A stretch of DNA of 64,000 nt from Pseudomonadota bacterium. Its GTDB lineage: Bacteria; Pseudomonadota; Gammaproteobacteria; Acidiferrobacterales; UBA6901. Position 1 is the first letter of the stretch, and each line of letters opens with the position of its first letter. The stretch covers positions 35,198-99,197 of the forward strand of contig DAHXOO010000005.1 in the NCBI GenBank assembly GCA_027364845.1, in the 5' to 3' direction. Position numbers and translations under genes: made by a program. Positions 1 to 64,000 of this stretch are shown piece after piece. The notes beneath the pieces were generated by a model, which was given only the letters and a program-made list of their open reading frames with translations, was not told the DNA's origin and did not search any database.

Positions 1-683
1 TGGATCCGCTCATCGTCGTGTGCGGCCAGGATGGAAAGCTGTGGACTCCTAATGGCCGCCATCGGTTGGCGGCGGCAAAGATACTCGGATTGCGCCAAAT
101 CATGGCTCTCGTCTCTCCCGACGAGGATCTGGCGTTCCGTATCCTCGCCCTGAATACGGAGAAGCCGCATAATCTCAAGGATCGCAGTCTTGAAGTGATC
201 CGTATGGCGCGAAACCTTGCCATTCGCAGACCTGCGGCCAGGGAAACGGATTTTGCTGCCGAGTTCGAATCCCCGGAATTGCTGACCCTGGGTCTCGTCT
301 ACGAGGAAAATAGCCGATTTGCGGGAGGTGCCTATGGCCCGTTTTTGAGAAAGGTCGAGCGCTTCAGCGAGCGTCGCCTTTCGGCCAGCATTCGGGAACG
401 CGAAGGGTTTGCGGCGCGGATAGCTGGAATCGACATCGAGGTCCGGCGAATCATTGCAGGCCTTCAGGCTCGTGGATTCGTTTCCCCCTATCTTCGTAAC
501 TATGTCGTGGCTCGGATTAATCCGTTGCGTTTCAATCGAGTGAAGAAAGGTGCCGCCGAGCCACCGATGCCGCTCGCCGCAGCGCTGACGCGCATGGCTG
601 CGGCTGCCCGAAAATTCGATCTCGGTTCGGCCCGGCCCGGGGACCTTGCGCTAGTGGCCGCTATCGTGGGAGAAGAGACCTAG
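1..683 (+). CDS. ParB-like N-terminal domain (ParB/Srx fold) protein, 5' end cut by window edge
   Basis: The frame is open from nt 3 (DPLIVVCGQDGKLWTPNGRHRLAAAKILG, a ParB-box-like GxHR motif). The GTG at 18 in the ORF track is probably internal. Stop at 681-683. Confidence 0.6.
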   Translation, partial: DPLIVVCGQDGKLWTPNGRHRLAAAKILGLRQIMALVSPDEDLAFRILALNTEKPHNLKDRSLEVIRMARNLAIRRPAARETDFAAEFESPELLTLGLVYEENSRFAGGAYGPFLRKVERFSERRLSASIREREGFAARIAGIDIEVRRIIAGLQARGFVSPYLRNYVVARINPLRFNRVKKGAAEPPMPLAAALTRMAAAARKFDLGSARPGDLALVAAIVGEET

Positions 684-848
684 CGCTCGTGGAAGTGCTG
701 GTGTCCTTGGTCCTGATTTTCCAGCGGGTGGCTAATCGGAGGTGGTGGTCGGGCTGCACTGTCGCTGTCTACGGGTTCGAGTCAGGACTTTGCCGCTATT
801 CTGGTAAACTGTGGCGGTATGTCATGCAACTATCGGTGAGGAGTTTCG

Positions 849-1160
849 ATGGCAGATGCCGAAACGGACCCGGATGCGGTATTCAACGAGGTCTTTCATA
901 AGGCGGTAGAATTGGGCAACCGCCAGGCCAACAGCGACGACGAAGCGGATCTGTGGGACATCGCTGATGGTCTTCTGGCCGGAGCTATCCAGTATTGGCT
1001 TTACTCGCGTCAGCCGTGCGGGGACCCGCGCTGCGAGGACTGCGTCTCAATAAGCACCGCCGACATGCGCCTGGCAGAATTGCAGCGCCTGATAAAGCAG
1101 TTTGCCGAAGAAAGCGAATACTTTCACTCGCCATCCGATACCAACGCCGGGCGAGCGTAA
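849..1160 (+). CDS. small acidic hypothetical protein (DUF3144-like by memory)
   Basis: 103-aa ORF with a GAGGAG Shine-Dalgarno a few nt upstream of the ATG. The family guess rests only on the overall pattern. Confidence 0.5.
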   Translation: MADAETDPDAVFNEVFHKAVELGNRQANSDDEADLWDIADGLLAGAIQYWLYSRQPCGDPRCEDCVSISTADMRLAELQRLIKQFAEESEYFHSPSDTNAGRA

Positions 1161-1333
1161 ACGTGACTATGTGTCGCCACAGGCGGTGAAAGGTTTAGCC
1201 TTATCCTCCACCGTCAGTCATTTCCGTTTGATCACACTACCGATCACTCCGCATGGTCCGAGCATGCGGATGGCCCCAGTCGGTCCGTAACCGAACGTCG
1301 CGCACGGGGATTGTATCGACCGAGACGTGGTTG

Positions 1334-2191
1334 TCAGGCAGAGCCTAGACGCGCTTCCGTGCGGACCAGGCGGTCATTGCGGTAGTCGTCAAAGGCCTGA
1401 CGAATTTCCTGCTCGGTATTCATGACGAACGGCCCGTGCTGGACAATCGGTTCGTTCAAGGCGCGACCGGCAACCAGGATCAGACGGGCACTTTGGCCGG
1501 CTGAGGTGAGCGTTATCGAGTCGCCGAGGCCAAGCACTACTAGATTGTGAGCAGCGACTTTTCTGTCGCCGATCGCGATACTCCCTTCGAACACGTAAAG
1601 GAACGCGCTTAGCACAGCGGGAAGAGTGTGGCGGAACTCGGTATTCGGAGCGAATGCTACATCGAGATACGTGACCTGCGTGTGCGGATCATCGACAGGA
1701 CCGCGTTGTGAGGCATATTCACCGCTTATGATTTTAACGTGAACGCCGTCTGTGTTGACCGTAGGTATACGTGCGGCCGGAAACTCCTGGTATGCCGGCT
1801 GGCTCATTTTCTCCGCTGCTGGCAGATTGATCCAAAGCTGGAAACCACGCATGAGACCATTGGTCTGCTGTGGCATTTCAGAGTGGATGACGCCGCTTGC
1901 CGCCTTCATCCACTGAATTCCGCCAGCGCGCAGGTCGCCGCGGTTGCCCATGCTGTCCTGGTGCAGCATGTGACCGTCCAGCATGTAAGTAAGCGTGATA
2001 AAGCCGCGGTGGGGATGGTCGGGAAATCCGGCAATATAGTCATTCGGGTTTTTGCTGCCGAAGTGGTCGAGCATGAGAAAGGGGTCGAGATAGTGCAAAG
2101 CAGGAGTTCCGAGCGTTCGGTGTACCGTGACACCGGCACCTTCCGAGACGGTCAGCGCAGGAATTACCCGTTCGATCTTGCGTACGGTCAT
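1334..2191 (-). CDS. pirin family protein (YhhW-like bicupin)
   Basis: 285 aa. Cupin metal-site region DHPHRGFITLTYMLDGHMLHQDS is typical of pirins. GGAGGA SD upstream of the ATG. Confidence 0.9.
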   Translation of the reverse strand: MTVRKIERVIPALTVSEGAGVTVHRTLGTPALHYLDPFLMLDHFGSKNPNDYIAGFPDHPHRGFITLTYMLDGHMLHQDSMGNRGDLRAGGIQWMKAASGVIHSEMPQQTNGLMRGFQLWINLPAAEKMSQPAYQEFPAARIPTVNTDGVHVKIISGEYASQRGPVDDPHTQVTYLDVAFAPNTEFRHTLPAVLSAFLYVFEGSIAIGDRKVAAHNLVVLGLGDSITLTSAGQSARLILVAGRALNEPIVQHGPFVMNTEQEIRQAFDDYRNDRLVRTEARLGSA

Positions 2192-2277
2192 TTTGACTGG
2201 TCCTCCGAACTGCGACGGTGCAGTGCGGAAAACTCGGTGTATGCCGCAGGCTGCGCCGCCGAGAGGTGATTCTGCAC

Positions 2278-2592
2278 CTAGATAAATTGATGCTCAAGCA
2301 TTCCACAACTTGTATTTGACCCGGCCGGGGTCATTGGCCACGAAAAACCTTGAGAATGTGCACTGTCGACAGTGTGGTGCGTGGCTCCAGCGACCATGAG
2401 GCGTACCGCCGTTGGCTTCCCGCAAAAAATGGTATCGAACGTAAGCGACGATTTTCCACAACCACTCACCCCGGTGACAACGATCAGTTCATTTAGCGGA
2501 AGCCGCAGGTTGAGGTTCTCGAGATTGTTCTGGCGTGCGCCCTTGACGTGAATCAAGTCAGGAACCGTTTGCTTGCCTGAATTTGCGCGCAC
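2278..2592 (-). pseudogene. decayed 5' remnant of a UvrA-like ABC ATPase gene
   Basis: [47 protein letters not shown] matches the UvrA N-terminus including Walker A. After a T6 run (A6 on + strand at 2424-2429) the similarity continues one frame over ([13 protein letters not shown] versus UvrA AEGQRRYVESLS) and then ends. More than 800 codons of a normal uvrA are absent. Confidence 0.65.
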
Positions 2593-2781
2593 ATGGCGTG
2601 GGCGACGTTGGAAAGCGTTGTGTTGCGGGCGGGTGGCACATAAGTAAAGGCGTCCTTTCGCTTGTCAGCGTTGCGCGTATCGGAGCAAAATAATTGCCAT
2701 TGACGCCGGCTTCCCCTCGGTGCTGGCATTTTCGCATACATTTGATGCAGTTCCCGGAGCGATTGGGGCCAGGAGGTTTGT

Positions 2782-3489
2782 ATGGCTGTTTTTACCAGAA
2801 CGATCAGATCGGGAAATGCTGGCATGGCAGTGTATGAGGCGCTGCCCGAAGGAACGCAGCGTTGCCCTGCAATTGTAGTAATTCAGCATGCCCCGGGTGT
2901 CGATAGCTTTCTTCACCGCATGGCCGACCGCCTAGCCGAGGCGGGTTACGCAGCGGTTGCGCCTGACCTCTACCATCGTCTCGACCCGACGCGTGAGGCT
3001 ATGGAGCGTTTCCGGATGCTGAAAGACCGCGAGGTCGAGGAAGACGTCAATGCTGTGGTGGGCTATCTGCTCCTTCATCCCCGCGTAGACGGCGGGCGTC
3101 TGGGCATAACGGGTTTCTGCATGGGTGGCCGTGTGGTTTATTTGATGGCGGCGGCCAATCCGTACTTTAAGGCCGCAGTGGCCTACTATGGCGGAAATAT
3201 CATGGTTCCCTGGGGTGATGATGTCGTCGCGCCGTTTACACGTAGTTCGGAGATTCAATGTCCTTTGATGTTCCATGCCGGCGCAGAAGATACCAATCCC
3301 TCGCCACAAGACCTGCAGAAGCTTGATGCCGAGTTGTCTCGCCACGGCAAACCTCACGAGTTTTACAGCTATCCAGGTGCTGGCCACGCGTTTATGAATT
3401 TCACCAGCGCTGAGCGGTACCGAAAATCCGCCGACAATGATTCCTGGCCGCGGACACTGGAGTTCTTTGCACGATACCTGGGTTTTTGA
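2782..3489 (+). CDS. dienelactone hydrolase family protein
   Basis: 235 aa alpha/beta hydrolase with nucleophile elbow GFCMGG and C-terminal GAGHAF. AGGAGG SD upstream. Confidence 0.85.
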   Translation: MAVFTRTIRSGNAGMAVYEALPEGTQRCPAIVVIQHAPGVDSFLHRMADRLAEAGYAAVAPDLYHRLDPTREAMERFRMLKDREVEEDVNAVVGYLLLHPRVDGGRLGITGFCMGGRVVYLMAAANPYFKAAVAYYGGNIMVPWGDDVVAPFTRSSEIQCPLMFHAGAEDTNPSPQDLQKLDAELSRHGKPHEFYSYPGAGHAFMNFTSAERYRKSADNDSWPRTLEFFARYLGF

Positions 3490-3746
3490 CCGCTTCGACT
3501 GGTCACAGTTGAAGCCATCGGCATGCGGTTGTGAGCATTTGTGCAGTCGTAACATCTTGAAATTTCGGGCATGGGTGAATAGGTAGACGATACCGGAAAC
3601 GGAATTTGTCCTAGCAGGACTTTGATCATTGAATCGCAATAGGTGAGGTGATATAAAAATCCTTGATCACTTCCGGCATGCAGCCCGGCAACGGGAATTC
3701 GTACCCTTTGCCAGACCTTTAGCTGATGAATGAGGAGACCCGCTTT

Positions 3747-4070
3747 ATGGCGTACAGCTACGAAGATCTCAAAGGAAAGACTGTTGCCGAACTCCGCGAA
3801 ATCGCCTCTGGTCTCGAACACGAAGCGGTGACGGGTTACACGCAGCTGAACAAGGACCACCTTCTTGTCGTGCTGTGCAAAGCTCTCGGGATAGACGCGC
3901 ACGAGCATCACAAGGTGGTCGGCGTCGATAAGTCCGGAATCAAGACACGCATTCGGGAGCTGAAAAAAAGACGTGACGCGGCGCTTGTCGCGAAGGACCA
4001 CGGCGAGTTGTGCGGCATATTGCGCAGGATTCATGACCTCAAGCGCGGGATCCGCCGCGCTACGGTGTAA
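3747..4070 (+). CDS. small protein with Rho_N/SAP-like N-terminal helix-hairpin (hypothetical)
   Basis: YEDLKGKTVAELREIASGL resembles the Rho termination factor N-terminal motif. ATG 3747 is preferred over 3726 because GAGGAG lies about 9 nt upstream of it. Confidence 0.55.
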   Translation: MAYSYEDLKGKTVAELREIASGLEHEAVTGYTQLNKDHLLVVLCKALGIDAHEHHKVVGVDKSGIKTRIRELKKRRDAALVAKDHGELCGILRRIHDLKRGIRRATV

Positions 4071-4245
4071 GGTGTGGCTTCACCAGACTGGATACGATTT
4101 ACGGTCGCATTCGGCATGGAGACCAGACTAGAAGGACCATGGGGTTACCGCCGACACTCTGGGTACGGAAGTTGTCATGGTACCGATGTTCGCGCTTGCG
4201 GTCGCGGACCAACCTATGCAGTGACCTGGGTATGAGGAGGATCCC

Positions 4246-4647
4246 ATGCCAGGAGAAATCGAATTTGCAGTAAATCCTGGAACAGTTTGTTTCCTCATCG
4301 ACAAGTCACATGAGTTCCACGCCAAGGAAGAAGTCGTGCTGCCGGATACACCATTCAGTCCGAGTGATGACTGGGCCCTGCAGGTGTTAGCCGATCATCT
4401 GGACGATCCGGTCTATGCCGAGCTCAAGACCACAATCAACGATCTCGAACCCGACCAGCAAGAGGCCCTGGTGGCGTTGATGTGGGTGGGGCGCGGGGAC
4501 TACGACATCGATGAATGGGCCCAGGCTTTGGATGCTGCACACGCTGCATGGAATGCGCGAACGGCGGAGTATCTAATTGCCACCCCACTGGTTGCGGATT
4601 ATCTGGAAGAGGGGTTGTCGCAGTTGGGGTATTCCTGCGAGGAGTGA
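4246..4647 (+). CDS. DUF3775 family protein
   Basis: 133-aa acidic ORF with GAGGAGG SD. The central pattern (LEPDQQEALVALMWVGRGDY) is remembered as DUF3775-like. Confidence 0.6.
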   Translation: MPGEIEFAVNPGTVCFLIDKSHEFHAKEEVVLPDTPFSPSDDWALQVLADHLDDPVYAELKTTINDLEPDQQEALVALMWVGRGDYDIDEWAQALDAAHAAWNARTAEYLIATPLVADYLEEGLSQLGYSCEE

Positions 4648-4732
4648 CGTAGCCCCGTGTCTGCATCGTTGCGCGTGCCGGGCTGCCCATGGTAGGTTCT
4701 GCCGGCCGTCGCAACTCGTATACCCTAGAAAT

Positions 4733-5071
4733 ATGCCAACGCCCCTGATTTTCGATGCCAGCGAAGATGATTTTTCGCTGTCGGTCCTGAGCGCCTCCCA
4801 TGCCCAGCCGGTGCTGGTGGATTTCTGGGCCGACTGGTGTGCACCGTGCCGAACTCTAACCCCGGTTTTGGAAAATGTGATCCGTGCCTACGCCGGTGCG
4901 CTGCGTCTTGCGAAAGTGGAGGTGGATGAAAACATGCGCCTTGCCGGCCGCTACGGCCTGAAAGGTTTTCCCACGGCCATCCTGTTCGGTCACGGCGTCG
5001 AGCTCGCGCGCTTCAGCGGCGCCAAGCCGGAGAGCTTTGTGCGCAGCTTTATCAACGGTTATCTGACCTGA
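4733..5071 (+). CDS. thioredoxin family protein
   Basis: Active site DFWADWCAPCRTL (WCxPC). ATG 4733 is chosen because the upstream part of the long ORF overlaps the previous gene and is not Trx-like. Confidence 0.85.
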   Translation: MPTPLIFDASEDDFSLSVLSASHAQPVLVDFWADWCAPCRTLTPVLENVIRAYAGALRLAKVEVDENMRLAGRYGLKGFPTAILFGHGVELARFSGAKPESFVRSFINGYLT

Positions 5072-5138
5072 TTCGGGTCCGATCTTCAGTGCGTTTGCAT
5101 CACGATCATGCAGCCGGAGAATCAACGCAGCGACCCCA

Positions 5139-5540
5139 ATGTCTCCCGTAGACCCGAAACAGGAAGCTGACGCTGAGCGTGGTTCAGTGCCAGGTACGCC
5201 GGAGCTGTCCGGATTGACGGTCGTGGAGATTGGTCCGCAATATCCAGTCGCCGATTTGCACGCTGCCATGGCACTGGCTGAGCAGGAGGCAGGCATTCGG
5301 CTCGGTGAGCATATGTTGTTGTCGTGGTACGACCGAGATCGAGACTTCGAATCGCCCCAGCATGCCAGCGAGTGCCACACGGCATGCGCCGTTCCGGGCT
5401 ATGTGGACTATGGCGTCAATCACGGTGCAACACTGAAAGTTGACGTGCAGGGAGGGCGCTTCGTGTTTTTTTTCTTCCTGTGCATTCTTCGGACGGCGAT
5501 ATCATTCGGTAGGCATGGATGGCCACGTCCGGGAGGATGA
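5139..5540 (+). CDS. hypothetical protein (possibly AF1514/DUF5619-like); 3' end uncertain
   Basis: 133-aa ORF. The core LLSWYDRDRDFESPQHASECH...PGYVDYGVNHGATL looks conserved. The tail after a T8 run (5466-5473) looks unnatural (FFFFLCILRT...). Confidence 0.45.
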   Translation: MSPVDPKQEADAERGSVPGTPELSGLTVVEIGPQYPVADLHAAMALAEQEAGIRLGEHMLLSWYDRDRDFESPQHASECHTACAVPGYVDYGVNHGATLKVDVQGGRFVFFFFLCILRTAISFGRHGWPRPGG

Positions 5541-5696
5541 ACCCCACCTGGAGGTTTGGTTTCCTGTCGTGCCATACTGTTTGGATTTCCCGCGCATCCA
5601 GAAACGGGAAAGGTCAGCCGAGATTTTTTCCGAAGCAGGTCAGGAGATAATCTGGCGGTCCCGGTCTCCGGCGTTGCCAGGAGGGCCGACAGGGCG

Positions 5697-6710
5697 CTAG
5701 TTCCTCGCGCTTGCCAGCCTCTCGTTGAAATAATCGGGGATCCGGCGCTCGGTATTTAACATCCAACGGCGGATTTGTCGGGCATCTGCGAACCTGGCGT
5801 CCCAGCCCCAGCCGTCCATCAGCACGATGATTACCGGTCTGTTTGCTATGGTGGTTTCCATCGTGAGGCATTGGCCGGCATTGGAGGTGTATCCGGTCTT
5901 GCTCAACTCGATGTTCCAGGTCCGATTCCTGACAAGAAGGTCGGTGTTGAGAAACCTGATCACGTGACCGGTACGCCGGTCGCTGATGCTGAACAGCGCA
6001 GTGGTTGTGAATTTATGCAATAGTGGGTATTTGTTGGCTGCCACGATGAGTTTCGCGAGATCGGCGGCAGTGGACACGTCGCCGTTGTACAGGCCGGTGC
6101 TGTCGACGTAGTGGGTTCTGGTCATGCCGAGTGCCAGTGCCTTGGCGTTCATGGCCTGTACAAACGCAGCCTTGCCTCCCGGGTAGGTGCGCGCCAGTGC
6201 CGCAGCCGCACGGTTATCCGAAGCGGCAAGCGCAACATGCAGCACATCGTAGCGTGTCAGCACTGTCCCGAACGGCAGGCGCGAGCTGGAGCCCCGAAAG
6301 GTATCGCGGTCATCGCGGGTGATGGTTATGAGCCGATCCATCGGCAGGTTTGCGTCCAAAGTCACCACGGCGGTCATCAGCTTGGTCAGAGACGCAATCG
6401 GTCGTTGCGTGTCACTGTTCTTGGAGTACAGCACGGTGCCATCTCTTTCGTCCATCACCAAGGCAGAGCCGGATCGAAGAAACAGCTGATACGGATTTGC
6501 ATACTGCAGGAATTCTGCAGCCGGATTCAGCACTGTGGCAGCCGGCTTGGCCACCACGGCCTGTGCAGCCGGCGGTATTGTTTTGATCAGTGCTGGTGGC
6601 GGGGTAAAGGCGGTCCCATGCTCAATGGCCCATATCTTCGGGAGGAGTATCGCCGCGATGATAATGCCAGCCGTCGTTGCTAGGGCGATGGTCTGCTTGT
6701 GCGGCTTCAT
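5697..6710 (-). CDS. D-alanyl-D-alanine endopeptidase/carboxypeptidase, peptidase S11 (PbpG-like)
   Basis: SxxK (ASLTKLM), SxN (ASDNRAA) and KTG (LSKTGYT) motifs plus an N-terminal hydrophobic anchor or signal. Confidence 0.9.
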   Translation of the reverse strand: MKPHKQTIALATTAGIIIAAILLPKIWAIEHGTAFTPPPALIKTIPPAAQAVVAKPAATVLNPAAEFLQYANPYQLFLRSGSALVMDERDGTVLYSKNSDTQRPIASLTKLMTAVVTLDANLPMDRLITITRDDRDTFRGSSSRLPFGTVLTRYDVLHVALAASDNRAAAALARTYPGGKAAFVQAMNAKALALGMTRTHYVDSTGLYNGDVSTAADLAKLIVAANKYPLLHKFTTTALFSISDRRTGHVIRFLNTDLLVRNRTWNIELSKTGYTSNAGQCLTMETTIANRPVIIVLMDGWGWDARFADARQIRRWMLNTERRIPDYFNERLASARN

Positions 6711-6972
6711 GTCCGGTCAATTTGCTTTTATATTTAATTAAATTAAAGATTATCGAGATTGCCTATGTTTGGCTAGCGTCAGCGCAACGACTGTCGCAGA
6801 TCAATTTCTCTTGATACTAAATATAGCAGTTGTCCTCTGTAAGGAGTAATACTTTTCGATAACCGGTGCGAATCCAACGTCTGGGAGCGGTCCGGGTGAT
6901 GCCGTTTCCCGGCACTGGCCGCCCAGTCGCGCCTGGGCTGGGCGGCGTTTGGTAGGCACAAGAGGTGCGAGT

Positions 6973-6989
6973 ACACTTCCCAAAAGTGT
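6973..6989. promoter_or_regulatory. candidate operator: inverted repeat ACACTT-N5-AAGTGT upstream of the NrtR-like gene
   Basis: Perfect 6-bp arms, about 25 nt upstream of the ATG at 7014, in the pbpG/nrtR divergent region. It does not clearly match the NrtR consensus I remember. Confidence 0.25.
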
Positions 6990-7013
6990 CTTTTATACAC
7001 CAATGGCCGTACA

Positions 7014-7679
7014 ATGGACCCTGAATCTGCTAAATGCCCCAGAATCGCAGTCGTTGTTGCCATGTTCACGGTTCATGAACATCGCCTCAATCTGCTTCTC
7101 GTTCCGCGAATGCACGAGCGGTATCGCTACCAGTGGGTTCTTCCGGGCGGTCCGGTCCAGCTGGAAGAGGATTTGGAGGAATGTGCCCGCCGGGAACTTG
7201 AGGAACAGACGGGAATCTGCGGCGTCTATCTCGAACAGTTGTATACTTTCGGGCGAGTTTCGCGTGATCCAGGCGGGCGAATCGTAAGTGTCGCGTACTA
7301 CGCTCTGATGCCGCCGGACAAAATAGTTCTGCGGCAACCGGCAGAGACCCAAGGGGCCGAATGGTTCTCCTTTTCGGCGTTGCCAGTCCTTTTATTCGAT
7401 CAGCAGGAGATTGTGGCGACAGCTCATCGGCGACTCGCGACCAAGCTTGACTACTCGACTTTAGTCTTTCAGTTGGTGCCTGAGAAGTTCACCCTGGGTG
7501 ATCTTCAGGAAGTGCATGAGATCATACTGGGCACGGATCTAGACAAGCGTAATTTTCGCAGGCAGGTGTTGGCACTCGGAAAGATTGAGGACACCCGCGA
7601 GATGCGAAGGGACGGCCGCAGCCGTCCGGCACGGCTGTATCGCGTCAAGCATTCAGGCCCGGTAGATATCGTCCGCTAG
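7014..7679 (+). CDS. nrtR: NrtR-type Nudix-related transcriptional regulator
   Basis: Nudix box GGPVQLEEDLEECARRELEEQTG plus a C-terminal winged-helix-like half (FTLGDLQEVHEIILGTDLDKRNFRRQV). Lies immediately upstream of nadA. Confidence 0.7.
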   Translation: MDPESAKCPRIAVVVAMFTVHEHRLNLLLVPRMHERYRYQWVLPGGPVQLEEDLEECARRELEEQTGICGVYLEQLYTFGRVSRDPGGRIVSVAYYALMPPDKIVLRQPAETQGAEWFSFSALPVLLFDQQEIVATAHRRLATKLDYSTLVFQLVPEKFTLGDLQEVHEIILGTDLDKRNFRRQVLALGKIEDTREMRRDGRSRPARLYRVKHSGPVDIVR

Positions 7680-7896
7680 CCCATATAGAAAAGTGGGCGA
7701 TGCCGGTTCGGCGCCATGTTCGCGAGGGTCGGTTAGCGGTCCTGGCGGCTGACAGATAGCTGCCAGGATTGGCCGCAGTGCTGCTGCCGTTGAGCGGAGT
7801 GGGGGTAAGTTTTTGAGAATGTGACGCCCGGAGTCGCAGGTTGCGAGCGAGTTGATGTGGTCACCCTCGGGTCCGAAGAGTTGCTGGAGGTGATAT

Positions 7897-8982
7897 ATGG
7901 GTGGATTTGAGGCTGTACCCACCATTCCGATAGTGAATGCGCCCGTTACGGCGGAGGTTCTGGCGCGTGCCGCTCCGATGAACGAGGGTGAGCGACAGCA
8001 GATCATCGACCGGATCAAGCGGCTGCTCAGGGAGCAGGATGCGGTGCTGGTAGCCCATTATTACGTGCATGAAGATCTGCAGATGATCGCTGAAGAGACC
8101 GGTGGTTTCGTCTCGGACTCCCTCGACATGGCGCGTTTCGGCAACGAACATTCGGCGACGACGCTGGTCGTGGCCGGTGTCCGCTTCATGGGTGAGACCG
8201 CGAAGATACTCAATCCGGAAAAGCGGGTGCTCATGGCGACGCTGGAGGCGGAATGCTCGCTTGATCTCCAGTGCCCGGCGGACCGGTTCATCCCGTTCTG
8301 CGACGCGCATCCGGACTGTACGGTGGTCGTGTACTCGAATACCAGCGCCGAGGTCAAGGCGCGTGCCGATTGGGTAGTAACCTCAGGGATCGCGGTGCAG
8401 CTCGCCCGGCATCTGAAGGAGCGGGGCGAGCGGATACTTTGGGCACCGGACCGCCATCTTGGATCTTACATACGACAGGTTACCGGCGCCGACATGGTGC
8501 TGTGGCCGGGTGGCTGCGTGGTGCACGAGGCATTCAAGGCGCAGGCCCTGGCGACGCTGAAGCAACAGCATCCGGAAGCCGCTGTGCTTGCGCATCCGGA
8601 ATCTCCAGCGGCCGTACTGGAGCTCGCAGACGTGATAGGTTCAACCACGCAGCTCATCAATGCCGCGCGTGATCTGCCACAGCGCGTGCTGATCGTCGCG
8701 ACCGACAATGGCATCTTTCATAAGATGAAACAGATCGCGCCCACAAAGCTTCTGATTGAAGCACCCACGGCAGGCGCAGGTGCGACCTGCCAAAGCTGTG
8801 CCCACTGCCCGTGGATGGCGATGAACGACTTGCGCGGCCTGGTGCGCGTGCTGGAGCGCGGAGACAATGAGATCCGCCTGGACGAGGAGGTGCGGGTCAA
8901 GGCGCTGCGCGCAACCGGGCGCATGCTCGAATTTGCGCAGTCGCTGAAGCCAGCGGCTGCCGCCAAATCCTCAACGGCGTAG
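7897..8982 (+). CDS. nadA: quinolinate synthase NadA
   Basis: 361 aa. Typical NadA blocks ([41 protein letters not shown]). GGAGGTG SD upstream. Confidence 0.9.
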
Positions 8983-9016
8983 TGTCCGGGTGTGATGTCG
9001 TGCGGGAGCGCCTGCG

Positions 9017-10138
9017 ATGAAGATTGGTGTTGTCAGGGAAATTAAGGACCAGGAGAATCGGGTAGCCCTGACTCCGGCCGGTGTTCGGGCAATGGTATTG
9101 GCCGGACACTGCGTCCGTGTGCAGCATCTGGCCGGGGCTGGTTCCGGATTTGGTGACGAGCAGTATCGCGATGCAGGAGCAGAGTTGGTGTCCGCTGATG
9201 AAGCCTGGGGTTCAGACCTGATTCTAAAGGTCAAGGAGCCGCTGGAGTCCGAGTATAGCTTTCTGCAGGGACAAATCGTTTTCGCCTATCTGCATTTGGC
9301 AGGTGCCCCGAAGCTTCTGACTGAAAGCCTGATCGCCAGCCGGACCACCGCCATTGCCTACGAAACTGTCGAGGATGAGGGTGGGCGGCTGCCGTTGCTT
9401 GCGCCAATGAGCGCGATTGCCGGGGCCATGTCGATCACAGTGGGAAATCATTACCTGGCACGTCCGAGCGGCGGCAAGGGCGTGTTGTTGGGCAATATGC
9501 TTGGTCGCAGCCACGGCAAGGTTGTCGTCGTTGGCGACGGAGTGGTGGGACAACACGCGGCGCGGGCGGCAGCCGGGATTGGCACAGAGGTAGTTGTTTT
9601 CGGTCTGGATCCGCGGCATGCGGCCTCCGTGATGCAGCCGATTTCGGAGCAAATCCGGTTCCTTGCCTCGGACGAAAGACGTATCACGCAGCACCTTAAG
9701 GATGCCGATCTGCTGGTCGGAGCCGTTCTCACCCATGGTGCGCGCGCGCCTCATGTGGTCACAGACGCCATGGTGCAGCATATGGAGGCGGGCTCGGTGA
9801 TCATCGACGTCAGTATCGATCAAGGGGGATGCATTGAAACTTCACGGCCCACTTCTCATTCAGATCCGGTTTTTGTACGCCACGGCGTGATCCATTACGC
9901 GGTAACGAACATGCCTGGTGTCTATCCGCGCAGTTCCACGATGGTGTTGACTGATGCGACGCTGCCGTATGTGCTGCGACTTGCACAAGGCGGCGTGGGA
10001 GCGCTGCGCGCAGATCCTGCTTTGGCCAAGGGAGTGAACACCTTCGGCGGATATATCTGCTGCCGGCCAGTGGCCGAAGCGCTTTCGCTTCTGAGGAATT
10101 TCAGGTCATTTAACGATATATCCATGGGTAATCGCTGA
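9017..10138 (+). CDS. ald: alanine dehydrogenase
   Basis: N-terminus MKIGVVREIKDQENRVALTPAGV and NAD-binding loop VVVVGDGVVG. 373 aa. Confidence 0.9.
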   Translation: MKIGVVREIKDQENRVALTPAGVRAMVLAGHCVRVQHLAGAGSGFGDEQYRDAGAELVSADEAWGSDLILKVKEPLESEYSFLQGQIVFAYLHLAGAPKLLTESLIASRTTAIAYETVEDEGGRLPLLAPMSAIAGAMSITVGNHYLARPSGGKGVLLGNMLGRSHGKVVVVGDGVVGQHAARAAAGIGTEVVVFGLDPRHAASVMQPISEQIRFLASDERRITQHLKDADLLVGAVLTHGARAPHVVTDAMVQHMEAGSVIIDVSIDQGGCIETSRPTSHSDPVFVRHGVIHYAVTNMPGVYPRSSTMVLTDATLPYVLRLAQGGVGALRADPALAKGVNTFGGYICCRPVAEALSLLRNFRSFNDISMGNR

Positions 10139-10519
10139 CGAACGGTCGCTGTTCCAGCGGCCCGAAGGGTTTTCGGCGATGTGTGGTAGCGGCTTTGAAA
10201 CTGCACCGAGCGGTGTCCGTGGAGGCACGCTATTTGTGGTCCACGCCTATGGGTCTGAGGCTCACGATGAGGCGCGCCACGTAGCGCACGTCTGCTTGAG
10301 CGATGATCTGTGCGTTCCGATGGGTTTCAGCGCCTCGGATTTCAGAGTCTGTTGCGAGTGCCACTGGATCGCTGGCCACGGACGAGTCGGCCCTGGAGCG
10401 GTTTCATCCTGGTTCATTTGCAAGGTTTGCTGTCGATGCTCGGATGCTGTTGCAGTGCGTTGCTGCCGGTTCCCTGTGTCGCTTGTTCTGCCGTAAGGCA
10501 AGGGTGATAATCTCAGGCT

Positions 10520-10762
10520 ATGCGAGGCATATCGCTGGATCCGGAGTCGGATATCGTCGAAGAACGCTATGCGGTTGTCTACGCGCCGCGGCGGCAACGT
10601 GGCCGTTTCGCTGAAGATTGCGTGCAGGTGGTTGAATCGGAGGCAGCGGCGCTCGCCGGTGCCAATGCCACTGCCGGGCGTTATCCGGCAAAGGTTGTCG
10701 GTCCGGCGCGCTCCTCGGAGGGGTTCCGCCTGTATTACCTGGTTTGCTGGTTGCAGGACTAG
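10520..10762 (+). CDS. possible small hypothetical protein
   Basis: 80-aa ORF with coding-like G/C third positions inside an otherwise unassigned 760-bp gap. Only a weak, distant SD. Confidence 0.3.
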   Translation: MRGISLDPESDIVEERYAVVYAPRRQRGRFAEDCVQVVESEAAALAGANATAGRYPAKVVGPARSSEGFRLYYLVCWLQD

Positions 10763-10901
10763 GCCAGCTGGTCGAGCCGGCGCCGGGTTTTGCTTGGCCG
10801 CATGTCTGGGGCGGCGACTCCTTGGCGCAGGAGGGCGGCGAGAGCAGATCATTCCGGTTGTGTTGGCTAAGAAGCGCGCAGCCTGCGCAGGAGCACTGCT
10901 A

Positions 10902-11717
10902 ATGACGGAAAGACGACGTTACTCGGTCAAGGCCTATCGCAGTGAATCGTTTCTCGACAGCCGTGATGCACGCGCGCTGCGCATACTCGCCGAGTATCTG
11001 GAACCGGAGAGCCGTTTTTCCCACTATCGGGTAGATGACACCATCGTCTTCATGGGCTCGGCGCGTATGGTTTCGCGTGCCCAGGCCGAGGAAGAGGTGC
11101 AGGCCGCCGAACAGGGAAACGGTGATCTCGCGCAGGCCAGGCTGCGGCTCGACATGTCCCGTTATTATGAAGCGGCACGAGAGTTGGCGCGGCGTCTGAC
11201 TGAATGGTCCAAGAAGCTGAGCGACGAGGATCGACGCTTCGTCGTTTGCACTGGAGGCGGTCCGGGCATCATGGAAGCGGCGAATCGCGGGGCATCCGAA
11301 GCCAAAGGCATGAACGTGGGCCTTACGATTTCAATACCTGTTGAGGAGTTCGATAACCGGTACGTGACACGCGAGCTGTCATTCCATTTCCATTATTTCT
11401 TCATGCGCAAGTTCTGGTTTGCCTATCTGGCAAAAGCGGTCATCGTGTTTCCTGGAGGCTTCGGCACGCTCGATGAGTTATTTGAATTGTTGACCTTGTT
11501 GCAGACCCACAAGATCCGCAAGCATCTGCCAATAGTACTGTTTGGCGGCGAATACTGGAACGAGGTGGTCAACTTCGATGCCCTCGTTCGATACGGCAAC
11601 ATCGACGCGCAGGACCTGAAGATCTTTTACAGTACGGACTCTGTCGACGAGGCGTACAATTACATTATTGAGCAGTTGTCGCAGTATGCGCTCAAGGAAC
11701 CGGGAGCAACCCTGTGA
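10902..11717 (+). CDS. LOG family (TIGR00730-type) nucleotide 5'-monophosphate nucleosidase-like protein
   Basis: GGGPGIMEA and PGGxGTxxE (FPGGFGTLDELFE) motifs. ATG 10902 has an AGGAG SD. The upstream part of the long ORF is Arg-rich junk. Confidence 0.8.
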   Translation: MTERRRYSVKAYRSESFLDSRDARALRILAEYLEPESRFSHYRVDDTIVFMGSARMVSRAQAEEEVQAAEQGNGDLAQARLRLDMSRYYEAARELARRLTEWSKKLSDEDRRFVVCTGGGPGIMEAANRGASEAKGMNVGLTISIPVEEFDNRYVTRELSFHFHYFFMRKFWFAYLAKAVIVFPGGFGTLDELFELLTLLQTHKIRKHLPIVLFGGEYWNEVVNFDALVRYGNIDAQDLKIFYSTDSVDEAYNYIIEQLSQYALKEPGATL

Positions 11718-11771
11718 CTGGGGTTGGTGATGCGTCAGGCCGGACTGGCCTGCAGGCGAAGAGGAAAACAG

Positions 11772-12356
11772 ATGGCTAAGGGTGGAGCCGGTAGGTTGAC
11801 GGAAATCTATGTCAGCACCGACATCGAGGCGGATGGACCGATTCCAGGCCCGCACTCGATGCTGAGTTTCGCATCCGTGGCCTACCGCGCCGATAAAACG
11901 CTTTTAAGTACCTTCGCGGCTAATCTGCAGACCCTACCCGGGTCCAGCCCACATCCGGATACCTTGCAGTGGTGGTCGGGTTTTCCGGAAGCTTGGGCTG
12001 CGTGCCGCAAGGAACCGCGCGCACCAGAGCAGGTCATGCCCGAATATGTCACCTGGCTTGAACAGCTCCCGGGGCGTGCAGTATTCGTGGGATGGCCGGC
12101 CAGCTGGGATTTCATGTGGATTTACTGGTACCTGGTTCGATTTTCCGGCATGCGGCCGTTCCGCGAAAATGCGCTGGATATACGGTCCTACGCAATGGGG
12201 ATGCGCAAGAGCGAATTCCGCATGACCTCGCGTAGCTACCTTCCGAAGCGCTGGTTCGATGAGCTTCCGCATACGCATGTGGCGCTGGATGATGCGCTCG
12301 AGCAGGGAGCCGTGTTCTGCAACATGCTCGCCGAGAACCACAGATCTGAAGAATAG
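11772..12356 (+). CDS. DEDDh-type 3'-5' exo(ribo)nuclease
   Basis: ExoI motif VSTDIEADG and C-terminal HVALDDA (H-x4-D). GAGGAAAA SD before ATG 11772. Confidence 0.7.
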
Positions 12357-12395
12357 ATGCAGGACGGAAATTGACGCATCCGGTGCGTCCTGCAT
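12357..12395. repeat. intergenic inverted repeat with two mutually exclusive hairpins
   Basis: ATGCAGGACG (12357-12366) pairs perfectly with CGTCCTGCAT (12386-12395). The inner GACGCA (12373-78) / TGCGTC (12384-89) stem competes for the same right arm. No T-run follows. Confidence 0.5.
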
Positions 12396-12404
12396 GTCAC
12401 GTGG

Positions 12405-12980
12405 ATGATGGCCGCTTTTATGACTCACGATGAGTTGACTCTGATAATGCAGACATTGCACTTCGCTGCCGACAGGCACCGCGATCAGCGGCGCAAGGAC
12501 CGGCAGGCGTCGCCCTATATCAACCATCCCATAGCCGTGGCGGAGGTACTGAGTGCCATTGGCGGGGTGCAAGATGCAGTAACCATCGCGGCCGGAATTC
12601 TGCACGATACCATCGAGGACACGGAGACCACTGCAGCGGAAATCGAGGCCCGCTTCGGGCACGAAATCAGCGAGGTGGTCGAGGAGGTGACGGATGATAA
12701 GACCTTGTCTCCGGACCTGCGCAAACAGCTGCAGATCGATCAGGCGCATCTGAAATCGGGGCGCGCGAGATTGGTCAAACTGGCTGACAAGATCTGCAAC
12801 GTCCGCGACATCGTCGAGTATCCTCCGGACGGCTGGTCGGCGGAACGCAAGCGCCGATACATTGCGTGGGCCAGCGCGGTTGTTGACCGGATACGCGGCA
12901 TTAACAAGCCTATGGAGGAATATTTCGATACTCTTCATGATCGTGCACAGGCTCATCTTTCCCTGAATGCGTCTGAATAG
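12405..12980 (+). CDS. HD-domain small alarmone hydrolase (RelA/SpoT hydrolase-only, Mesh1/SAH-like)
   Basis: 191 aa. HFAADRHRDQRRK, PYINHPIAVA and ILHDTIEDT motifs of the (p)ppGpp hydrolase domain, with no synthetase domain. Confidence 0.85.
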   Translation: MMAAFMTHDELTLIMQTLHFAADRHRDQRRKDRQASPYINHPIAVAEVLSAIGGVQDAVTIAAGILHDTIEDTETTAAEIEARFGHEISEVVEEVTDDKTLSPDLRKQLQIDQAHLKSGRARLVKLADKICNVRDIVEYPPDGWSAERKRRYIAWASAVVDRIRGINKPMEEYFDTLHDRAQAHLSLNASE

Positions 12981-13060
12981 GCGATGGAGCGTGCATTGTC
13001 CGGCACCCGAAGCAGTTTGCCGCCACAGCGGATCAATGGGGCGGACCGGGTTGGGCATTT

Positions 13061-13375
13061 ATGGTAAACGGCGACGGCGCACCGCGCATCGAAATTGAAT
13101 ATTGCATGCAGTGTGGTTTTCTTCTGCGCGCTGCGTGGATCGCACAGGAACTGCTCCGCGCCTTCGAGACCGAGGTCCACGACGTTGCATTGAAACCAGG
13201 AAGCGGTGGGAATTTCATTGTTCGTCTCGACGGTGTCGTGCTGTTTTCGCGGCGCGAACAGGGGCGGTTCCCGGAAGCAAAGGAGCTCAAGCTCCTGGTT
13301 CGCGACGCAATTGGATCTGACCGGTGTTTTGGACACAGGCGCCCTGGAGGCGATTCGAGCCAAGCGGCAGACTGA
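13061..13375 (+). CDS. SelW/SelT/Rdx family redox protein (Cys form)
   Basis: IEYCMQCGFLLRAAW (CxxC at the Rdx position) and FPEAKELKLLVRD. Confidence 0.7.
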   Translation: MVNGDGAPRIEIEYCMQCGFLLRAAWIAQELLRAFETEVHDVALKPGSGGNFIVRLDGVVLFSRREQGRFPEAKELKLLVRDAIGSDRCFGHRRPGGDSSQAAD

Positions 13376-13506
13376 AGGCGCCGGGATGCAAGTCATTACA
13401 GACGAATGCCGGTAAAGGATCTGTGCTGGTTGATTGATGCGCAGCTAGATTTGAGTTTTCGTCCTCAGTGGGGCAAACTCGGTCATCTGCCACCCAAGCT
13501 CAGCGC

Positions 13507-14151
13507 ATGTTCATGCCGTCGTACCGCAAAGTGGAACTCACTGGACCGTCTGATGCGCTCCCCGGGCGTAGCGAGCGCATATCGATCCCGGCGCGCCATT
13601 TTGTCAACGGCCACCCCATCGCGCCGCCGTTTCCGCAAGGTCTGGAGCTAGCACTATTTGGACTTGGCTGTTTCTGGGGCGCAGAACGCAAATATTGGCA
13701 GGTCGCCGGTGTCTACACGACCGCCGTGGGATATGCCGGAGGCTACACGCCGAATCCCACTTATCCCGAAGTCTGTAGCGGCATGACGGGGCACAACGAA
13801 GTCGTGCGTGTTGTGTACGACCCGGCAATTGCCAGTTACGACTCACTGCTGAGGCTGTTCTGGGAGTCTCATGATCCCACCCAAGGCATGCGTCAGGGTA
13901 ATGACGTCGGTACCCAGTATCGGTCCGGAATATATACCTATGGCAACGAGCAGAAGACTGCCGCCCAGGCATCCCGCAAAATCTTCCAGAACGTGCTGAA
14001 CGCAGCCGGTTTTGGGCCGATCAGCACTGAGATTCTCGACGCCACCGAGTTCTATTATGCCGAGGAATATCACCAGCAGTATCTTGCCAAGAACCCCGGT
14101 GGGTACTGCGGGCTGGGCGGCACTGCAGTGCTCTATCCCGAGACACACTGA
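13507..14151 (+). CDS. msrA: peptide-methionine (S)-S-oxide reductase MsrA
   Basis: Active site [11 protein letters not shown] and [18 protein letters not shown] blocks. The start is taken at the ATG matching the E. coli-like N-terminus (PSDALPGR). Confidence 0.9.
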
Positions 14152-14191
14152 CATTCCAGATCGTGAATACCGCGCAAGCGCAGGGCGTTGT

Positions 14192-14212
14192 CAGCGAGTG
14201 CTGCGCTGTTTT
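14192..14212 (+). terminator. weak hairpin plus T4 after msrA
   Basis: CAGCG-N7-CGCTG followed by TTTT. The stem is short. Confidence 0.25.
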
Positions 14213-14301
14213 CGCGAAGCCGCGGCATTCCGGTTTGCTGGCACCAACGTGCATGGTCGCCCGACGGGATCGCCCGAGGTGGTAGGGATTCCACGATCCT
14301 G

Positions 14302-15474
14302 ATGGACAACCGAAGAGACGTCGCACTTCTTGCTTTGGCACGGACCAGTCGCAGTGTTGCAGCAGGGATGATAAATCTGGCTTTTCCATACTACATTCTT
14401 AGCAGATTTCATCGCGGAGCATTGGTATTAGGCCTGATCTACGTTGCTGCCACCATCGCGAGCGCAGGACTCAGTCTGTTGGTGGGAATAAGTGCCGACG
14501 TCTGGGGAAGGCGGCGGACGCTTGTCGCAGCGAACCTCCTGCTTCCGCTCAGCGCGATCATGGTTTACGCGTCGCCTAGTCTCTGGCTGATCGTTCCGGC
14601 GGCTATGCTCGGTGGCTATTCCTCAACCGGTTCTCTCGGTGGCGGTGGCGTCGGCGGAGTGGCACAGCCGATCCAGAGTGTCGTTCTGGCGCGTCTTACG
14701 TCGCAGCAGGAGAGGACGAGGTACTTTTCGCTTTTCACGTTCATTGCCGGTTTCGCTGGGGCGCTGGGGGCGCTGCTGGCGAAGGTTTTGGTGGTGCGCG
14801 ATATTTTCCTCGTGGCCGCAATCATCTCCATATCGGGGGTTCCGTTGCTTTGGAGCATCCATGTCGGCGAGAGCCGCGGAAAACTGGGCCGTCTCAAGAC
14901 AAGGGCGACCATTGGCAAGTTCAGTCTGACCGGCATGCTTAATGGATTTTCCCAGGGCCTGGTCGTGCCGTTCCTCGTACCGTTTTTCATTCTCGTTTAT
15001 CATGTGCCGAAATCAGAGATGTCTGTGTTCGCTTTTGCCGCAGGCGTGCTCGGTTCGCTGTCGATTCTAGGCGCGCCGCTGCTCGAGAGAAAACTGGGTT
15101 TCCTCAAGAGCATTCTGATCACCCGGGGAACCGCGCTCTTTTTGTTCATGATCTTTCCGATCATTCGATTTCTGCCGGCGGCTGCTGCAATCTACATTGT
15201 GGCGCCCTCACTGAGGGGTGCAGGAATGCCGATACAGCAGTCGGAGTTGACCAAACGTGTCGATGGCGACGAGATGGGTCGCGCTCTGGGTATTAACCGG
15301 GTGGCGAGGCTCATCGCATCCTCGGTCGGAATCGGTGTGAGCGCGCATCTTCTGGATAGGGCGCATTTCGAGCTCCCGTTCTACCTATACGGGTTGGTCA
15401 TGGCAGGGAATCTTTTCCTGTACGTGAAGTTTTTCGGCGTTGGCAAGTGGCCCGCAGCCGGGAACGGGGACTGA
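14302..15474 (+). CDS. MFS transporter
   Basis: About 390 aa, multi-TM hydrophobic protein with MFS-like loop GISADVWGRRRTL between TM2 and TM3. Start chosen at ATG 14302. Confidence 0.75.
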   Translation: MDNRRDVALLALARTSRSVAAGMINLAFPYYILSRFHRGALVLGLIYVAATIASAGLSLLVGISADVWGRRRTLVAANLLLPLSAIMVYASPSLWLIVPAAMLGGYSSTGSLGGGGVGGVAQPIQSVVLARLTSQQERTRYFSLFTFIAGFAGALGALLAKVLVVRDIFLVAAIISISGVPLLWSIHVGESRGKLGRLKTRATIGKFSLTGMLNGFSQGLVVPFLVPFFILVYHVPKSEMSVFAFAAGVLGSLSILGAPLLERKLGFLKSILITRGTALFLFMIFPIIRFLPAAAAIYIVAPSLRGAGMPIQQSELTKRVDGDEMGRALGINRVARLIASSVGIGVSAHLLDRAHFELPFYLYGLVMAGNLFLYVKFFGVGKWPAAGNGD

Positions 15475-15555
15475 TGACGTGGCAGGCTGGGAACCGGGGC
15501 ACGGCTGATGCCGTGTCATGTGAGGCTGAGTTGATCGAACCGTTTCGGTATGATT

Positions 15556-15948
15556 TCAGGCCAGGATTCCGTTCCTGGGCAGTCCGACGCCACCGCCGGT
15601 TACTATCCAGCCGAACACCAAGAGTGCGGCCAGACCCAGCAGCGCCAGCACCACCGCAGCCAGAAGGGCAGCCCCGAATCCGTCCACTTCGAAATCGTGC
15701 ACGAACCAGGATACAAGCTTGATCATCAATGCGTTGATTACCAGCGCGAAGGCGCCAAAAGTAAGTAAAGTTAGGGGCAAGGTGAGCCAGAACAGGACCG
15801 GCCGGATGAACGCGTTGATCAGCCCCAGCACCAGAGCGGCGAGCCACAGGCCGCGAGCCGAGCGCGCATGCACTCCCGGGACGATGTGCGTTACTAACCA
15901 CAGGCCAAAGGCAGTCGCTACCCACTGCATCAGAAAGGCGATCAGCAT
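15556..15948 (-). CDS. small 4-TM membrane protein, phage holin 4-2 (PF04020/YvlD-like) family
   Basis: 130 aa. The pattern GLINAFIRPVLFWLTLPLTLLTFGAFALVINALM is typical of this family. Confidence 0.7.
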   Translation of the reverse strand: MLIAFLMQWVATAFGLWLVTHIVPGVHARSARGLWLAALVLGLINAFIRPVLFWLTLPLTLLTFGAFALVINALMIKLVSWFVHDFEVDGFGAALLAAVVLALLGLAALLVFGWIVTGGGVGLPRNGILA

Positions 15949-16254
15949 GGATTTATCCTTGTTGCGCCTGGGAGGGCACGTTATCAGACAATTGTACCTG
16001 CTGGGACGCGTGCCCGCACGCGAACCGGAGCGTCATCCTCCGAGAGCGACGGCGATGATCCGATGATTCTGCCTGGTTCACGCCTTCTGCTGCTGCAATC
16101 GTGTCTCGGCCACCCTGGGGTACCATACCTTTCCAGGGCTTTGCCCTCCCGATCCATGACATTGCGAAAGAACACCACGAATGGCAAGGCCGCAATTCGC
16201 CTCTGACGACCACGTTGTGCGCCCTGAGCGATCACAGGATCCAGACGTGCGCAC

Positions 16255-17487
16255 ATGAATATCCCATTCGTAGCGCTGCTATGCGTGTTTGTGCTCATCG
16301 CCATGCGTCGGTTCGGGCGCATGCGCGTGGCTATCTGGCAGGCCATGCTCGGTGGCGCGCTGGTTGTAGTGCTGACGCGCCAGATAGGCATCGGAGCCTC
16401 ACTCCGGGCTATTGATCCGGATGTGATGCTGTTCCTGTTTGGAATGTTCGTGGTCGGCCAGGCGCTGGTGGCCAGTGGCTATCTGTATTTCTTAGCGTAC
16501 CGGCTTTTCAGCCACGCGACATCGCCAGGCGCGCTGGTGTCGATGGTGCTTTTTGCAGCTGGCATTGCATCGACGGTGTTGATGAATGATACGGTCGCGA
16601 TCATCGGTACACCGCTCATGCTGCGTTTGGCCCGGGAGCACCGTATGGATCCGAAACTGCTGCTTCTGGCCCTGGCGTTTTCCGTCACTATCGGCAGCGT
16701 CATGAGTCCTATCGGAAATCCTCAGAATCTGCTGATTGCGGTACGTACCGGTATGCATTTCCCATTCAGTGTCTTTTTCAAGGCCTTGGCTGTACCGAGC
16801 CTCATCAATCTCGTGCTTGCCTATGGTGTGCTGCGTCTGTTTTTCCGCAGGTCCTTTCACACGCGTGTCCTGGTGCACACGCCGGTGGCCATCACTGACC
16901 TGGCATTGGCGCGCCTGGCCCGCATCTCGCTGCTGATGGTGATCTTGCTGGCAGCAGCAAACGCAGTGTTGGAGGAAACAGGGGCTGCACGAGTGCTTCC
17001 GCTCAGCTGGATTGCACTCGCAGCGGCTCTGCCGCTGCTTGTACTGAGCCCGCGCCGTGGCGAGCTGTTGCGCGATATTGACTGGAAAACACTAACATTC
17101 TTTGCCGCCATGTTCGTGCTCACTGAGAGTGTGTGGCAGACGGGGTATATCCAGTCGCTGCTCGCACACTGGCGGCTTCATCTGACTGACGTGCATACGG
17201 TAATGGGGCTCAGCGTGGTGCTCAGCCAGCTGATTTCAAACGTACCCCTGGTGGCCTTGTACCTACCTCTGCTTGCGCATGCCGCTGCTGTCCACGCCTC
17301 TCTTGCGCTCGCTGTCGGCAGTACCATCGCAGGCAACCTGCTGATCCTTGGAGCTGCGAGCAACGTCATTATTGTCCAGAACGCGGAGCACCGGGGTGTT
17401 ACGCTGACATTCCTTGAATTTGCGCGCGTCGGCGTACCCTTGACTGTGCTCAATCTCGCCCTGTATGGGTTGTTCTTGGCTCATTAG
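16255..17487 (+). CDS. ArsB/NhaD-superfamily anion permease (SLC13/CitMHS-like)
   Basis: 410 aa polytopic protein. Repeated GSVMSPIGNPQNLL / GSTIAGNLLILGAASN hairpin motifs. Confidence 0.7.
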   Translation: MNIPFVALLCVFVLIAMRRFGRMRVAIWQAMLGGALVVVLTRQIGIGASLRAIDPDVMLFLFGMFVVGQALVASGYLYFLAYRLFSHATSPGALVSMVLFAAGIASTVLMNDTVAIIGTPLMLRLAREHRMDPKLLLLALAFSVTIGSVMSPIGNPQNLLIAVRTGMHFPFSVFFKALAVPSLINLVLAYGVLRLFFRRSFHTRVLVHTPVAITDLALARLARISLLMVILLAAANAVLEETGAARVLPLSWIALAAALPLLVLSPRRGELLRDIDWKTLTFFAAMFVLTESVWQTGYIQSLLAHWRLHLTDVHTVMGLSVVLSQLISNVPLVALYLPLLAHAAAVHASLALAVGSTIAGNLLILGAASNVIIVQNAEHRGVTLTFLEFARVGVPLTVLNLALYGLFLAH

Positions 17488-17575
17488 GACGGGACCGCCC
17501 GCGCACTGCGTGCCACGGTATAGACTGCTGGTCCGGTCTCTACCATACCGGCACGGGCGCTATGCCGTGAGCTCG

Positions 17576-20032
17576 TCACGGTGCTGTGCGTGATGAAGCC
17601 TCCGTCGATGCGGGTGCCTCGTCACCCCGGCCATGGTTCCACACCCCCTTGCCGACGGCCGCCGTCACCGCGTCGCTTACGTGTTCGATCCAGACGAACT
17701 TCATCTTCTGACGCGTACTCTCCGGAATGTCCTCAAGGTCTTTGCGGTTGCGCGATGGTAGCAGCACCGTTGAGATGCCGGCACGTGCTGCCGCAACCAC
17801 CTTCTCCTTGATTCCGCCTACCGGAAGTACCAGGCCGCGCAGGCTGATTTCCCCGGTCATAGCGATATCGCTGCGCACTGTCCTTGCGGCAAAAAGGGAA
17901 ACCAAGGCAATGAACATCGCCACTCCGGCGCTGGGTCCGTCCTTGGGGATTGCGCCGGCGGGAACATGGATGTGAACATCGCTTTTCTCGAACAGCTCGG
18001 CTGCAAGTCCAAGCTGGGAAGCGCGCGCCTTAACGAGACTGAGCGCGGCCTGGGCACTCTCCTTCATGACATCGCCGAGCTGACCAGTAAGGATAAGGCG
18101 ACCTGTACCCGGAGCCCGGCTCGCCTCCACGAAAAGAATATCACCGCCGACCGGTGTCCATGCAAGGCCCGTGGCAACCCCCGGTAGGCTGGTTCGCATG
18201 GCGACCTCGCTTTCGAACCGTGGGGCACCGAGAATCTCCTGCAGATCGTCCGCATCCACGCGTACTTCGGATTGCGTGCCTTCGGCGACCCGCATGGCCA
18301 CGCGTCGGAAGACGCGCCCGATTTCCCGCTCCAAACTGCGTACCCCCGCTTCGCGGGTGTAATCGCGGACAATGGCAAGCAATGCCGCGTCAGAGATCTC
18401 GCACTGTTCGGGCTTCAGGCCGTTGGCCTCGAGTTGGCGACGCACCAGATAACGGCGGGCGATCTGTGTCTTCTCCTCTTCGGTGTAGCCCGACAGCTCG
18501 ATAACCTCCATACGATCACGCAGCGGACCGGGAACCGTGTCGAGTACGTTGGCGGTACCAATGAATACCACCTTGCTGAGATCGAATGGCACGGACAAGT
18601 AATTGTCGCGGAACGTCGCGTTCTGCTCAGGATCTAGCACCTCCAACAATGCCGCAGAGGGGTCGCCTTGGAAGCCGGCGCCGAGTTTGTCCATCTCATC
18701 GAGCATGAACACGGGATTGCGCGTTCCTGCCTTACGGATACCCTGGATGATATTGCCCGGCAGGGCACCAAGATAGGTTCGCCGGTGACCGCGGATCTCA
18801 GCCTCGTCATGCACGCCGCCCAGACTCACCCGCACGAACTTCAGGCCAAGCGCGCGCGCAATACTCTGGCCGAGTGACGTTTTTCCTACGCCGGGTGGGC
18901 CGACAAAGCACAGGATCGGGCTGCGGCCCTGCGGATTCAGTTTGCGGACCGCGAGAAATTCGAGGATGCGCCTCTTTATCTTTTCCAGTCCATAGTGGTC
19001 CTCGTCGAGAATGCGGCGCGCCTCGGCGATATCGATTGCCTCATCGCTTGTGGCGGACCATGGCAAGGCGGTGAGCCAGTCGAGATACGCCCTGATCATT
19101 GAGTGTTCACCGGCGCCCTCGGGCATGCGTTCAAGGCGTGCGAGCTCGCGCCGCGCCTGTTCCTCAACTTCCAGTGGCATCCTGGCATCGGCGATCGCCT
19201 TGGTCAGCTCTTCGATTTCCAGGGCCTTGGCGTCGGTTTCGCCAAGTTCCATTTGGATTGTCTTGAGCTGTTCGCGCAGCATGAATTCGCGTTGCCGTGC
19301 GTCAACCGACTCCTTGGTCTGCTTGCCGATCTCGGCAGCTAAGCGCAATACCTCCAGACGATGAGCGAGAAAACCCAGGACCTTGTCAAGCCGCGTCTGT
19401 ACGTCGAGTGTTTCCAGAACTTCCTGTTTTTCAGCCGGTTTGAGCTCCAGGAATCCCGCAATGAGATCTGCGAGTGCTGCTGGCGCGGCGGTACTCTCGA
19501 TTGCCGCAGCCAGTTCCGGCGGCGCATGCGGCATGAACTCGAGTGCTGCGGCAGCCTGCTGCTTGAGCTGGTGCGCGCGTGCCTCGATTTCGCTTGTTGC
19601 AGTTTCCACTTCTTCCATGGGTGCCACGCGCGCCACGAGAAATGGGTAACCTTCCAGGAACTCCAGGATTCCAAACCTTTGCTGCCCTTGGGCGATGATA
19701 TGGTGGGATCCGTCAGGAGCCGTTATGTAACGTACGATGGTGGCGATTGTGCCGATCCGGTATAGGTCTGCCTCCGTCGGAACTTCAGCATCAACGTTGC
19801 GCTGCTGCAGAATACCGATGGGGCGCTCGCTGCGCGCGGCCTCCTGGGCAGCTGCGACCGACATCGGGCGCCCGATGCTGATCGGATGAATCATGCGCGG
19901 AAATAAAACCATATTCCGCACCGGCAGGATAATCAGCGCATCCTGCGGGACCGGACGCGGCTCAGCGTTTGCTGTTTCTGCCGCCTCCGGCGCGGTATTC
20001 TCCTGTTGCGTCTTATCCTCTTGGTTTTCCAT
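17576..20032 (-). CDS. lon: ATP-dependent endopeptidase La (Lon)
   Basis: 818 aa. LON N-domain, Walker A GPPGVGKTS, catalytic Ser context PKDGPSAG. Confidence 0.95.
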   Translation of the reverse strand: MENQEDKTQQENTAPEAAETANAEPRPVPQDALIILPVRNMVLFPRMIHPISIGRPMSVAAAQEAARSERPIGILQQRNVDAEVPTEADLYRIGTIATIVRYITAPDGSHHIIAQGQQRFGILEFLEGYPFLVARVAPMEEVETATSEIEARAHQLKQQAAAALEFMPHAPPELAAAIESTAAPAALADLIAGFLELKPAEKQEVLETLDVQTRLDKVLGFLAHRLEVLRLAAEIGKQTKESVDARQREFMLREQLKTIQMELGETDAKALEIEELTKAIADARMPLEVEEQARRELARLERMPEGAGEHSMIRAYLDWLTALPWSATSDEAIDIAEARRILDEDHYGLEKIKRRILEFLAVRKLNPQGRSPILCFVGPPGVGKTSLGQSIARALGLKFVRVSLGGVHDEAEIRGHRRTYLGALPGNIIQGIRKAGTRNPVFMLDEMDKLGAGFQGDPSAALLEVLDPEQNATFRDNYLSVPFDLSKVVFIGTANVLDTVPGPLRDRMEVIELSGYTEEEKTQIARRYLVRRQLEANGLKPEQCEISDAALLAIVRDYTREAGVRSLEREIGRVFRRVAMRVAEGTQSEVRVDADDLQEILGAPRFESEVAMRTSLPGVATGLAWTPVGGDILFVEASRAPGTGRLILTGQLGDVMKESAQAALSLVKARASQLGLAAELFEKSDVHIHVPAGAIPKDGPSAGVAMFIALVSLFAARTVRSDIAMTGEISLRGLVLPVGGIKEKVVAAARAGISTVLLPSRNRKDLEDIPESTRQKMKFVWIEHVSDAVTAAVGKGVWNHGRGDEAPASTEASSRTAP

Positions 20033-20051
20033 GTATATTCACCTGACCGCG

Positions 20052-20456
20052 TTACAGCTTGCGAAGACTCAGTATCAGAACACCGTTGACCAGTTCTCTA
20101 TGGTCGAATTCATAGTGTCCGGGAGGCAGATCAATGCGCCTCTCATATCGTCCATAGGGGATCTCCAGGCGGCGAATGGCTGCTGCCCGCAGCTCGGGCG
20201 GAAACGTGCGTTCGCCGGAGACCCACAGCACACCGGCCTCCATGCCAACGTGGACCTGCGCTGAAACCATCCCCGGCAATGCGATCAATATCCACAGATG
20301 ACGGGGTGTTTCGAAGATGTCCACCGGCGGCTCCCAGATTGGGCGCTGCCCGGTGCCTTGACCGAGACGAAAGAACTGCCGTTGCATGCGTTCGGCTCGT
20401 TCCAACAATTCCAGAGCCTCGTCCCACATCCAGGTTTTCGGGTCATGTATTGACAT
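20052..20456 (-). CDS. Hsp20/alpha-crystallin family small heat-shock protein
   Basis: Alpha-crystallin core WEPPVDIFETPRHLWILIALPG...LEIPYGRYERRIDLP. ATG 20456 has an AAGGA SD. Only 19 nt upstream of lon. Confidence 0.85.
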   Translation of the reverse strand: MSIHDPKTWMWDEALELLERAERMQRQFFRLGQGTGQRPIWEPPVDIFETPRHLWILIALPGMVSAQVHVGMEAGVLWVSGERTFPPELRAAAIRRLEIPYGRYERRIDLPPGHYEFDHRELVNGVLILSLRKL

Positions 20457-21434
20457 GCGGTCCTTTTGGACTTTATGCAAGAGAGCTTTGAAGGTAACGC
20501 GCTTTCCTTGTTGTACCCATCATTCCGGGCGCTGCCACTGCGGCGCAATGAAAGCCCTGGTCGCATAGGTGCGCCGTTAACCTCCGGCAATGCTGGTAAA
20601 TACCCGCCACCCAAACTGGTTGTGCCCAACCGTACTGCGCGCCAGGATCAGCCCCCGGGCCATTCCGTGCCTTCCCTATGCATGCGGACACATTACCCGG
20701 TTTGCAAGATGTCCGGGTCAAACTCATTGTCGAATAGTCTGCTTCTAAGTGCGTAGGCGCAATGGCGGGCTACGTAACTGCCACTGGCGACCACGAATTC
20801 GGTGCCATCTGGGGCTGGTGCCACAAGGCGGGACTTCAGGCTCGTCCTCACCGCCGGGCTCTCAGTGGTCTTGGAGGATATGTACCTTGAGCTCCAGCAT
20901 GTCCCGCCAGGGGGTGGTTTTTGAGGCACTACGGTTGCATCCAGCCGCGGTCTATGACGATCGTGTCCGTGAGTACCGGGGCGTAAAGACGACAGCACCT
21001 TACATCCGGGCCGCGACAGTGTCGGAGTTGATGCGTCGAGGGCGGTTGTGCTAACGCTGTGACGACTCGATCGCGTCAGGAGCAGTTCCGTATTCTGCCT
21101 CGCGCGATGGGCTGGTTAAGGGGCCAAAGGCCGAGTCAGCCGTGCAGGCGCAACAGCAAATTGCCGGTGCCGTGACAGGCATTGTAACAGCGTGGGCAAC
21201 CCAGGCACCTGCCGAAACAGTTTCGCGCAAAGGCGACGCGCGGCATTGTGGGAATCTCTGCCCCAAGGCGAAAACGAGGTCAGAGTTCAAGTCTATTCCG
21301 CGGAGTCGGCAGGGTGGTCGCTGCGTCGCAGAGGACCACCCGCGGGTAGCCCCAGAGATCGTGCTCGCTGTCCCGCGTCCTGCCGGGCGTGATGAGGAGG
21401 CAGACTGTTGCGTGCGCCAGTGGCCTGGACGGCG

Positions 21435-24263
21435 TCACCCGGTATTACGCATTCCGGCGGCGATCGCATTGATCGAGCGCAACAGCGGATCACGCCACGC
21501 GGACGGGCGACTCTCGTCGCCGGGAGCCGCACGGTAGCGTTTGAGCAAGGCTGTCTGTATGTGATTGAGCGGATCCAGATACGGGTTTCGGCGTGCAAGC
21601 GAAAGCGCAAGAACCGGATTGTCCTCGATGAGAAACTTGGCGTTGGCAATGTGCAGCACCTGGGTTACGGTGCGGTGGAATTCGTCCTTGATCATCCGAT
21701 AGACGCGCTGGCGAGTATCTGGATCGGTGCACAGCTCGGCGTACTCGCGCGCAATATCCATGTCGCTCTTGAACAGCGCCATCTGAGTATTACTCAGCAG
21801 CGATCGGAAGAACGGCCATTCCAGATACATGGTCTGCAGTTTCGCCAATCGCGCCGGATCGTTGGCGCGCCACGATTCGAGCGCGCTGCCAAGTCCGTAC
21901 CATGCGGGCAGGGTATGGCGCGATTGGGCCCAGCCGAATACCCAGGGAATGGCGCGTACCGACGCCTTCGACCGGTCGATCTTGTTCCTATGGCTGGGTC
22001 GCGATCCGATATTCAGCAGCCCGATCTCGTTGACGGGCGTTGCCTCGTAGAAATAGTCCATGAATCCCGCGGTGTGGTCGGTCAGCGCCCGGTAACTTGC
22101 CTCACCGGCGCGCGTGAGCTCGTTCATGACCGCGAGATGATCTCTCCGGTCTTGCACCGCCGGACGTACAAGAGAAATACTTGCCTTCATGAGGCCCGTG
22201 GCACCCATCGTAAGCTCGTAGGCTGCGGTCTCAGAATTGCTGTACTTGTAGTACAGTACCTCCCCCTGTTCGGTGAACTTGATCTGGCCGTTGACGGTCC
22301 CCGGGGGCTGGGCCAGGATCGATTCATGCGTGGGTCCGCCGCCACGGCCGATGGTGCCGCCGCGGCCGTGAAACAGGCGGCAGTTGACTCCGAAGTGCTC
22401 GGCGATGGTGATAATCTTCTTCTGTGCCTCGTACAGGTTCCACGATGAAGACAGGGTGCCACCGTCTTTGGCGGAGTCGGAGTAGCCGAGCATGACCTCC
22501 TGCACATTTCCCGAAGCTTTCAGCAGGGAGCAATAGGTGGGAATGCTGAGCAGCGTGTGCAGGACGTCCTCGATGCGGGCAAGGTCGTCGATTGTTTCAA
22601 ACAACGGGCTCACTCTTATCTCGCAGCGCCAGCCTTCCGCGCCGAGGGCGGCCAGCCCGGCCAGACGCGCCAGCAGCATTACCTCCAGAATGTGGCTGGC
22701 CGCGTGGGTCATGGATATCACATAGTTGCCGAACACCTGGCGGCCCACGCCGTTCTGTAGACGCGCCATTAGTTCGAAGGTTTCCAGGGTCTCGCGCGCG
22801 GCCGGGCTCAGACGATGGAAATCAACCGCCACGGGCGCAGGTGCCGAGATCAGGTCGGACAGAAGCTGCAATCGTGCCGGCTCGTCGAGGGACGCATAGG
22901 CTTTTTGGCCCGGAAACTGGGCCAAAATTTCGCCCAGAGTTTCGGAGTGGCGCGACGCCTCCTGCCTTATGTCGAGCTGCACAAGATGAAAGCCGAAGGT
23001 TTCCGCGAGGCGTATCAAATCCCTGAGTTCGCCATCGGCAATTTCCTGATCGCGGTGGCTGATGAGCGAATCGCGGATCAGATACAGATCGGCGAGAAAC
23101 TGTTCGTCTCCGCCATAAGCTGCTGACACGTCGTCGCCCGGCTCGTTATGCAGTCGCTGACGTATCACACGCAACGTGTGTTCGATCCGGTAACGCATGA
23201 AGTAGAGCTTGCGGCGGTAGGGCTCGGAAAAGAACTGCTCCGGCTTGGTGTCAAACGCGTCATGGCCGAAGCGCTCGTCGCGCGCCAGGCTCTTCATCAG
23301 GTCATCCGACGGACGGGTGAGTAGTATTGAATAGGTAAGTATATTGCTGAGTGCGGTCAGCCGACGTATGTATTCCTGCAGGATTTCCTCAACGTGGAGG
23401 CCGACGGCGAGCAAGGTAGTCTCCGGCTTTACGTTGGGATTGCCGTCGCGGTCTCCACCGATCCAAGAGCCAAACCGCAGGAAGCTGGGGACCCGGACAA
23501 GCGGCTGGCCGGCGGCGTCACAGCCATAGATCCTTCGAACGGCTCCTTCGACCAGCCGATAGGTGGTGGGAACTGCCTGAAAAAGGCTTTCGCGAAAATA
23601 ATAAAGACCATTGCGGATTTCATCTCGCACCGCGGGGCGCAGCGTCCGCACCTCGTCGGTCTTCCAGAGGATCTGGATCTGGGCCCTCAGCTGCTCGATG
23701 GTGCCCTGAATTTCTTCCTTGCCCAGTCGTGGATCATTGAGATGCTCGGATGCCACGAAAATCCGTCTTAATGCCTGCATGATGGTCCGACGCTTGGCTT
23801 CCGTGGGGTGGGCGGTGAAAACGGGAATGAACATCAGGCGGTCGAACAGGGACTGCAGTTCGTCCGCACCTATGCCTTGTGTGTGGAACCAACGCAGGGT
23901 CTCGTCGAACGACCCGGTCCACAATGGACCGCCTGAGCGCATCATGCGCCGACGCTGACGATGCTGAAACGCTTCCTCCGCGATGTTGACCAGGCTGAAA
24001 TAGGTGTTGAACGCACGCAGTACGTGGGTCAGGGTTTCCGGGTCGAGACGGTCGATAAGACGCATCAGCCGCTGCCGCGTACGCGGACTCTCCCGCCGAT
24101 GCAGGCTGATGAAGCCCTTGCGCAGCGTTTCAACCGACTTCAATACCTGACCACCTGCCTGACTGTGCAGGACATGGCCAAGGAGCTCGCCAAACAGCTT
24201 GACGCGGCTGCGGAGTTCCTTGTCTCCGGGGATGGATTCTGGGATCGTGATTTGTCGGCTCAT
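21435..24263 (-). CDS. ppc: phosphoenolpyruvate carboxylase
   Basis: VMLGYSDSAKDGG, FHGRGGTIGRGGGP and C-terminal ...GMRNTG. Start at ATG 24263 (MSRQITIP...). Confidence 0.95.
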   Translation of the reverse strand: MSRQITIPESIPGDKELRSRVKLFGELLGHVLHSQAGGQVLKSVETLRKGFISLHRRESPRTRQRLMRLIDRLDPETLTHVLRAFNTYFSLVNIAEEAFQHRQRRRMMRSGGPLWTGSFDETLRWFHTQGIGADELQSLFDRLMFIPVFTAHPTEAKRRTIMQALRRIFVASEHLNDPRLGKEEIQGTIEQLRAQIQILWKTDEVRTLRPAVRDEIRNGLYYFRESLFQAVPTTYRLVEGAVRRIYGCDAAGQPLVRVPSFLRFGSWIGGDRDGNPNVKPETTLLAVGLHVEEILQEYIRRLTALSNILTYSILLTRPSDDLMKSLARDERFGHDAFDTKPEQFFSEPYRRKLYFMRYRIEHTLRVIRQRLHNEPGDDVSAAYGGDEQFLADLYLIRDSLISHRDQEIADGELRDLIRLAETFGFHLVQLDIRQEASRHSETLGEILAQFPGQKAYASLDEPARLQLLSDLISAPAPVAVDFHRLSPAARETLETFELMARLQNGVGRQVFGNYVISMTHAASHILEVMLLARLAGLAALGAEGWRCEIRVSPLFETIDDLARIEDVLHTLLSIPTYCSLLKASGNVQEVMLGYSDSAKDGGTLSSSWNLYEAQKKIITIAEHFGVNCRLFHGRGGTIGRGGGPTHESILAQPPGTVNGQIKFTEQGEVLYYKYSNSETAAYELTMGATGLMKASISLVRPAVQDRRDHLAVMNELTRAGEASYRALTDHTAGFMDYFYEATPVNEIGLLNIGSRPSHRNKIDRSKASVRAIPWVFGWAQSRHTLPAWYGLGSALESWRANDPARLAKLQTMYLEWPFFRSLLSNTQMALFKSDMDIAREYAELCTDPDTRQRVYRMIKDEFHRTVTQVLHIANAKFLIEDNPVLALSLARRNPYLDPLNHIQTALLKRYRAAPGDESRPSAWRDPLLRSINAIAAGMRNTG

Positions 24264-24609
24264 AAAGCTGCAAACACCCACCGCTAGTACGCGCCTTGCG
24301 CCTAGATCGGCCGGGATGATCGGCAATGACGGGGCGCTATCATGCCCGAAGCCGGCTTCAATATAAAGGTGCATGCCTCGGATTGTTCCCGCATAAGATT
24401 CCGGACCGCACATCTGGCGAGATCCTGGACGGTATCTGTGGCTGGATTCGGCGCGCGCTGTCCGAGGCGCATATGACAGGGTTCCGGATTCCGTGGTAGG
24501 CTCAAATTAAAAATAGAGAGTTAGGCAGGCATCTCCGATCCGCGAACTGCTCTGTCCGGCGTACTCCGGGTGGCTGTCGCGTTTCCACGAACTCTTTGGA
24601 GCGAAGTCA

Positions 24610-25008
24610 ATGCATGAGCTGAACCATGAACAGAGAGCAGAGCTCACGCGGGCGGTGATTTCCATCCTGGATCACTGGGGACTGTCAGCTGCCGAACAGG
24701 TGGCGATTCTTGCGCTTCCACCGGGTACCCGACCGGGAGTAATAAGGCAGTATCGGCAGAATATGGCGCTGCCTGACGACGCCCAGGTCGCTGAGCGCGT
24801 CGAGCATCTGGCTGGAATCGCGGACGCGCTTCGTACCAGCTATCCGCTCAATGGCGCAATGGATGCGATGTGGATGAACACCGCAAATCGTCGATTCGAC
24901 GATCGCACACCACTCGAAGTCATGATCAATGACGGTCTGAGCGGAGTCATTGAGGTGCGAGCGCATCTCGACTGCACCTTCGACTGGAGTCGGCCGGCCT
25001 TAAGCTGA
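24610..25008 (+). CDS. MbcA/ParS/Xre-type antitoxin-like protein (DUF2384 toxin-binding domain)
   Basis: 132 aa. The C-terminal half ...WMNTANRRFDDRTPLEVMINDGLSGVIEVRAHLD is typical of DUF2384. GGAG SD upstream. Confidence 0.65.
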   Translation: MHELNHEQRAELTRAVISILDHWGLSAAEQVAILALPPGTRPGVIRQYRQNMALPDDAQVAERVEHLAGIADALRTSYPLNGAMDAMWMNTANRRFDDRTPLEVMINDGLSGVIEVRAHLDCTFDWSRPALS

Positions 25009-25100
25009 TTGCGCCAACGGCAAACTGGCTGGCCGTCAGCCTGACTTGCCGGATGGATCCCGACACCAGGGGGTGCGGGCCGCCTGCCCCAGTGCGAGGT

Positions 25101-28100
25101 TCAGAGCAGAACCTGTTCCAATCCGCCACTGCGCACGCGTTCGACGAAATGTTGCTGCCAGTCTGTCCCCAACCTGTGGTTCGCCAGTTCGACAACGATG
25201 TAGTCCGTGTCGAGACCCGTTTCGTCCTGGTATCGTGATAGACCCTGGACGCAGGCTGGGCACGAGGTCAGTATTTTCATGCCGGCGCCGGGTGCTTCAT
25301 GCTTCCCGGGAGGCTGCTCGGTTGCGCGATGCAGTTCCTCAAGTTTACGGAATCTGACTTGGTCCGCGATGTCGGGGCGCGCGATGGCGAAGGTTCCGGC
25401 TTCGCCGCAGCAGCGGTCGGACAGAAGCACTTCCTGTCCCATCAGTTTCGAGGCGACGTTCACAGGGTTGTAGGTCTTCATCGGCGTATGGCAAGGGTCG
25501 TGGTACAGGTAGCGCATTCCGCTGACGCCCATCAGGTTTACGCCCTTCTCCATCAGGTACTCATGTATATCCAAAAGACGGCATCCGGGAAAAATCGCAT
25601 CAAACTCGTACTTGAGCAGCTGATCCATGCAGGTGCCGCAAGAAACGATTACGGTCTTGATGTCGAGGTAGTTCAGGGTGTTGGCGACGCGGTGGAACAG
25701 CACGCGATTGTCGGTGGTTATCTTCGACCCCTTGCGTTCGTCGCCGGCGGAGAGTTGCGGATAGCCACAGCACAGATAGCCGGGCGGCAGGACAGTTTGA
25801 GCGCCTACTTCATAGAGCATCGCCAGCGTGGCTAGCCCGATCTGGCTGAACAGCCGTTCTGATCCGCATCCGGGAAAATAGAACACTGCATCCGAGTCTT
25901 CGTTGATGCGAGCAGGGTCGCGCAATATCGGTATGGTCTTGCTGTCTTCGATTCCCAGCAGTGCGCGCGTGGTCATGGACGGGAGGCTGCCGGGCATCGG
26001 CCTGCGTACGAAGTTGATTATCTGTGTGGGGATCGGAGTGTGCCCGGTGGTTGCCTCGGGTGGTCTGCTGTTGTGCAGCACGCCGATACGCTTTACAAAA
26101 TGGTAGGCCATGCGCTGCGCACCATAACCCCACTCGATGAGCAGCTTGCGCAGCAGTCTGATCGTAGTCGGGTCGGTGGCGTTTAGGTACGCCATGGACA
26201 GCCAGGTCGCAGGATTCGGGCTGCGCTTGCCCTTGTCCTTGAGAATTCTGCGCATGCGAATTGACACGTCGCCGAAATCTATATTGACCGGGCAGGGGCT
26301 CAGGCATTTGTGGCAGATCGTGCAGTGGTCGGCGACGTCATTCATCGCTTCGAAATGCCGCAGGGAGATGCCGCGGCGGGTCTGCTCCTCGTAAAGGAAG
26401 GCCTCGATGATCAGACCGGTTGCCAGGATTTTATTGCGCGGAGAGTACAGCAGGTTCGCCCTGGGTACGTGGGTGCTGCACACCGGCTTGCATTTTCCGC
26501 AGCGAAGGCAGTGACGTATATCGTCGTTAAGAGCGCCAAGTTCGCTTTCCTCCAGTATGATCGCCTCCTGCTGGAGCAGGCGCAAGGATGGAGTATAGGC
26601 GCGCTCTAGCCCAGATCCCGCCAGCAACTTACCCCGGTTGAAGTTGCCGTCTGGGTCGATCTCGTGTTTGTATCGTGCAAACGCTTCGATCGAAGCGTTG
26701 TCGAGATACTGGATCTTGGTAATGCCTATGCCATGCTCCCCGGATATCACTCCTCCGAGCGTCAGCGCGAGAGCCATGACGCGCGCGACGATGCGATCGG
26801 CCTCCTGAAGCATTTCGTAGTCGTTGGAATGGACCGGGATATTGGTGTGGACGTTACCGTCACCGGCATGCATATGAGTCGCTACGAACAGCCGCCCGTT
26901 TCGCACCTGCAAATGGATCGCATCGAGCTGGCGGTGCACCGGCGAGAACTCAAGGCCTCCGAAAATCTGCTTCAAGGGGCGTTCGACTTCCGCGCGATAA
27001 GAGATCCGCTGGTCACGCCGCAGCAGCACCTGAGCCACGGTTTCGCCCGGCTGTGCCGACGTCGGAAGATCTGTGCCGAGAAGGTTTCCGACGGCTGCTA
27101 TCGTCCGGTCGAGCGCGCCGAGGATGGATGACCAGCGTGCATGCACCCGGTCCAGCAACTCCAGAGCAGCGGTCTTCTTGTCGCTGAGGATTGCAGTCGC
27201 CTCATGGCTTGTCTCGTAGTCGGCAGCCGGAGGCGGAACATCTGCAAGATTCTGCAAATAGGCGCGGACCGCTTCGATAATGCGCAGCTTGTTGGAGATG
27301 GACTGTTCGATGTTGATACGTTCGATGCCCGCGGCATAGTCAGCCAGGCGGTCGAGCGGTATCACCACGTCCTCGTTGATCTTGAAAGCGTTGGTGTGCT
27401 TGGCAATTGCCGCCGTGCGGGAACGGTCGAGCCAGAATCGACGTCTGGCCTCCGGGCTTACAGCGATGAACCCCTCCGCCCCGCGTGCATTGGCCATGCG
27501 CACTACGGCAGATGCGGCTGTAGCCACTGCCACCTCGTCGTCACCCGCTACATCGACGAGCAGCACCATCTTCGGGCGCCCACGACGCGCGGCCTTGGTG
27601 GCATAACCCACCGCGCTCAGGTAGCGCTCGTCCAGGTGTTCAAGACCGGAAAGTGACACGCGCGCGTACCCATCAAGGTAATTCTTGGTTTCAACGATGG
27701 CGGGAACAGCTTTGCCGAGGTCGTGGCCGAAGAACTCGAGGCATATAGTGCGCAGATAGGTCGGCATGCGGTGCAGGATAAACACCGCCGAAGTGATCAG
27801 GCCGTCACAACCTTCTTTCTGCACCCCGGGGAGGCCCGCGAGAAATTTGTCTGTTACGTCCTTCCCGAGCCCGATCTTGCGGAAGGAACTTCCCGGGACG
27901 GACAGCACACGCGGCGCCCCCAGCGGGGTGCGGCCATCCTGCTCGTAGCGTGTGATGCGGAACAGGACCTCCTCCTGCTCATGAATCTTTCCCAGGTTGT
28001 GATTCAGCCGCGTCACCTCCAGCCAGCGTGCATCCGGTGTTACCATGCGCCATGACACCAGATTGTCGAGCGTGGTACCCCAGAGCACCGCTTTTTTTCC

Positions 28101-28937
28101 TCCGGCATTCATCGCGACGTTGCCGCCGATCGTGGAGGCATCCTGAGATGTCGGATCGACCGCAAAGCTGTAGCCGCTCTCTTCCGCAAGCTTTGCGACA
28201 CTTAGGGTGATTACCCCAGCCTGCGCCCGGACCACAGGAGTGGGCGATGCAACCCCCTCGAGCTGGCGGATTTCGACAGGCCCAAGCTGGTCGAGCTTTT
28301 CGGTGTTGATTATCACCGATTCAGCGTGTAGGGGAACCGCCCCGCCGGTGTAGCCGGTACCTCCACCGCGCGGAATGACAGTTAACCCGAGCTCTATGCA
28401 GGCCCGGACGATGAGCACCGTTTCTTCCTCACTGTCCGGATATACGACCGCCAGCGGATATTCGACGCGCCAGTCAGTGGCATCCGTGACATGAGACACG
28501 CGCGCGAGTCCACTGAAATCCACATTGTCGCGACGAGTCAATCGCGCAAGGTGTTTGCGCAGGCGCCGGCGCCACTCACGTTGACGCGGAAACCAGTTCT
28601 CAAATTCGCGCACTGATTCGCGTGCGCGCTCCACCAGCGCGAGCGTCAACGGATTGCCGTCAGCGCGCCCACTGATCTGGTCCAGGCGGTGGTGCAGGGC
28701 GTGAACCAGCGACTCGCGCCGCTTCCGGTTCTCCAAAAGGTCATCCTGGATGTAGGGGTTGCGGTGGATGACCCACATGTCTCCTAGGACCTCGAAAAGC
28801 ATGCGTGCGGAGCGCCCAGTGCGGCGGCTGCCACGCAGCTCGTTGAGGGTTTCCCACATCGCATCCCCGAGGTATCGGATGACGATTTCCCGATCGGAAA
28901 AGGAAGTGTAGTTGTAGGGGATTTCGCGGATTCGCAT
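25101..28937 (-). CDS. DUF3683 + FAD-binding (GlcD-like) + Fe-S/CCG (GlcF-like) fused oxidoreductase
   Basis: About 1278 aa. N-terminus [20 protein letters not shown] domain [12 protein letters not shown], two ferredoxin-type Cys clusters ([23 protein letters not shown]), C-terminal CCG-type Cys repeats. Confidence 0.85.
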
Positions 28938-29451
28938 AAGGCCAGGGCCTGTGGAACGGCGCCAATTTTTCTGGAGGTGCAGTATCCATATTAGCATGTA
29001 CTTCTGGATTTTCCTGATTGGCGAAGAGCGTGTCGGTCAGGTCGGTGTTCTTGTCCACCGGTTCCTGTGGGGTCTGTCTGAATGCCGGGTCTCCAATGTG
29101 CACTGTTGGCCAAATCAATGGGTTATGCCGGACCTTGCCATCATTATTTTTTCCTGGTCCGATTCAGCCCCGGCTGTTGCGGGGCACTTCCTTTTTCCCG
29201 GCCGGCGAAACGGATATCCACCCGCTTTTGCATGCGGCAATGTCCCGTGGGTGGCCGATGAGCTTGTCGCTGGAGCGCGGAAGGCGACGGCACGTGTTGG
29301 TACCAGCATGACAACCGCGCAAAGATGGTATGCGATGAGGAGTAAAGTCACCGGATGTCGTAGCGTCGGCGGATTTTGACTTGGGTCAATGCATCATTGC
29401 ACCGCAGGCGCCTATGCTTTTTTCTAGCGGTAGACATGGAGAGAATGAGCC

Positions 29452-29841
29452 ATGGAACATCGTTGGAACTCACGTCGACCGTTGACGGGCAAGGTGATAC
29501 TCAACGGTGCCCTGCTCGGGCTCAGACGGGCCAGAATACGGGACATCGGCGCGGGAGGGGTGTGCATCGAGCTCCAGAACGAGGGGCTCGTGGCCAATTT
29601 GCATATTGAGCTGGTATTTGTCGGCGATGAGGGTGGCGTTCTGCACATTCACCGGGTTCCCGCCCTTGTCGTATGGACATCGCATAATATCGCCGGCCTC
29701 ATGTTTTATGAGATTAATCCCCGGACCTTCCGGGTGGCGCTGAACGCTTTTCCGACGGGCGAGTTAGGCAGGGGTTTCAGGTCGAGGTCCACCGGTGCCG
29801 GTGGACCGGACAATACGCCGGATATGCGATCCAAGCCATGA
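29452..29841 (+). CDS. PilZ domain protein
   Basis: RxxxR (RWNSRR) followed by DxSxxG-like DIGAGG about 25 aa later. 129 aa. Confidence 0.6.
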   Translation: MEHRWNSRRPLTGKVILNGALLGLRRARIRDIGAGGVCIELQNEGLVANLHIELVFVGDEGGVLHIHRVPALVVWTSHNIAGLMFYEINPRTFRVALNAFPTGELGRGFRSRSTGAGGPDNTPDMRSKP

Positions 29842-29857
29842 AGGGAGGAGATTCCTT

Positions 29858-30322
29858 ATGGCCGTTGCCAGAACGATTACCGATTTTCTTCATAACCGAC
29901 GCGCGCATTACGCCGTCGTGCCCCATTTGCACACTCAGACGAGCCGCGAAACGGCCGATACTACCCAGGTATTGGCGGAGCAGCTGGCCAAGGCGGTTGT
30001 CCTGATCGACGACCGCGGATACTTGATGGCTGTGGTTCCCAGTAACCGCCATGTGAGTACCGTCCGGCTGTCGGAACTGCTCGGTCGCCACCTCGAGTTG
30101 GCGACTGAGAGCCGCATTGCGCCGGTATTCAGGGATTGTGACCCCGGGGCGATTCCGCCCTTGGGGCCCGCATACGGCATGGACACCATTGTCGACGACA
30201 GCCTGGTCGGCCAGCCGGTAATCTATTTCGAGGCCGGTGACCATGAGCAGGTAATTCGGGTGGACGGAGAGGTATTCCTTTCCTTGCTGAGAGAGGCGCG
30301 GCACGGCCAGTTTGCGCACTAG
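29858..30322 (+). CDS. YbaK/aminoacyl-tRNA deacylase-like editing domain protein
   Basis: 154 aa. GAIPPLGPAYGM and YFEAGDHE blocks. GGGAGGAG SD before ATG 29858. Confidence 0.7.
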   Translation: MAVARTITDFLHNRRAHYAVVPHLHTQTSRETADTTQVLAEQLAKAVVLIDDRGYLMAVVPSNRHVSTVRLSELLGRHLELATESRIAPVFRDCDPGAIPPLGPAYGMDTIVDDSLVGQPVIYFEAGDHEQVIRVDGEVFLSLLREARHGQFAH

Positions 30323-30486
30323 CCCACGAGGTTTGCGACCGGGTTTGCTCCTGGACGGAACGGTGCACAGCGCGTCAGGATCGGTCAAGGCTGCGGGGGA
30401 CTTGCCTGGCGTCGGTTACGGACTGCCATATCGGTGCGGTGCCGGGTGACGCAGCGTCCATTGGTCTGTTGGATTGCGGTGATACG

Positions 30487-31473
30487 ATGGATGCCAAAGA
30501 CATCAGCCTGTTCGCGCTGAATTGCGGCTCGGGTTTTGCGTCGCGTGTTGCCGCAGCGTTGGGCTTGCCCATGGGCCAGCATGAGGAGCGGGAATTCGAA
30601 GATGGCGAGCACAAGATACGTCCGCTCGAAAGCATTCGGGGTCGCGATGTCTTTGTCGTGCAATCGCTTTATGGCGAATCAGGACGCAGCGTTGATGACA
30701 AGCTATGCCGCCTGCTTTTTTTCATCGGCGTCCTGAAAGACGCGGCCGCCGCACGGGTCACTGCGGTCGTGCCGTATCTTGCCTATGCGCGCAAAGATCG
30801 CAAGACGCAGCCGCGGGATCCGGTGACTACGCGCTACGTGGCAAGGCTGCTCGAGAGCGTTGGAACGGACCGGGTGGTGGCGGTCGACGTGCACAATCTT
30901 GCCGCATTCCAGAATGCATTCCGATGCCCAACCGAGCACTTGGAGGCGCGTGGATTGTTTGTCAGGTACTTTGCGCAGCGTGCCCGGGAAAGGGATGTGG
31001 TGGTAGTGTCACCCGATGTCGGCGGGGTCAAGCGCGCCGAGCTTTTCCGTCAGTCTTTGTCGCGCGCGCTCGGGCACGAGGTCGCAACGGCCTTTATCGA
31101 GAAGGAGCGCGCGCTCGGGAGGGTCACCACCGGGGCTCTGGTCGGGGACGTGTACGGGCGAATGGCAATCATCGTCGATGATCTCATCAGTTCCGGAACA
31201 ACGATTGCTCGCGCCGCCGGCGCCTGCCAAGAGGCTGGAGCCGTGTCGGTCTTCGCGGTGGCAACCCATGGACTGTTCGTACGAGACGCGGACGCCGTCA
31301 TTGCCCAGGCGCCCGTCGAACGCGTGATCGTGACTGATACGGTTCCGCCGTTCCGTATCACAGCACAGGCCGCGCGTGCCAAAATCGAGATTCTGGATAT
31401 CGCCGGATTTGTCGCGGAGGCGATACGGCGACTTAATGCAGACGAATCCATCGTAGCGCTGCACGAATCATGA
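30487..31473 (+). CDS. ribose-phosphate diphosphokinase family protein (divergent Prs paralogue type)
   Basis: Aligns by eye along E. coli Prs (VVPYLAYARKDRK, VVSPDVGGVKRA, IVDDLISSGTT, EAIRRLNADESI) but is clearly diverged and not in the usual prs neighbourhood. Confidence 0.8.
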   Translation: MDAKDISLFALNCGSGFASRVAAALGLPMGQHEEREFEDGEHKIRPLESIRGRDVFVVQSLYGESGRSVDDKLCRLLFFIGVLKDAAAARVTAVVPYLAYARKDRKTQPRDPVTTRYVARLLESVGTDRVVAVDVHNLAAFQNAFRCPTEHLEARGLFVRYFAQRARERDVVVVSPDVGGVKRAELFRQSLSRALGHEVATAFIEKERALGRVTTGALVGDVYGRMAIIVDDLISSGTTIARAAGACQEAGAVSVFAVATHGLFVRDADAVIAQAPVERVIVTDTVPPFRITAQAARAKIEILDIAGFVAEAIRRLNADESIVALHES

Positions 31474-31487
31474 GAAATGCCTGTGTT

Positions 31488-32555
31488 TCAGCCCAGGTCC
31501 CGGGAGTACCGCTCGGCGCGTTCAAGGTAATCGCGTGCTGCGGCCGACCACTTCATCGTATCCCGGACTTCGGGGTCAAGGACGTGCCAGACCGCAATCT
31601 TACAGCGAAAACAGGCCCAGCAGCTCTTGTAGAAGTTCAGCAGCGCTGGCGGAGGATGGTCGGCGCTAATGTTGCCGTAGATTTCGAAGAACAGTCGTCC
31701 GACCTGCGCAGCGCCGAGGCGCTCGCACTCCATGGACAAGAATGCGAGCTCATCGGCAGAATCGAGGATGCGGAAGTCGCGGTTGAATTCCAGCCGGTCG
31801 ATGATCACTGGCTCCGGAACGAGGCAGATATGCTCCGGTCGCAGGTCGCCGTGCGCTTCGATGATTTTATTGTGAACTGCGCGCTCGTCGACGAGTGCCT
31901 CTCGGGTTTTCAGGAACTGGTGCTGGAATGCGGCGATGCGCTCCACCTGCGGTCCGGACAGCGCATATTCCGGGCGTAAAAGTTCGCGGCAGGTGTCGTC
32001 GACCCTGTCGCGCAGGCGGCGGCGATACTGGGCGTATTCCATCGGAACCGGGTGGGCCTGCTGGTAGAGGCGGGGCAGGCGCTCGGCTGCCAAGTGTGTT
32101 TCGGCTTCGGGGATTGCGCAATTTCGTATAGCATGGTCAAGAAACCGTTCCGCCGGCAAGAGTCGCATCTTTACCAGCCAGTCAGCCGCCGGACCGTCAC
32201 CGCCAAGCTGCAGTTGGCCAGCCGCGCTTGCCGTGAGTGGGATCGTCTCGAGATATACGCCCGGAGCCAATGGTCGATTGAGCTCAACTTCAGCCTCGCA
32301 GTTGCGGCGCCTCAGTTCGATGGAACTGAAATCCAAAAAATCGCGGCGCACCGGCTTCTTGAGCTTGTAGGCGTGTGTGTCGGTGAGAAATACCCACGAC
32401 ATGTGGGTCTCGAGCGCGTAAACTTGCGTTGGATGTTCCGGGTAGGCATCCGGGCGGGAAAGGAACGCGACCTTGGCGGCTGTCTGGATTTCCGTGTTAC
32501 CGCGATTTCTGGAATTGGGCGCCATGATTATGAGCCAATCTTGCAGCAAACTCAC
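31488..32555 (-). CDS. phosphotransferase (APH/kinase-like fold) family protein
   Basis: ETHMSWVFLTDTHAYKLKKPV..., HGDLRPEHI catalytic-loop-like motif and IDRLEF (DxxE). Start uncertain (GTG 32555 or ATG 32525). Confidence 0.6.
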   Translation of the reverse strand: MSLLQDWLIIMAPNSRNRGNTEIQTAAKVAFLSRPDAYPEHPTQVYALETHMSWVFLTDTHAYKLKKPVRRDFLDFSSIELRRRNCEAEVELNRPLAPGVYLETIPLTASAAGQLQLGGDGPAADWLVKMRLLPAERFLDHAIRNCAIPEAETHLAAERLPRLYQQAHPVPMEYAQYRRRLRDRVDDTCRELLRPEYALSGPQVERIAAFQHQFLKTREALVDERAVHNKIIEAHGDLRPEHICLVPEPVIIDRLEFNRDFRILDSADELAFLSMECERLGAAQVGRLFFEIYGNISADHPPPALLNFYKSCWACFRCKIAVWHVLDPEVRDTMKWSAAARDYLERAERYSRDLG

Positions 32556-32706
32556 ACGCTAACACTATCGCAAAAGGCACGCGAGTCAAAACTTCGCTGC
32601 AACGAGACGGTGATACCAGAAACCCGGTATTTTTGTCAGAATTCCGGACTGGATCCAGTATTTACGCGGCTCGAAAAAAACCACCGAAAAAGGATTTGCA
32701 ACGCGG

Positions 32707-33453
32707 ATGCAACTTCGGATCGTATCGTATAATATTCATCGCGCGATCGGCATTGACCGCCGCTTCCGCCTCGATCGGATCGTTGCGATTCTCGGGCAAG
32801 TGCGTCCGGACGTGGCCCTGTTGCAGGAAGTCGACTCCGGAGCACCGCGCTCTGGCGGGCTTGATCTTGCGCGCGAGCTGGCGGACCTGCTCGGGTACCC
32901 TTACTACGCTGTTGGTCACAACGTCGATCTGCGTAAAGGTCGCTACGGCAATGCGACGCTCAGCCGTTTTCCGATCCTGCGCGAACGCAACATCGATCTG
33001 ACGATCGACTCGCGCAAGCGCCGCGGCTGCCAGCATACCCGGATCCAGGCGCAGAAGCAGTCCGGTCACTCGCATATCATAGAAGTGTTCAATCTCCATC
33101 TGGGCTTGTCGGCGCGCGAGCGACAGCATCAGATCGGCCTTCTGTTGCGTTCCAGAGAATTTTCAGGCCTGGACCGCGGTCACGCCTGTGTCGTGGGCGG
33201 AGACTTCAATGACTGGCGGAGCCAGTTGCCGCCGATGTTCACTGGAGAGCTGGGGTTCCAATGTGCAACGTCGCACGGAACCATCAGGCCGAAACCCATA
33301 CGGACTTTCCCCTCGTTCTCGCCGACCGGCGGGCTGGACAAGATCTTCTTTCGCGGCCGGTTCCGACTGCTCGAAGCGCGCGCTTGCCATCTGCGTGTCT
33401 CCCGCGTGGCAAGCGACCATCTTCCTGTCATTGTGGATTTCGAATTGCAGTGA
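32707..33453 (+). CDS. endonuclease/exonuclease/phosphatase (EEP) family protein (YbhP-like)
   Basis: LRIVSYNIHRAIG, VALLQEVD, GGDFNDW and SDHLPV motifs. Confidence 0.85.
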   Translation: MQLRIVSYNIHRAIGIDRRFRLDRIVAILGQVRPDVALLQEVDSGAPRSGGLDLARELADLLGYPYYAVGHNVDLRKGRYGNATLSRFPILRERNIDLTIDSRKRRGCQHTRIQAQKQSGHSHIIEVFNLHLGLSARERQHQIGLLLRSREFSGLDRGHACVVGGDFNDWRSQLPPMFTGELGFQCATSHGTIRPKPIRTFPSFSPTGGLDKIFFRGRFRLLEARACHLRVSRVASDHLPVIVDFELQ

Positions 33454-34643
33454 ATGTATCCGTGGTGACCGTGCCGCCCGCAACAGGCCCGGAACGGCGA
33501 TCTCCAACTTCCAAGTACCGCTTTCCATGGCGCGGCGGAAACCGCTTCCAGCTGTTGATCGATGGGGTCCAATTTTTCCCACACATGCTGAAAGCCATCG
33601 AGGACGCCCACGACTATGTTCTTCTCGAGTTCTACCTGTTTGAATCCGGGACGGTTGCCAGTCGTTTCATCGACGCGCTGGTGGCGGCAGCAGGCCGCGG
33701 AGTGGATGTGTGGGTCATGCTGGATGATTTCGGCGCGCGCGGGCTTAGTCGTAGCGATCGCACACGCCTGCGCAGCGGCGGTGTGCATCTTGCCTTCTAC
33801 AATCCGCTGTATATTGGAAAGTGGCTGAAAAACCTGGCCCGGGACCACCGCAAACTTTTGCTCGTAGATGGAACGATGGTGTTCGTCGGAGGAACCGGCA
33901 TTGCCGATGAATTCGATCCCACGGACATGCCGGCGTCCCGCTGGCGCGAGACTGTGGTGATGGGTGCCGGACCCGTAATTGCCGACTGGCAAACACTTTT
34001 CATTGAGAGCTGGGAGCGTCATACGGGGGAGCCACTGCAGCTTGTACGGGTGCCCTCCGAAATTTCGGACGAGCGCGTGCAGGGGCGCGTCACATTGATG
34101 CGTGGCAGATCGCAACAAGGAGTGAAGCGCGATCTGTTAAGGCATGTGCGCGCAGCGGAGCACCGCGTTTGGTTCTCCACCGCCTATTTCATACCGCCGC
34201 GCCGCATACGGCGCGCGCTTAGGCGGGCTGCACGTCGCGGTGTCGACGTACGGCTGCTGCTTCCGGGCCCGCACACCGACCATCCCGCCGTGCGTGTGGC
34301 AGGAAGGAGGTTTTACGCCGCGTTGCTGCGAAGCGGGGTCCGCATTTTCGAGTTTCAGCCCCGCGTCCTGCACAGCAAGGTGAGTCTGTGTGATTCCTGG
34401 GTGTCGATAGGATCAAGCAATATCGATCGCTGGAACCTGCGCTGGAACCTGGACGCGAATCAGGCGATTGACGACCAGGAATTCGCCGATCAGGTGCGTG
34501 ACATGTTCGAGAGCGATTTTGCGCAAACTATCGAGTACACCTACCAGGATTGGATGCGCCGTCCGTGGCGCGTACGCGCCGGTGAACGGCTGTGGGGACT
34601 GGTTGACATGGTCCTCAACAGCGTAGGTGACGGGCGGCGTTGA
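33450..34643 (+). CDS. phospholipase D/cardiolipin synthase family protein (ClsB-like)
   Basis: Two HKD motifs (HRKLLLVDG...; LHSKVSLCD...GSSNID). The GTG start overlaps the EEP stop (GTGA). Confidence 0.85.
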   Translation: MNVSVVTVPPATGPERRSPTSKYRFPWRGGNRFQLLIDGVQFFPHMLKAIEDAHDYVLLEFYLFESGTVASRFIDALVAAAGRGVDVWVMLDDFGARGLSRSDRTRLRSGGVHLAFYNPLYIGKWLKNLARDHRKLLLVDGTMVFVGGTGIADEFDPTDMPASRWRETVVMGAGPVIADWQTLFIESWERHTGEPLQLVRVPSEISDERVQGRVTLMRGRSQQGVKRDLLRHVRAAEHRVWFSTAYFIPPRRIRRALRRAARRGVDVRLLLPGPHTDHPAVRVAGRRFYAALLRSGVRIFEFQPRVLHSKVSLCDSWVSIGSSNIDRWNLRWNLDANQAIDDQEFADQVRDMFESDFAQTIEYTYQDWMRRPWRVRAGERLWGLVDMVLNSVGDGRR

Positions 34644-34662
34644 TCACGCATTCGTAAGGTGT

Positions 34663-35688
34663 TCAGGCGGATTCCGGCGCTATCCCGGAAAATGCTTCCT
34701 CGACTTCCCGGTAAATGTCCGCCTCGAATCCGACGTAGCGTGGTGACAAATGCATCGGTACGAGACGCCTGGTGCCCGACGCGCGCCCGAGCGTACCTGC
34801 CTGCCGTGCGGTGAGGTGATATTTGCGGGCGGCATGCTCGGCATCCTGGTGCAGGAAGACTGCCTCGATAAACAAGTAGTCGGCATTGTGCGCGAGCTGC
34901 CGGACACGCTTCTCGTTCTCCGCGTTGTAGACGGTATCGACCACGTATGCGATCTTCTGTCCCGGGGCGAAGCGCAACACATCCCGGCGCAGGACGCCGA
35001 GTGGAGGGGCGCGCTCGTGATGACAGCTGCGATCGGTCCAGCGGGTGCAGACTTCCGAGTCGTCAGAGCCTCCGTGGCGAACTGCTGTCTTCAACTCGTT
35101 CAGCCATGGACCGGTCGGAAGCCCTATTTCGGTCAATCGGCTCTTCCAGACGTTTATGTGCTGTTTTTCCTCAAGAGCGAAACCCAGGCAGGCAGTACGG
35201 TGGTCGAGAATCGTAGCGAGCACGCGGAAGTTCTCCTCGTCGAGTAGCACGCCGTCCGTTGCGAACCGCGATGGCCGATCTTCGCGCTCGAATCCTGACC
35301 GGCAGCGGAAACGAGCCGTGCGAAGCTCTCCCGACAGGTGCCATTCACTTGCCTCGAGCGTAAAGTCAGTGACATAGCCTTGCACGAGATTCCAGGTGTA
35401 GGCCGCGAGTTTGTGTTCGACGCGGTCGATGAATCCCTGGGGGCCAAACAAAGAAAGGCTGCGGGCACGACCGAGGCAGATGCGCACGATGCGATCAAGC
35501 CCCATGAAGTGGTCCATATGGGTATGTGACACGAATATGTGTGTCAGGCGAAGTATCTTGCGCGCCGGCAGCGACTGTATGTCCCCCAGGTCGAAGAGCA
35601 GTGCGCGTCTTCCGAAGCGGAAATCCACGTATACCATGGGGTCGCCGAACGGGCCATTGACGAGGAAGGGCTGTAGGGTCGACGTCAT
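34663..35688 (-). CDS. MBL-fold metallo-hydrolase, ribonuclease Z/BN-like
   Basis: HxHxDH (VSHTHMDHF) and C-terminal LVPMHLSPRY. Start at ATG 35688 (MTSTLQPF...). Confidence 0.75.
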   Translation of the reverse strand: MTSTLQPFLVNGPFGDPMVYVDFRFGRRALLFDLGDIQSLPARKILRLTHIFVSHTHMDHFMGLDRIVRICLGRARSLSLFGPQGFIDRVEHKLAAYTWNLVQGYVTDFTLEASEWHLSGELRTARFRCRSGFEREDRPSRFATDGVLLDEENFRVLATILDHRTACLGFALEEKQHINVWKSRLTEIGLPTGPWLNELKTAVRHGGSDDSEVCTRWTDRSCHHERAPPLGVLRRDVLRFAPGQKIAYVVDTVYNAENEKRVRQLAHNADYLFIEAVFLHQDAEHAARKYHLTARQAGTLGRASGTRRLVPMHLSPRYVGFEADIYREVEEAFSGIAPESA

Positions 35689-36036
35689 GATGATCGTGCC
35701 GCCGCTGTGGCCATTATCGAGTTGACCCCGCCATGTTAACACACTCCGTTCCGGGCGGCCGGTGTCGCGCAAATGCTTCGACACCGTGCGATACAGGCAC
35801 GCTGGTCCTGAACCGGTGTGTCGCGGCGGCTTTCCCGGACGACCGTTGCGGGAGTACCTGTTGCCTCCGGCGGTTTTGGCGGCTATTTGCGGACGTGTCT
35901 GTCCCTACAGGCTGCAGTTGCGAGCCCCAGGGCCTGTTTGCCGCTGGATATAGGGCCGTCGGCAGCGTTTTCGGGCGCCACGCCGAATCGCTGCCTTGCG
36001 TAAAACAATCGAAGTGGCGGGTCGTGCCTGAGGCAT

Positions 36037-36057
36037 CTGCATGCTCCGCGCATGCAG
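36037..36057. repeat. 8-bp-stem hairpin CTGCATGC-N5-GCATGCAG downstream of the senA-like gene
   Basis: Perfect inverted repeat about 120 nt past the stop. No U-tract. Confidence 0.3.
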
Positions 36058-36178
36058 GCGAAACCGAACTCAGGTCATATTGCTGGTCCAATGGCGGCAA
36101 TCACGGTTCCTGGACCAATGCGCCGGAGGCCTGTCTTGTGGGCCTGTTTCTGTGGTGCCGACTTTCCAGAGGAAGGCG

Positions 36179-37477
36179 CTAACGTGCGCATGTGCGAAAC
36201 CCCGCGAAGATGTCGTTTCGATCGGGCGTATAAAAATTGCGCCATGAATTCCACACCAGACGCGCCGGGGTCGCCCAGCTTCCACCACGCAGGACCTTGC
36301 GTGTTCCGAACCACTGCTCGGAATAGTCGCGGTAAGGGTCGGGAGAAAAACCGGGATAGGGCTCAAAGGTGGATGCGGTCCATTCCCAGACGTTGCCGAT
36401 CATCTGTCGGCAGCCGAAAGCGCTGTCGCCCTGTGGCAGCGCCGCGACGTCAATGCTGGTGAGCGCGCGGCCATTCAGATTGGCATGAGTTTCGGTCGGG
36501 GGTTCGTTTCCCCAGGGATAACGGCGTTTCCGTGTACCATCCACGTGGCCACCCGCTACCTCGCAGGCTGCCGCCATTTCCCATTCAGCCTCGGTAGGAA
36601 GCCGCCGCTCTGCCCATCGACACCAGGCCTGAGCTTCGTGCCAGTTCACGTGCATCACCGGCGCGTGCGGTGCCAGCACAGTCCACCGGTCGAAGCGACG
36701 CATCTCCCAGTCAGCGCCGTTCCTACGCCAGTACTTTGGTGCTTCCATGCCGGCTTGCATGCGCCATTCCCATCCGGGGTTGTCCCAGAACTCGCGTCGG
36801 TGGTAACCGTGATCATCGACGAAGCTGGCGAATTCCATGTTGGTTACCGGTGCCCGTGCTATCCGGAATGGCGCCAGTTCCACCGGGTGTGCCCACTTCT
36901 CGTTGTCGAATACGAAGCTCCGGGTCGGCGCAGCGCCGAGCAGGAAGCGGCCACCTGGAACATCCAGATCTCCCGGCAACGGTCCGTCCGACATCGATTT
37001 CGCAAAAGCTCCAGCCGGCGCTGGGTAACCCAATGTCTGGCGCATGTAGGTGAATGCTTCCGTATGCATGTCCTGGTGGAAAATGACGAGCAGGTAAAAG
37101 TATGCATCCTTTTCCGGGACCGAATTCCCGTGGCCACGCAAGCGCTGGCCCAGTGTGTCCTTCACTGCCTGCAGATATGCGAGGGTATCGGCGACCGATG
37201 GCAAGGGCAGGTCCCAGCGCCGGTCGTGGGCGATTGCGGAGGAGTCATACAGAGAATCGGCCGCGATCATCAGTGGAGTGCGCCGGTCCAGATTGCGCAG
37301 AACCCAGTATTCATTGAACCACGCCAGATGTCCGACTTCCCAGATCGGCGGATTCACAATAGGCAGACGCGGGCCGAGCATCTGATCCGGGCTGAGGTCT
37401 GTGATCAGGCGCAGGGTGCGCGCGTGCGCATCGTCGAGATGCGCGAGAAGTTCTGCCGCTGTGACGAAATTCGCCAT
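36179..37477 (-). CDS. senA: EgtB-family non-haem-iron enzyme (DinB_2 + FGE-sulfatase domains); by context a selenoneine synthase SenA candidate
   Basis: 432 aa. DinB-type His ligands (WEVGHLAWFNEYW; FHQDMHTEAF = HxxxH). C-terminal FGE/SUMF1 fold (WEWT..., VLRGGSWAT, FRTCAR). Divergent neighbour of a SenB-like GT and close to selD. Confidence 0.65.
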   Translation of the reverse strand: MANFVTAAELLAHLDDAHARTLRLITDLSPDQMLGPRLPIVNPPIWEVGHLAWFNEYWVLRNLDRRTPLMIAADSLYDSSAIAHDRRWDLPLPSVADTLAYLQAVKDTLGQRLRGHGNSVPEKDAYFYLLVIFHQDMHTEAFTYMRQTLGYPAPAGAFAKSMSDGPLPGDLDVPGGRFLLGAAPTRSFVFDNEKWAHPVELAPFRIARAPVTNMEFASFVDDHGYHRREFWDNPGWEWRMQAGMEAPKYWRRNGADWEMRRFDRWTVLAPHAPVMHVNWHEAQAWCRWAERRLPTEAEWEMAAACEVAGGHVDGTRKRRYPWGNEPPTETHANLNGRALTSIDVAALPQGDSAFGCRQMIGNVWEWTASTFEPYPGFSPDPYRDYSEQWFGTRKVLRGGSWATPARLVWNSWRNFYTPDRNDIFAGFRTCAR

Positions 37478-37491
37478 ATACTTTAAAGTAT
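37478..37491. promoter_or_regulatory. perfect 14-bp palindrome ATACTTTAAAGTAT in the 41-bp senA/senB divergent spacer
   Basis: Abuts the senA-like start codon. A TACAAT -10-like hexamer (37498-37503) follows towards the senB-like gene. Confidence 0.4.
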
Positions 37492-37518
37492 GTTCGATAC
37501 AATGTCCCTGCGACTTCC

Positions 37519-38466
37519 ATGCGCATTCTGATTGTGACGCCGGCGCCGCGCGGATCGCGCTCCGGAAACCGCACAACCGCGCTCCGCTGGGCCAGAATCC
37601 TCAGAGCCGAGGGCCACCGGGTTTCGGTCACGGTCGGGTACGACGGTGCTCCGGCAGATCTGCTGGTTGCCCTGCATGCCTGGCGCAGCGCAGCTGCGGT
37701 GCAGCACTACCGGGAACGCCATCCGTTCAGGCCATTGATTGTAGCACTGACGGGCACGGACCTTTATCGCTTCCTGCACACCGACCGCGAGATCACGTGC
37801 CGCTCCATGGAGCTCGCTGACCGGATTGTGGTTCTGCACGAGGCCGCAATTGGTACCGTTCCTGAGCCGCTGCGCCACAAGGTGCGGGTGATTCTGCAAT
37901 CGGCGGAAACGCCGCCCAAGAGAAAGCCATCGCTAGGGAGCTTTGATATTTGTGTGATCGGGCATCTGCGTGATGAAAAGGACCCGTTGCGTACAGCCTA
38001 TGCGGTGCGCGACCTTCCGCCGCAGTCGCAGGTGCAGGTGCTGCATCTGGGGAAGGCGCACACCGATGCCTGGGCGCAGGCAGCACACGAGGAGATGGCG
38101 CGAAATCGGCGATATCACTGGCTCGGTGAAGTTCCGTTCCGGCAGGTGCGGCAGGTGTTTTCGCGCAGCCGACTTATGGTGCTGTCATCGCGCATGGAGG
38201 GGGGCGCCAACGTGATCTCGGAGGCCGTGGTGGCCGGGGTGCCAGTGGTCGCCTCGCGCATTGACGGATCGGTGGGCCTGCTTGGCCCCGACTATCCGGG
38301 ATATTATCCGACCGCAGATACGGCAGCGCTCACCGAAATGCTATTGCACGCGGAGCGTGACCCGGCCTTTTATTCGCGTCTGCAGGGCGCCTGTGCACTG
38401 CGTGCGCTGCTATTTGATCCGAAACGTGAGCAGCAGGCATGGCACGACGTACTGGCCGGGTTGTAG
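37519..38466 (+). CDS. senB: GT-B glycosyltransferase, TIGR04348/SenB-like selenosugar synthase candidate
   Basis: 315 aa. MRILIVTPAPRGSRSGNRTTALRWA N-terminus and GT4-like EGGANVISEAVVAGVPVV. Sandwiched between the EgtB-like and SelD genes. Confidence 0.6.
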   Translation: MRILIVTPAPRGSRSGNRTTALRWARILRAEGHRVSVTVGYDGAPADLLVALHAWRSAAAVQHYRERHPFRPLIVALTGTDLYRFLHTDREITCRSMELADRIVVLHEAAIGTVPEPLRHKVRVILQSAETPPKRKPSLGSFDICVIGHLRDEKDPLRTAYAVRDLPPQSQVQVLHLGKAHTDAWAQAAHEEMARNRRYHWLGEVPFRQVRQVFSRSRLMVLSSRMEGGANVISEAVVAGVPVVASRIDGSVGLLGPDYPGYYPTADTAALTEMLLHAERDPAFYSRLQGACALRALLFDPKREQQAWHDVLAGL

Positions 38467-38486
38467 CAGACGGGTAATTTCCTTCA

Positions 38487-40751
38487 TCATAGGATAAGTG
38501 TTACCGGCGCGGCTGTGTCGCTCGGCTCCAGGACCTGTCCTATGATGGCACTTTGGATGTAGCCCAGCTGGTGCAGATCGGCGAGGCAGGCGGCGGCGTT
38601 TGCTTCGGGGATGGACGCCAGCAAGCCTCCGGCCGTCTGAGGATCAAACAGCAGCGGGTAGCATGCATGTGTGGCGGTGGCCTCGAGGTTGCGGATAGCC
38701 CGCCGCAGACGGATGTTCTCCGGCTGTAGCGAACTGAAAATTCCCCGAGTCAGGGATTCGATGGCTCCTTCCAGAACTGGAAGGCTGTCGAGCTCTACTT
38801 CAACGTCGACCTGTGAGGGGCGGGTCATCTCCATGAGATGACCCAAAAGCCCGAAGCCGGTGATATCGGTGCAGGCATGCGCTCCGTGGCGTAACAGGCA
38901 GTCGGCGGCGGTGCGGTTTGACTGCAGCATCGATTCCAGCGCCGCATCTATCCAGCGCCCCTTGGCCTGATGGCGCATGTCAGCGGCGAACAGGGTACCG
39001 GTGCCCAGGGCTTTCCCAAGAATGAGCCGGTCTCCCGGACGCATGCCGCTCTTGCGAAGAAGCCGGCTGCGCTCCGCCAAGCCATTCACGCTCAGTCCGA
39101 AGGCAAGCTCGGCGCCCTCACTCGTATGTCCGCCAACGAGCGCGGTTCCAGATTCCTCGAGTGACACGGCGGCGCCGGCCATCAGTTCGTAGAGCGTCTG
39201 TTCGATCTTGGCCTCGGAACCGAACGGAACGCTGGCAATCGCGAGGGCGGACTGTGGCTGCGCGCCCATCGCGTAGATGTCGCCGAGGCTGTGGTTGGCG
39301 GCGATGTTGCCGAACAGATAGGGATCGTCGACGATGGCGCGGAAGAAATCCACTGTGTGCACCATAACCTGTCCGGCTGGGACTTCGACGACTGCAGCGT
39401 CATCCGCATCGCGCATGCCGATGAGGATATCAGCGCGCGATATTATCGGGATGCGCGCCAGCACGCGGGTAAGCACCGTGCTGCCGATCTTGGAGCCGCA
39501 TCCACCACAGCGCATCGCCAACTCGGATATTTCACGTATCGCCACGCCGTCGTTCCGGTGACCCGGCACGACCGTGCCAGCGTTCATTCCATTCAGCGGC
39601 GGTAGATCCCGATAACGCTGCATCCAGCGCCGGTCTATCCGGTCCTTCCAGCGCCATACGAGCGCCCCTTCCAGTGTCCACGGCCCGCGCGAAGCGACCG
39701 CGCGGCGGTCCCCAGTGCTGATCAGAGCGAGAAACCGGCGCTGCGGAAAGAACGCGCTGAGCGTTTCTCCCCTTGATGCGTGCCGCAAGTTTGCGGCCAG
39801 CACCGGTCCTTGGCGAACCGCCATCACGCCGGATTTCGCACGTAGATGATTGCGCATGGTCGCGATGTCGCCCGCGGCGAAAACGCCCGGATGAGAAACG
39901 GACTGGAGGCAGTCGTCAACTTCGATGAAGCCGCCAGGCGTGGCCGCGAGCCCGGTGCGTGTAATCCAGCCTGGTGCTGCCGCATTCGTTGCCCAGATGA
40001 GCGCATCGTATGGAAAGACCAGGTTAGAGCCCGAATGCGTGGCGAGAAGATGTTCTGCCGTGATTTCGTGCACGCGATGCGCGAGATGGACGGATACGTT
40101 TCTTTCGGAAAGGATGCGGGCGAATTTCCGCCTTACGCGCTCGTGGTGCGTGGGAAGAATTTGCGGTGCTTCCGAAAACAGGTGGAACTGTACCGGCGCG
40201 GTGGCACAGCTCGTTGCGATGCGATGCTGCAGCGAAAGCGTGAGTTCCACCCCTCCGGCGCCACCTCCGACCACCGCAATGCGAAATGAACGCGTGGCAT
40301 CGCGTACGCGATGCTCGATTGCGTTCCATCCGATGAGAAAACGGTCGACAGGCTTTACCGGAAGCGAGTACTTTGCCGCTCCCGGAATGCCGGCTTCGTC
40401 CGGCGTCGAACCGATGTCGATGGAAAGAACGTCATAGGGGACCTCTGGGCGTCCACGGCACAATACCCGATTATTTTTCAGGTCCAGCCCGATCATCTCG
40501 TCGTGATATAGACGGCAGCCCGCGAAGTGTGCGAGTGGGCGCAGGTCGACATGAGCCTCATCGAAGTCGTAGTGGCCGGCGATGTAGCCCGGCAGCATGC
40601 CGGAATACGGCGTATGGATGTCGCGTGCAATGAGAGTCAGGCGCACACCTGGCTCGGGCCGCATTCCGAAAGCCTTAAGTACGGCTACGTGGCTATGTCC
40701 GCCACCGACGAGTACCAGGTCTTTGCGAACAATATATGGTTGACCTTGCAT
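38487..40751 (-). CDS. selD: bifunctional FAD-dependent pyridine nucleotide-disulfide oxidoreductase (NDH-2-like) / selenide, water dikinase SelD (SenC-like)
   Basis: 754 aa. Two Rossmann loops (LVLVGGGHSHV, IAVVGGGAGGVE) in the N-terminal half. SelD half has active-site CGGCGSKIG (Cys, not Sec), DAAVV, and AIR-synthase-like GGHTSEG. Confidence 0.85.
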   Translation of the reverse strand: MQGQPYIVRKDLVLVGGGHSHVAVLKAFGMRPEPGVRLTLIARDIHTPYSGMLPGYIAGHYDFDEAHVDLRPLAHFAGCRLYHDEMIGLDLKNNRVLCRGRPEVPYDVLSIDIGSTPDEAGIPGAAKYSLPVKPVDRFLIGWNAIEHRVRDATRSFRIAVVGGGAGGVELTLSLQHRIATSCATAPVQFHLFSEAPQILPTHHERVRRKFARILSERNVSVHLAHRVHEITAEHLLATHSGSNLVFPYDALIWATNAAAPGWITRTGLAATPGGFIEVDDCLQSVSHPGVFAAGDIATMRNHLRAKSGVMAVRQGPVLAANLRHASRGETLSAFFPQRRFLALISTGDRRAVASRGPWTLEGALVWRWKDRIDRRWMQRYRDLPPLNGMNAGTVVPGHRNDGVAIREISELAMRCGGCGSKIGSTVLTRVLARIPIISRADILIGMRDADDAAVVEVPAGQVMVHTVDFFRAIVDDPYLFGNIAANHSLGDIYAMGAQPQSALAIASVPFGSEAKIEQTLYELMAGAAVSLEESGTALVGGHTSEGAELAFGLSVNGLAERSRLLRKSGMRPGDRLILGKALGTGTLFAADMRHQAKGRWIDAALESMLQSNRTAADCLLRHGAHACTDITGFGLLGHLMEMTRPSQVDVEVELDSLPVLEGAIESLTRGIFSSLQPENIRLRRAIRNLEATATHACYPLLFDPQTAGGLLASIPEANAAACLADLHQLGYIQSAIIGQVLEPSDTAAPVTLIL

Positions 40752-40831
40752 TCACGGCCTACTGGCTTGGTGACGCCGTAGATCGCTCCGTACGTGCGCA
40801 GGTTTCGCAATCGCGGTCATGCGCCAAGCGG

Positions 40832-41509
40832 CTACTTGATCTTCAGCAGTTCAATGTCAAAAATCAAGGTCTCGTTCGGCCCGATGACACCGTCTGCGCC
40901 GCCAGCGCCGTACGCGAGATTGGCGGGGATGTAGATTCTCCACTTGGATCCAACGCGCATTAGCGGGAGCGCCTGCTGCCAGCCTTGGATTACCCCACTG
41001 AGCGGGAATGTGGCCGGCCTTCCACGCTTGTACGAGCTGTCGAACACAGTGCCGTCGAGCAGGAGTCCTTGATAGTTGGCGACGACAGTATCGCTGATCT
41101 TCGGCTTGGGACCCTTGCCTTCGGTGATTACCTTGTACTGCAGTCCGCTGGGAAGTGTGACGACGCCCGGTTTTTTCCCGTTTTCGGCGAGAAACTTGGA
41201 TCCAGTTTCCAAGTTCTTCTGCGCCAGGGTGGAGTAGTCAGCCTGGCGCTTGTGCTGGTAGGCAACAACCGCTGCGCGCATCTGGTCGCTGTTGAGCCTT
41301 GCGGGTTTCCCGTTCTCCGCGTCCTCAATCGCCTGCAACAGGGCCTTGGGATCGATATCCATGTGTTGACGCTTGAGGTTCTGCCCGATCTTGTACCCGA
41401 CCACATAGCTGAGGCGCTGTTTGTCGGTGGTCAGTTTTGGCGAAGTCGCGGCGCAGCCGCCCATGAAAACTGCGACCAAAGTGAAGGTAAGTGGAACCCG
41501 GATGCTCAT
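40832..41509 (-). CDS. FKBP-type peptidyl-prolyl cis-trans isomerase, lipoprotein (Mip/FklB-like)
   Basis: Lipobox FMGGC. N-terminal dimerisation helix region and C-terminal FKBP core (FDSSYKRGRPATFPL...GWQQAL...WRIYIP..LAYG). Confidence 0.9.
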   Translation of the reverse strand: MSIRVPLTFTLVAVFMGGCAATSPKLTTDKQRLSYVVGYKIGQNLKRQHMDIDPKALLQAIEDAENGKPARLNSDQMRAAVVAYQHKRQADYSTLAQKNLETGSKFLAENGKKPGVVTLPSGLQYKVITEGKGPKPKISDTVVANYQGLLLDGTVFDSSYKRGRPATFPLSGVIQGWQQALPLMRVGSKWRIYIPANLAYGAGGADGVIGPNETLIFDIELLKIK

Positions 41510-42034
41510 GGCTGTCCCTCAGAGATTGCGTGTTTGGAGTTCTCGCCAAGCAAATAGGACGGCGGTGCCGATTCCTTGTCGTTGGGAGGCGGGTTGTTGG
41601 TGGGTAACGTTCCCGCCGGTGCCGATCCCGCTACAGTGCCATGTTCCCACAACCACCGGTTCGAGCCAAGTGCGCCGATGCTGCTATCGGCGCCGCCGCG
41701 CCCGCCAGAAAGTCCTATCGCCGCAATGTGAGTAATTGTGGAATGACTGCGGGAGTGACCAGTCGATCCCATATTGAAACGACGCCGGTCCCGGAACCCG
41801 AAGTCGTCCGCGCTTTCAGGCTCCGCTCCGACAGGCCTTGGCCTTTGACCGAAGTGCGTGAACACCATCAGGTATCCGGGATCCATGCAAGTATGGCGCA
41901 GCATTGACGATGTCAGTTCCTTGCTGCGGACAGGCCTTGCATGGACATGTTACAGTGACTGCGACTACGGAATCACTAGCACCCTTCGGTGCGGGTTCCT
42001 GATTTTCCAAGTGCAACCAGCGGGAAAGCGACTG

Positions 42035-44749
42035 ATGACGGCATCCAGGGCGGCGGGCAAGGAAAGGGCGGTTTACCTGAAGGACTATCGGCCGCCGGAC
42101 TACCGTATCGATCACGTGCACCTTGGCTTCAGTATGGACGAGGAGTCAACGCAGGTGCATGCGCGGCTTGATGTGGTCGGCAACGGCGTTTCTCTCGGTC
42201 GGCCGCTGGTACTTGATGGACGTGAACTCGATCTGAAGTCGATTGCGCTGGATGGGCGCCGCCTGAATCCCCGCAAGGACTATCGGGTGGACGCCGAGCA
42301 TCTGACGATTCCACGCGTGCCTGGCCGATTCACCCTGGAAATCGAAACCGAGATCCATCCGCGGAACAATACCACCCTGATGGGTCTGTACGTCTCCGGC
42401 GGTAATTTCTGCACCCAATGTGAAGCGGAGGGATTCCGCAAGATCACGTATTTTCTGGACCGTCCGGATGTGATGGCCAGGTATACGACTACGATCGTGG
42501 CGGACAAGCTGCGCTATCCGGTTCTGCTGTCCAATGGCAATCCGGTGGAGCGTGTCGATCTCGGCGATGGCCGGCATCGCGCAACATGGGTTGATCCTCA
42601 TCCGAAACCTTCCTACCTGTTTGCGCTGGTTGCCGGGGATCTAGCGTGTGTCGAAGACCAGTTTGTGACGCGCTCCGGTCGTCCGGTGCTTCTGCATATG
42701 TATGTGCAGCACCATAATGCTGACAAGTGCGGGCACGCCATGGCATCGCTCAAGAAGGCGATGCAGTGGGATGAGTGCGTGTTCGGGCGCGAATACGACC
42801 TCGATATCTACCAGATCGTCGCGGTCGATGACTTCAATATGGGAGCCATGGAGAACAAGGGGCTGAATGTTTTCAACTCGGTGTATGTCCTGGCCAGGCC
42901 CGATACTGCCACCGATGCCGACTACCAGGCGATCGAGCGGGTGATTGCGCACGAGTACTTTCACAATTGGTCGGGAAATCGCGTGACCTGCCGTGACTGG
43001 TTCCAGCTAAGCCTGAAAGAGGGGTTTACTGTGTTTCGCGACCAGGAATTCGGCGCGGATGCGACTTCGCGCGGGGTGGCTCGGGTGCAGGACGTGAACG
43101 TGCTGCGCACCCACCAGTTCAGGGAGGATGCCGGGCCCATGGCTCACCCCGTACGGCCAGAGTCTTACGTCGAAATCAACAATTTCTATACGACGACGGT
43201 TTACAACAAGGGCGCAGAAGTAGTTCGTATGCTCAAGGAGCTGATCGGTGCGGACGGATTCCGCCGCGGCGCCGATCTGTATTTTGAGCGGCACGACGGC
43301 CAGGCAGTGACCACCGATGATTTCGTCAAGTCGATGGAGGATGCGAACGGCGTCAATCTGAGCCAGTTCCGGCTCTGGTACAGCCAGGCGGGCACTCCGC
43401 AAGTACATATCGGGCGGGCCTATGATGCGCGCTCAGGTATCTACATACTTCATGTGCGCCAGACCTGTCCATCGACGCCCGGTCAGCCGCGCAAGGAACC
43501 TTTCCATATTCCACTTGCCATCGCGTTGCTGGATGACGAAGGACGGGAGCTGCCCGTCAGATTGATGGGCGAGCATTCCGGGGTGGTAGGAACGCGCGTG
43601 CTGCAGCTGCGGCAGACGGAGGAAACCTTCGTATGTGTGAGCGTCCTGCAGGAGCCGGTGCCGTCGTTGCTGCGCGGGTTCTCGGCACCAGTCAGGTTGC
43701 AGAGTGATCTGAGTGACAGCGAGCGTTGCTTTCTGCTGGGCCGCGACGGCGATCCGTTCAGCCGCTGGGAGGCCGGCCAGCAGCTGGCAGCTGGACTCAT
43801 TCTCAACTTGGCGACGCAGTCCCGCAAACAAAGCACGCAGCCCCTGAACCCGCAGTTCGTCGACGCCTTCCGGGCGACGTTGCGCAGTAATGATCTGGAT
43901 AAAGCGATGATCGCGCAGGTGTTAACCCTGCCGTCCGAGTCCTACCTTGCGGATCTCATGGTTCCGGTCGATCCGCAGGCGCTGCACGATGCCCGCGTTT
44001 CCGTGTTGCGGTCTTTGGCGCAGACGCTGCGGGACGATCTGCTTGCCGTATACCGGGATAATGTCGGGCGCGGGGGCTATAGCGTGGATCCCGAGTCTGT
44101 CGGACGTCGCAGCCTTAAGAATCTGTGCCTTTCGTACCTGATGGAGCTCGATGACCCAGAGGTGCGGGCGATGTGTGTCGGGCAGTTTCAGCGCGGTGAC
44201 AACATGACCGACGTAATGGCTGCACTACGGGCGCTCGCGAACAACGACTGCCACGAGCGCCGCGATGCGCTCGCGGCGTTTCATAAGAAATGGCAAGGCG
44301 AGCCGCTGGTTCTGGACAAATGGTTCGCGCTTCAGGCCACTTCACGGCTGCCGCAGACGCTTGCCGAGGTCAAGGCGCTTACCCGCCATCCGGCATTTAC
44401 TCTGAAGAATCCCAACCGGGTGCGCGCCTTGATTGGTTCGTTCTGCACCGGCAATCCCGCGCGGTTCCATGACCGCAGCGGCTCCGGCTATGCCTTTCTG
44501 GCCGACCAGGCGCTAAAAATCGACCGGCTGAACCCGCAGGTTGCGGCACGGCTTGTCGGGGTGCTCAGCTTATGGCGGAAGTATGAAGCGCGGCGCCAGG
44601 CACTGATGAAGAGGCAGCTCGAGCGCATTCTGGCAGCGCCGGCACTTTCCCGGGACGTGCACGAGATTGCGTCGAAGAGTCTCGGATCAGCGGGTGCAAA
44701 GGGGAAGGGTCGGGGTGGCGTGCGTCGCCGGAGCAGACGGCGGAGCTGA
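42035..44749 (+). CDS. pepN: aminopeptidase N
   Basis: YLKDYRPPDYRI N-terminus like E. coli PepN. GAMEN and HEYFHNWSGNRVT...LSLKEG zinc motif. Start at ATG 42035. Confidence 0.95.
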   Translation: MTASRAAGKERAVYLKDYRPPDYRIDHVHLGFSMDEESTQVHARLDVVGNGVSLGRPLVLDGRELDLKSIALDGRRLNPRKDYRVDAEHLTIPRVPGRFTLEIETEIHPRNNTTLMGLYVSGGNFCTQCEAEGFRKITYFLDRPDVMARYTTTIVADKLRYPVLLSNGNPVERVDLGDGRHRATWVDPHPKPSYLFALVAGDLACVEDQFVTRSGRPVLLHMYVQHHNADKCGHAMASLKKAMQWDECVFGREYDLDIYQIVAVDDFNMGAMENKGLNVFNSVYVLARPDTATDADYQAIERVIAHEYFHNWSGNRVTCRDWFQLSLKEGFTVFRDQEFGADATSRGVARVQDVNVLRTHQFREDAGPMAHPVRPESYVEINNFYTTTVYNKGAEVVRMLKELIGADGFRRGADLYFERHDGQAVTTDDFVKSMEDANGVNLSQFRLWYSQAGTPQVHIGRAYDARSGIYILHVRQTCPSTPGQPRKEPFHIPLAIALLDDEGRELPVRLMGEHSGVVGTRVLQLRQTEETFVCVSVLQEPVPSLLRGFSAPVRLQSDLSDSERCFLLGRDGDPFSRWEAGQQLAAGLILNLATQSRKQSTQPLNPQFVDAFRATLRSNDLDKAMIAQVLTLPSESYLADLMVPVDPQALHDARVSVLRSLAQTLRDDLLAVYRDNVGRGGYSVDPESVGRRSLKNLCLSYLMELDDPEVRAMCVGQFQRGDNMTDVMAALRALANNDCHERRDALAAFHKKWQGEPLVLDKWFALQATSRLPQTLAEVKALTRHPAFTLKNPNRVRALIGSFCTGNPARFHDRSGSGYAFLADQALKIDRLNPQVAARLVGVLSLWRKYEARRQALMKRQLERILAAPALSRDVHEIASKSLGSAGAKGKGRGGVRRRSRRRS

Positions 44750-44761
44750 TGCCGATGCTGG

Positions 44762-44968
44762 TCAGGCATTCAGATCCGGAATCATACGGCTTTCGAGACG
44801 CGCAATGAAATCCTTCAGCTGCAGCCTTCGTTTCTTCATTCGCCTCAGCTGCAGCTGGTCAGTGGACAGATCCGCCGACAGCTGGGAAATAGTTTGATCC
44901 AGATTCCGGTGCTCGATGCGCAGCTGTAACAGCATCTGTCGCAATGCCTCGCCGTCTTGATGATCCAT
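44762..44968 (-). CDS. YdcH/DUF465 family protein
   Basis: 68 aa. LRIEHRNLDQTI...LQLRRMKKRRLQLKDFIARLE is the classic DUF465 pattern. Confidence 0.75.
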   Translation of the reverse strand: MDHQDGEALRQMLLQLRIEHRNLDQTISQLSADLSTDQLQLRRMKKRRLQLKDFIARLESRMIPDLNA

Positions 44969-45587
44969 GTTCTTTCTTCTTCTGGTTGCGGCCGGGTTTC
45001 GGCCGAGGTCGCAGAGTTTTCCCAAACTGACGCGTGGTCTGGTACAGCCGGTACAGGCTTTATATTAAGATTATAGCTGTGCGGAGTCAGAAACCACGGG
45101 TCAGCATCACTCTCCCTCCCCGTGAGACATCGGGCTCCAGATCCCGCCCGAGCTGCGCACAGAGCAGTTTTGTGCCAGTTTCGAGCGTACCCTTTGAAAG
45201 GTGGCCGCCCAGCCGAGGTAAAGTACCTGTGACGTTCCGTCCAGCTGGGGTTTCGCGCCGCCAAGGTCTGCATGTGTGAGCTATGCGACCAGAGGGGGCC
45301 GGTGAATTTTCCCGTGTGCACGCTTGCGCGTGAATATTATCCGACAGCGCCAGTCCGCTTGACAATGCTCCGAGGCTGGATTGTCGGGCGAAATAGCGGC
45401 AACATGGATCTATGGATCAGATCATGGCTATTCCTGGCTGCGGAGGTGGCGCGATGCCGGTGGGTGGGGCCGCGACCTTCAACGCGACTTTGGATGAAGG
45501 AGCGAAGGAACCATTTTCGCCAGGAACTGTCGGATCGACGAGACCCCTAATTAATTAAATCCGAAGTTTTTTTTGAGGAACACGAAC

Positions 45588-45983
45588 ATGGATTACTCCA
45601 CGGCAGAAAATCAGATTGCTCAGATCCAACAGCAGTCCCAGACTGCGATTCAGAACATGCAGCAGTTCGCACAGAAACTGCGTGCGGCAGCCCCGGACGA
45701 GACGACCGGGCGCGAATGGGCGCTGGATATGCGGGAGATCGCCTTGGCAATGCAAAGCCAGAACCAGGCCATGGTGGGTCTGGTCAACCAGATGGCGGAA
45801 TACATCAAGACGTTGGAAGCGCAGATGGCCACACATCCCAGCCCGAGTGTGCAGCCGCGCGGTTGGGCATCGCAGCCATCGGGGGGCGGAGGGTTCTGGG
45901 GCAGCGTCACCAGCGGGCTGGGAGTCGGCGCCGGATTTGCCGTGGCAAACGACCTGGTCGGCGACCTCTTCAACATGTTTTAG
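45588..45983 (+). CDS. hypothetical protein: Gln-rich coiled-coil N-terminus, Gly-rich hydrophobic C-terminal tail (DUF2076-like tail)
   Basis: GAGGAA SD before ATG 45588. C-terminus GGGGFWGSVTSGLGVGAGFAVANDLVGDLFNMF. Confidence 0.55.
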   Translation: MDYSTAENQIAQIQQQSQTAIQNMQQFAQKLRAAAPDETTGREWALDMREIALAMQSQNQAMVGLVNQMAEYIKTLEAQMATHPSPSVQPRGWASQPSGGGGFWGSVTSGLGVGAGFAVANDLVGDLFNMF

Positions 45984-46185
45984 TCTTCGCCGGACCGACC
46001 CGGTCTGCAACCCGCAGCGGTATCCTGCCTTGCCTGAAGCGACATCCTGGTGCGCTGTCGGCAAGCGCAGCAGCCGTCCCCGGTGTTCATCGCACAGTTT
46101 CCCGACCTGTGCGCTGTCCTCCGGAATGATTCCCGGCTCCTTGCTGCGCAGGTGTGAATTGCGCGCGGTTCGGGAATGAGGGATC

Positions 46186-46575
46186 ATGTCTTATTCTCCT
46201 GATTGGCGGTCAAGACATTCCATGGACAAGCCGAAGATAATCACGGCCTTGCCGCAATGTCGCTACAAGCTCGGCGGATTCGTCATCACGGTGTTGGGTG
46301 AGGTCGAGAGCGGGGATGGCGTCGCTTATCGCTACATTGCCGCCGTTATCACGGAAGGCGATCCGGAGCCGGGTCTGTATATTACGGCCGAGCGCGAGGC
46401 CAGAGGTCTCGGGCGCAAGGGCATGCACGTTATGCGCATAATCATGCGCGATGGTGCGCAAGTCGTCGGTTCCTCCGACCGCTGGGGTGATCTCGATCTA
46501 TTCGTTACCGATGTGCTGGAAGTCGTGTCGCGGGTCCTCGACCTGCAGGATGAGGAACCCTATCTGCTGAGTTGA
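46186..46575 (+). CDS. hypothetical protein
   Basis: 129-aa ORF with coding-like composition. No family recognised. An alternative start is ATG 46222. Confidence 0.5.
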   Translation: MSYSPDWRSRHSMDKPKIITALPQCRYKLGGFVITVLGEVESGDGVAYRYIAAVITEGDPEPGLYITAEREARGLGRKGMHVMRIIMRDGAQVVGSSDRWGDLDLFVTDVLEVVSRVLDLQDEEPYLLS

Positions 46576-46826
46576 CCGTCTTCGCCGCGGATTCCTCGGG
46601 ATGGAATCGCTAGATTGGGTGGCGCATGACTTCCCGTTGCGACATTTCATGGGAGACCGGATACCAGGACAGTGACGTTCGGACCGGGCGCCGGCGGAGA
46701 TTCCAGGCAGGTATGATGTCGATGTCCCAGGGAGAGCCCGTTTTCGGTATCAGATGTGCAGCCCTGACCGGGGGGGTCGAGGACGGAGTGAAGTATCTGC
46801 GCGCAGGGTGCACGGCGGACGGTTGA

Positions 46827-47081
46827 TTACGCAGGCGCAGCTTGCTCGTTTCTGAGTGATGCTTCATCGAGCCCCGCGGCTAGGTAGCGGTTTTCGTTTG
46901 CACACTGCGGGTGATGTTCAATCTGCTCAATATCCGGACGCTGGAATCGCAGGGATATCTGTGTGGTCCTATGGTCCAGATGTTCGGCCAGCAACCGGCA
47001 CTGCTTCATGTTACAGGCAAGCAGCTTGTGTCGCTCGAATCTGCCGTCAACCGGCCAACGCTTTAAGGCCGGTCTGGCCAA
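46827..47081 (-). CDS. hypothetical small protein (TTG start)
   Basis: AGAGGG SD 5 nt upstream of the TTG, 18 nt after the stop of the upstream gene. No family recognised. Confidence 0.4.
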   Translation of the reverse strand: MARPALKRWPVDGRFERHKLLACNMKQCRLLAEHLDHRTTQISLRFQRPDIEQIEHHPQCANENRYLAAGLDEASLRNEQAAPA

Positions 47082-47099
47082 CGTCGCCCTCTTCGGTTT

Positions 47100-47414
47100 T
47101 CAATCCTTTTCTTCAGGCTCCTCAGATTTCACGCGGCCGATCTTGCCCAGTGGTATCACGACATGCATGCCGGTGGAGGTGTCTGGTTCGTCGGTGAAGT
47201 GGGGGCGATGATTTGTGGGTCGTCCCGCCGCCTCGGATAGTTCGCGCTCACGTGCGGCAATGAGGCCGAAGCACTCACGGATCCCCTGCACGGTCTTGTC
47301 GGAAAGGGGGTGGCTGTGTCCAGGCCGGGTAAACGTGTCCTTGGCGATATCGGTCAGCACTTTCTTGACTGAACGCAGGATGCGTTCTTCCGCAGAGAGA
47401 GCCTCGGTAGTCAT
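47100..47414 (-). CDS. conserved hypothetical protein
   Basis: 104 aa. The N-terminal block EERILRSVKKVLTDIAKDT...HPLSDKTVQGIRECFGLIAARE resembles a widespread gammaproteobacterial small protein. Confidence 0.6.
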   Translation of the reverse strand: MTTEALSAEERILRSVKKVLTDIAKDTFTRPGHSHPLSDKTVQGIRECFGLIAARERELSEAAGRPTNHRPHFTDEPDTSTGMHVVIPLGKIGRVKSEEPEEKD

Positions 47415-47516
47415 GGGTCACCTTCTGGCGCAGCGTGGCGCCGTCATGTATGAGATAAGGCGTATTCTGGCACAGTTTGCCGACGAGCCCGCGATTGTCT
47501 TGTGGTGGGCGGCATT

Positions 47517-48890
47517 TCACTTGACTGCCGGGGGTGGCGTGGCTGCAGTTGTGGCGGAGTCTGAAAGTGCCAGATCCTTCAAGGTCTGGCCATGCACGGA
47601 ATCCTCCAGAGCCCGGTCCATGTTCTGAATCAGTCGATCCACATACGGTTCTTGCGGGAACCTGCGGCTCAACGGAACTTCATCCTCGCCCGCACTGTTT
47701 ACCGCGTCAACCAGTGTTTTTAGCGACACAATCTCGGGGGACCTAGCAGGAAGGTAGCATTCCGGCTCGCCGGCTGAACGCACCACGAGCCCGCGCCGCT
47801 CGAGCAGGTTCAGCATGGTTGCAACGACCGCCTCGGGAATGCCGGCCTGTTTGGCGAGACTGTCACGGCTGCAGCCCGCTCCGCTTCCGTAGTGATTGCG
47901 GCCGATCCAGGCCATGAGCATGAGTGCAAGCCGCTCCTGTCCCCGGGCGCTCAGACGCAATTCCCGCCGATACAGCGTGAGAGATTCGGGGTGCTGGTGA
48001 TAGAAGGCGATGCTGGCCCCCACGAGCAGAATCAACCAGCTCAAATAAAGCCAGATCATGAACATCACCACAATGGCAAAGCCCGAGTAAATCGCGCTGT
48101 AGTGCGTCGAGCCCACGACAAACGATGCGAAAAGCCAGCCGCCAGCTTCCCACAGGGTGCCTGCGATGACGCCCCCGGTCACGGCCGATCTAAGTCGTAC
48201 CCTGGTGTTCGGAATGAACACGTAGACAAAGGAGAAGGCCGAGATTACAAGCACGTACGGTGCCAGCGCGCCGACGATCCGCATTACCGCGCCTAGCGGC
48301 TCAGTTTGCGCCAGATCTCTTACGATCGATGCGTTCATCAGCGTGGCGGTCAGGCCCATTGCTGAGAACACCAGTACCGGTCCGACGGTCAGAACGCTCA
48401 GATACTGGCTGAATCTTTGGACAAGTGGCCTCGTCTGGTCCAGCCGCCAGGTGTAGTTAAAGGCGCGCTCCACTTTTTGGACCAGTGACGCAACGGTGTA
48501 GATCAGCAGACCCAGGCCCAGCGCACCGAGCACACCAACCTTGATGTGCTCGACGAACCCGATGATGCGCGCGCTGATTACGCCGCTCTTATCGCCGAGC
48601 GGTGCCAGGAAATGGAGCAGTAACGGCCGGATTGCATTATGGACCCCGAATGCCTTGAGTACGGAAAAACTGACGGCAAGCAGCGGTACTAACGATAGCA
48701 GGGTGGTATACACAAGGCTCATCGCCTGAAGCGTGAGCTGCCCGTCGGTAACATCGTGTGTTACGACATGGATGACGCGCAACAGCCATAGAGTCCTCCG
48801 GCGCAGTGGCGAAAGCGACGCCAAATCAGCATTCCAGAGGGACTCGTAGAGAGTGGTGCGAAGTCTGCCGAAATCCATGATGGCGCACAT
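47517..48890 (-). CDS. YihY/BrkB family inner-membrane protein with C-terminal winged-helix-like extension
   Basis: LTLQAMSLVYTTLLSLVPLLAVSFSVLKAFG and six TM segments. Start ATG 48890 or 48878. Confidence 0.8.
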   Translation of the reverse strand: MCAIMDFGRLRTTLYESLWNADLASLSPLRRRTLWLLRVIHVVTHDVTDGQLTLQAMSLVYTTLLSLVPLLAVSFSVLKAFGVHNAIRPLLLHFLAPLGDKSGVISARIIGFVEHIKVGVLGALGLGLLIYTVASLVQKVERAFNYTWRLDQTRPLVQRFSQYLSVLTVGPVLVFSAMGLTATLMNASIVRDLAQTEPLGAVMRIVGALAPYVLVISAFSFVYVFIPNTRVRLRSAVTGGVIAGTLWEAGGWLFASFVVGSTHYSAIYSGFAIVVMFMIWLYLSWLILLVGASIAFYHQHPESLTLYRRELRLSARGQERLALMLMAWIGRNHYGSGAGCSRDSLAKQAGIPEAVVATMLNLLERRGLVVRSAGEPECYLPARSPEIVSLKTLVDAVNSAGEDEVPLSRRFPQEPYVDRLIQNMDRALEDSVHGQTLKDLALSDSATTAATPPPAVK

Positions 48891-49499
48891 CCTCTGCCGT
48901 CTGTCGGGATTGTTATTGGCGTGTCTCGTGGATTGCAGGCAGGCCGATACTAGATAATATACAATGGCGACGCGGGCAAGCATAACTGCGCAGTTGATGC
49001 GTTTGGTAGCGGTGTTGCCGTTTGCGCGCATACACACCGCAGGTGCGGTTCCTCGCTTGTTCATTGCCCGGTCGTCGGGTAGGCATTCCCGGACACCATT
49101 TCACGGAATCAATTGGCGTACCGCCGGTCTATAGAAGTTAAGAAGTTATGGGACTGAAGGTCTGTGACAGGGCTGTTTTTGACCCAGGTGTTCTGGCGCG
49201 CCTTCGACAAAGGGGTTCCCGCGGCAGAGAATGGGTTGTCGAGTTTTTTGGAGGTAGCTGAGACAATGAAACTGCGAAATCGATTTGCGACCATGTCGCG
49301 CGTCGTGCGTCTGCGGCAAAAGCAGCGTGCGGACGCGCAGGCGCCCGGGCCGAACCCGGGCAAGCGCCTACGGGTACCGTGGGAGTCGAAGAAAGACTGA
49401 TGAGGTCGATCCCTGGTGGGCGTGGCTGACTATGCAGCCATCCCGCAATGGTGGGGACGTGGGGATTGACAGTGACGACTGCCGCGGGGCGCGTATGCG

Positions 49500-50957
49500 C
49501 TAATCGTATTGTTGCCGCCGCTCCGCGGCTTCGGGCTTGATTTCCCCAAAACCGCCGTTGTTGCAGGAGAATGTTACTCTTTTTCCGGAGATGGTAGTTT
49601 CCAGCAGCACCTGGCGACCCCACAGGCGGTATACATAGCCGAGAGTTTTTTCCAGATACTCGCGTTGCAGGTCGCGCCCGTCGTGTTCGTGCCTCAATAG
49701 CAGCACTCGATTATGGTCGAAGTCGGCATCCACGATGCGGATGACCGGCACGGTCGCCATTCCCACATTTCGCAGGAGTGAATCGCGCACCGACTCCCAG
49801 TGATCGGTATCCGATATCTGCGAAATCACCATTTGGCCTTGCTCGTGGCGGTACTCAAACAGGTCCATCTCACGCATCAGCTGTTCCGTTAGAAACCGTC
49901 GCAGAAAGGATACGTCGCGATCGGTTTCCCGTACCTCGAAGATCTTTTCCCTGCGGTCCGATACGATCGGATGTTCGGCGGCGCCGGACGGCTGCACGTT
50001 GTCGTAGCGCCGCCGTATGTCCTCCCAAAGTTTGAATCCGAGGTAGTAGGGATTGAGTCCGCCAGGATGGGAGCGCACAACCTGGTTGTGATGAATCAGG
50101 AACTCCAGATGGAGATCCTCCGGCAGCTCCAGACTGTTCATGATCTGATGATGCCAGTAGCTGGCCCAGCCCTCGTTCATGATCTTGGTCTCGATCTGGG
50201 GAATGAAATACTGGGACTCATCATGGACGATGCGCAGCAGATCCTTTTGCCATTCGCCTATGTAGGGTTGGTACTCGGCAATGAACAGCAGAATGTCCTC
50301 TTCCGGTTCCAGCGGTAGCTTGTTGAGATCCGGTGCATGATATTCACGCGGCTTGTGAATTCCCGCATACGGATCCCTGGGAGGTATCGCATCTACCAAC
50401 GCGCGTTCCCGCTGCTCATTGCGTGAAAGCTTCCTGATGGCCGTGTCGCGCCGGCACTGCAGCGACAGGGCATGGGCAGCATCCAGGATCTCCTCCACCC
50501 GCTGTTGACCAATGGACGGGTCTTCGACATAACGCCGGACACGGTCGGCGCGCAGCTTGAAGTGCGAAATTGCCAGCTCCGGACGTGTGTTGCGGAACGT
50601 GAAATTGTTCCTGAAGAAGTCGTTGTGCCCGTAAACATGCGCAATCGTCAGAATCTGCAGACACAGAGAATTGTCGCGCATCAGGTAGGCGAGGGAAGGT
50701 GTGGCGTTGATCACCATTTCGTACGGCAGTCCGGAAACACCATAGCTGTACAGGGTCTTGAGCTTCTCGTATGCCTTGCCGAATGACCAGTGCGGGTAGT
50801 GTGCAGGCATGCCGTGATAGGCCATGCAGCCGAGCATCTGCTCGTGGTCACATACCTCAAATTCCTGGGAAAAGCACTCCAGGCCGAACTCTCGTACTTT
50901 CTCTTGGATGCGGGCATCCCAGTATTCCAGATCCCGAATCGTCCAGTTGCGGGCCAT
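49500..50957 (-). CDS. SpoVR family protein (YcgB-like)
   Basis: 485 aa. MAYHGMPAHYPHWSFGK and IAHVYGHNDFF blocks. Last gene of the prkA triad. Confidence 0.9.
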   Translation of the reverse strand: MARNWTIRDLEYWDARIQEKVREFGLECFSQEFEVCDHEQMLGCMAYHGMPAHYPHWSFGKAYEKLKTLYSYGVSGLPYEMVINATPSLAYLMRDNSLCLQILTIAHVYGHNDFFRNNFTFRNTRPELAISHFKLRADRVRRYVEDPSIGQQRVEEILDAAHALSLQCRRDTAIRKLSRNEQRERALVDAIPPRDPYAGIHKPREYHAPDLNKLPLEPEEDILLFIAEYQPYIGEWQKDLLRIVHDESQYFIPQIETKIMNEGWASYWHHQIMNSLELPEDLHLEFLIHHNQVVRSHPGGLNPYYLGFKLWEDIRRRYDNVQPSGAAEHPIVSDRREKIFEVRETDRDVSFLRRFLTEQLMREMDLFEYRHEQGQMVISQISDTDHWESVRDSLLRNVGMATVPVIRIVDADFDHNRVLLLRHEHDGRDLQREYLEKTLGYVYRLWGRQVLLETTISGKRVTFSCNNGGFGEIKPEAAERRQQYD

Positions 50958-50971
50958 CTCGCCTCCCTGTG

Positions 50972-52159
50972 CTACGGGTAGTCCACCGTCTCGGCGGCGC
51001 GCTCACGCAATAGCAGCTGTTTGAATCCCGGCCAGATATCCTCTTTGTTCTCGATCATAAGCGCATGGAAGTTCGTGGCCTCTATCTTCTCGAACAACTC
51101 CAGCAGCGTATCGCCATAGGATCCGGAATTGAGCGGCTTGATCTCGCCATATCCAAACAAATTGCAGACCTCAGCCAGTTCCTGCGCCGCCCTGAGGGCG
51201 GCCGGGTTGTCCTGGCTCCAGTTGTCCCCGTCCGAGCAGTGGAAGGCATATACATTCCACAGCGACGGGTGAAATCGTTCCTTGATGATCTCCAGGGCTT
51301 TCTGGTATCCCGACGATATTATGGTTCCACCGGATCCACCCTTGGTGAAGAACTCCTCTTCGTTTACTTCCCGGGCCTGCGCATCGTGCGCAATGAACAC
51401 GACTTGAACATTGTTGTAGCGGGTCCTAACAAACTGATACAGCAGGAAAAAGAAGCTGCGCGCGAGATATTTCTTCATGGTCTCCATTGATCCGGAGGTG
51501 TCCATGATGCACAGAACAACGGCGTTTGACTGGAACCGCAGATCACGTACGATGTGGCGGTATTTGAGGTCGTCGCGATGAAAGGGGAAACGTCCCGCCC
51601 CGAGCTCACTGGCGGGGTGCGCGTGCGCCGCCAGCTTACGACGTATGCGCGCCATCGCCGTACGTCTTTTATCGAGGTGGGCACGCACGCCCACCCGCCG
51701 GAATCCCTTGCGCTTGCGCAAGCTTTCTACTGGAACTTCACGCAGTTTTTTGCGTTCCATGTCGGGCAGTTCCAGATCCTCGAACATGATGTCGGCCAGT
51801 TCCTCAAGCGTGATTTCCGTTTCATAATAGTCGACGCCTGGCTGGCTGCCGGCTTTGCCGCCGGACTGCGCTCCTTCGGTCTCCGCAATCACTTGTCCCG
51901 GTTGACTGTCTCCCTGCCCGCTGCCGACTCCCGGGGATTCTTCGCCGAATATGAAGTGGTACTCGCGTACGCCGCGAATCGGAACCTTGATGATCTTGTC
52001 GCGGCTCTGGCCGATGATTGATTCCTCGGCGACGATGTCAGCCACGTTCTCGCGGATGGCCTCGCGCACTTTCTGACGATGGCGTAGGCGGTCCCCAGCG
52101 CTGCGATCGGAGCGCAACGCATCGGACTCAGAATATGAGCGAAATAGCGATCCCGTCAT
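50972..52159 (-). CDS. YeaH/YhbH family protein (DUF444, vWA-like)
   Basis: 395 aa. DRLRHRQKVREAIRENV N-terminus and MDTSGSM MIDAS-like motif. Confidence 0.9.
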   Translation of the reverse strand: MTGSLFRSYSESDALRSDRSAGDRLRHRQKVREAIRENVADIVAEESIIGQSRDKIIKVPIRGVREYHFIFGEESPGVGSGQGDSQPGQVIAETEGAQSGGKAGSQPGVDYYETEITLEELADIMFEDLELPDMERKKLREVPVESLRKRKGFRRVGVRAHLDKRRTAMARIRRKLAAHAHPASELGAGRFPFHRDDLKYRHIVRDLRFQSNAVVLCIMDTSGSMETMKKYLARSFFFLLYQFVRTRYNNVQVVFIAHDAQAREVNEEEFFTKGGSGGTIISSGYQKALEIIKERFHPSLWNVYAFHCSDGDNWSQDNPAALRAAQELAEVCNLFGYGEIKPLNSGSYGDTLLELFEKIEATNFHALMIENKEDIWPGFKQLLLRERAAETVDYP

Positions 52160-52181
52160 GCCCTGGTCTCCGTAACCGCAC

Positions 52182-54113
52182 TCAGTCCTTCCACAGATTG
52201 TTGGCGGCGTACTTCAGTACTACCTCGGCCGAATGCGGGCTGTAGCCGCGATCCAGCAGTGCTTTGATCAGGTCATCGTACTTCTTGAGCTGCTCCTCGT
52301 CGCGAGTGCGCGATTTGGTAATGACGCGGCTCATTTCCCGGACTGAGCTCATGAGCTTGCGCTCGATTGCCTCCTTGAGCGGTTCGTAGGAATGATGCGA
52401 AACTTTCTCTCCGCGGCGACTCTTGGCCCAGAGATAAGCCATCACCTCCTGGCGAAACCCCTGCGCGGCGGAACCGACGATGGCGATCTGCTCCTCGACC
52501 GACTTGAGGAAGCCCTCGTCCGGCTGCAATTCTTCGCCGGTGTTGCGGTCCTTCAGTCGCGTCTTGTTGACATAGGCCTCGGCATGATCCAGGTAATTCT
52601 GGAACAGCGCCTCTGCCTGCTCGTCGAAGGAGAACACGAATGCCTTGGTAATTTCCTTCTCCAATATCTCGAGATAGGCCTTGTGCAGAATGTCCTGCAG
52701 AAATTCTAGGTACTGCTTGCGGACATCGTCTGGAAGATCCGCGCCCTTGACCATGTTGATCAGGGCTTCGCGCACATTGATAGGGTTGATTCCGTCCGGG
52801 CTCTCGGCCAGCGCATTGTCGATCGCCTTCATGATGAAGCGCGGCGAGATGCCGAACATGCCTTCGCGCCTCGTCTCCTCGCGCAGTTCGCGCACGTTGA
52901 TTTTCGCTGTCTTGCCCTTTTCGACCACGTCTTCGCCGTTGTAAAGACGCAGCTTGGTCATCAGGTCACACTTGTTGGTCGGCTCGAGACGCGAAAGGAC
53001 CGCAAACATCGCCGCCAGTTCCAGAGTGTGCGGTGCGATATGTTCGCGGAAGTCCGACCTCTCCATGAGCTTTTGGTAGATCTTGATCTCCTCGGTCAGA
53101 CGCAGGTTGTACGGCACCTTGATCACGACTACGCGGTCCAGTATCGCCTCATTCGTCGGATCACCCTTGAAGCGTTGCCACTCTGCCTCATTCGAATGGG
53201 CAACGATGCAGGTATCTACGTAGACGGTACCGTGCCGGCCGGGTGCCGGAATGAACTTCTCCTGGGTTGCGGTGATCATCGTGTGCAGGTATTCGGGCTC
53301 GTTCTTGAATACCTCGATGAATTCAGTCATCCCGCGGTTGCCGACATTGAAGGCGCCATTTAGGTCGAGCGCGCGTGGATCGCCCTCCGAGAAGGTGTCA
53401 AGCTTGGAGATGTCCACCGAGCCGATAAGCACGGACGTATCCTGGTTGTTCGGGTCTACCGGTGGCACTACACCCACGCCGCGGCGTTCGTGCCGCGAGA
53501 ACGGTACCGTCAGGATCGGTACGTCCTCATAACGGCCTTTGAATTCCTCTTTGAGGCGGTGCCGGCACACCGGGCAGAGTTCGCCCTCCAAGTGGAGTCC
53601 AATCATCTTCTCAAACTCATTGCGCAGGTGTTTCGGGATGAGGTGAAGCGGCTCCTCCGCCATGGGGCAACCATCTATGGCATATACCGGCGCGCTTTCC
53701 TCGAGACCGCGTTGCAGTCGCTCGACAAGGGAGCTTTTTCCAGCACCGACAGGTCCCATGAGATAGAGGACCTGGCGTGACTCCTCGCCGTGCATGGACG
53801 CGGAGTGGAAATAACGCACAACCTGCGCGAGCATGGGTTCCACGCCGAAAAACTCTTCGCTGAAGAAAGGGTAGACTTTGACTGCCTCGTCGCCGAACAG
53901 CCTCTTGATTCGCAGTTCGGTGGGGCCCGTAATAAGCGATGTGCCGTGGCGGACAATCGCGTCATAGATGCGCACGTGCGCGAGCTTGGGGATGGAAGGG
54001 TCGGCCTTGACCTTTTCGAGGTACTGGAGGAATGTTCCTCGCCACTCCAGGTTTTCGCGACTCGCGCGATCTTTCTCGATCAGTTCAGCGAACCTGGATG
54101 TCTTGTCAGTCAT
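52182..54113 (-). CDS. PrkA family serine protein kinase (YeaG-like)
   Basis: 643 aa. P-loop LMGPVGAGKSSLVE. GAGGAGG SD before ATG 54113. Confidence 0.9.
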   Translation of the reverse strand: MTDKTSRFAELIEKDRASRENLEWRGTFLQYLEKVKADPSIPKLAHVRIYDAIVRHGTSLITGPTELRIKRLFGDEAVKVYPFFSEEFFGVEPMLAQVVRYFHSASMHGEESRQVLYLMGPVGAGKSSLVERLQRGLEESAPVYAIDGCPMAEEPLHLIPKHLRNEFEKMIGLHLEGELCPVCRHRLKEEFKGRYEDVPILTVPFSRHERRGVGVVPPVDPNNQDTSVLIGSVDISKLDTFSEGDPRALDLNGAFNVGNRGMTEFIEVFKNEPEYLHTMITATQEKFIPAPGRHGTVYVDTCIVAHSNEAEWQRFKGDPTNEAILDRVVVIKVPYNLRLTEEIKIYQKLMERSDFREHIAPHTLELAAMFAVLSRLEPTNKCDLMTKLRLYNGEDVVEKGKTAKINVRELREETRREGMFGISPRFIMKAIDNALAESPDGINPINVREALINMVKGADLPDDVRKQYLEFLQDILHKAYLEILEKEITKAFVFSFDEQAEALFQNYLDHAEAYVNKTRLKDRNTGEELQPDEGFLKSVEEQIAIVGSAAQGFRQEVMAYLWAKSRRGEKVSHHSYEPLKEAIERKLMSSVREMSRVITKSRTRDEEQLKKYDDLIKALLDRGYSPHSAEVVLKYAANNLWKD

Positions 54114-54197
54114 AACCGACCTCCTCATTGATTCTGCATTCAATTACCGTTTGTAGTCACGTTCCCCCTTTGTGGACCTGTTTTTGTGGATCTTGTG

Positions 54198-54210
54198 TAT
54201 ATTAAATATA
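54198..54210. promoter_or_regulatory. AT-rich palindrome TATATT-A-AATATA flanked by GTGTAT direct repeats upstream of prkA
   Basis: Lies about 90 nt upstream of the prkA ATG, in the only strongly AT-rich patch of the leader. Confidence 0.3.
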
Positions 54211-54859
54211 GTGTATCTTATATACCGCGTTTCCACCGCGGAATCCAAGAGCCCATTCCATGCGCCGCGCGCCCTTTTTAGCCCTTCGCGCGGGTGACCA
54301 GTTGCGGCGAACGGCATGTGCGTTGCCGCTCGCTACCGCTTATTTTATAATTGATGAGACCAACAATCGGGCAATGTGTTTCAGACATTCGGACTTGAAT
54401 ATCTGGTGTGACGCACAGGTGCGACATGAAATGCACCGACTCAAACAGTGATAGCAAGCGTCGTGCCAAGGCCAGCTGCGTCCGTGGATGCAGTCCCTGG
54501 CACCGCGTAATCGTGCCGAAGAAGCAATTTCCGTGGCCGTGGGGCGAAATAACCGCATCGGCCGCACGCCAAGTTCGTTGTGACTCGCGGTGCAAGGCAC
54601 TGATATAGTACCGACTAATGAACTGGTATTCCGGTTGGCGCGGTTTGGCGGCGGGAGTGCGCAAAAGGCAAGGCATGTCGCTGGCTGCCCCAGGCTCAAT
54701 ACGTAGCGATGTCGGGGAAGGGTGACCGACGGTTTTCGACAGCTGCTGTGTCTCCGCAGCGCAGCAGTATGGCGCCGCAATTCAGCGGCCGTCGGGTATG
54801 GACGCTGGCGCGCAGTGCAAATGGACTGGACAGTGACCGTAAAGAATCAAGAGGGAGCT

Positions 54860-55360
54860 ATGCCTGCAAAAAAAAGCCCCAAGGTTCGTTCGGTCACGAC
54901 GGCGGAATATGCAATGCTGGCGGCGTTCCGCTATGCCCTGAGGCAGTTTTTGCGTTTCAGCGAAAATGTCGTGGGATGCGTAGGCCTGACACCGCAACAG
55001 CACCAGGCGCTGTTGGCGATCCGGGGTTTTCCAGGGCGCCACCGGCCCACGATCGGTGAGCTTGCGGAGCGACTGCAAATCAAGCACAACAGTGCGGTAG
55101 GGCTCGTGGATCGGCTGGTGAGCCGGAGCTTGATGGTGCGGCATCCGGCGTCTACGGATCGCCGCCAGGTATATGTGTCCCTGACGCCGCGCGGCGCCCG
55201 GGTGTTGGAACGTCTTACCGCAATGCACAGGGCAGAGATTCAGCGTGTCGGCCCCGGAATTGGGTTGCTGCTGCAGCGTCTGTCCACGGCGAAGCAGGGA
55301 TCCGGCGTGAAGCGGAGGCGTAGAAAGCGGGCCACCCTTCCTCGGCGCGGCCTTCCGTAA
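54860..55360 (+). CDS. MarR family transcriptional regulator
   Basis: 166 aa. LTPQQHQALLAI...TIGELAERLQIKHNSAVGLVDRLV...DRRQVYVSLTPRG. GAGGGAG SD upstream. Confidence 0.85.
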   Translation: MPAKKSPKVRSVTTAEYAMLAAFRYALRQFLRFSENVVGCVGLTPQQHQALLAIRGFPGRHRPTIGELAERLQIKHNSAVGLVDRLVSRSLMVRHPASTDRRQVYVSLTPRGARVLERLTAMHRAEIQRVGPGIGLLLQRLSTAKQGSGVKRRRRKRATLPRRGLP

Positions 55361-55779
55361 CAAACACTTATTTAAGTTTCTTTGATTGGCGGCCGGACCC
55401 AGGACTCTGAGCCAGTAAGATATTCCCTGGTCCGGGCTGGACGGTGCGGATTGAGACCCATGTCAGGTACGGCGGGCTGGCCCGATGCGGCTGGATGGCC
55501 CGTCTGGCCTGAGGTGAACTAAAGTAGCGGTTGCCTTTCGACCCTGCTCCTACCACAATTGGCCACAAATCATAGCAAAATAGCCTAAAATCAAGTTATT
55601 ACTTTACCCCCAGGTCGCTAGGGGGTGGGGAAGCCGCAAGGCAACGTCAGTCTGGAGCCGGTGATTTGCCTGAATGCCTGTAGTCGGCGGCAGCCAGGTG
55701 GATCACGGACGGTAAGAGATCAGGACGTCTGCGTAGTTACCGGCCTGTTCGTGCGGCGGCCGTGAGGAGTGTGGTTGGC

Positions 55780-57696
55780 ATGTATGAATCCTTCTACAAA
55801 CTGAAGGAGAAGCCATTTTCGCTGCTTCCCGATACCGACTATCTGTATCTGAGTCGAAAACACGGGACAGCGCTGGCTTTGCTCGAGTACAGCCTGCTCA
55901 AGCAGGACGGATTTTGCGTCATCAGCGGTGAGGCCGGCGTCGGCAAGACGACGCTGATTCGCCGGCTGCTTGCCCAGCACGCCGATCGCATTACCATTGG
56001 CTTAATCTCTAATACCCTTGGGTCACTCGGCGAACTCCTCGGCTGGATCACCGTCGCGTTCGGGCTAGAGTACCAGGATCGAACCAGGTCGCAGCTGCAT
56101 GATGGCTTTCTCCAGTTTCTGGCCGACCAGCACGCGCAGAACCGGCAGACCGTCCTAATCATCGACGAAGCGCAGAATATTTCAGCTGCGATGCTTGCCG
56201 AACTGCAGACGCTGTCAAAGGTGATTGTCGGCGCAAATCAAGCGCTAAAGACCATTCTCGTCGGCCAGCTGCAGCTGCGGGCCACTCTGCGTGCCCCCGG
56301 GCTCGAACACTTTACCAAGCACATTGTGGTTGATTACCATCTCGGACCTCTGGGCCGCGATGAAACCGGGGAGTACATCCGTCATCGCCTGTCCGTTGCC
56401 GGAGGAGATCCGGGAATTTTTGACGATGAAGCCTGCGATGCGGTTTTCCATTACAGCGGTGGAATACCGCGGTTGACCAACCTGCTTTGCGACAACGCCC
56501 TCGCTTGCGCACAAGCACTGAAGCAGACCGTCGTGGGGGCGGACATCGTGCACACCATCATGCGCGACCGCGAGGCGCGTGGGACGTTGCCGCAGTTCGC
56601 GACCGGACGGGCGGCAGGCACGCCACTGCAGAAGATGCCGGCCACCGGCGAATTAGCTACCGAGGTGCTCCAGGCGCTGAAACACAAAGCTGCTGTCGGC
56701 GAAATGCCGGACGCCAGCCAGCCAGCGCGGGCCGGATTGAATGATGCCGGCGAAGATCGGCAGCATGCCGCCATCGGCAAGCTCATCAATATTGAGAACT
56801 GGCCTCGTAACGAGCGGCGTGCAACGATCCGGCATCGAATGGCTCGCCCGGGAGGGGAGCGGCTCGAATGGGAGACTATTGAATCGCGTTCGTCCGCGGC
56901 CGCGTCTGTTGTTCCATCGGCCTCGGAGGCGATGCCCAACTCCGGAGTAGAACGGAGATCGCAGGCTATAGATTCTGAAGGTGTCCTGTCAGACGATACG
57001 GCGATCGCTGACCTTGAGGGGAGGGAGGACATGGAAAAATATCAAATGATCGCACTCACGGGCGACCGGCGATCACGCGTCTTCTGGGGAGGGGCAGTCA
57101 TGCTTGGGTTCACCGCCGGACTGCTGGTCGCGGCGATCCTGATTGGTGCTGCATACCTAAGCATGGATCTGCGTGCGGCGCCGGTTGGCGAGTCACTCGC
57201 GCCAGTAGCGCCACTTGCCCCCGTCGCAGCTAAACCGCCCGCTTTATTGCCACCGGCGCCCACGCCGGTGGCAGCAACCCAATCTGTACCGGCCGCGACG
57301 CCCCGCTCTGTCGACAAGGCCCGGCTGCGCGAGTTACGAAATGAAAGGGACGCGGCGATTACTGAGGCCCGTGCCCTGCAGAAGGAACGTGACGCGGCGC
57401 TGGCGGTTGCCCAGGCACGCGAGCGCGCGGCGAAGGCGGAGCTGCGCGCTGCCTTGGCCGAAGAGCGCGCGCAGGCAGCGCTGCGTCGACGTTCGTCCCC
57501 GGTGGTGGTCGAGCCGTCCTCCGTGCAGGCCGCTGCACCGGCAGCGCATCCGAAGCGCGTTGCTGAAGCGGCGCTGCCTGTGGCGCGACGCCCCAGCCCG
57601 CCGTCAGTGCCGAGCGGGGCATCCGCGGTCATCAAATTTTCCCCCAATCCCTGCAACGGGCCCGCCGCCAAATTCCTGTCGACCTGCAAGGAATGA
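55780..57696 (+). CDS. ExeA/GspA-family AAA ATPase fused to a long low-complexity, single-TM, coiled-coil C-terminal region
   Basis: MYESFYKLKEKPFSLLPD, Walker A GEAGVGKTT, Walker B LIIDEAQN. TM helix VFWGGAVMLGFTAGLLVAAILIGAAYL. Ala/Arg/Glu coiled coil. Confidence 0.8.
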   Translation: MYESFYKLKEKPFSLLPDTDYLYLSRKHGTALALLEYSLLKQDGFCVISGEAGVGKTTLIRRLLAQHADRITIGLISNTLGSLGELLGWITVAFGLEYQDRTRSQLHDGFLQFLADQHAQNRQTVLIIDEAQNISAAMLAELQTLSKVIVGANQALKTILVGQLQLRATLRAPGLEHFTKHIVVDYHLGPLGRDETGEYIRHRLSVAGGDPGIFDDEACDAVFHYSGGIPRLTNLLCDNALACAQALKQTVVGADIVHTIMRDREARGTLPQFATGRAAGTPLQKMPATGELATEVLQALKHKAAVGEMPDASQPARAGLNDAGEDRQHAAIGKLINIENWPRNERRATIRHRMARPGGERLEWETIESRSSAAASVVPSASEAMPNSGVERRSQAIDSEGVLSDDTAIADLEGREDMEKYQMIALTGDRRSRVFWGGAVMLGFTAGLLVAAILIGAAYLSMDLRAAPVGESLAPVAPLAPVAAKPPALLPPAPTPVAATQSVPAATPRSVDKARLRELRNERDAAITEARALQKERDAALAVAQARERAAKAELRAALAEERAQAALRRRSSPVVVEPSSVQAAAPAAHPKRVAEAALPVARRPSPPSVPSGASAVIKFSPNPCNGPAAKFLSTCKE

Positions 57697-57710
57697 GGCC
57701 GGAGGGCCTC
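57695..57710 (+). terminator. short GC hairpin overlapping the stop codon (GAGGCC-GGAG-GGCCTC)
   Basis: 6-bp stem with no T-run, in the convergent gap with valS. Confidence 0.2.
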
Positions 57711-57846
57711 GACCGCTGCGATGGTTTGCCTAAGAGGTTGGCCGGATCCGCGATCGCAGGCGAACGTCTCCCTTATATATGCCTGCACCCGTCCTACACG
57801 CCGGTCGCCTGGCTGATGAGACCACGCAGCGCTTGCCGTTGCGGTA

Positions 57847-60711
<2,865 letters not shown>

Positions 60712-60804
60712 GTCGCGTGTTATTGGATCAAAAAAACGTGATAGTCGGCCACGATTTGCCTGGCCGCCTTGATCGTCAGTGTCCGAGCATGGTGCGGCCG
60801 GTCT

Positions 60805-61662
60805 TTATTTCGGGGAGATATTGTCCATGTTTGCCGTACCCTGCGCCAGCATTTCCTCCAGGATCTGAGCGAGCCGCGCGACTACGGCCGTGTCGAGGGA
60901 ACGTTCGCCGGATTTCCGCAACTCGAGGTCAAGGCGCGCCGCCGCAAGTATCGCAATCCTGTGAGCGTCGGCCGACGGCAGCGCTGCAGGGGGTGGTGGT
61001 ACCGGCTCGCGTGATGCTGGCTCGGATACGGTCGACATGCTTGCATGTGCTGGTGTTGAGCTGCTCCCGGGTACGAGATCAATGGCATTCTCGAGCACTG
61101 GAATGTCGTCCCAGCATGCCTCGACCGAAGTGTGTGGTTGCAGTTCACGACTCTGGCGGTAATCATTCCGGTCGCCCGCCGTGAAGCTTTTTGGCATGTC
61201 CGGGACTTGCACGCTGGGCATTTCCTCTGCAATCGAGGTTGCCGGATCCGAAAATGGCAACTGCTGCTGAATAGCCTCGCTTGCGAAATGTCGATCTGGA
61301 TCCCGGTTAGTCAGTGCCTTGCCGCCTGGCCGTGGGGCACTGGTCGGGGGCAGGTTTTCCGGTGCCATTGGGGGTGGCTGGGCGAGATCCTTCAGGGTGA
61401 GCGCTGTGTCTTCGTGGGGGACGTACTGGGTATCGTGCTCGGCTGACTCGAGGGCGGCAAGGCTCCCTTCGAGCTGGGTGATCACGTCCACCGGTGTGGG
61501 CAGATCAGGCAATTTCTCGGCGTGCACCGCCGCGGGGTCGGCCTGTGCTGCCATGCCCTGAAGATCATTGCGCAGCAGGTCCTGCAAGGAATGCAGAACC
61601 TCCTCCAGGGTGTGCCTGGGCGATGGGGTATGCTTCGTCTTATCGGCGGGCCCGTCTGTCAT
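60805..61662 (-). CDS. hypothetical acidic/Pro-rich, probably disordered protein
   Basis: 285-aa ORF filling the holC-valS gap. Only the N- and C-terminal ends look helical. Confidence 0.5.
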   Translation of the reverse strand: MTDGPADKTKHTPSPRHTLEEVLHSLQDLLRNDLQGMAAQADPAAVHAEKLPDLPTPVDVITQLEGSLAALESAEHDTQYVPHEDTALTLKDLAQPPPMAPENLPPTSAPRPGGKALTNRDPDRHFASEAIQQQLPFSDPATSIAEEMPSVQVPDMPKSFTAGDRNDYRQSRELQPHTSVEACWDDIPVLENAIDLVPGSSSTPAHASMSTVSEPASREPVPPPPAALPSADAHRIAILAAARLDLELRKSGERSLDTAVVARLAQILEEMLAQGTANMDNISPK

Positions 61663-61694
61663 TGCGGTAGTTTAGGTCGCCGTCAGGGACGGTG

Positions 61695-62132
61695 CTAGAC
61701 CGTATGGTTCTCCAGCGGGTAACCACGATCGCGGTAGAACCGGAACCGAATGCGCGCCTGCTGCTTTTCTTCCTCTTCCGCGCCGACGAATTCGGCCACG
61801 CGCTGGAAGCGGCTGAAGCAGCCTGGCACCTCGGGCCTCAGAGATACCAGGATGTCGTGGCAGGTCGGGGGTGGTTCCTCGTGCCCGATGAATACTGTCG
61901 TGTGCGGGTCGTCCGCAGAGTCATCGCCGCACCGGCTGAGCCGGTGCGGGATGAAGCTTCCGGGGCTGAACGTCCATAGCAGTTCGTCCAGGCGGGCGGA
62001 CCGCTGCGGATCAGCGGTCAGAATGTAGGTCTCGTGGCCAAGGCGGAAGGCCTTTTCCACGAACCGGCACACCAGCAGATCCGGGTTGCCGACATCTGGG
62101 TTCTGCGGTACATAGAAATCGATGTGGGTCAT
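61695..62132 (-). CDS. holC: DNA polymerase III subunit chi
   Basis: MTHIDFYV..., LDELLWTF block. The ATG overlaps the pepA stop (ATGA). Confidence 0.85.
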   Translation of the reverse strand: MTHIDFYVPQNPDVGNPDLLVCRFVEKAFRLGHETYILTADPQRSARLDELLWTFSPGSFIPHRLSRCGDDSADDPHTTVFIGHEEPPPTCHDILVSLRPEVPGCFSRFQRVAEFVGAEEEEKQQARIRFRFYRDRGYPLENHTV

Positions 62133-63640
62133 GCCTCCAGGTGTCCGCGGTTTTCGCTGCGTTCGATCAGGAACGTCGTGAGCAGTGGCACCGGTCGGCC
62201 CGTGGCCCCTTTCTCCTTGCCGGTTTTCCATGCGGTGCCTGCGATATCCAGGTGGGCCCATTTGAATTTCTTTGTATAGCGGGCGAGAAAGCAGGCGGCG
62301 GTGATGGCGCCGGCGTCGCGTCCCCCGATGTTCGCCATGTCCGCAAAATTGCTGTCGAGCTGCTTTTGATAATCATCCCACAATGGAAGCTGCCAGGCCC
62401 GGTCGAAAGAATACTTTCCGGCGCCGATCAGCGAGCGCGCAAGTGGCTCGCTGTTGCTCATCAGGCCGCTGGCATGCCTGCCCAGTGCGACAACGCAGGC
62501 GCCGGTGAGCGTGGCCAGATCCACCACCACCGAAGGATTGAAACGCTCGGTGTAAGTCAGGGCGTCGCACAGAATCAGGCGGCCTTCAGCGTCGGTGTTC
62601 AGGATTTCTATGGTCTGTCCTGACATGCTGGTGACGACGTCGCCCGGCTTATTAGCGTTGCCGTCCGGCAGGTTCTCCGAGCTCGGGATCACCCCGACCA
62701 CGTTGATAGGGAGCCTCAGCTCCGCAATCGCCCTGAGGGTCCCAAGCACGGCCGCTCCGCCGCACATATCGTATTTCATCTCGTCCATTTCAGCGGCCGG
62801 CTTGATGGAAATTCCGCCGGCGTCGAAGGTAAGGCCTTTGCCCACTAGTGCAACCGGCGGCTGGGCTTCGGGGCCACCCCGGTACTCGACGACGATCAGC
62901 TTCGGTGGCTGGCTGCTGCCACGCGCTACCGACAGCAACGCACCCATGCCAAGCGCTCGCATGTCCGGCTCATCGAGCACGGTGGTTTTGACGCCGTACT
63001 CCTCGTGCAGCGCCCACGCCTGATCAGCCAGATAGCTTGGGGTGCATATGTTGCCTGGCAGATTGCCGAGATCCTTCGCCAGCTTCACACCGGCGCTGAT
63101 GGCTCTGCCCTGGCGCACGGCGTTTTCGGCGGGTGCCAGGTCACTGCGCTTCGGAACCATCAGCACCATGCGGTGCAATGCATGGTGCTTCTCGCTCTTA
63201 CGGCTTTTCATCTGATCGAACCGGTAATACGCCTCTTCCGTGATTTCCACTGCGTGGCGCAGCTTCCAGTTGAGGTCGCGGCCCCTGACATCCAGATCGG
63301 CGATGATAAAGACCGCTGCCTCGGTTGCTCCCGTCTGGCCCAAGGCACGCGCGGCGTGCCCGAGAATTACGCGGTAGGATCCATCGCCCAGATCCTTCTC
63401 TTTGCCGCAGCCGATCAGCAGTACGCGCTCACTGGGGATATTCGGCACGTGATGCAGCAGCAGTGACTGTCCGATGCTGCCGGCATGGTCCCCGCGACGC
63501 AGGATGGCGGTGAGCCCGCCTCCCGAAATCTGGTCCAGCTGGCGGGCGCTGGCAGTGAGCTTGCGGCCTTCGAACACGCCCACAACGATGCACGCGCTGC
63601 GTTGCTTTTCCGGGCCGCCGCTTTTTACAATGAATTCCAT
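62129..63640 (-). CDS. pepA: leucyl aminopeptidase
   Basis: 503 aa. NTDAEGRL, GKGLTFDAGGISIKP and MKYDMCGGAAV motifs. Confidence 0.95.
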   Translation of the reverse strand: MEFIVKSGGPEKQRSACIVVGVFEGRKLTASARQLDQISGGGLTAILRRGDHAGSIGQSLLLHHVPNIPSERVLLIGCGKEKDLGDGSYRVILGHAARALGQTGATEAAVFIIADLDVRGRDLNWKLRHAVEITEEAYYRFDQMKSRKSEKHHALHRMVLMVPKRSDLAPAENAVRQGRAISAGVKLAKDLGNLPGNICTPSYLADQAWALHEEYGVKTTVLDEPDMRALGMGALLSVARGSSQPPKLIVVEYRGGPEAQPPVALVGKGLTFDAGGISIKPAAEMDEMKYDMCGGAAVLGTLRAIAELRLPINVVGVIPSSENLPDGNANKPGDVVTSMSGQTIEILNTDAEGRLILCDALTYTERFNPSVVVDLATLTGACVVALGRHASGLMSNSEPLARSLIGAGKYSFDRAWQLPLWDDYQKQLDSNFADMANIGGRDAGAITAACFLARYTKKFKWAHLDIAGTAWKTGKEKGATGRPVPLLTTFLIERSENRGHLEA

Positions 63641-63857
63641 GGGCACCTCTGGGTTGTGCGAGTCTTTGCGCGTGCAGATTATGGTATATTTTGCGTCGCA
63701 AGCACATCCCCGCCGAGGATCCGGATCGGCGCTCAAGATCATGAGACTGCAGGGAGAGGCTTGTTATCGAGATGGATAGGTGAACCATGGCCATGGTTTT
63801 TCCCCACGTTCTGCATGCAAGATTTCCGTGGGCCCAGCCTGAGGCCACCGACGAATC

Positions 63858-64000
63858 ATGCTGATCATCGACCGCGCCCTCATGCGCGAGACTTTTCAGT
63901 CGAGTATCGCGGTCACGTCCATCTTTCTCGTGCTGTTTCTGGTTATCAGTCTGGTAAACGGCCTGGCGAAAGCTGCGGTAGGCGACGTGCCGGTGACGAT
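63858..64000 (+). CDS. lptF: LPS export ABC transporter permease LptF, 5' part only (runs off window)
   Basis: MLIIDRALMRETFQSSIAVTSIFLVLF... is open to the window end. Divergent from pepA, as in E. coli. Confidence 0.7.
   Translation, partial: MLIIDRALMRETFQSSIAVTSIFLVLFLVISLVNGLAKAAVGDVPVT

Follow-up and report, generated by a model that had tools for sequence, protein, structure and literature searches.

A probable selenoneine biosynthetic cluster with a fused flavoprotein-SelD in an uncultured gammaproteobacterium

Gene content and layout

Three contiguous genes, which we call senA, senB and senC, lie together on a 4.6-kb part of the window (the whole 64-kb stretch of DNA analysed here), all with intact open reading frames and in a region of unremarkable base composition whose flanking synteny is kept in the nearest relatives. 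The host is an uncultured gammaproteobacterium, and its nearest named relatives are Acidiferrobacterales MAGs. The features, in window coordinates, are as follows.

36179-37477, minus strand: senA, 432 aa; matches NF041186, with a start that agrees with the NCBI gene call
37478-37518: senA/senB intergenic region, 41 bp, between divergent genes
37519-38466, plus strand: senB, 315 aa, GT-B fold; matches TIGR04348
38487-40751, minus strand: senC (Ndh-SelD fusion), 754 aa, a single uninterrupted ORF
39612-40721, minus strand: N-terminal FAD/NAD(P)H-binding oxidoreductase domain of senC, residues 11-380; TIGR03169, Pyr_redox_2
38601-39515, minus strand: SelD domain of senC, residues 413-717; TIGR00476

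The first-pass annotation of this DNA had placed an EgtB-like gene, a glycosyltransferase gene and a flavoprotein-SelD gene at these positions and on these strands, and all three reading frames were confirmed. The longest frame available to senA is 36179-37576 on the minus strand (465 aa); since the SenA HMM match begins at its residue 39 and the NCBI gene call (P0128, 432 aa) starts from Met34, at position 37477, we place the gene at 36179-37477, with no overlap with senB. The genes senB and senC converge, with 20 bp between their stop codons.

The short gap between the divergent senA and senB presumably holds overlapping promoters. It showed no match to the sigma-70 consensus, and a scan for promoters and terminators gave nothing exceeding shuffled expectation. 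A perfect 14-bp palindrome, ATACTTTAAAGTAT, occupies 37478-37491 and is unique in the window. The only part of the gap conserved in the closest relatives is CCATATACT; because the palindrome itself is not conserved we do not claim it as an operator, and a regulatory role for it can at most be supposed. The flanking genes (MBL-fold/RNase Z-like, PLD-like, EEP, FKBP and PepN) were considered as pathway components and rejected, because they are syntenic in the closest relatives only and the MBL gene is absent even in locus L003.

Identity and active sites of the three enzymes

The product of senA scores 523.3 bits against the curated NCBIfam model for SenA (NF041186, cutoff 420) and 331.8 bits against that for EgtB (TIGR03440), under the cutoff of 360. 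An EgtB-family enzyme with DinB-type histidine ligands and an FGE-sulfatase domain had been recognized in the first reading, and Pfam indeed gives DinB_2 and FGE-sulfatase domains, with an iron triad of His50, His134 and His138 and a catalytic Tyr382. This fold, the three-histidine iron site and the tyrosine are common to the type I EgtB of Mycolicibacterium thermoresistibile (PDB 4x8b), and hercynine is the predicted acceptor of SenA as it is the acceptor of EgtB. However, His84 and Tyr416 stand where EgtB has its thiol-binding Arg87 and Asp416 (alignment to 4x8b), and the partner genes are senB and selD instead of egtA, egtC, egtD and egtE. Replacement of these two EgtB residues by His and Phe/Tyr is the published criterion for SenA (Kayrouz et al. 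2022, bioRxiv 10.1101/2022.04.13.486033). The hercynine-binding residues Tyr385, Asn414 and Phe415 are also present (the motif WRNFY is encoded at 36230-36244) and are equivalent to Tyr366, Asn395 and Phe396 of Variovorax-type SenA, that is, of the enzyme from V. paradoxus; all residues of the window SenA were assigned from alignments to OvsA, VpSenA and MthEgtB.

The sen cluster of V. paradoxus DSM 30034 (bioRxiv 10.1101/2022.04.13.486033) is composed of the same three enzyme families as the window locus. Its SenA has the same composite motif (HHH-Y-Y-W-N-F), has His and an aromatic residue at the EgtB Arg87/Asp416 positions and shows a moderate identity of about 46% to the window SenA over aligned columns, but lacks a segment of about 55 residues found in the latter. 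The catalytic residues of SenB are common to both clusters, and so are the Cys and Lys of SelD, whereas V. paradoxus SenC is a stand-alone protein and the window SenC carries an N-terminal NDH-2-like domain.

The 315-aa glycosyltransferase, assigned to the TIGR04348/SenB family in the first reading, scores 434.7 bits against that model (cutoff 300) and matches the SenB structures 8jjn and 8fbx with E=3e-55. Asn17, Thr20, His53, Asp81, Arg151, Lys154, Glu227 and Glu235 are the counterparts, in this order, of N20, T23, H58, D86, R155, K158, E231 and E239, the functional residues published for V. paradoxus SenB (PMC10891094), and every residue shown by mutagenesis to matter is conserved. The enzyme departs from the crystallised SenB at two positions adjacent to the active site: Glu153 replaces V157, which in V. 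paradoxus is in contact with the donor sugar's N-acetyl group (PMC10891094), and EGGANV replaces EGGAHV (H235 to N). Since both changes are common to all 81 SenBs of the subfamily (81/81), we regard V157E/H235N as a subfamily trait compatible with family membership. Given these departures from the characterised enzyme, the sugar donor of the subfamily could differ.

The C-terminal domain of senC scores 308.2 bits against the SelD model TIGR00476 (cutoff 125), as the earlier identification of a selenophosphate synthetase had anticipated, and its N-terminal domain 477.7 bits against TIGR03169 (cutoff 310). We ruled out that the protein belongs to the 'not SelD' family of oxidoreductase/SelD-related fusions described by TIGR04369, for which its score of 458.1 falls under the cutoff of 700; it is therefore a true SelD fusion. 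The SelD active-site loop, CGGCGSK (39489-39509), contains Cys415-x-x-Cys418 and Lys421, and Cys418 and Lys421 correspond to Cys17 and Lys20 of E. coli SelD (alignment to 3u0o). The structures nearest to the N-terminal domain are NDH-2 (4nwz, E=1.7e-18) and FSP1. Across 58 such fusions the CxxC of the SelD loop is kept without exception and the N-terminal motifs GGGHSH (residues 16-21) and GGGAGG (162-167) are conserved; the flavoprotein domain has no cysteine conserved across the set. Thus the three proteins pass curated NCBIfam cutoffs with strong matches that chance would not produce, in agreement with the senA/senB/senC gene content first proposed, and the sequence identifies the enzymes and their active-site residues.

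Fusions of this kind are well known. Ndh-SelD with a CxxC was described in 2008, and in ocean metagenomes about 40% of the Cys-type SelDs are of this form (Zhang et al. 2008, PMC2398784); it is the commonest SelD fusion (Mariotti et al. 2015, PMC4561486), and more than 8000 full-length homologues exist. The window protein has the same architecture as those in these reports, an N-terminal FAD-type NADH-dehydrogenase-like domain followed by a Cys-type SelD with CxxC, and does not differ from them in structure. Ndh-SelD also has a TIGRFAM of its own.

Related loci and alternative readings

The first-pass annotation took the locus for a rearranged sen cluster, departing from the published one in its transcriptional arrangement, its fused SelD and its lack of egtD. 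The features themselves are as it described, but a comparison with 80 species-representative genomes that contain a related SenB does not sustain the departures. The exact layout, with senA leftward, senB rightward and a fused selD leftward and convergent with senB, recurs in 33 of the 80 related loci, so 'rearranged' finds no support; in 22 more the fused selD adjoins senA, and senA and senB are divergent at every related locus with a SenA match. SelD is fused in 58/58 complete SelD reading frames of the set, the one in the window included, and 60 of the 80 loci have the fused gene in tight linkage with senB or senA; most of the others are cut contigs. The original mining by Kayrouz et al. 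relied on tigr04348 ORFs overlapping selD, which implies a co-directional pair, whereas senB and selD converge in the window and senA is divergent. Their definition of a sen cluster, an egtB homologue, tigr04348 and selD within 5 kb, is independent of orientation and covers the window locus. Likewise, egtD is usually encoded outside the cluster, with hercynine drawn from a separate egt pathway (Kayrouz et al. 2022, bioRxiv 10.1101/2022.04.13.486033), and in V. paradoxus it lies outside the core, as in the window. Because the sen clusters of related bacteria normally show this gene order, carry a fused SelD and lack egtD, we consider the locus ordinary.

The reported absence of egtD, selA, selB and selU from the 64-kb window was borne out. 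Pfam scans of 39 other ORFs detected no Methyltransf_33/EgtD, SelA, SelB, rhodanese or second AIRS protein, nor any methyltransferase family, OvsM included; a six-frame tblastn search of the window with a verified EgtD query gave no match even at E<=10; selU was likewise absent from it, and the window contains no tRNA genes, so tRNA-Sec does not occur there.

It is conceivable, if improbable, that EgtD is lacking altogether in this lineage and that its cluster ends at selenosugars, scavenges hercynine or uses another acceptor, to yield a different selenometabolite, an option that the first reading had also raised. The gene is missing not only from the window but also within 10 kb on either side in the five closest relatives, while 28 of the 80 related loci, from more distant relatives, retain a clustered egtD (verified with TIGR03438, 406 bits). 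However, the presence of egtD inside the cluster in those 28 ties the SenA/SenB/Ndh-SelD subfamily of the window to hercynine chemistry, and the fact that SenA is intact and keeps its whole hercynine-binding motif argues for selection for hercynine use. A separately encoded egt pathway is the normal source in the founding sen paper, egt and sen clusters co-occur above expectation, and a different product is disfavoured by a substrate-determining motif of the hercynine type, as in characterised SenA, and not of the OvsA type.

A second reading, which we find very unlikely, is that the fused SelD is a general selenophosphate synthetase serving selenocysteine (Sec) and/or selenouridine (SeU), its adjacency to senA and senB being secondary. 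Sec machinery was found in all genomes with extended SelDs (Mariotti et al., PMC4561486), and no second selD was seen in the window. Yet selA, selB, selU and tRNA-Sec are not found there either, and the tight linkage to senB or senA across the related loci indicates that the fused selD has a role in the pathway. Its dual use is possible and would not contradict the production of selenoneine. The older literature on Ndh-SelD considers Sec and SeU use only, whereas in the window, as in those 60 of the 80 loci, it serves as the SenC of a sen cluster.

The proposal with the least to recommend it is that the locus is an ovoselenol/5-selenohistidine (ovs) cluster, its EgtB-like enzyme being an OvsA with histidine as substrate; the missing egtD would then be accounted for. 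These clusters (OvsA/OvsM/SenB/SenC; Kayrouz et al. 2024, PMC11030361) share the senB/senC selenosugar cassette and a SenA-related non-haem-iron selenoxide synthase, they occur mostly in aquatic gammaproteobacteria, usually without egtD, and OvsA is the best PDB match of the window SenA by raw score (325 vs 275 bits). But OvsA has Met401/Gln430/Ala431 and is accompanied by OvsM, whereas the window has Tyr385/Asn414/Phe415, and the published mutation of the former residues to Y/N/F turns OvsA into a SenA. The composite motif reads HHH-Y-M-Q-Q-A in OvsA and in a genuine OvsA-type locus (L030), where SelD is unfused and distant (34% identity). The OvsA-YNF mutant also outscores wild-type OvsA against the window SenA, and this, together with the segment of about 55 residues missing in V. 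paradoxus SenA, explains the PDB ranking. A quick NJ tree groups OvsA with L030 in 100/100 bootstraps and leaves the window outside that clade; since the same tree does not settle the deep order of SenA, OvsA and VpSenA (46/100), our assignment is based on the active-site motifs instead of the tree, and on the motif evidence the OvsA identity was rejected. The published Y/N/F versus M/Q/A motif thus cleanly separates SenA from OvsA loci even where raw similarity misleads.

Proposed pathway and its significance

The locus is very probably a canonical selenoneine sen cluster, and its chemistry would be that of the characterised V. paradoxus enzymes, from which we transfer it by analogy. The SelD domain of SenC would convert selenide and ATP to selenophosphate, and the fused NDH-2-like domain would probably draw on NAD(P)H to help in providing or shielding reduced selenium at the CxxC loop. 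SenB would then combine selenophosphate with a UDP-sugar (UDP-GlcNAc is the donor in the characterised system) to form a 1-seleno-sugar, with Lys154 predicted to promote Se-P cleavage. Using Fe(II) and O2, SenA would join the selenosugar to C2 of hercynine, and the resulting selenoxide would shed its sugar spontaneously to give selenoneine. Hercynine would be supplied by an EgtD whose gene lies beyond the 64-kb window, as is usual for sen clusters.

As a known kind of cluster, the locus is on its own of little consequence; existing NCBI HMMs would name senA, senB and senC correctly. With it, one more uncultured gammaproteobacterial lineage, probably sulfur- or iron-oxidising, joins the known carriers of the selenoneine pathway, which number more than 800. 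Of wider interest is that the SenC partner in this SenB subfamily is always an Ndh-SelD fusion; we found no paper explicitly tying the fusion to a SenC role. One tentative idea, on balance rather doubtful, is that the NDH-2-like domain is dedicated to reducing selenium with NAD(P)H, or to delivering it, and so feeds selenide to the CxxC loop, and that the fused form, not the stand-alone SenC of V. paradoxus, is what gamma- and alphaproteobacterial sen clusters have as their standard SenC. If true, this would help to explain the large share of Ndh-SelD among the Cys-type SelDs of the ocean, unexplained since 2008, and selenoneine synthesis would be a major use of selenium in the sea.

Gene content and family assignment

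The three reading frames that the first-pass annotation had proposed were borne out, in coordinates and strand, by ORF positions and by concordant NCBIfam and Pfam assignments:

36179-37576, minus strand: senA, longest ORF, with the true start (Met34) at 37477
37519-38466, plus strand: senB, matching TIGR04348
38487-40751, minus strand: senC, a 754-aa Ndh-SelD fusion, matching TIGR03169 and TIGR00476

The senA product is a protein of 432 aa from Met34 (37477), the point at which the HMM match begins and with which the NCBI gene call (P0128) agrees, and there is therefore no overlap between senA and senB, whose divergent start codons are separated by 41 bp. At its other end senB converges on selD, and the two stop codons lie 20 bp from each other. 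Against the curated NCBIfam models, the senA protein reached 523.3 bits with the SenA model NF041186 (cutoff 420) and 331.8 bits with the EgtB model TIGR03440, under its cutoff of 360, and the glycosyltransferase reached 434.7 bits with TIGR04348 (cutoff 300), in agreement with their earlier reading as SenA-type and SenB-family proteins. The suggestion that SelD is fused to a flavoprotein is likewise upheld, both matches lying on the 754-aa protein: residues 11-380 correspond to the 'N-terminal to SelD' oxidoreductase domain TIGR03169 (477.7 bits, cutoff 310) and residues 413-717 to SelD TIGR00476 (308.2 bits, cutoff 125). Assignment to TIGR04369 ('fusion, not SelD') was rejected, at 458 bits against a cutoff of 700. 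The Pfam domains are DinB_2 and FGE-sulfatase in senA, Glycos_transf_1 in senB, and Pyr_redox_2, AIRS and AIRS_C in senC.

A perfect 14-bp palindrome, ATACTTTAAAGTAT (37478-37491), unique within the window, lies in the 41-bp gap between senA and senB, directly beside the senA start codon. Relatives keep only CCATATACT of this region and, as the palindrome is not conserved in them, it does not establish a regulatory element. A scan of the locus for promoters and terminators gave nothing above expectation.

In SenB, the residues whose importance has been demonstrated by mutagenesis are all kept, namely N20, T23, H58, D86, R155, K158, E231 and E239 in Variovorax paradoxus numbering. Unlike the V. 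paradoxus enzyme, which has V157 and an EGGAHV motif, the window SenB has Glu153 (37975-37977) and EGGANV, with Asn231 (38209-38211), and both variants are found in 81 of the 81 SenBs of the subfamily, including that of an OvsA-type locus. V157 of V. paradoxus SenB contacts the N-acetyl group of UDP-GlcNAc (PMC10891094), and the two variants may reflect a different sugar-donor preference in this subfamily.

Substrate type of the SenA protein

A PDB search with the window SenA ranked OvsA, the histidine-type ovoselenol selenoxide synthase, first (325 bits for 8ux5 and 315 bits for 8u41), followed by the hercynine-type SenA of V. paradoxus (275) and EgtB (274). Because of this ranking, and because organisms with ovs genes are usually without egtD, the gene for the hercynine-forming methyltransferase (Kayrouz et al. 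2024, PMC11030361), an identity as OvsA had to be resolved. Three residues determine both which substrate is used and the regiochemistry, Met401/Gln430/Ala431 in OvsA and Tyr366/Asn395/Phe396 in SenA, and an OvsA-YNF triple mutant acts as SenA (PMC11030361). The window protein carries Tyr385/Asn414/Phe415 at these positions, and over the eight positions of the composite motif it reads HHH-Y-Y-W-N-F, exactly as V. paradoxus SenA does; OvsA has HHH-Y-M-Q-Q-A, as does L030, one of 80 related loci (L001-L080) and the internal positive control for the motif method. With a Y/N/F rather than an M/Q/A motif, the window protein is rejected as an OvsA. The top rank of OvsA is due to its best entry, 8ux5, being the YNF mutant itself, and the lower rank of V. 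paradoxus SenA to its lack of a segment of about 55 residues, which splits the alignment in two. The protein also differs from EgtB, since in the alignment EgtB Arg87 and Asp416 are replaced by His84 and Tyr416, the signature that separates SenA from EgtB.

In a quick neighbour-joining tree rooted on EgtB, OvsA and L030 were monophyletic in 100/100 replicates and the window protein grouped with its five closest relatives (L001-L005) in 74/100. The deeper order of SenA, OvsA and V. paradoxus SenA had a support of only 46/100, and for this reason topology was not used for the assignment.

The L030 locus (Cocleimonas sp. MAG, 1173-7612) is a genuine OvsA-type (ovoselenol) locus: the SenA-like protein that it encodes carries M/Q/Q/A and groups with the OvsA of H. 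utahensis in 100/100 replicates, and its SelD, which is not fused, shares only 34% identity with that of the window. In L034 too SelD is distant and unfused, and no SenA lies within reach.

Locus layout and genomic surroundings

One genome per GTDB species was scanned, giving 536 confirmed SenB relatives, and SenA, SenB and the Ndh and SelD domains were placed by tblastn on the best 80 of these. The exact layout of the window, with senA and senB divergent and the fused selD convergent with senB, occurs in 33 of the 80 loci; the fused selD lies on the senA side in 22, on the other strand in 1, and on a contig ending before senA in 4, most of the remaining loci being truncated contigs. Wherever a SenA match exists among the 80, senA and senB point away from each other, and the gaps in the five closest relatives match those of the window (senA to senB, 33-38 bp; senB to selD, 19-25 bp). 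The locus, described at first as rearranged, cannot meaningfully be called so, and the published definition of sen clusters (827 examples) is the egtB/tigr04348/selD trio in any arrangement within 5 kb (Kayrouz et al. 2022, bioRxiv 10.1101/2022.04.13.486033).

Nor is the missing egtD an unusual trait, since its location outside the cluster is the stated norm (Kayrouz et al. 2022, bioRxiv 10.1101/2022.04.13.486033) and it lies inside in 28 of the best 80 loci, where it recurs at two positions; neither the window nor, within 10 kb to either side, any of its five closest relatives has it.

Between senA and selD: L007, L009, L010, L019, L020, L022, L025, L039, L045, L047, L054, L058, L062, L066
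Beyond selD: L013, L021, L026, L035, L055, L057, L064, L075, L077, L080 and others

L013 (contig JAIVTC010000119.1), labelled 'Candidatus Bathyarchaeota archaeon', has a sen cluster of proteobacterial type that includes egtD, and its SenB is 59% identical to that of the window; the contig is probably mis-binned, and horizontal transfer of the cluster is possible.

The earlier statement that the window is without egtD, selA, selB and selU holds at window scope: Pfam searches of its 39 further ORFs detected no EgtD, SelA, SelB, rhodanese/SelU or second AIRS-family protein, and a six-frame tblastn of the window with the L010 EgtD (verified by TIGR03438 at 406.5 bits, cutoff 290.9) gave no match even at E<=10. 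No tRNA gene is present anywhere in the 64 kb. These ORFs are housekeeping only, among them PRPP synthetase, Lon, PEP carboxylase, ValRS, PepA, PepN, PrkA/DUF444/SpoVR, EEP-family, PLD-like and RNase Z-like MBL-fold proteins and FKBP, and base composition is uniform over the window. Because flanking-gene synteny is limited to the five closest relatives, we consider that the sen genes lie in an ordinary chromosomal neighbourhood, none of whose flanking genes appears tied to the pathway. The nearest named relatives of the fused SelD, among the matches listed, are Acidiferrobacterales MAGs (71-80% identity). Other features of the surroundings are:

25101-28997, minus strand: 1298-aa multidomain redox protein (DUF3683, FAD-linked oxidase, 4Fe-4S dicluster, CCG domains, DUF3400)
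31488-32555, minus strand: 355-aa protein conserved in L001-L004 and L017, no Pfam or NCBIfam match
40832-41509, minus strand: FKBP-type peptidyl-prolyl isomerase gene, 80 bp upstream of senC on the same strand, an arrangement kept only in L001-L005; the two could be co-transcribed
45573-46575, plus strand: two small adjacent ORFs conserved in L001-L004, no Pfam or NCBIfam match
47517-49064, minus strand: BrkB/YihY-family membrane protein, 515 aa, C-terminal region weakly Rrf2-like (26 bits, under the cutoff of 30)
49500-54143, minus strand: complete three-gene stress-response operon, PrkA - DUF444 (YeaH-like) - SpoVR-like

The Ndh-SelD fusion and the predicted pathway

The fusion, also taken at first as a departure from the usual, proved to be common. 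The reading frame from Ndh to SelD is uninterrupted in 58 sequences, that of the window included, and among loci with a visible SelD N-terminus only the divergent L030 and L034 have an unfused SelD. A protein-database search returned at least 8000 candidate homologues, and 120 of 120 among the matches listed share the same Pfam architecture. Ndh-SelD fusions, always with CxxC, have been known since 2008 and account for about 40% of the Cys-type SelDs of the GOS ocean metagenomes (Zhang et al. 2008, PMC2398784), and they are by far the commonest SelD fusion (Mariotti et al. 2015, PMC4561486). The same hallmark is present here as C415-G-G-C418 and is kept in 58/58 fusions; the counterparts of Cys17 and Lys20 of E. 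coli SelD are Cys418 and Lys421. Among known structures, the N-terminal domain most resembles type-II NADH dehydrogenase (4nwz, E=1.7e-18) and FSP1. Its two dinucleotide-binding motifs are intact and none of its cysteines is conserved, which makes it an NDH-2-like flavoprotein and not a disulfide reductase. Our literature search found no publication tying the Ndh-SelD fusion to sen clusters.

Judged by sequence, SenC (SelD), SenB and SenA are intact, each with a complete catalytic apparatus. If the reaction steps are carried over from the characterised system, SenC would convert selenide and ATP to selenophosphate, SenB would combine selenophosphate with a UDP-sugar to give a selenosugar, and SenA would join the selenosugar to hercynine with O2, yielding a selenoxide and then selenoneine. 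Hercynine would come from an egtD outside the window, and the flavoprotein domain may supply or protect reduced selenium at the CxxC site.

Of the first-pass reading, then, the identification as a sen locus stands on family models and residues, and the rearrangement and the new product do not: the layout is a frequent one, and with a hercynine-type motif in SenA nothing in the locus points to a new product. The locus is an ordinary member of the known sen (selenoneine) clusters, and its architecture is not unusual.

Follow-up and report, generated by a model that had tools for sequence, protein, structure and literature searches.

An Ndh-SelD fusion protein as the probable SenC of a bacterial selenoneine cluster, with a candidate role in reductive selenium supply

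Why is the selenide, water dikinase (SelD) of a selenoneine cluster joined to an NAD(P)H-type flavoprotein, and what would the flavoprotein do there? The question is raised by a gene at 38487..40751 (minus strand) of the window, the 64,000-nucleotide stretch of DNA analysed here, which encodes an Ndh-like flavoprotein::SelD protein and was defined by its ORF, its domains, full-length homologues and an AF2 model. Judged from sequence and gene neighbourhood, the gene is almost certainly a member of the Ndh-SelD fusion family and the SenC of a senA-senB-senC cluster. The whole explanation, an Ndh-SelD fusion working as SenC with a reductive selenium supply, is given a probability of about 0.6.

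As an annotation the gene is ordinary, and its family is already named in databases. Papers of 2008 (PMC2432076, PMC2398784) and 2015 (PMC4561486) already describe the fusion, its invariant CxxC and a proposed supply of reduced selenium by the reductase; the hypothesis that the built-in reductase passes such selenium on to SelD is that of Zhang et al. 2008 (PMC2432076). An initial sequence-only reading had noted that the fusion exists in databases and that its reductase half is not known to have a demonstrated function. The literature agrees, and no biochemical test of the reductase idea was found in the literature searched.

The fused gene and its selenoneine cluster

Frame translation gave an uninterrupted ORF of 754 codons plus stop on the minus strand, from an ATG at 40751 to a stop at 38487-38489, while plus-strand translation of 38487-40751 contains many stops. 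The coordinates and frame of the 754-aa ORF were thus as first read, and the strand is corrected to minus. The motifs quoted in that reading are present, GGGHSH at residues 16-21, GGGAGG at 162-167 and CGGCGSKIG at 415-423.

Some genomes do have separate genes for the two halves, which would suit an assembly or frameshift artefact uniting two genes, the outcome that the sequence-only reading had named as refuting its fusion. However, the frame has no interruption, and independent assemblies contain over 8000 full-length homologues, about 750 aa long and matching 99-100% of the query; homologues 73-80% identical to the fused protein were found in other assemblies. The fusion is widespread, with 2273 clusters at 50% identity (E ≤ 1e-30). 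In the sample of 301 genomes from the class, TIGR03169 gave 32 matches above its cut-off, and 25 of these belong to open frames 717-911 aa long; the same fused architecture recurs across phyla. On these grounds the artefact was rejected, its probability being negligible, and the fusion is genuine. The full-length AF2 model is a compact, single confident body (pLDDT 94.4, pTM 0.93).

The fused gene is convergent with senB (selenosugar synthase; 37519..38466, plus strand; TIGR04348, 434.7 bits against a cut-off of 300), with 20 bp between the two stops. The next gene past senB, and divergent from it, is senA (selenoneine synthase, EgtB-like; 36179..37477, minus strand; NF041186, 523.3 bits against a cut-off of 420), whose start was set at the ATG at 37477, Met34 of the longest ORF; the NF041186 match begins at residue 39. 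Since the fused gene is adjacent to both senA and senB, it would act as SenC. EgtD, for hercynine supply, is encoded on contig C116 (TIGR03438, 405.7 bits against 290.9). Scanned for promoters, 36000-42000 gave no sigma-70-like site, and terminator-like matches were no more frequent than expected by chance. Within this 184-contig draft genome there is a second, plain selD, next to a SelB-like ORF and about 2 kb away from selA, and this plain SelD probably serves selenocysteine.

Compared with SenC of Variovorax paradoxus (10.1101/2022.04.13.486033), the common feature is a SelD homologue clustered with SenB and SenA, and by analogy selenophosphate for selenosugar synthesis is the expected product here. 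The V. paradoxus protein is apparently a single-domain SelD, as an engineering study mutates residues only up to 316, whereas the protein described here has about 400 extra N-terminal residues and a CxxC loop. Gene order also differs, with senA and senB divergent here and senC convergent with senB. Relative to the Ndh-SelD family (PMC2432076, PMC2398784, PMC4561486), the domain order, the Cys-type SelD and the invariant CxxC are the same and there is no structural difference; the distinction is that here the fusion is the second SelD of its genome and lies in a sen cluster. The sen-cluster context could not have been known to the 2008 and 2015 fusion papers. In the sen-cluster papers searched, the preprint among them, no mention of a fused SenC or of a sen context for the fusion was found.

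Cofactor sites and cysteines of the two halves

The SelD domain spans residues 413-754 (38490..39515, minus strand) and was assigned from TIGR00476, 3U0O and Foldseek. The NCBIfam selD model TIGR00476 matches residues 413-717 with 308.2 bits against a cut-off of 125, and Pfam places AIRS at residues 450-558 and AIRS_C at 571-744. E. coli SelD (3U0O) matches the C-terminal domain with E 2.6e-47, and comparison with SelD structures by Foldseek gave TM 0.75-0.83. With this TIGR00476 score, the 3U0O alignment and no stop in 754 codons, the protein does carry the complete Cys-type SelD, joined in frame, that had been read from the sequence. The C-terminal half would use ATP and reduced selenium to make the selenophosphate that SenB needs.

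Its active-site loop, C415-G-G-C418-G-S-K421 (39489..39509, minus strand), was located by 3U0O alignment and conservation, with C418 and K421 aligned to the catalytic Cys17 and Lys20 of E. coli. Residues C415, G417, C418 and K421 are invariant in 135 fused proteins, and MRCGGCG[AS]K occurs in 119 of 120 close homologues. Plain SelDs have GCGCK at the equivalent loop, in contrast to the CxxC of the fusions, which has been described as typical of them (PMC2398784). The two-domain layout is shared with TIGR04369, the 'oxidoreductase/SelD-related fusion protein' (fusion_not_SelD) family, but proteins of that type have no Cys loop, whereas C418 and K421 are retained here; membership was rejected at 458.1 bits against a cut-off of 700. 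The two domains are joined by a linker (residues 381-412; 39516..39611, minus strand), delimited by pLDDT and homologue comparison. It is the sole lower-confidence stretch of the AF2 model (pLDDT 57-78 at about residues 381-410), and its length and sequence vary among homologues.

The flavoprotein domain, NDH-2-like and of FAD/NAD(P)H type, covers residues 10-380 (39612..40724, minus strand) according to TIGR03169, 4NWZ and Foldseek. The NCBIfam model TIGR03169 ('Nterm_to_SelD') matches residues 11-380 with 477.7 bits against a cut-off of 310, and Pfam finds Pyr_redox_2 at residues 10-315. NDH-2 of Caldalkalibacillus thermarum (4NWZ) is the best PDB match by sequence (E 6e-19) and its fold agrees by Foldseek (TM 0.86, rmsd 2.4 Å), which bears out the earlier two-Rossmann, NDH-2-like assignment; taken with S. 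aureus NDH-2 (5NA1), the two-Rossmann fold compares at TM 0.85-0.86 and rmsd about 2.5 Å.

The cofactor-binding residues, whose absence on proper alignment had been proposed as a refutation, are intact and conserved. In the first dinucleotide-binding loop, G16-G-G-H19-S-H21 (FAD site; 40689..40706, minus strand; from sequence and conservation), the third Gly of GxGxxG is His, and G16, G17, G18, H19 and H21 are kept in at least 90% of 131-135 relatives. In the second, G162-G-G164-A-G-G167-V-E169 (NAD(P)H site; 40245..40268, minus strand; from conservation), G162, G164 and E169 are invariant in the 135 fused proteins. G294-D295 are further intact and invariant cofactor-site residues. The GxGxxGxE NADH loop is common to NDH-2, as is the first C-terminal helix, in which I372/D373 align to I379/D380. 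Unlike NDH-2, the protein has GGGHxH as its first loop, G-V-x-A-V-R in place of AQxAxQ, and SelD in place of the membrane-anchor helices. YSGMLPG, a motif specific to the family, is present in the fused protein and is not an NDH-2 feature.

These differences bear on whether the N-terminal half is still a quinone reductase of the NDH-2/FSP1 type, linked to the membrane quinone pool, for example for electron disposal or for positioning SelD at an importer, with no action on selenium or on SelD itself. NDH-2, YjlD, FSP1 and Ndi1 are its best sequence and fold matches, and the 4NWZ alignment shows the hydrophobic clamp Ile of NDH-2 (I379) conserved here, as I372. The segment aligned to the quinone-site motif AQxAxQ, whose role in NDH-2 is known (PMC6167311), is K306-S-G308-V309-M-A311-V312-R313 (39813..39836, minus strand; 4NWZ alignment), with G308, V309, A311, V312 and R313 invariant in the 135 fused proteins. 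V309 could still pack against the ring, but both glutamines of the motif are absent, replaced by the invariant V309 and R313. Moreover, alignment to 4NWZ stops at residue 377 and is followed by the low-confidence linker and then SelD; the C-terminal amphipathic membrane-anchor helices of NDH-2 are absent from the fused protein, and linker and SelD stand where they would be. Co-inheritance with SelD, selU and sen also points to selenium chemistry, and continued quinone reduction is considered quite unlikely.

The sequence-only reading had suggested a search for conserved redox cysteines in the N-terminal domain. No conserved Cys column was found there among 131 relatives, C79, C98, C182 and C281 all being variable, so that the term 'disulfide oxidoreductase' used in that reading reflects merely a Pfam family name. 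Sulfide:quinone oxidoreductase (SQR) belongs to the same flavoprotein superfamily (TM 0.73-0.78); in contrast to SQR, GR, TrxR and LipDH, the flavoprotein half here has no conserved redox cysteine. On this alignment, no cysteine of the flavoprotein half can be the electron acceptor. The only conserved Cys pair of the fused protein is the CxxC of the SelD loop, C415/C418. Among the points added here to the published family are a flavoprotein with no conserved Cys, the lost quinone signature and the SelD CxxC as the only conserved thiols.

Distribution of fused, split and stand-alone forms

Among the 301 sampled genomes of the class, TIGR03169 was found in 13 of 14 genomes with senB and in 19 of 286 without it, counts that are drawn from related genomes; the co-occurrence with sen that had been proposed as a check is therefore found. 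Across phyla the picture is different. In the cross-phylum sample selU/mnmH adjoins about 25 of 57 intact fused loci and senB only 8, and the sen-linked fusions all fall within one subgroup of the tree. Since selU is the commonest neighbour across phyla, the fusion is not sen-specific, and its interpretation as a sen-specific device was rejected. The supposed need of a dedicated selenometabolite pathway is accordingly not upheld in general, yet the sen clusters of this class do strongly prefer the fused form.

A role of the flavoprotein further down the pathway can be judged from the same data. It would reduce a selenoxide or selenenic acid intermediate, or selenosugar or selenoneine diselenides, rather than feed SelD. 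Isolation of the SenB product gave a diselenide (10.1101/2022.04.13.486033), and the sen clusters of the class nearly always have the N-terminal domain. However, the fusion most often adjoins selU, which has no such intermediates, it is also present in Sec-using genomes (PMC4561486), and its partner is SelD, not SenA or SenB; such a role is very unlikely. Occurrence beside selU, beside sen and in Sec-using genomes suggests that the fusion acts before selenophosphate is made, not inside one consumer pathway.

The two halves are also found apart. At locus L111, selU, selD and an ndh-like gene follow one another with overlapping stop and start codons, and the SelD is plain, with no CxxC; in this split operon the functional link holds without covalent fusion. 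Of the top 150 relatives, 13 have the N-terminal domain fused to a SelD-like domain without the Cys loop. In one genome that is 97% complete, the N-terminal domain stands alone and there is no SelD, and other stand-alone copies belong to an unrelated conserved cluster (VTT::MerA-like, DUF547, TIGR04283, TIGR04282, DUF3047). In G149/L016 the SelD of the sen cluster has a stand-alone TIGR03169 gene 1.6 kb away. Because this copy belongs to the separate VTT::MerA-like/DUF547 cluster, its nearness to sen may be chance; it was downgraded as 'Rosetta stone' evidence, and L111 is the better split-gene case.

Reductive selenium supply and its significance

In the reductive supply model, the N-terminal half would take NAD(P)H electrons through FAD and pass them on where NDH-2 has its quinone site, remodelled in this protein. 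C415-x-x-C418 on the flexible SelD loop, tethered just past the last helix of the flavoprotein, would be the likely acceptor. This pair may bind selenium in selenotrisulfide or perselenide form, or may simply make a disulfide. Reduction would leave selenide bound to the enzyme at the kinase site, and no free HSe- would escape. For such a supply function of the N-terminal half the odds are put at about even, and for the full intramolecular relay, from NAD(P)H through FAD and a selenium-bridged C415/C418 to bound selenide and selenophosphate, they are somewhat against, so that it is proposed tentatively.

The intact cofactor sites, the N-terminal domain without a conserved Cys, the invariant CxxC, the lost quinone motif and the predicted pTM of 0.93 are consistent with supply. 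Against it, by analogy, V. paradoxus SenC is active in vitro with Na2Se and DTT (10.1101/2022.04.13.486033), so no reductase would be intrinsically required. Occurrence of the N-terminal domain family without CxxC, with the plain SelD of L111, in Cys-less fusions and as stand-alone genes, also argues against the model.

The same forms weigh on self-repair, in which the flavoprotein would only re-reduce a C415-C418 disulfide formed in oxic cells while other donors deliver selenium in reduced form. The CxxC never varies among the fusions and is seldom present in plain SelDs (PMC2398784), the N-terminal domain has no conserved Cys of its own, and aerobic aquatic bacteria and oxygenic cyanobacteria have many fusions, as found here and in PMC2398784. 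Nevertheless, self-repair leaves unexplained both the stand-alone or split N-domain genes with plain, CxxC-less SelDs and the N-terminal domains fused to Cys-less SelD-like domains. It is hard to tell from supply, since a selenium-bridged CxxC would be reduced likewise, and it is regarded as unlikely.

Since 2008 the Ndh-SelD fusion has been a standing bioinformatic clue to the safe delivery of reduced selenium to selenophosphate synthetase. If the relay is true, it would be a physiological answer to how SelD obtains selenium without free selenide in a large, mostly aerobic group of bacteria, and the sen-linked subgroup of fusions would let selenoneine producers run directly on oxidised selenium. 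The three-gene pathway, with its easily measured product (selenosugar or selenoneine), offers a simple read-out for the reductase half, and the main use of this gene may be as a convenient test system for selenium delivery to SelD.

The fused gene and its locus

The sequence-only reading had placed at 38487-40751 a SelD joined to an NDH-2-like oxidoreductase. One uninterrupted open frame of 754 aa was found there on the minus strand, with its ATG at 40751; since the plus-strand translation of 38487-40751 is riddled with stops, the strand must accompany the coordinates. The quoted motifs are present (GGGHSH at residues 16-21, GGGAGG at 162-167 and CGGCGSKIG at 415-423), and the division into two halves was confirmed by Pfam (Pyr_redox_2, residues 10-315; AIRS, 450-558; AIRS_C, 571-744) and NCBIfam (TIGR03169 'Nterm_to_SelD', residues 11-380, 477.7 bits, cut-off 310; TIGR00476 selD, residues 413-717, 308.2 bits, cut-off 125). 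The look-alike family TIGR04369, 'fusion_not_SelD', was ruled out at 458 bits, below its cut-off of 700. In sequence searches, the C-terminal half was matched by the SelDs of E. coli (3U0O, E 2.6e-47) and Aquifex, with C418 and K421 aligned to Cys17 and Lys20 of 3U0O. The N-terminal half was matched over its full length by the NDH-2 of Caldalkalibacillus (4NWZ, E 6e-19), followed by YjlD, FSP1 and Ndi1. The gene itself is unexceptional, one more case of a fusion family that is known but still uncharacterised. Ndh-SelD is by far the commonest SelD fusion, always N-terminal and scattered over bacteria and protists (Mariotti et al. 2015, PMC4561486), and fusions make up about 40% of the Cys-SelDs in ocean metagenomes (Zhang and Gladyshev 2008, PMC2398784).

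Towards lower coordinates the next two genes are senB (37519-38466, plus strand; TIGR04348, 434.7 bits, cut-off 300) and senA (36179-37477, minus strand; NF041186, 523.3 bits, cut-off 420). These are divergent, with start codons only 41 bp apart (37478-37518), while senB and the fused gene are convergent, with stops 20 bp apart. A consensus scan of 36000-42000 found no sigma-70-like promoter. The outer flanks hold unrelated housekeeping genes, RNase Z-like and ClsB on one side and FKBP isomerase and PepN on the other. The fused SelD occupies the SenC position of the selenoneine (sen) cluster, and its identity together with this role is almost certain. Kayrouz et al. 2022 defined the cluster; their preprint calls SenC just a SelD homologue, gives its assay with Na2Se and DTT and makes no mention of a fusion, whereas the SenC of the window carries a flavoprotein half. 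Neither a test of the reductase half nor a description of a fused SenC was found in the literature searched, which included the sen paper as a preprint.

Selenium genes were searched for across the full assembly (3.15 Mb, 96% complete). A second, plain selD (434.5 bits; contig C151, L001 1402-2613, also L006, minus strand; loop SHAGGCGCK) is separated from selA (564.6 bits) by about 2 kb and directly follows a SelB-like ORF. egtD (405.7 bits) is on a different contig, and no selU was found in the assembly. The organism therefore has two selenophosphate synthetases, the plain one accompanying selenocysteine machinery and the fused one selenoneine genes; the genome thus maintains one for selenocysteine and another for selenoneine.

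Spread of the fusion and its unfused relatives

A protein-collection search with the fused protein scored at least 8000 candidates, every one of them significant. The top 120 have lengths of 718-816 aa, a query coverage of 95-100% and all three of these Pfam domains; among them are proteins of other assemblies, some named Acidiferrobacterales, at 73-80% identity. TIGR03169 scored above its cut-off in 32 of 301 sampled genomes of the same class, and 25 of the 32 matches sit in open frames of 717-911 aa. The fusion is real and no artefact: the open frame and the many full-length homologues in independent assemblies dispose of a frameshift or sequencing error as its origin. One fused homologue, in an alphaproteobacterial MAG (L056 8001-10134), has an in-frame stop between the flavoprotein half (N-domain) and the SelD match, which could reflect a pseudogene, a sequencing error or a recoded codon.

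The N-domain alone, searched without a profile against 1.84 billion cluster representatives, matched 2273 clusters at E <= 1e-30. When the best 150 were sorted by a motif and length screen, the Cys loop was present in 76 fusions and missing from 13; 42 proteins of about 380 aa stood alone and 20 were of odd length. The 13 (P0122, P0125, P0127, P0131, P0139, P0154 and others) are of the same length and TIGR04369-like, and since their SelD-like half has no Cys/Lys loop, the flavoprotein is kept even in proteins that seem unable to make selenophosphate.

In one genome, 97% complete, TIGR03169 occurs as a stand-alone copy and SelD is absent. The stand-alone copies of Burkholderiales and of genomes G101 and G149 sit in another conserved cluster, together with a VTT-domain::MerA-like reductase, DUF547, TIGR04283, TIGR04282 and DUF3047 (L095, L102, L103, L105, L107, L113 and L016 9396-13692), TIGR04283 and TIGR04282 being 'arsenosugar biosynthesis glycosyltransferase' families by NCBIfam name. 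Since these copies belong to a separate cluster, the G149 gene beside sen was set aside as evidence of a link. In genome G050 (L111 810-4052), selU, a plain selD and a third, ndh-like gene (266 bits, under the TIGR03169 cut-off) make up an operon in which stop and start codons overlap (1802 versus 1820; 2889 versus 2896). It is a split counterpart of the fusion with reversed gene order and a SelD without CxxC (C415-G-G-C418 in the fused protein), so the partnership exists without covalent fusion and without CxxC.

Linkage to sen and selU

Co-occurrence with sen was seen within the class sample: SenB was present in 14 of 301 genomes, 13 of them with TIGR03169 above cut-off, against 19 of 286 genomes without SenB, counts that are description and no statistical test since the genomes are mutually related. 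Eleven of the 13 are confirmed fusions, with the fused gene directly beside senAB in 8, including the window's, about 6 kb away in one and elsewhere in the genome in two; of the remaining two, one is broken by a contig end and the other (G149) is a stand-alone gene. Divergent senA and senB, 37-39% identical to the window's, were also seen at L027 in a 94%-complete genome (G021) where neither SelD nor TIGR03169 turned up; either the assembly lacks the contig in question or the pair draws on another selenium or sulfur donor.

In a cross-phylum sample, the commonest neighbour of the fused gene was selU/mnmH (NF008751, 500 bits; 27 fused loci by neighbour clustering), and a stricter tally of 57 intact in-frame fusions gave selU at 25 and senB at 8 within the fetched flanks. 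In a maximum-likelihood tree of 72 fused proteins, all 16 sen-linked fusions fell in one 30-row group (SH-aLRT 85), nested in a 39-row clade at 99 and covering Gamma-, Alpha- and Betaproteobacteria; the partner of the window's protein is a MAG protein of 73% identity, and an Acidiferrobacterales protein joins the two next. Fusions linked to selU fell in other clades. The fusion is thus not peculiar to selenometabolite pathways, for which it had been thought a special need, but a general SelD form with a sen-associated subgroup, upstream in these samples of two selenophosphate consumers, selU and sen. Sec is a third (PMC4561486). That the reductase acts downstream in the selenoneine pathway might suit its place beside senAB, less so the selU-linked loci, and is very improbable.

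Conserved residues and the proposed relay

The cofactor loops (G16-G-G-H19-x-H21, G162-x-G164-x-x-G167-x-E169 and G294-D295) are nearly invariant across a set of 131 N-domains that includes both fused and stand-alone ones, as are the family-specific motifs Y49-S-G-M-L-P-G55, K133-P134, W262, K306-x-G-V-x-A-V-R313 and W366/K369/I372/D373. Judged by sequence, cofactor and catalytic motifs are intact in both halves. A conserved redox Cys was looked for in the N-domain and not found: none of its four cysteines is conserved in the 131 sequences and no column is dominated by Cys, so that a classical disulfide reductase or SQR-type enzyme was rejected. Conserved thiols of the fused protein are confined to the SelD loop, namely C415 and C418, invariant in 135 of 135 aligned fusions. 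This loop reads MRCGGCG[AS]K in 119 of 120 close homologues, whereas plain SelDs, including that of the same genome, read H-x-G-G-C-G-C-K and have no CxxC. Published counts place CxxC in all Ndh-SelD fusions and in <5% of single-domain SelDs (Zhang and Gladyshev 2008, PMC2398784). H487 (39291-39293) is also His in all 135 fused proteins; it aligns to the Asn of 'AATNAISD' in E. coli SelD, which is retained in the plain SelDs of the same genome, G149 and G050.

An AlphaFold2 model of the full-length protein, built from an alignment of 135 fused homologues, had a mean pLDDT of 94.4 and a pTM of 0.93. Since low confidence is confined to the linker (about residues 381-410, pLDDT 57-78), the two domains are predicted to form a single compact body. 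Foldseek put NDH-2 first for the N-domain (TM 0.86, rmsd 2.4 A), with S. aureus NDH-II at 0.85 and sulfide:quinone oxidoreductases lower, at 0.73-0.78; the C-domain matched SelD structures (TM 0.75-0.83), and none of the matches was a solved structure spanning both halves.

The NDH-2 signature AQxAxQ contains Q317 and Q321; the quinone head is held between Q317 and I379 (PMC6167311). In the alignment to 4NWZ, the signature falls on G308-V309-M-A311-V312-R313, where both Gln are replaced by an invariant V and R, whereas I379 and D380 are retained as I372 and D373; linker and SelD take the place of the membrane-anchor helices. The flavoprotein, which has no conserved thiol of its own, has lost the quinone signature, and CxxC accompanies the fusion. 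Residual quinone reductase activity, which the NDH-2-like fold and I372 might favour and the replaced Gln pair disfavours, is improbable.

NAD(P)H would reduce the FAD of the N-domain, which would then reduce an acceptor at the remodelled, quinone-equivalent site. The best candidate acceptor would be the C415/C418 pair; the mobile SelD loop that carries it starts about 40 residues past the last flavoprotein helix. The pair may either carry selenium (S-Se-S or S-Se-) or make a disulfide; the reduced selenium would be phosphorylated where it sits, giving selenophosphate for SenB. This relay from NAD(P)H through FAD and C415/C418 to selenophosphate is given a probability of about 0.5. Pure self-repair of the SelD Cys pair by the flavoprotein would draw on the same thiols and is unlikely. 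The proposal that the reductase supplies reduced selenium is partly supported, but is neither new nor sen-specific; both the fusion and its reductive-supply reading were already in print in 2008 (Zhang et al., PMC2432076). The fused SenC offers a clean experimental handle on selenium delivery to SelD.
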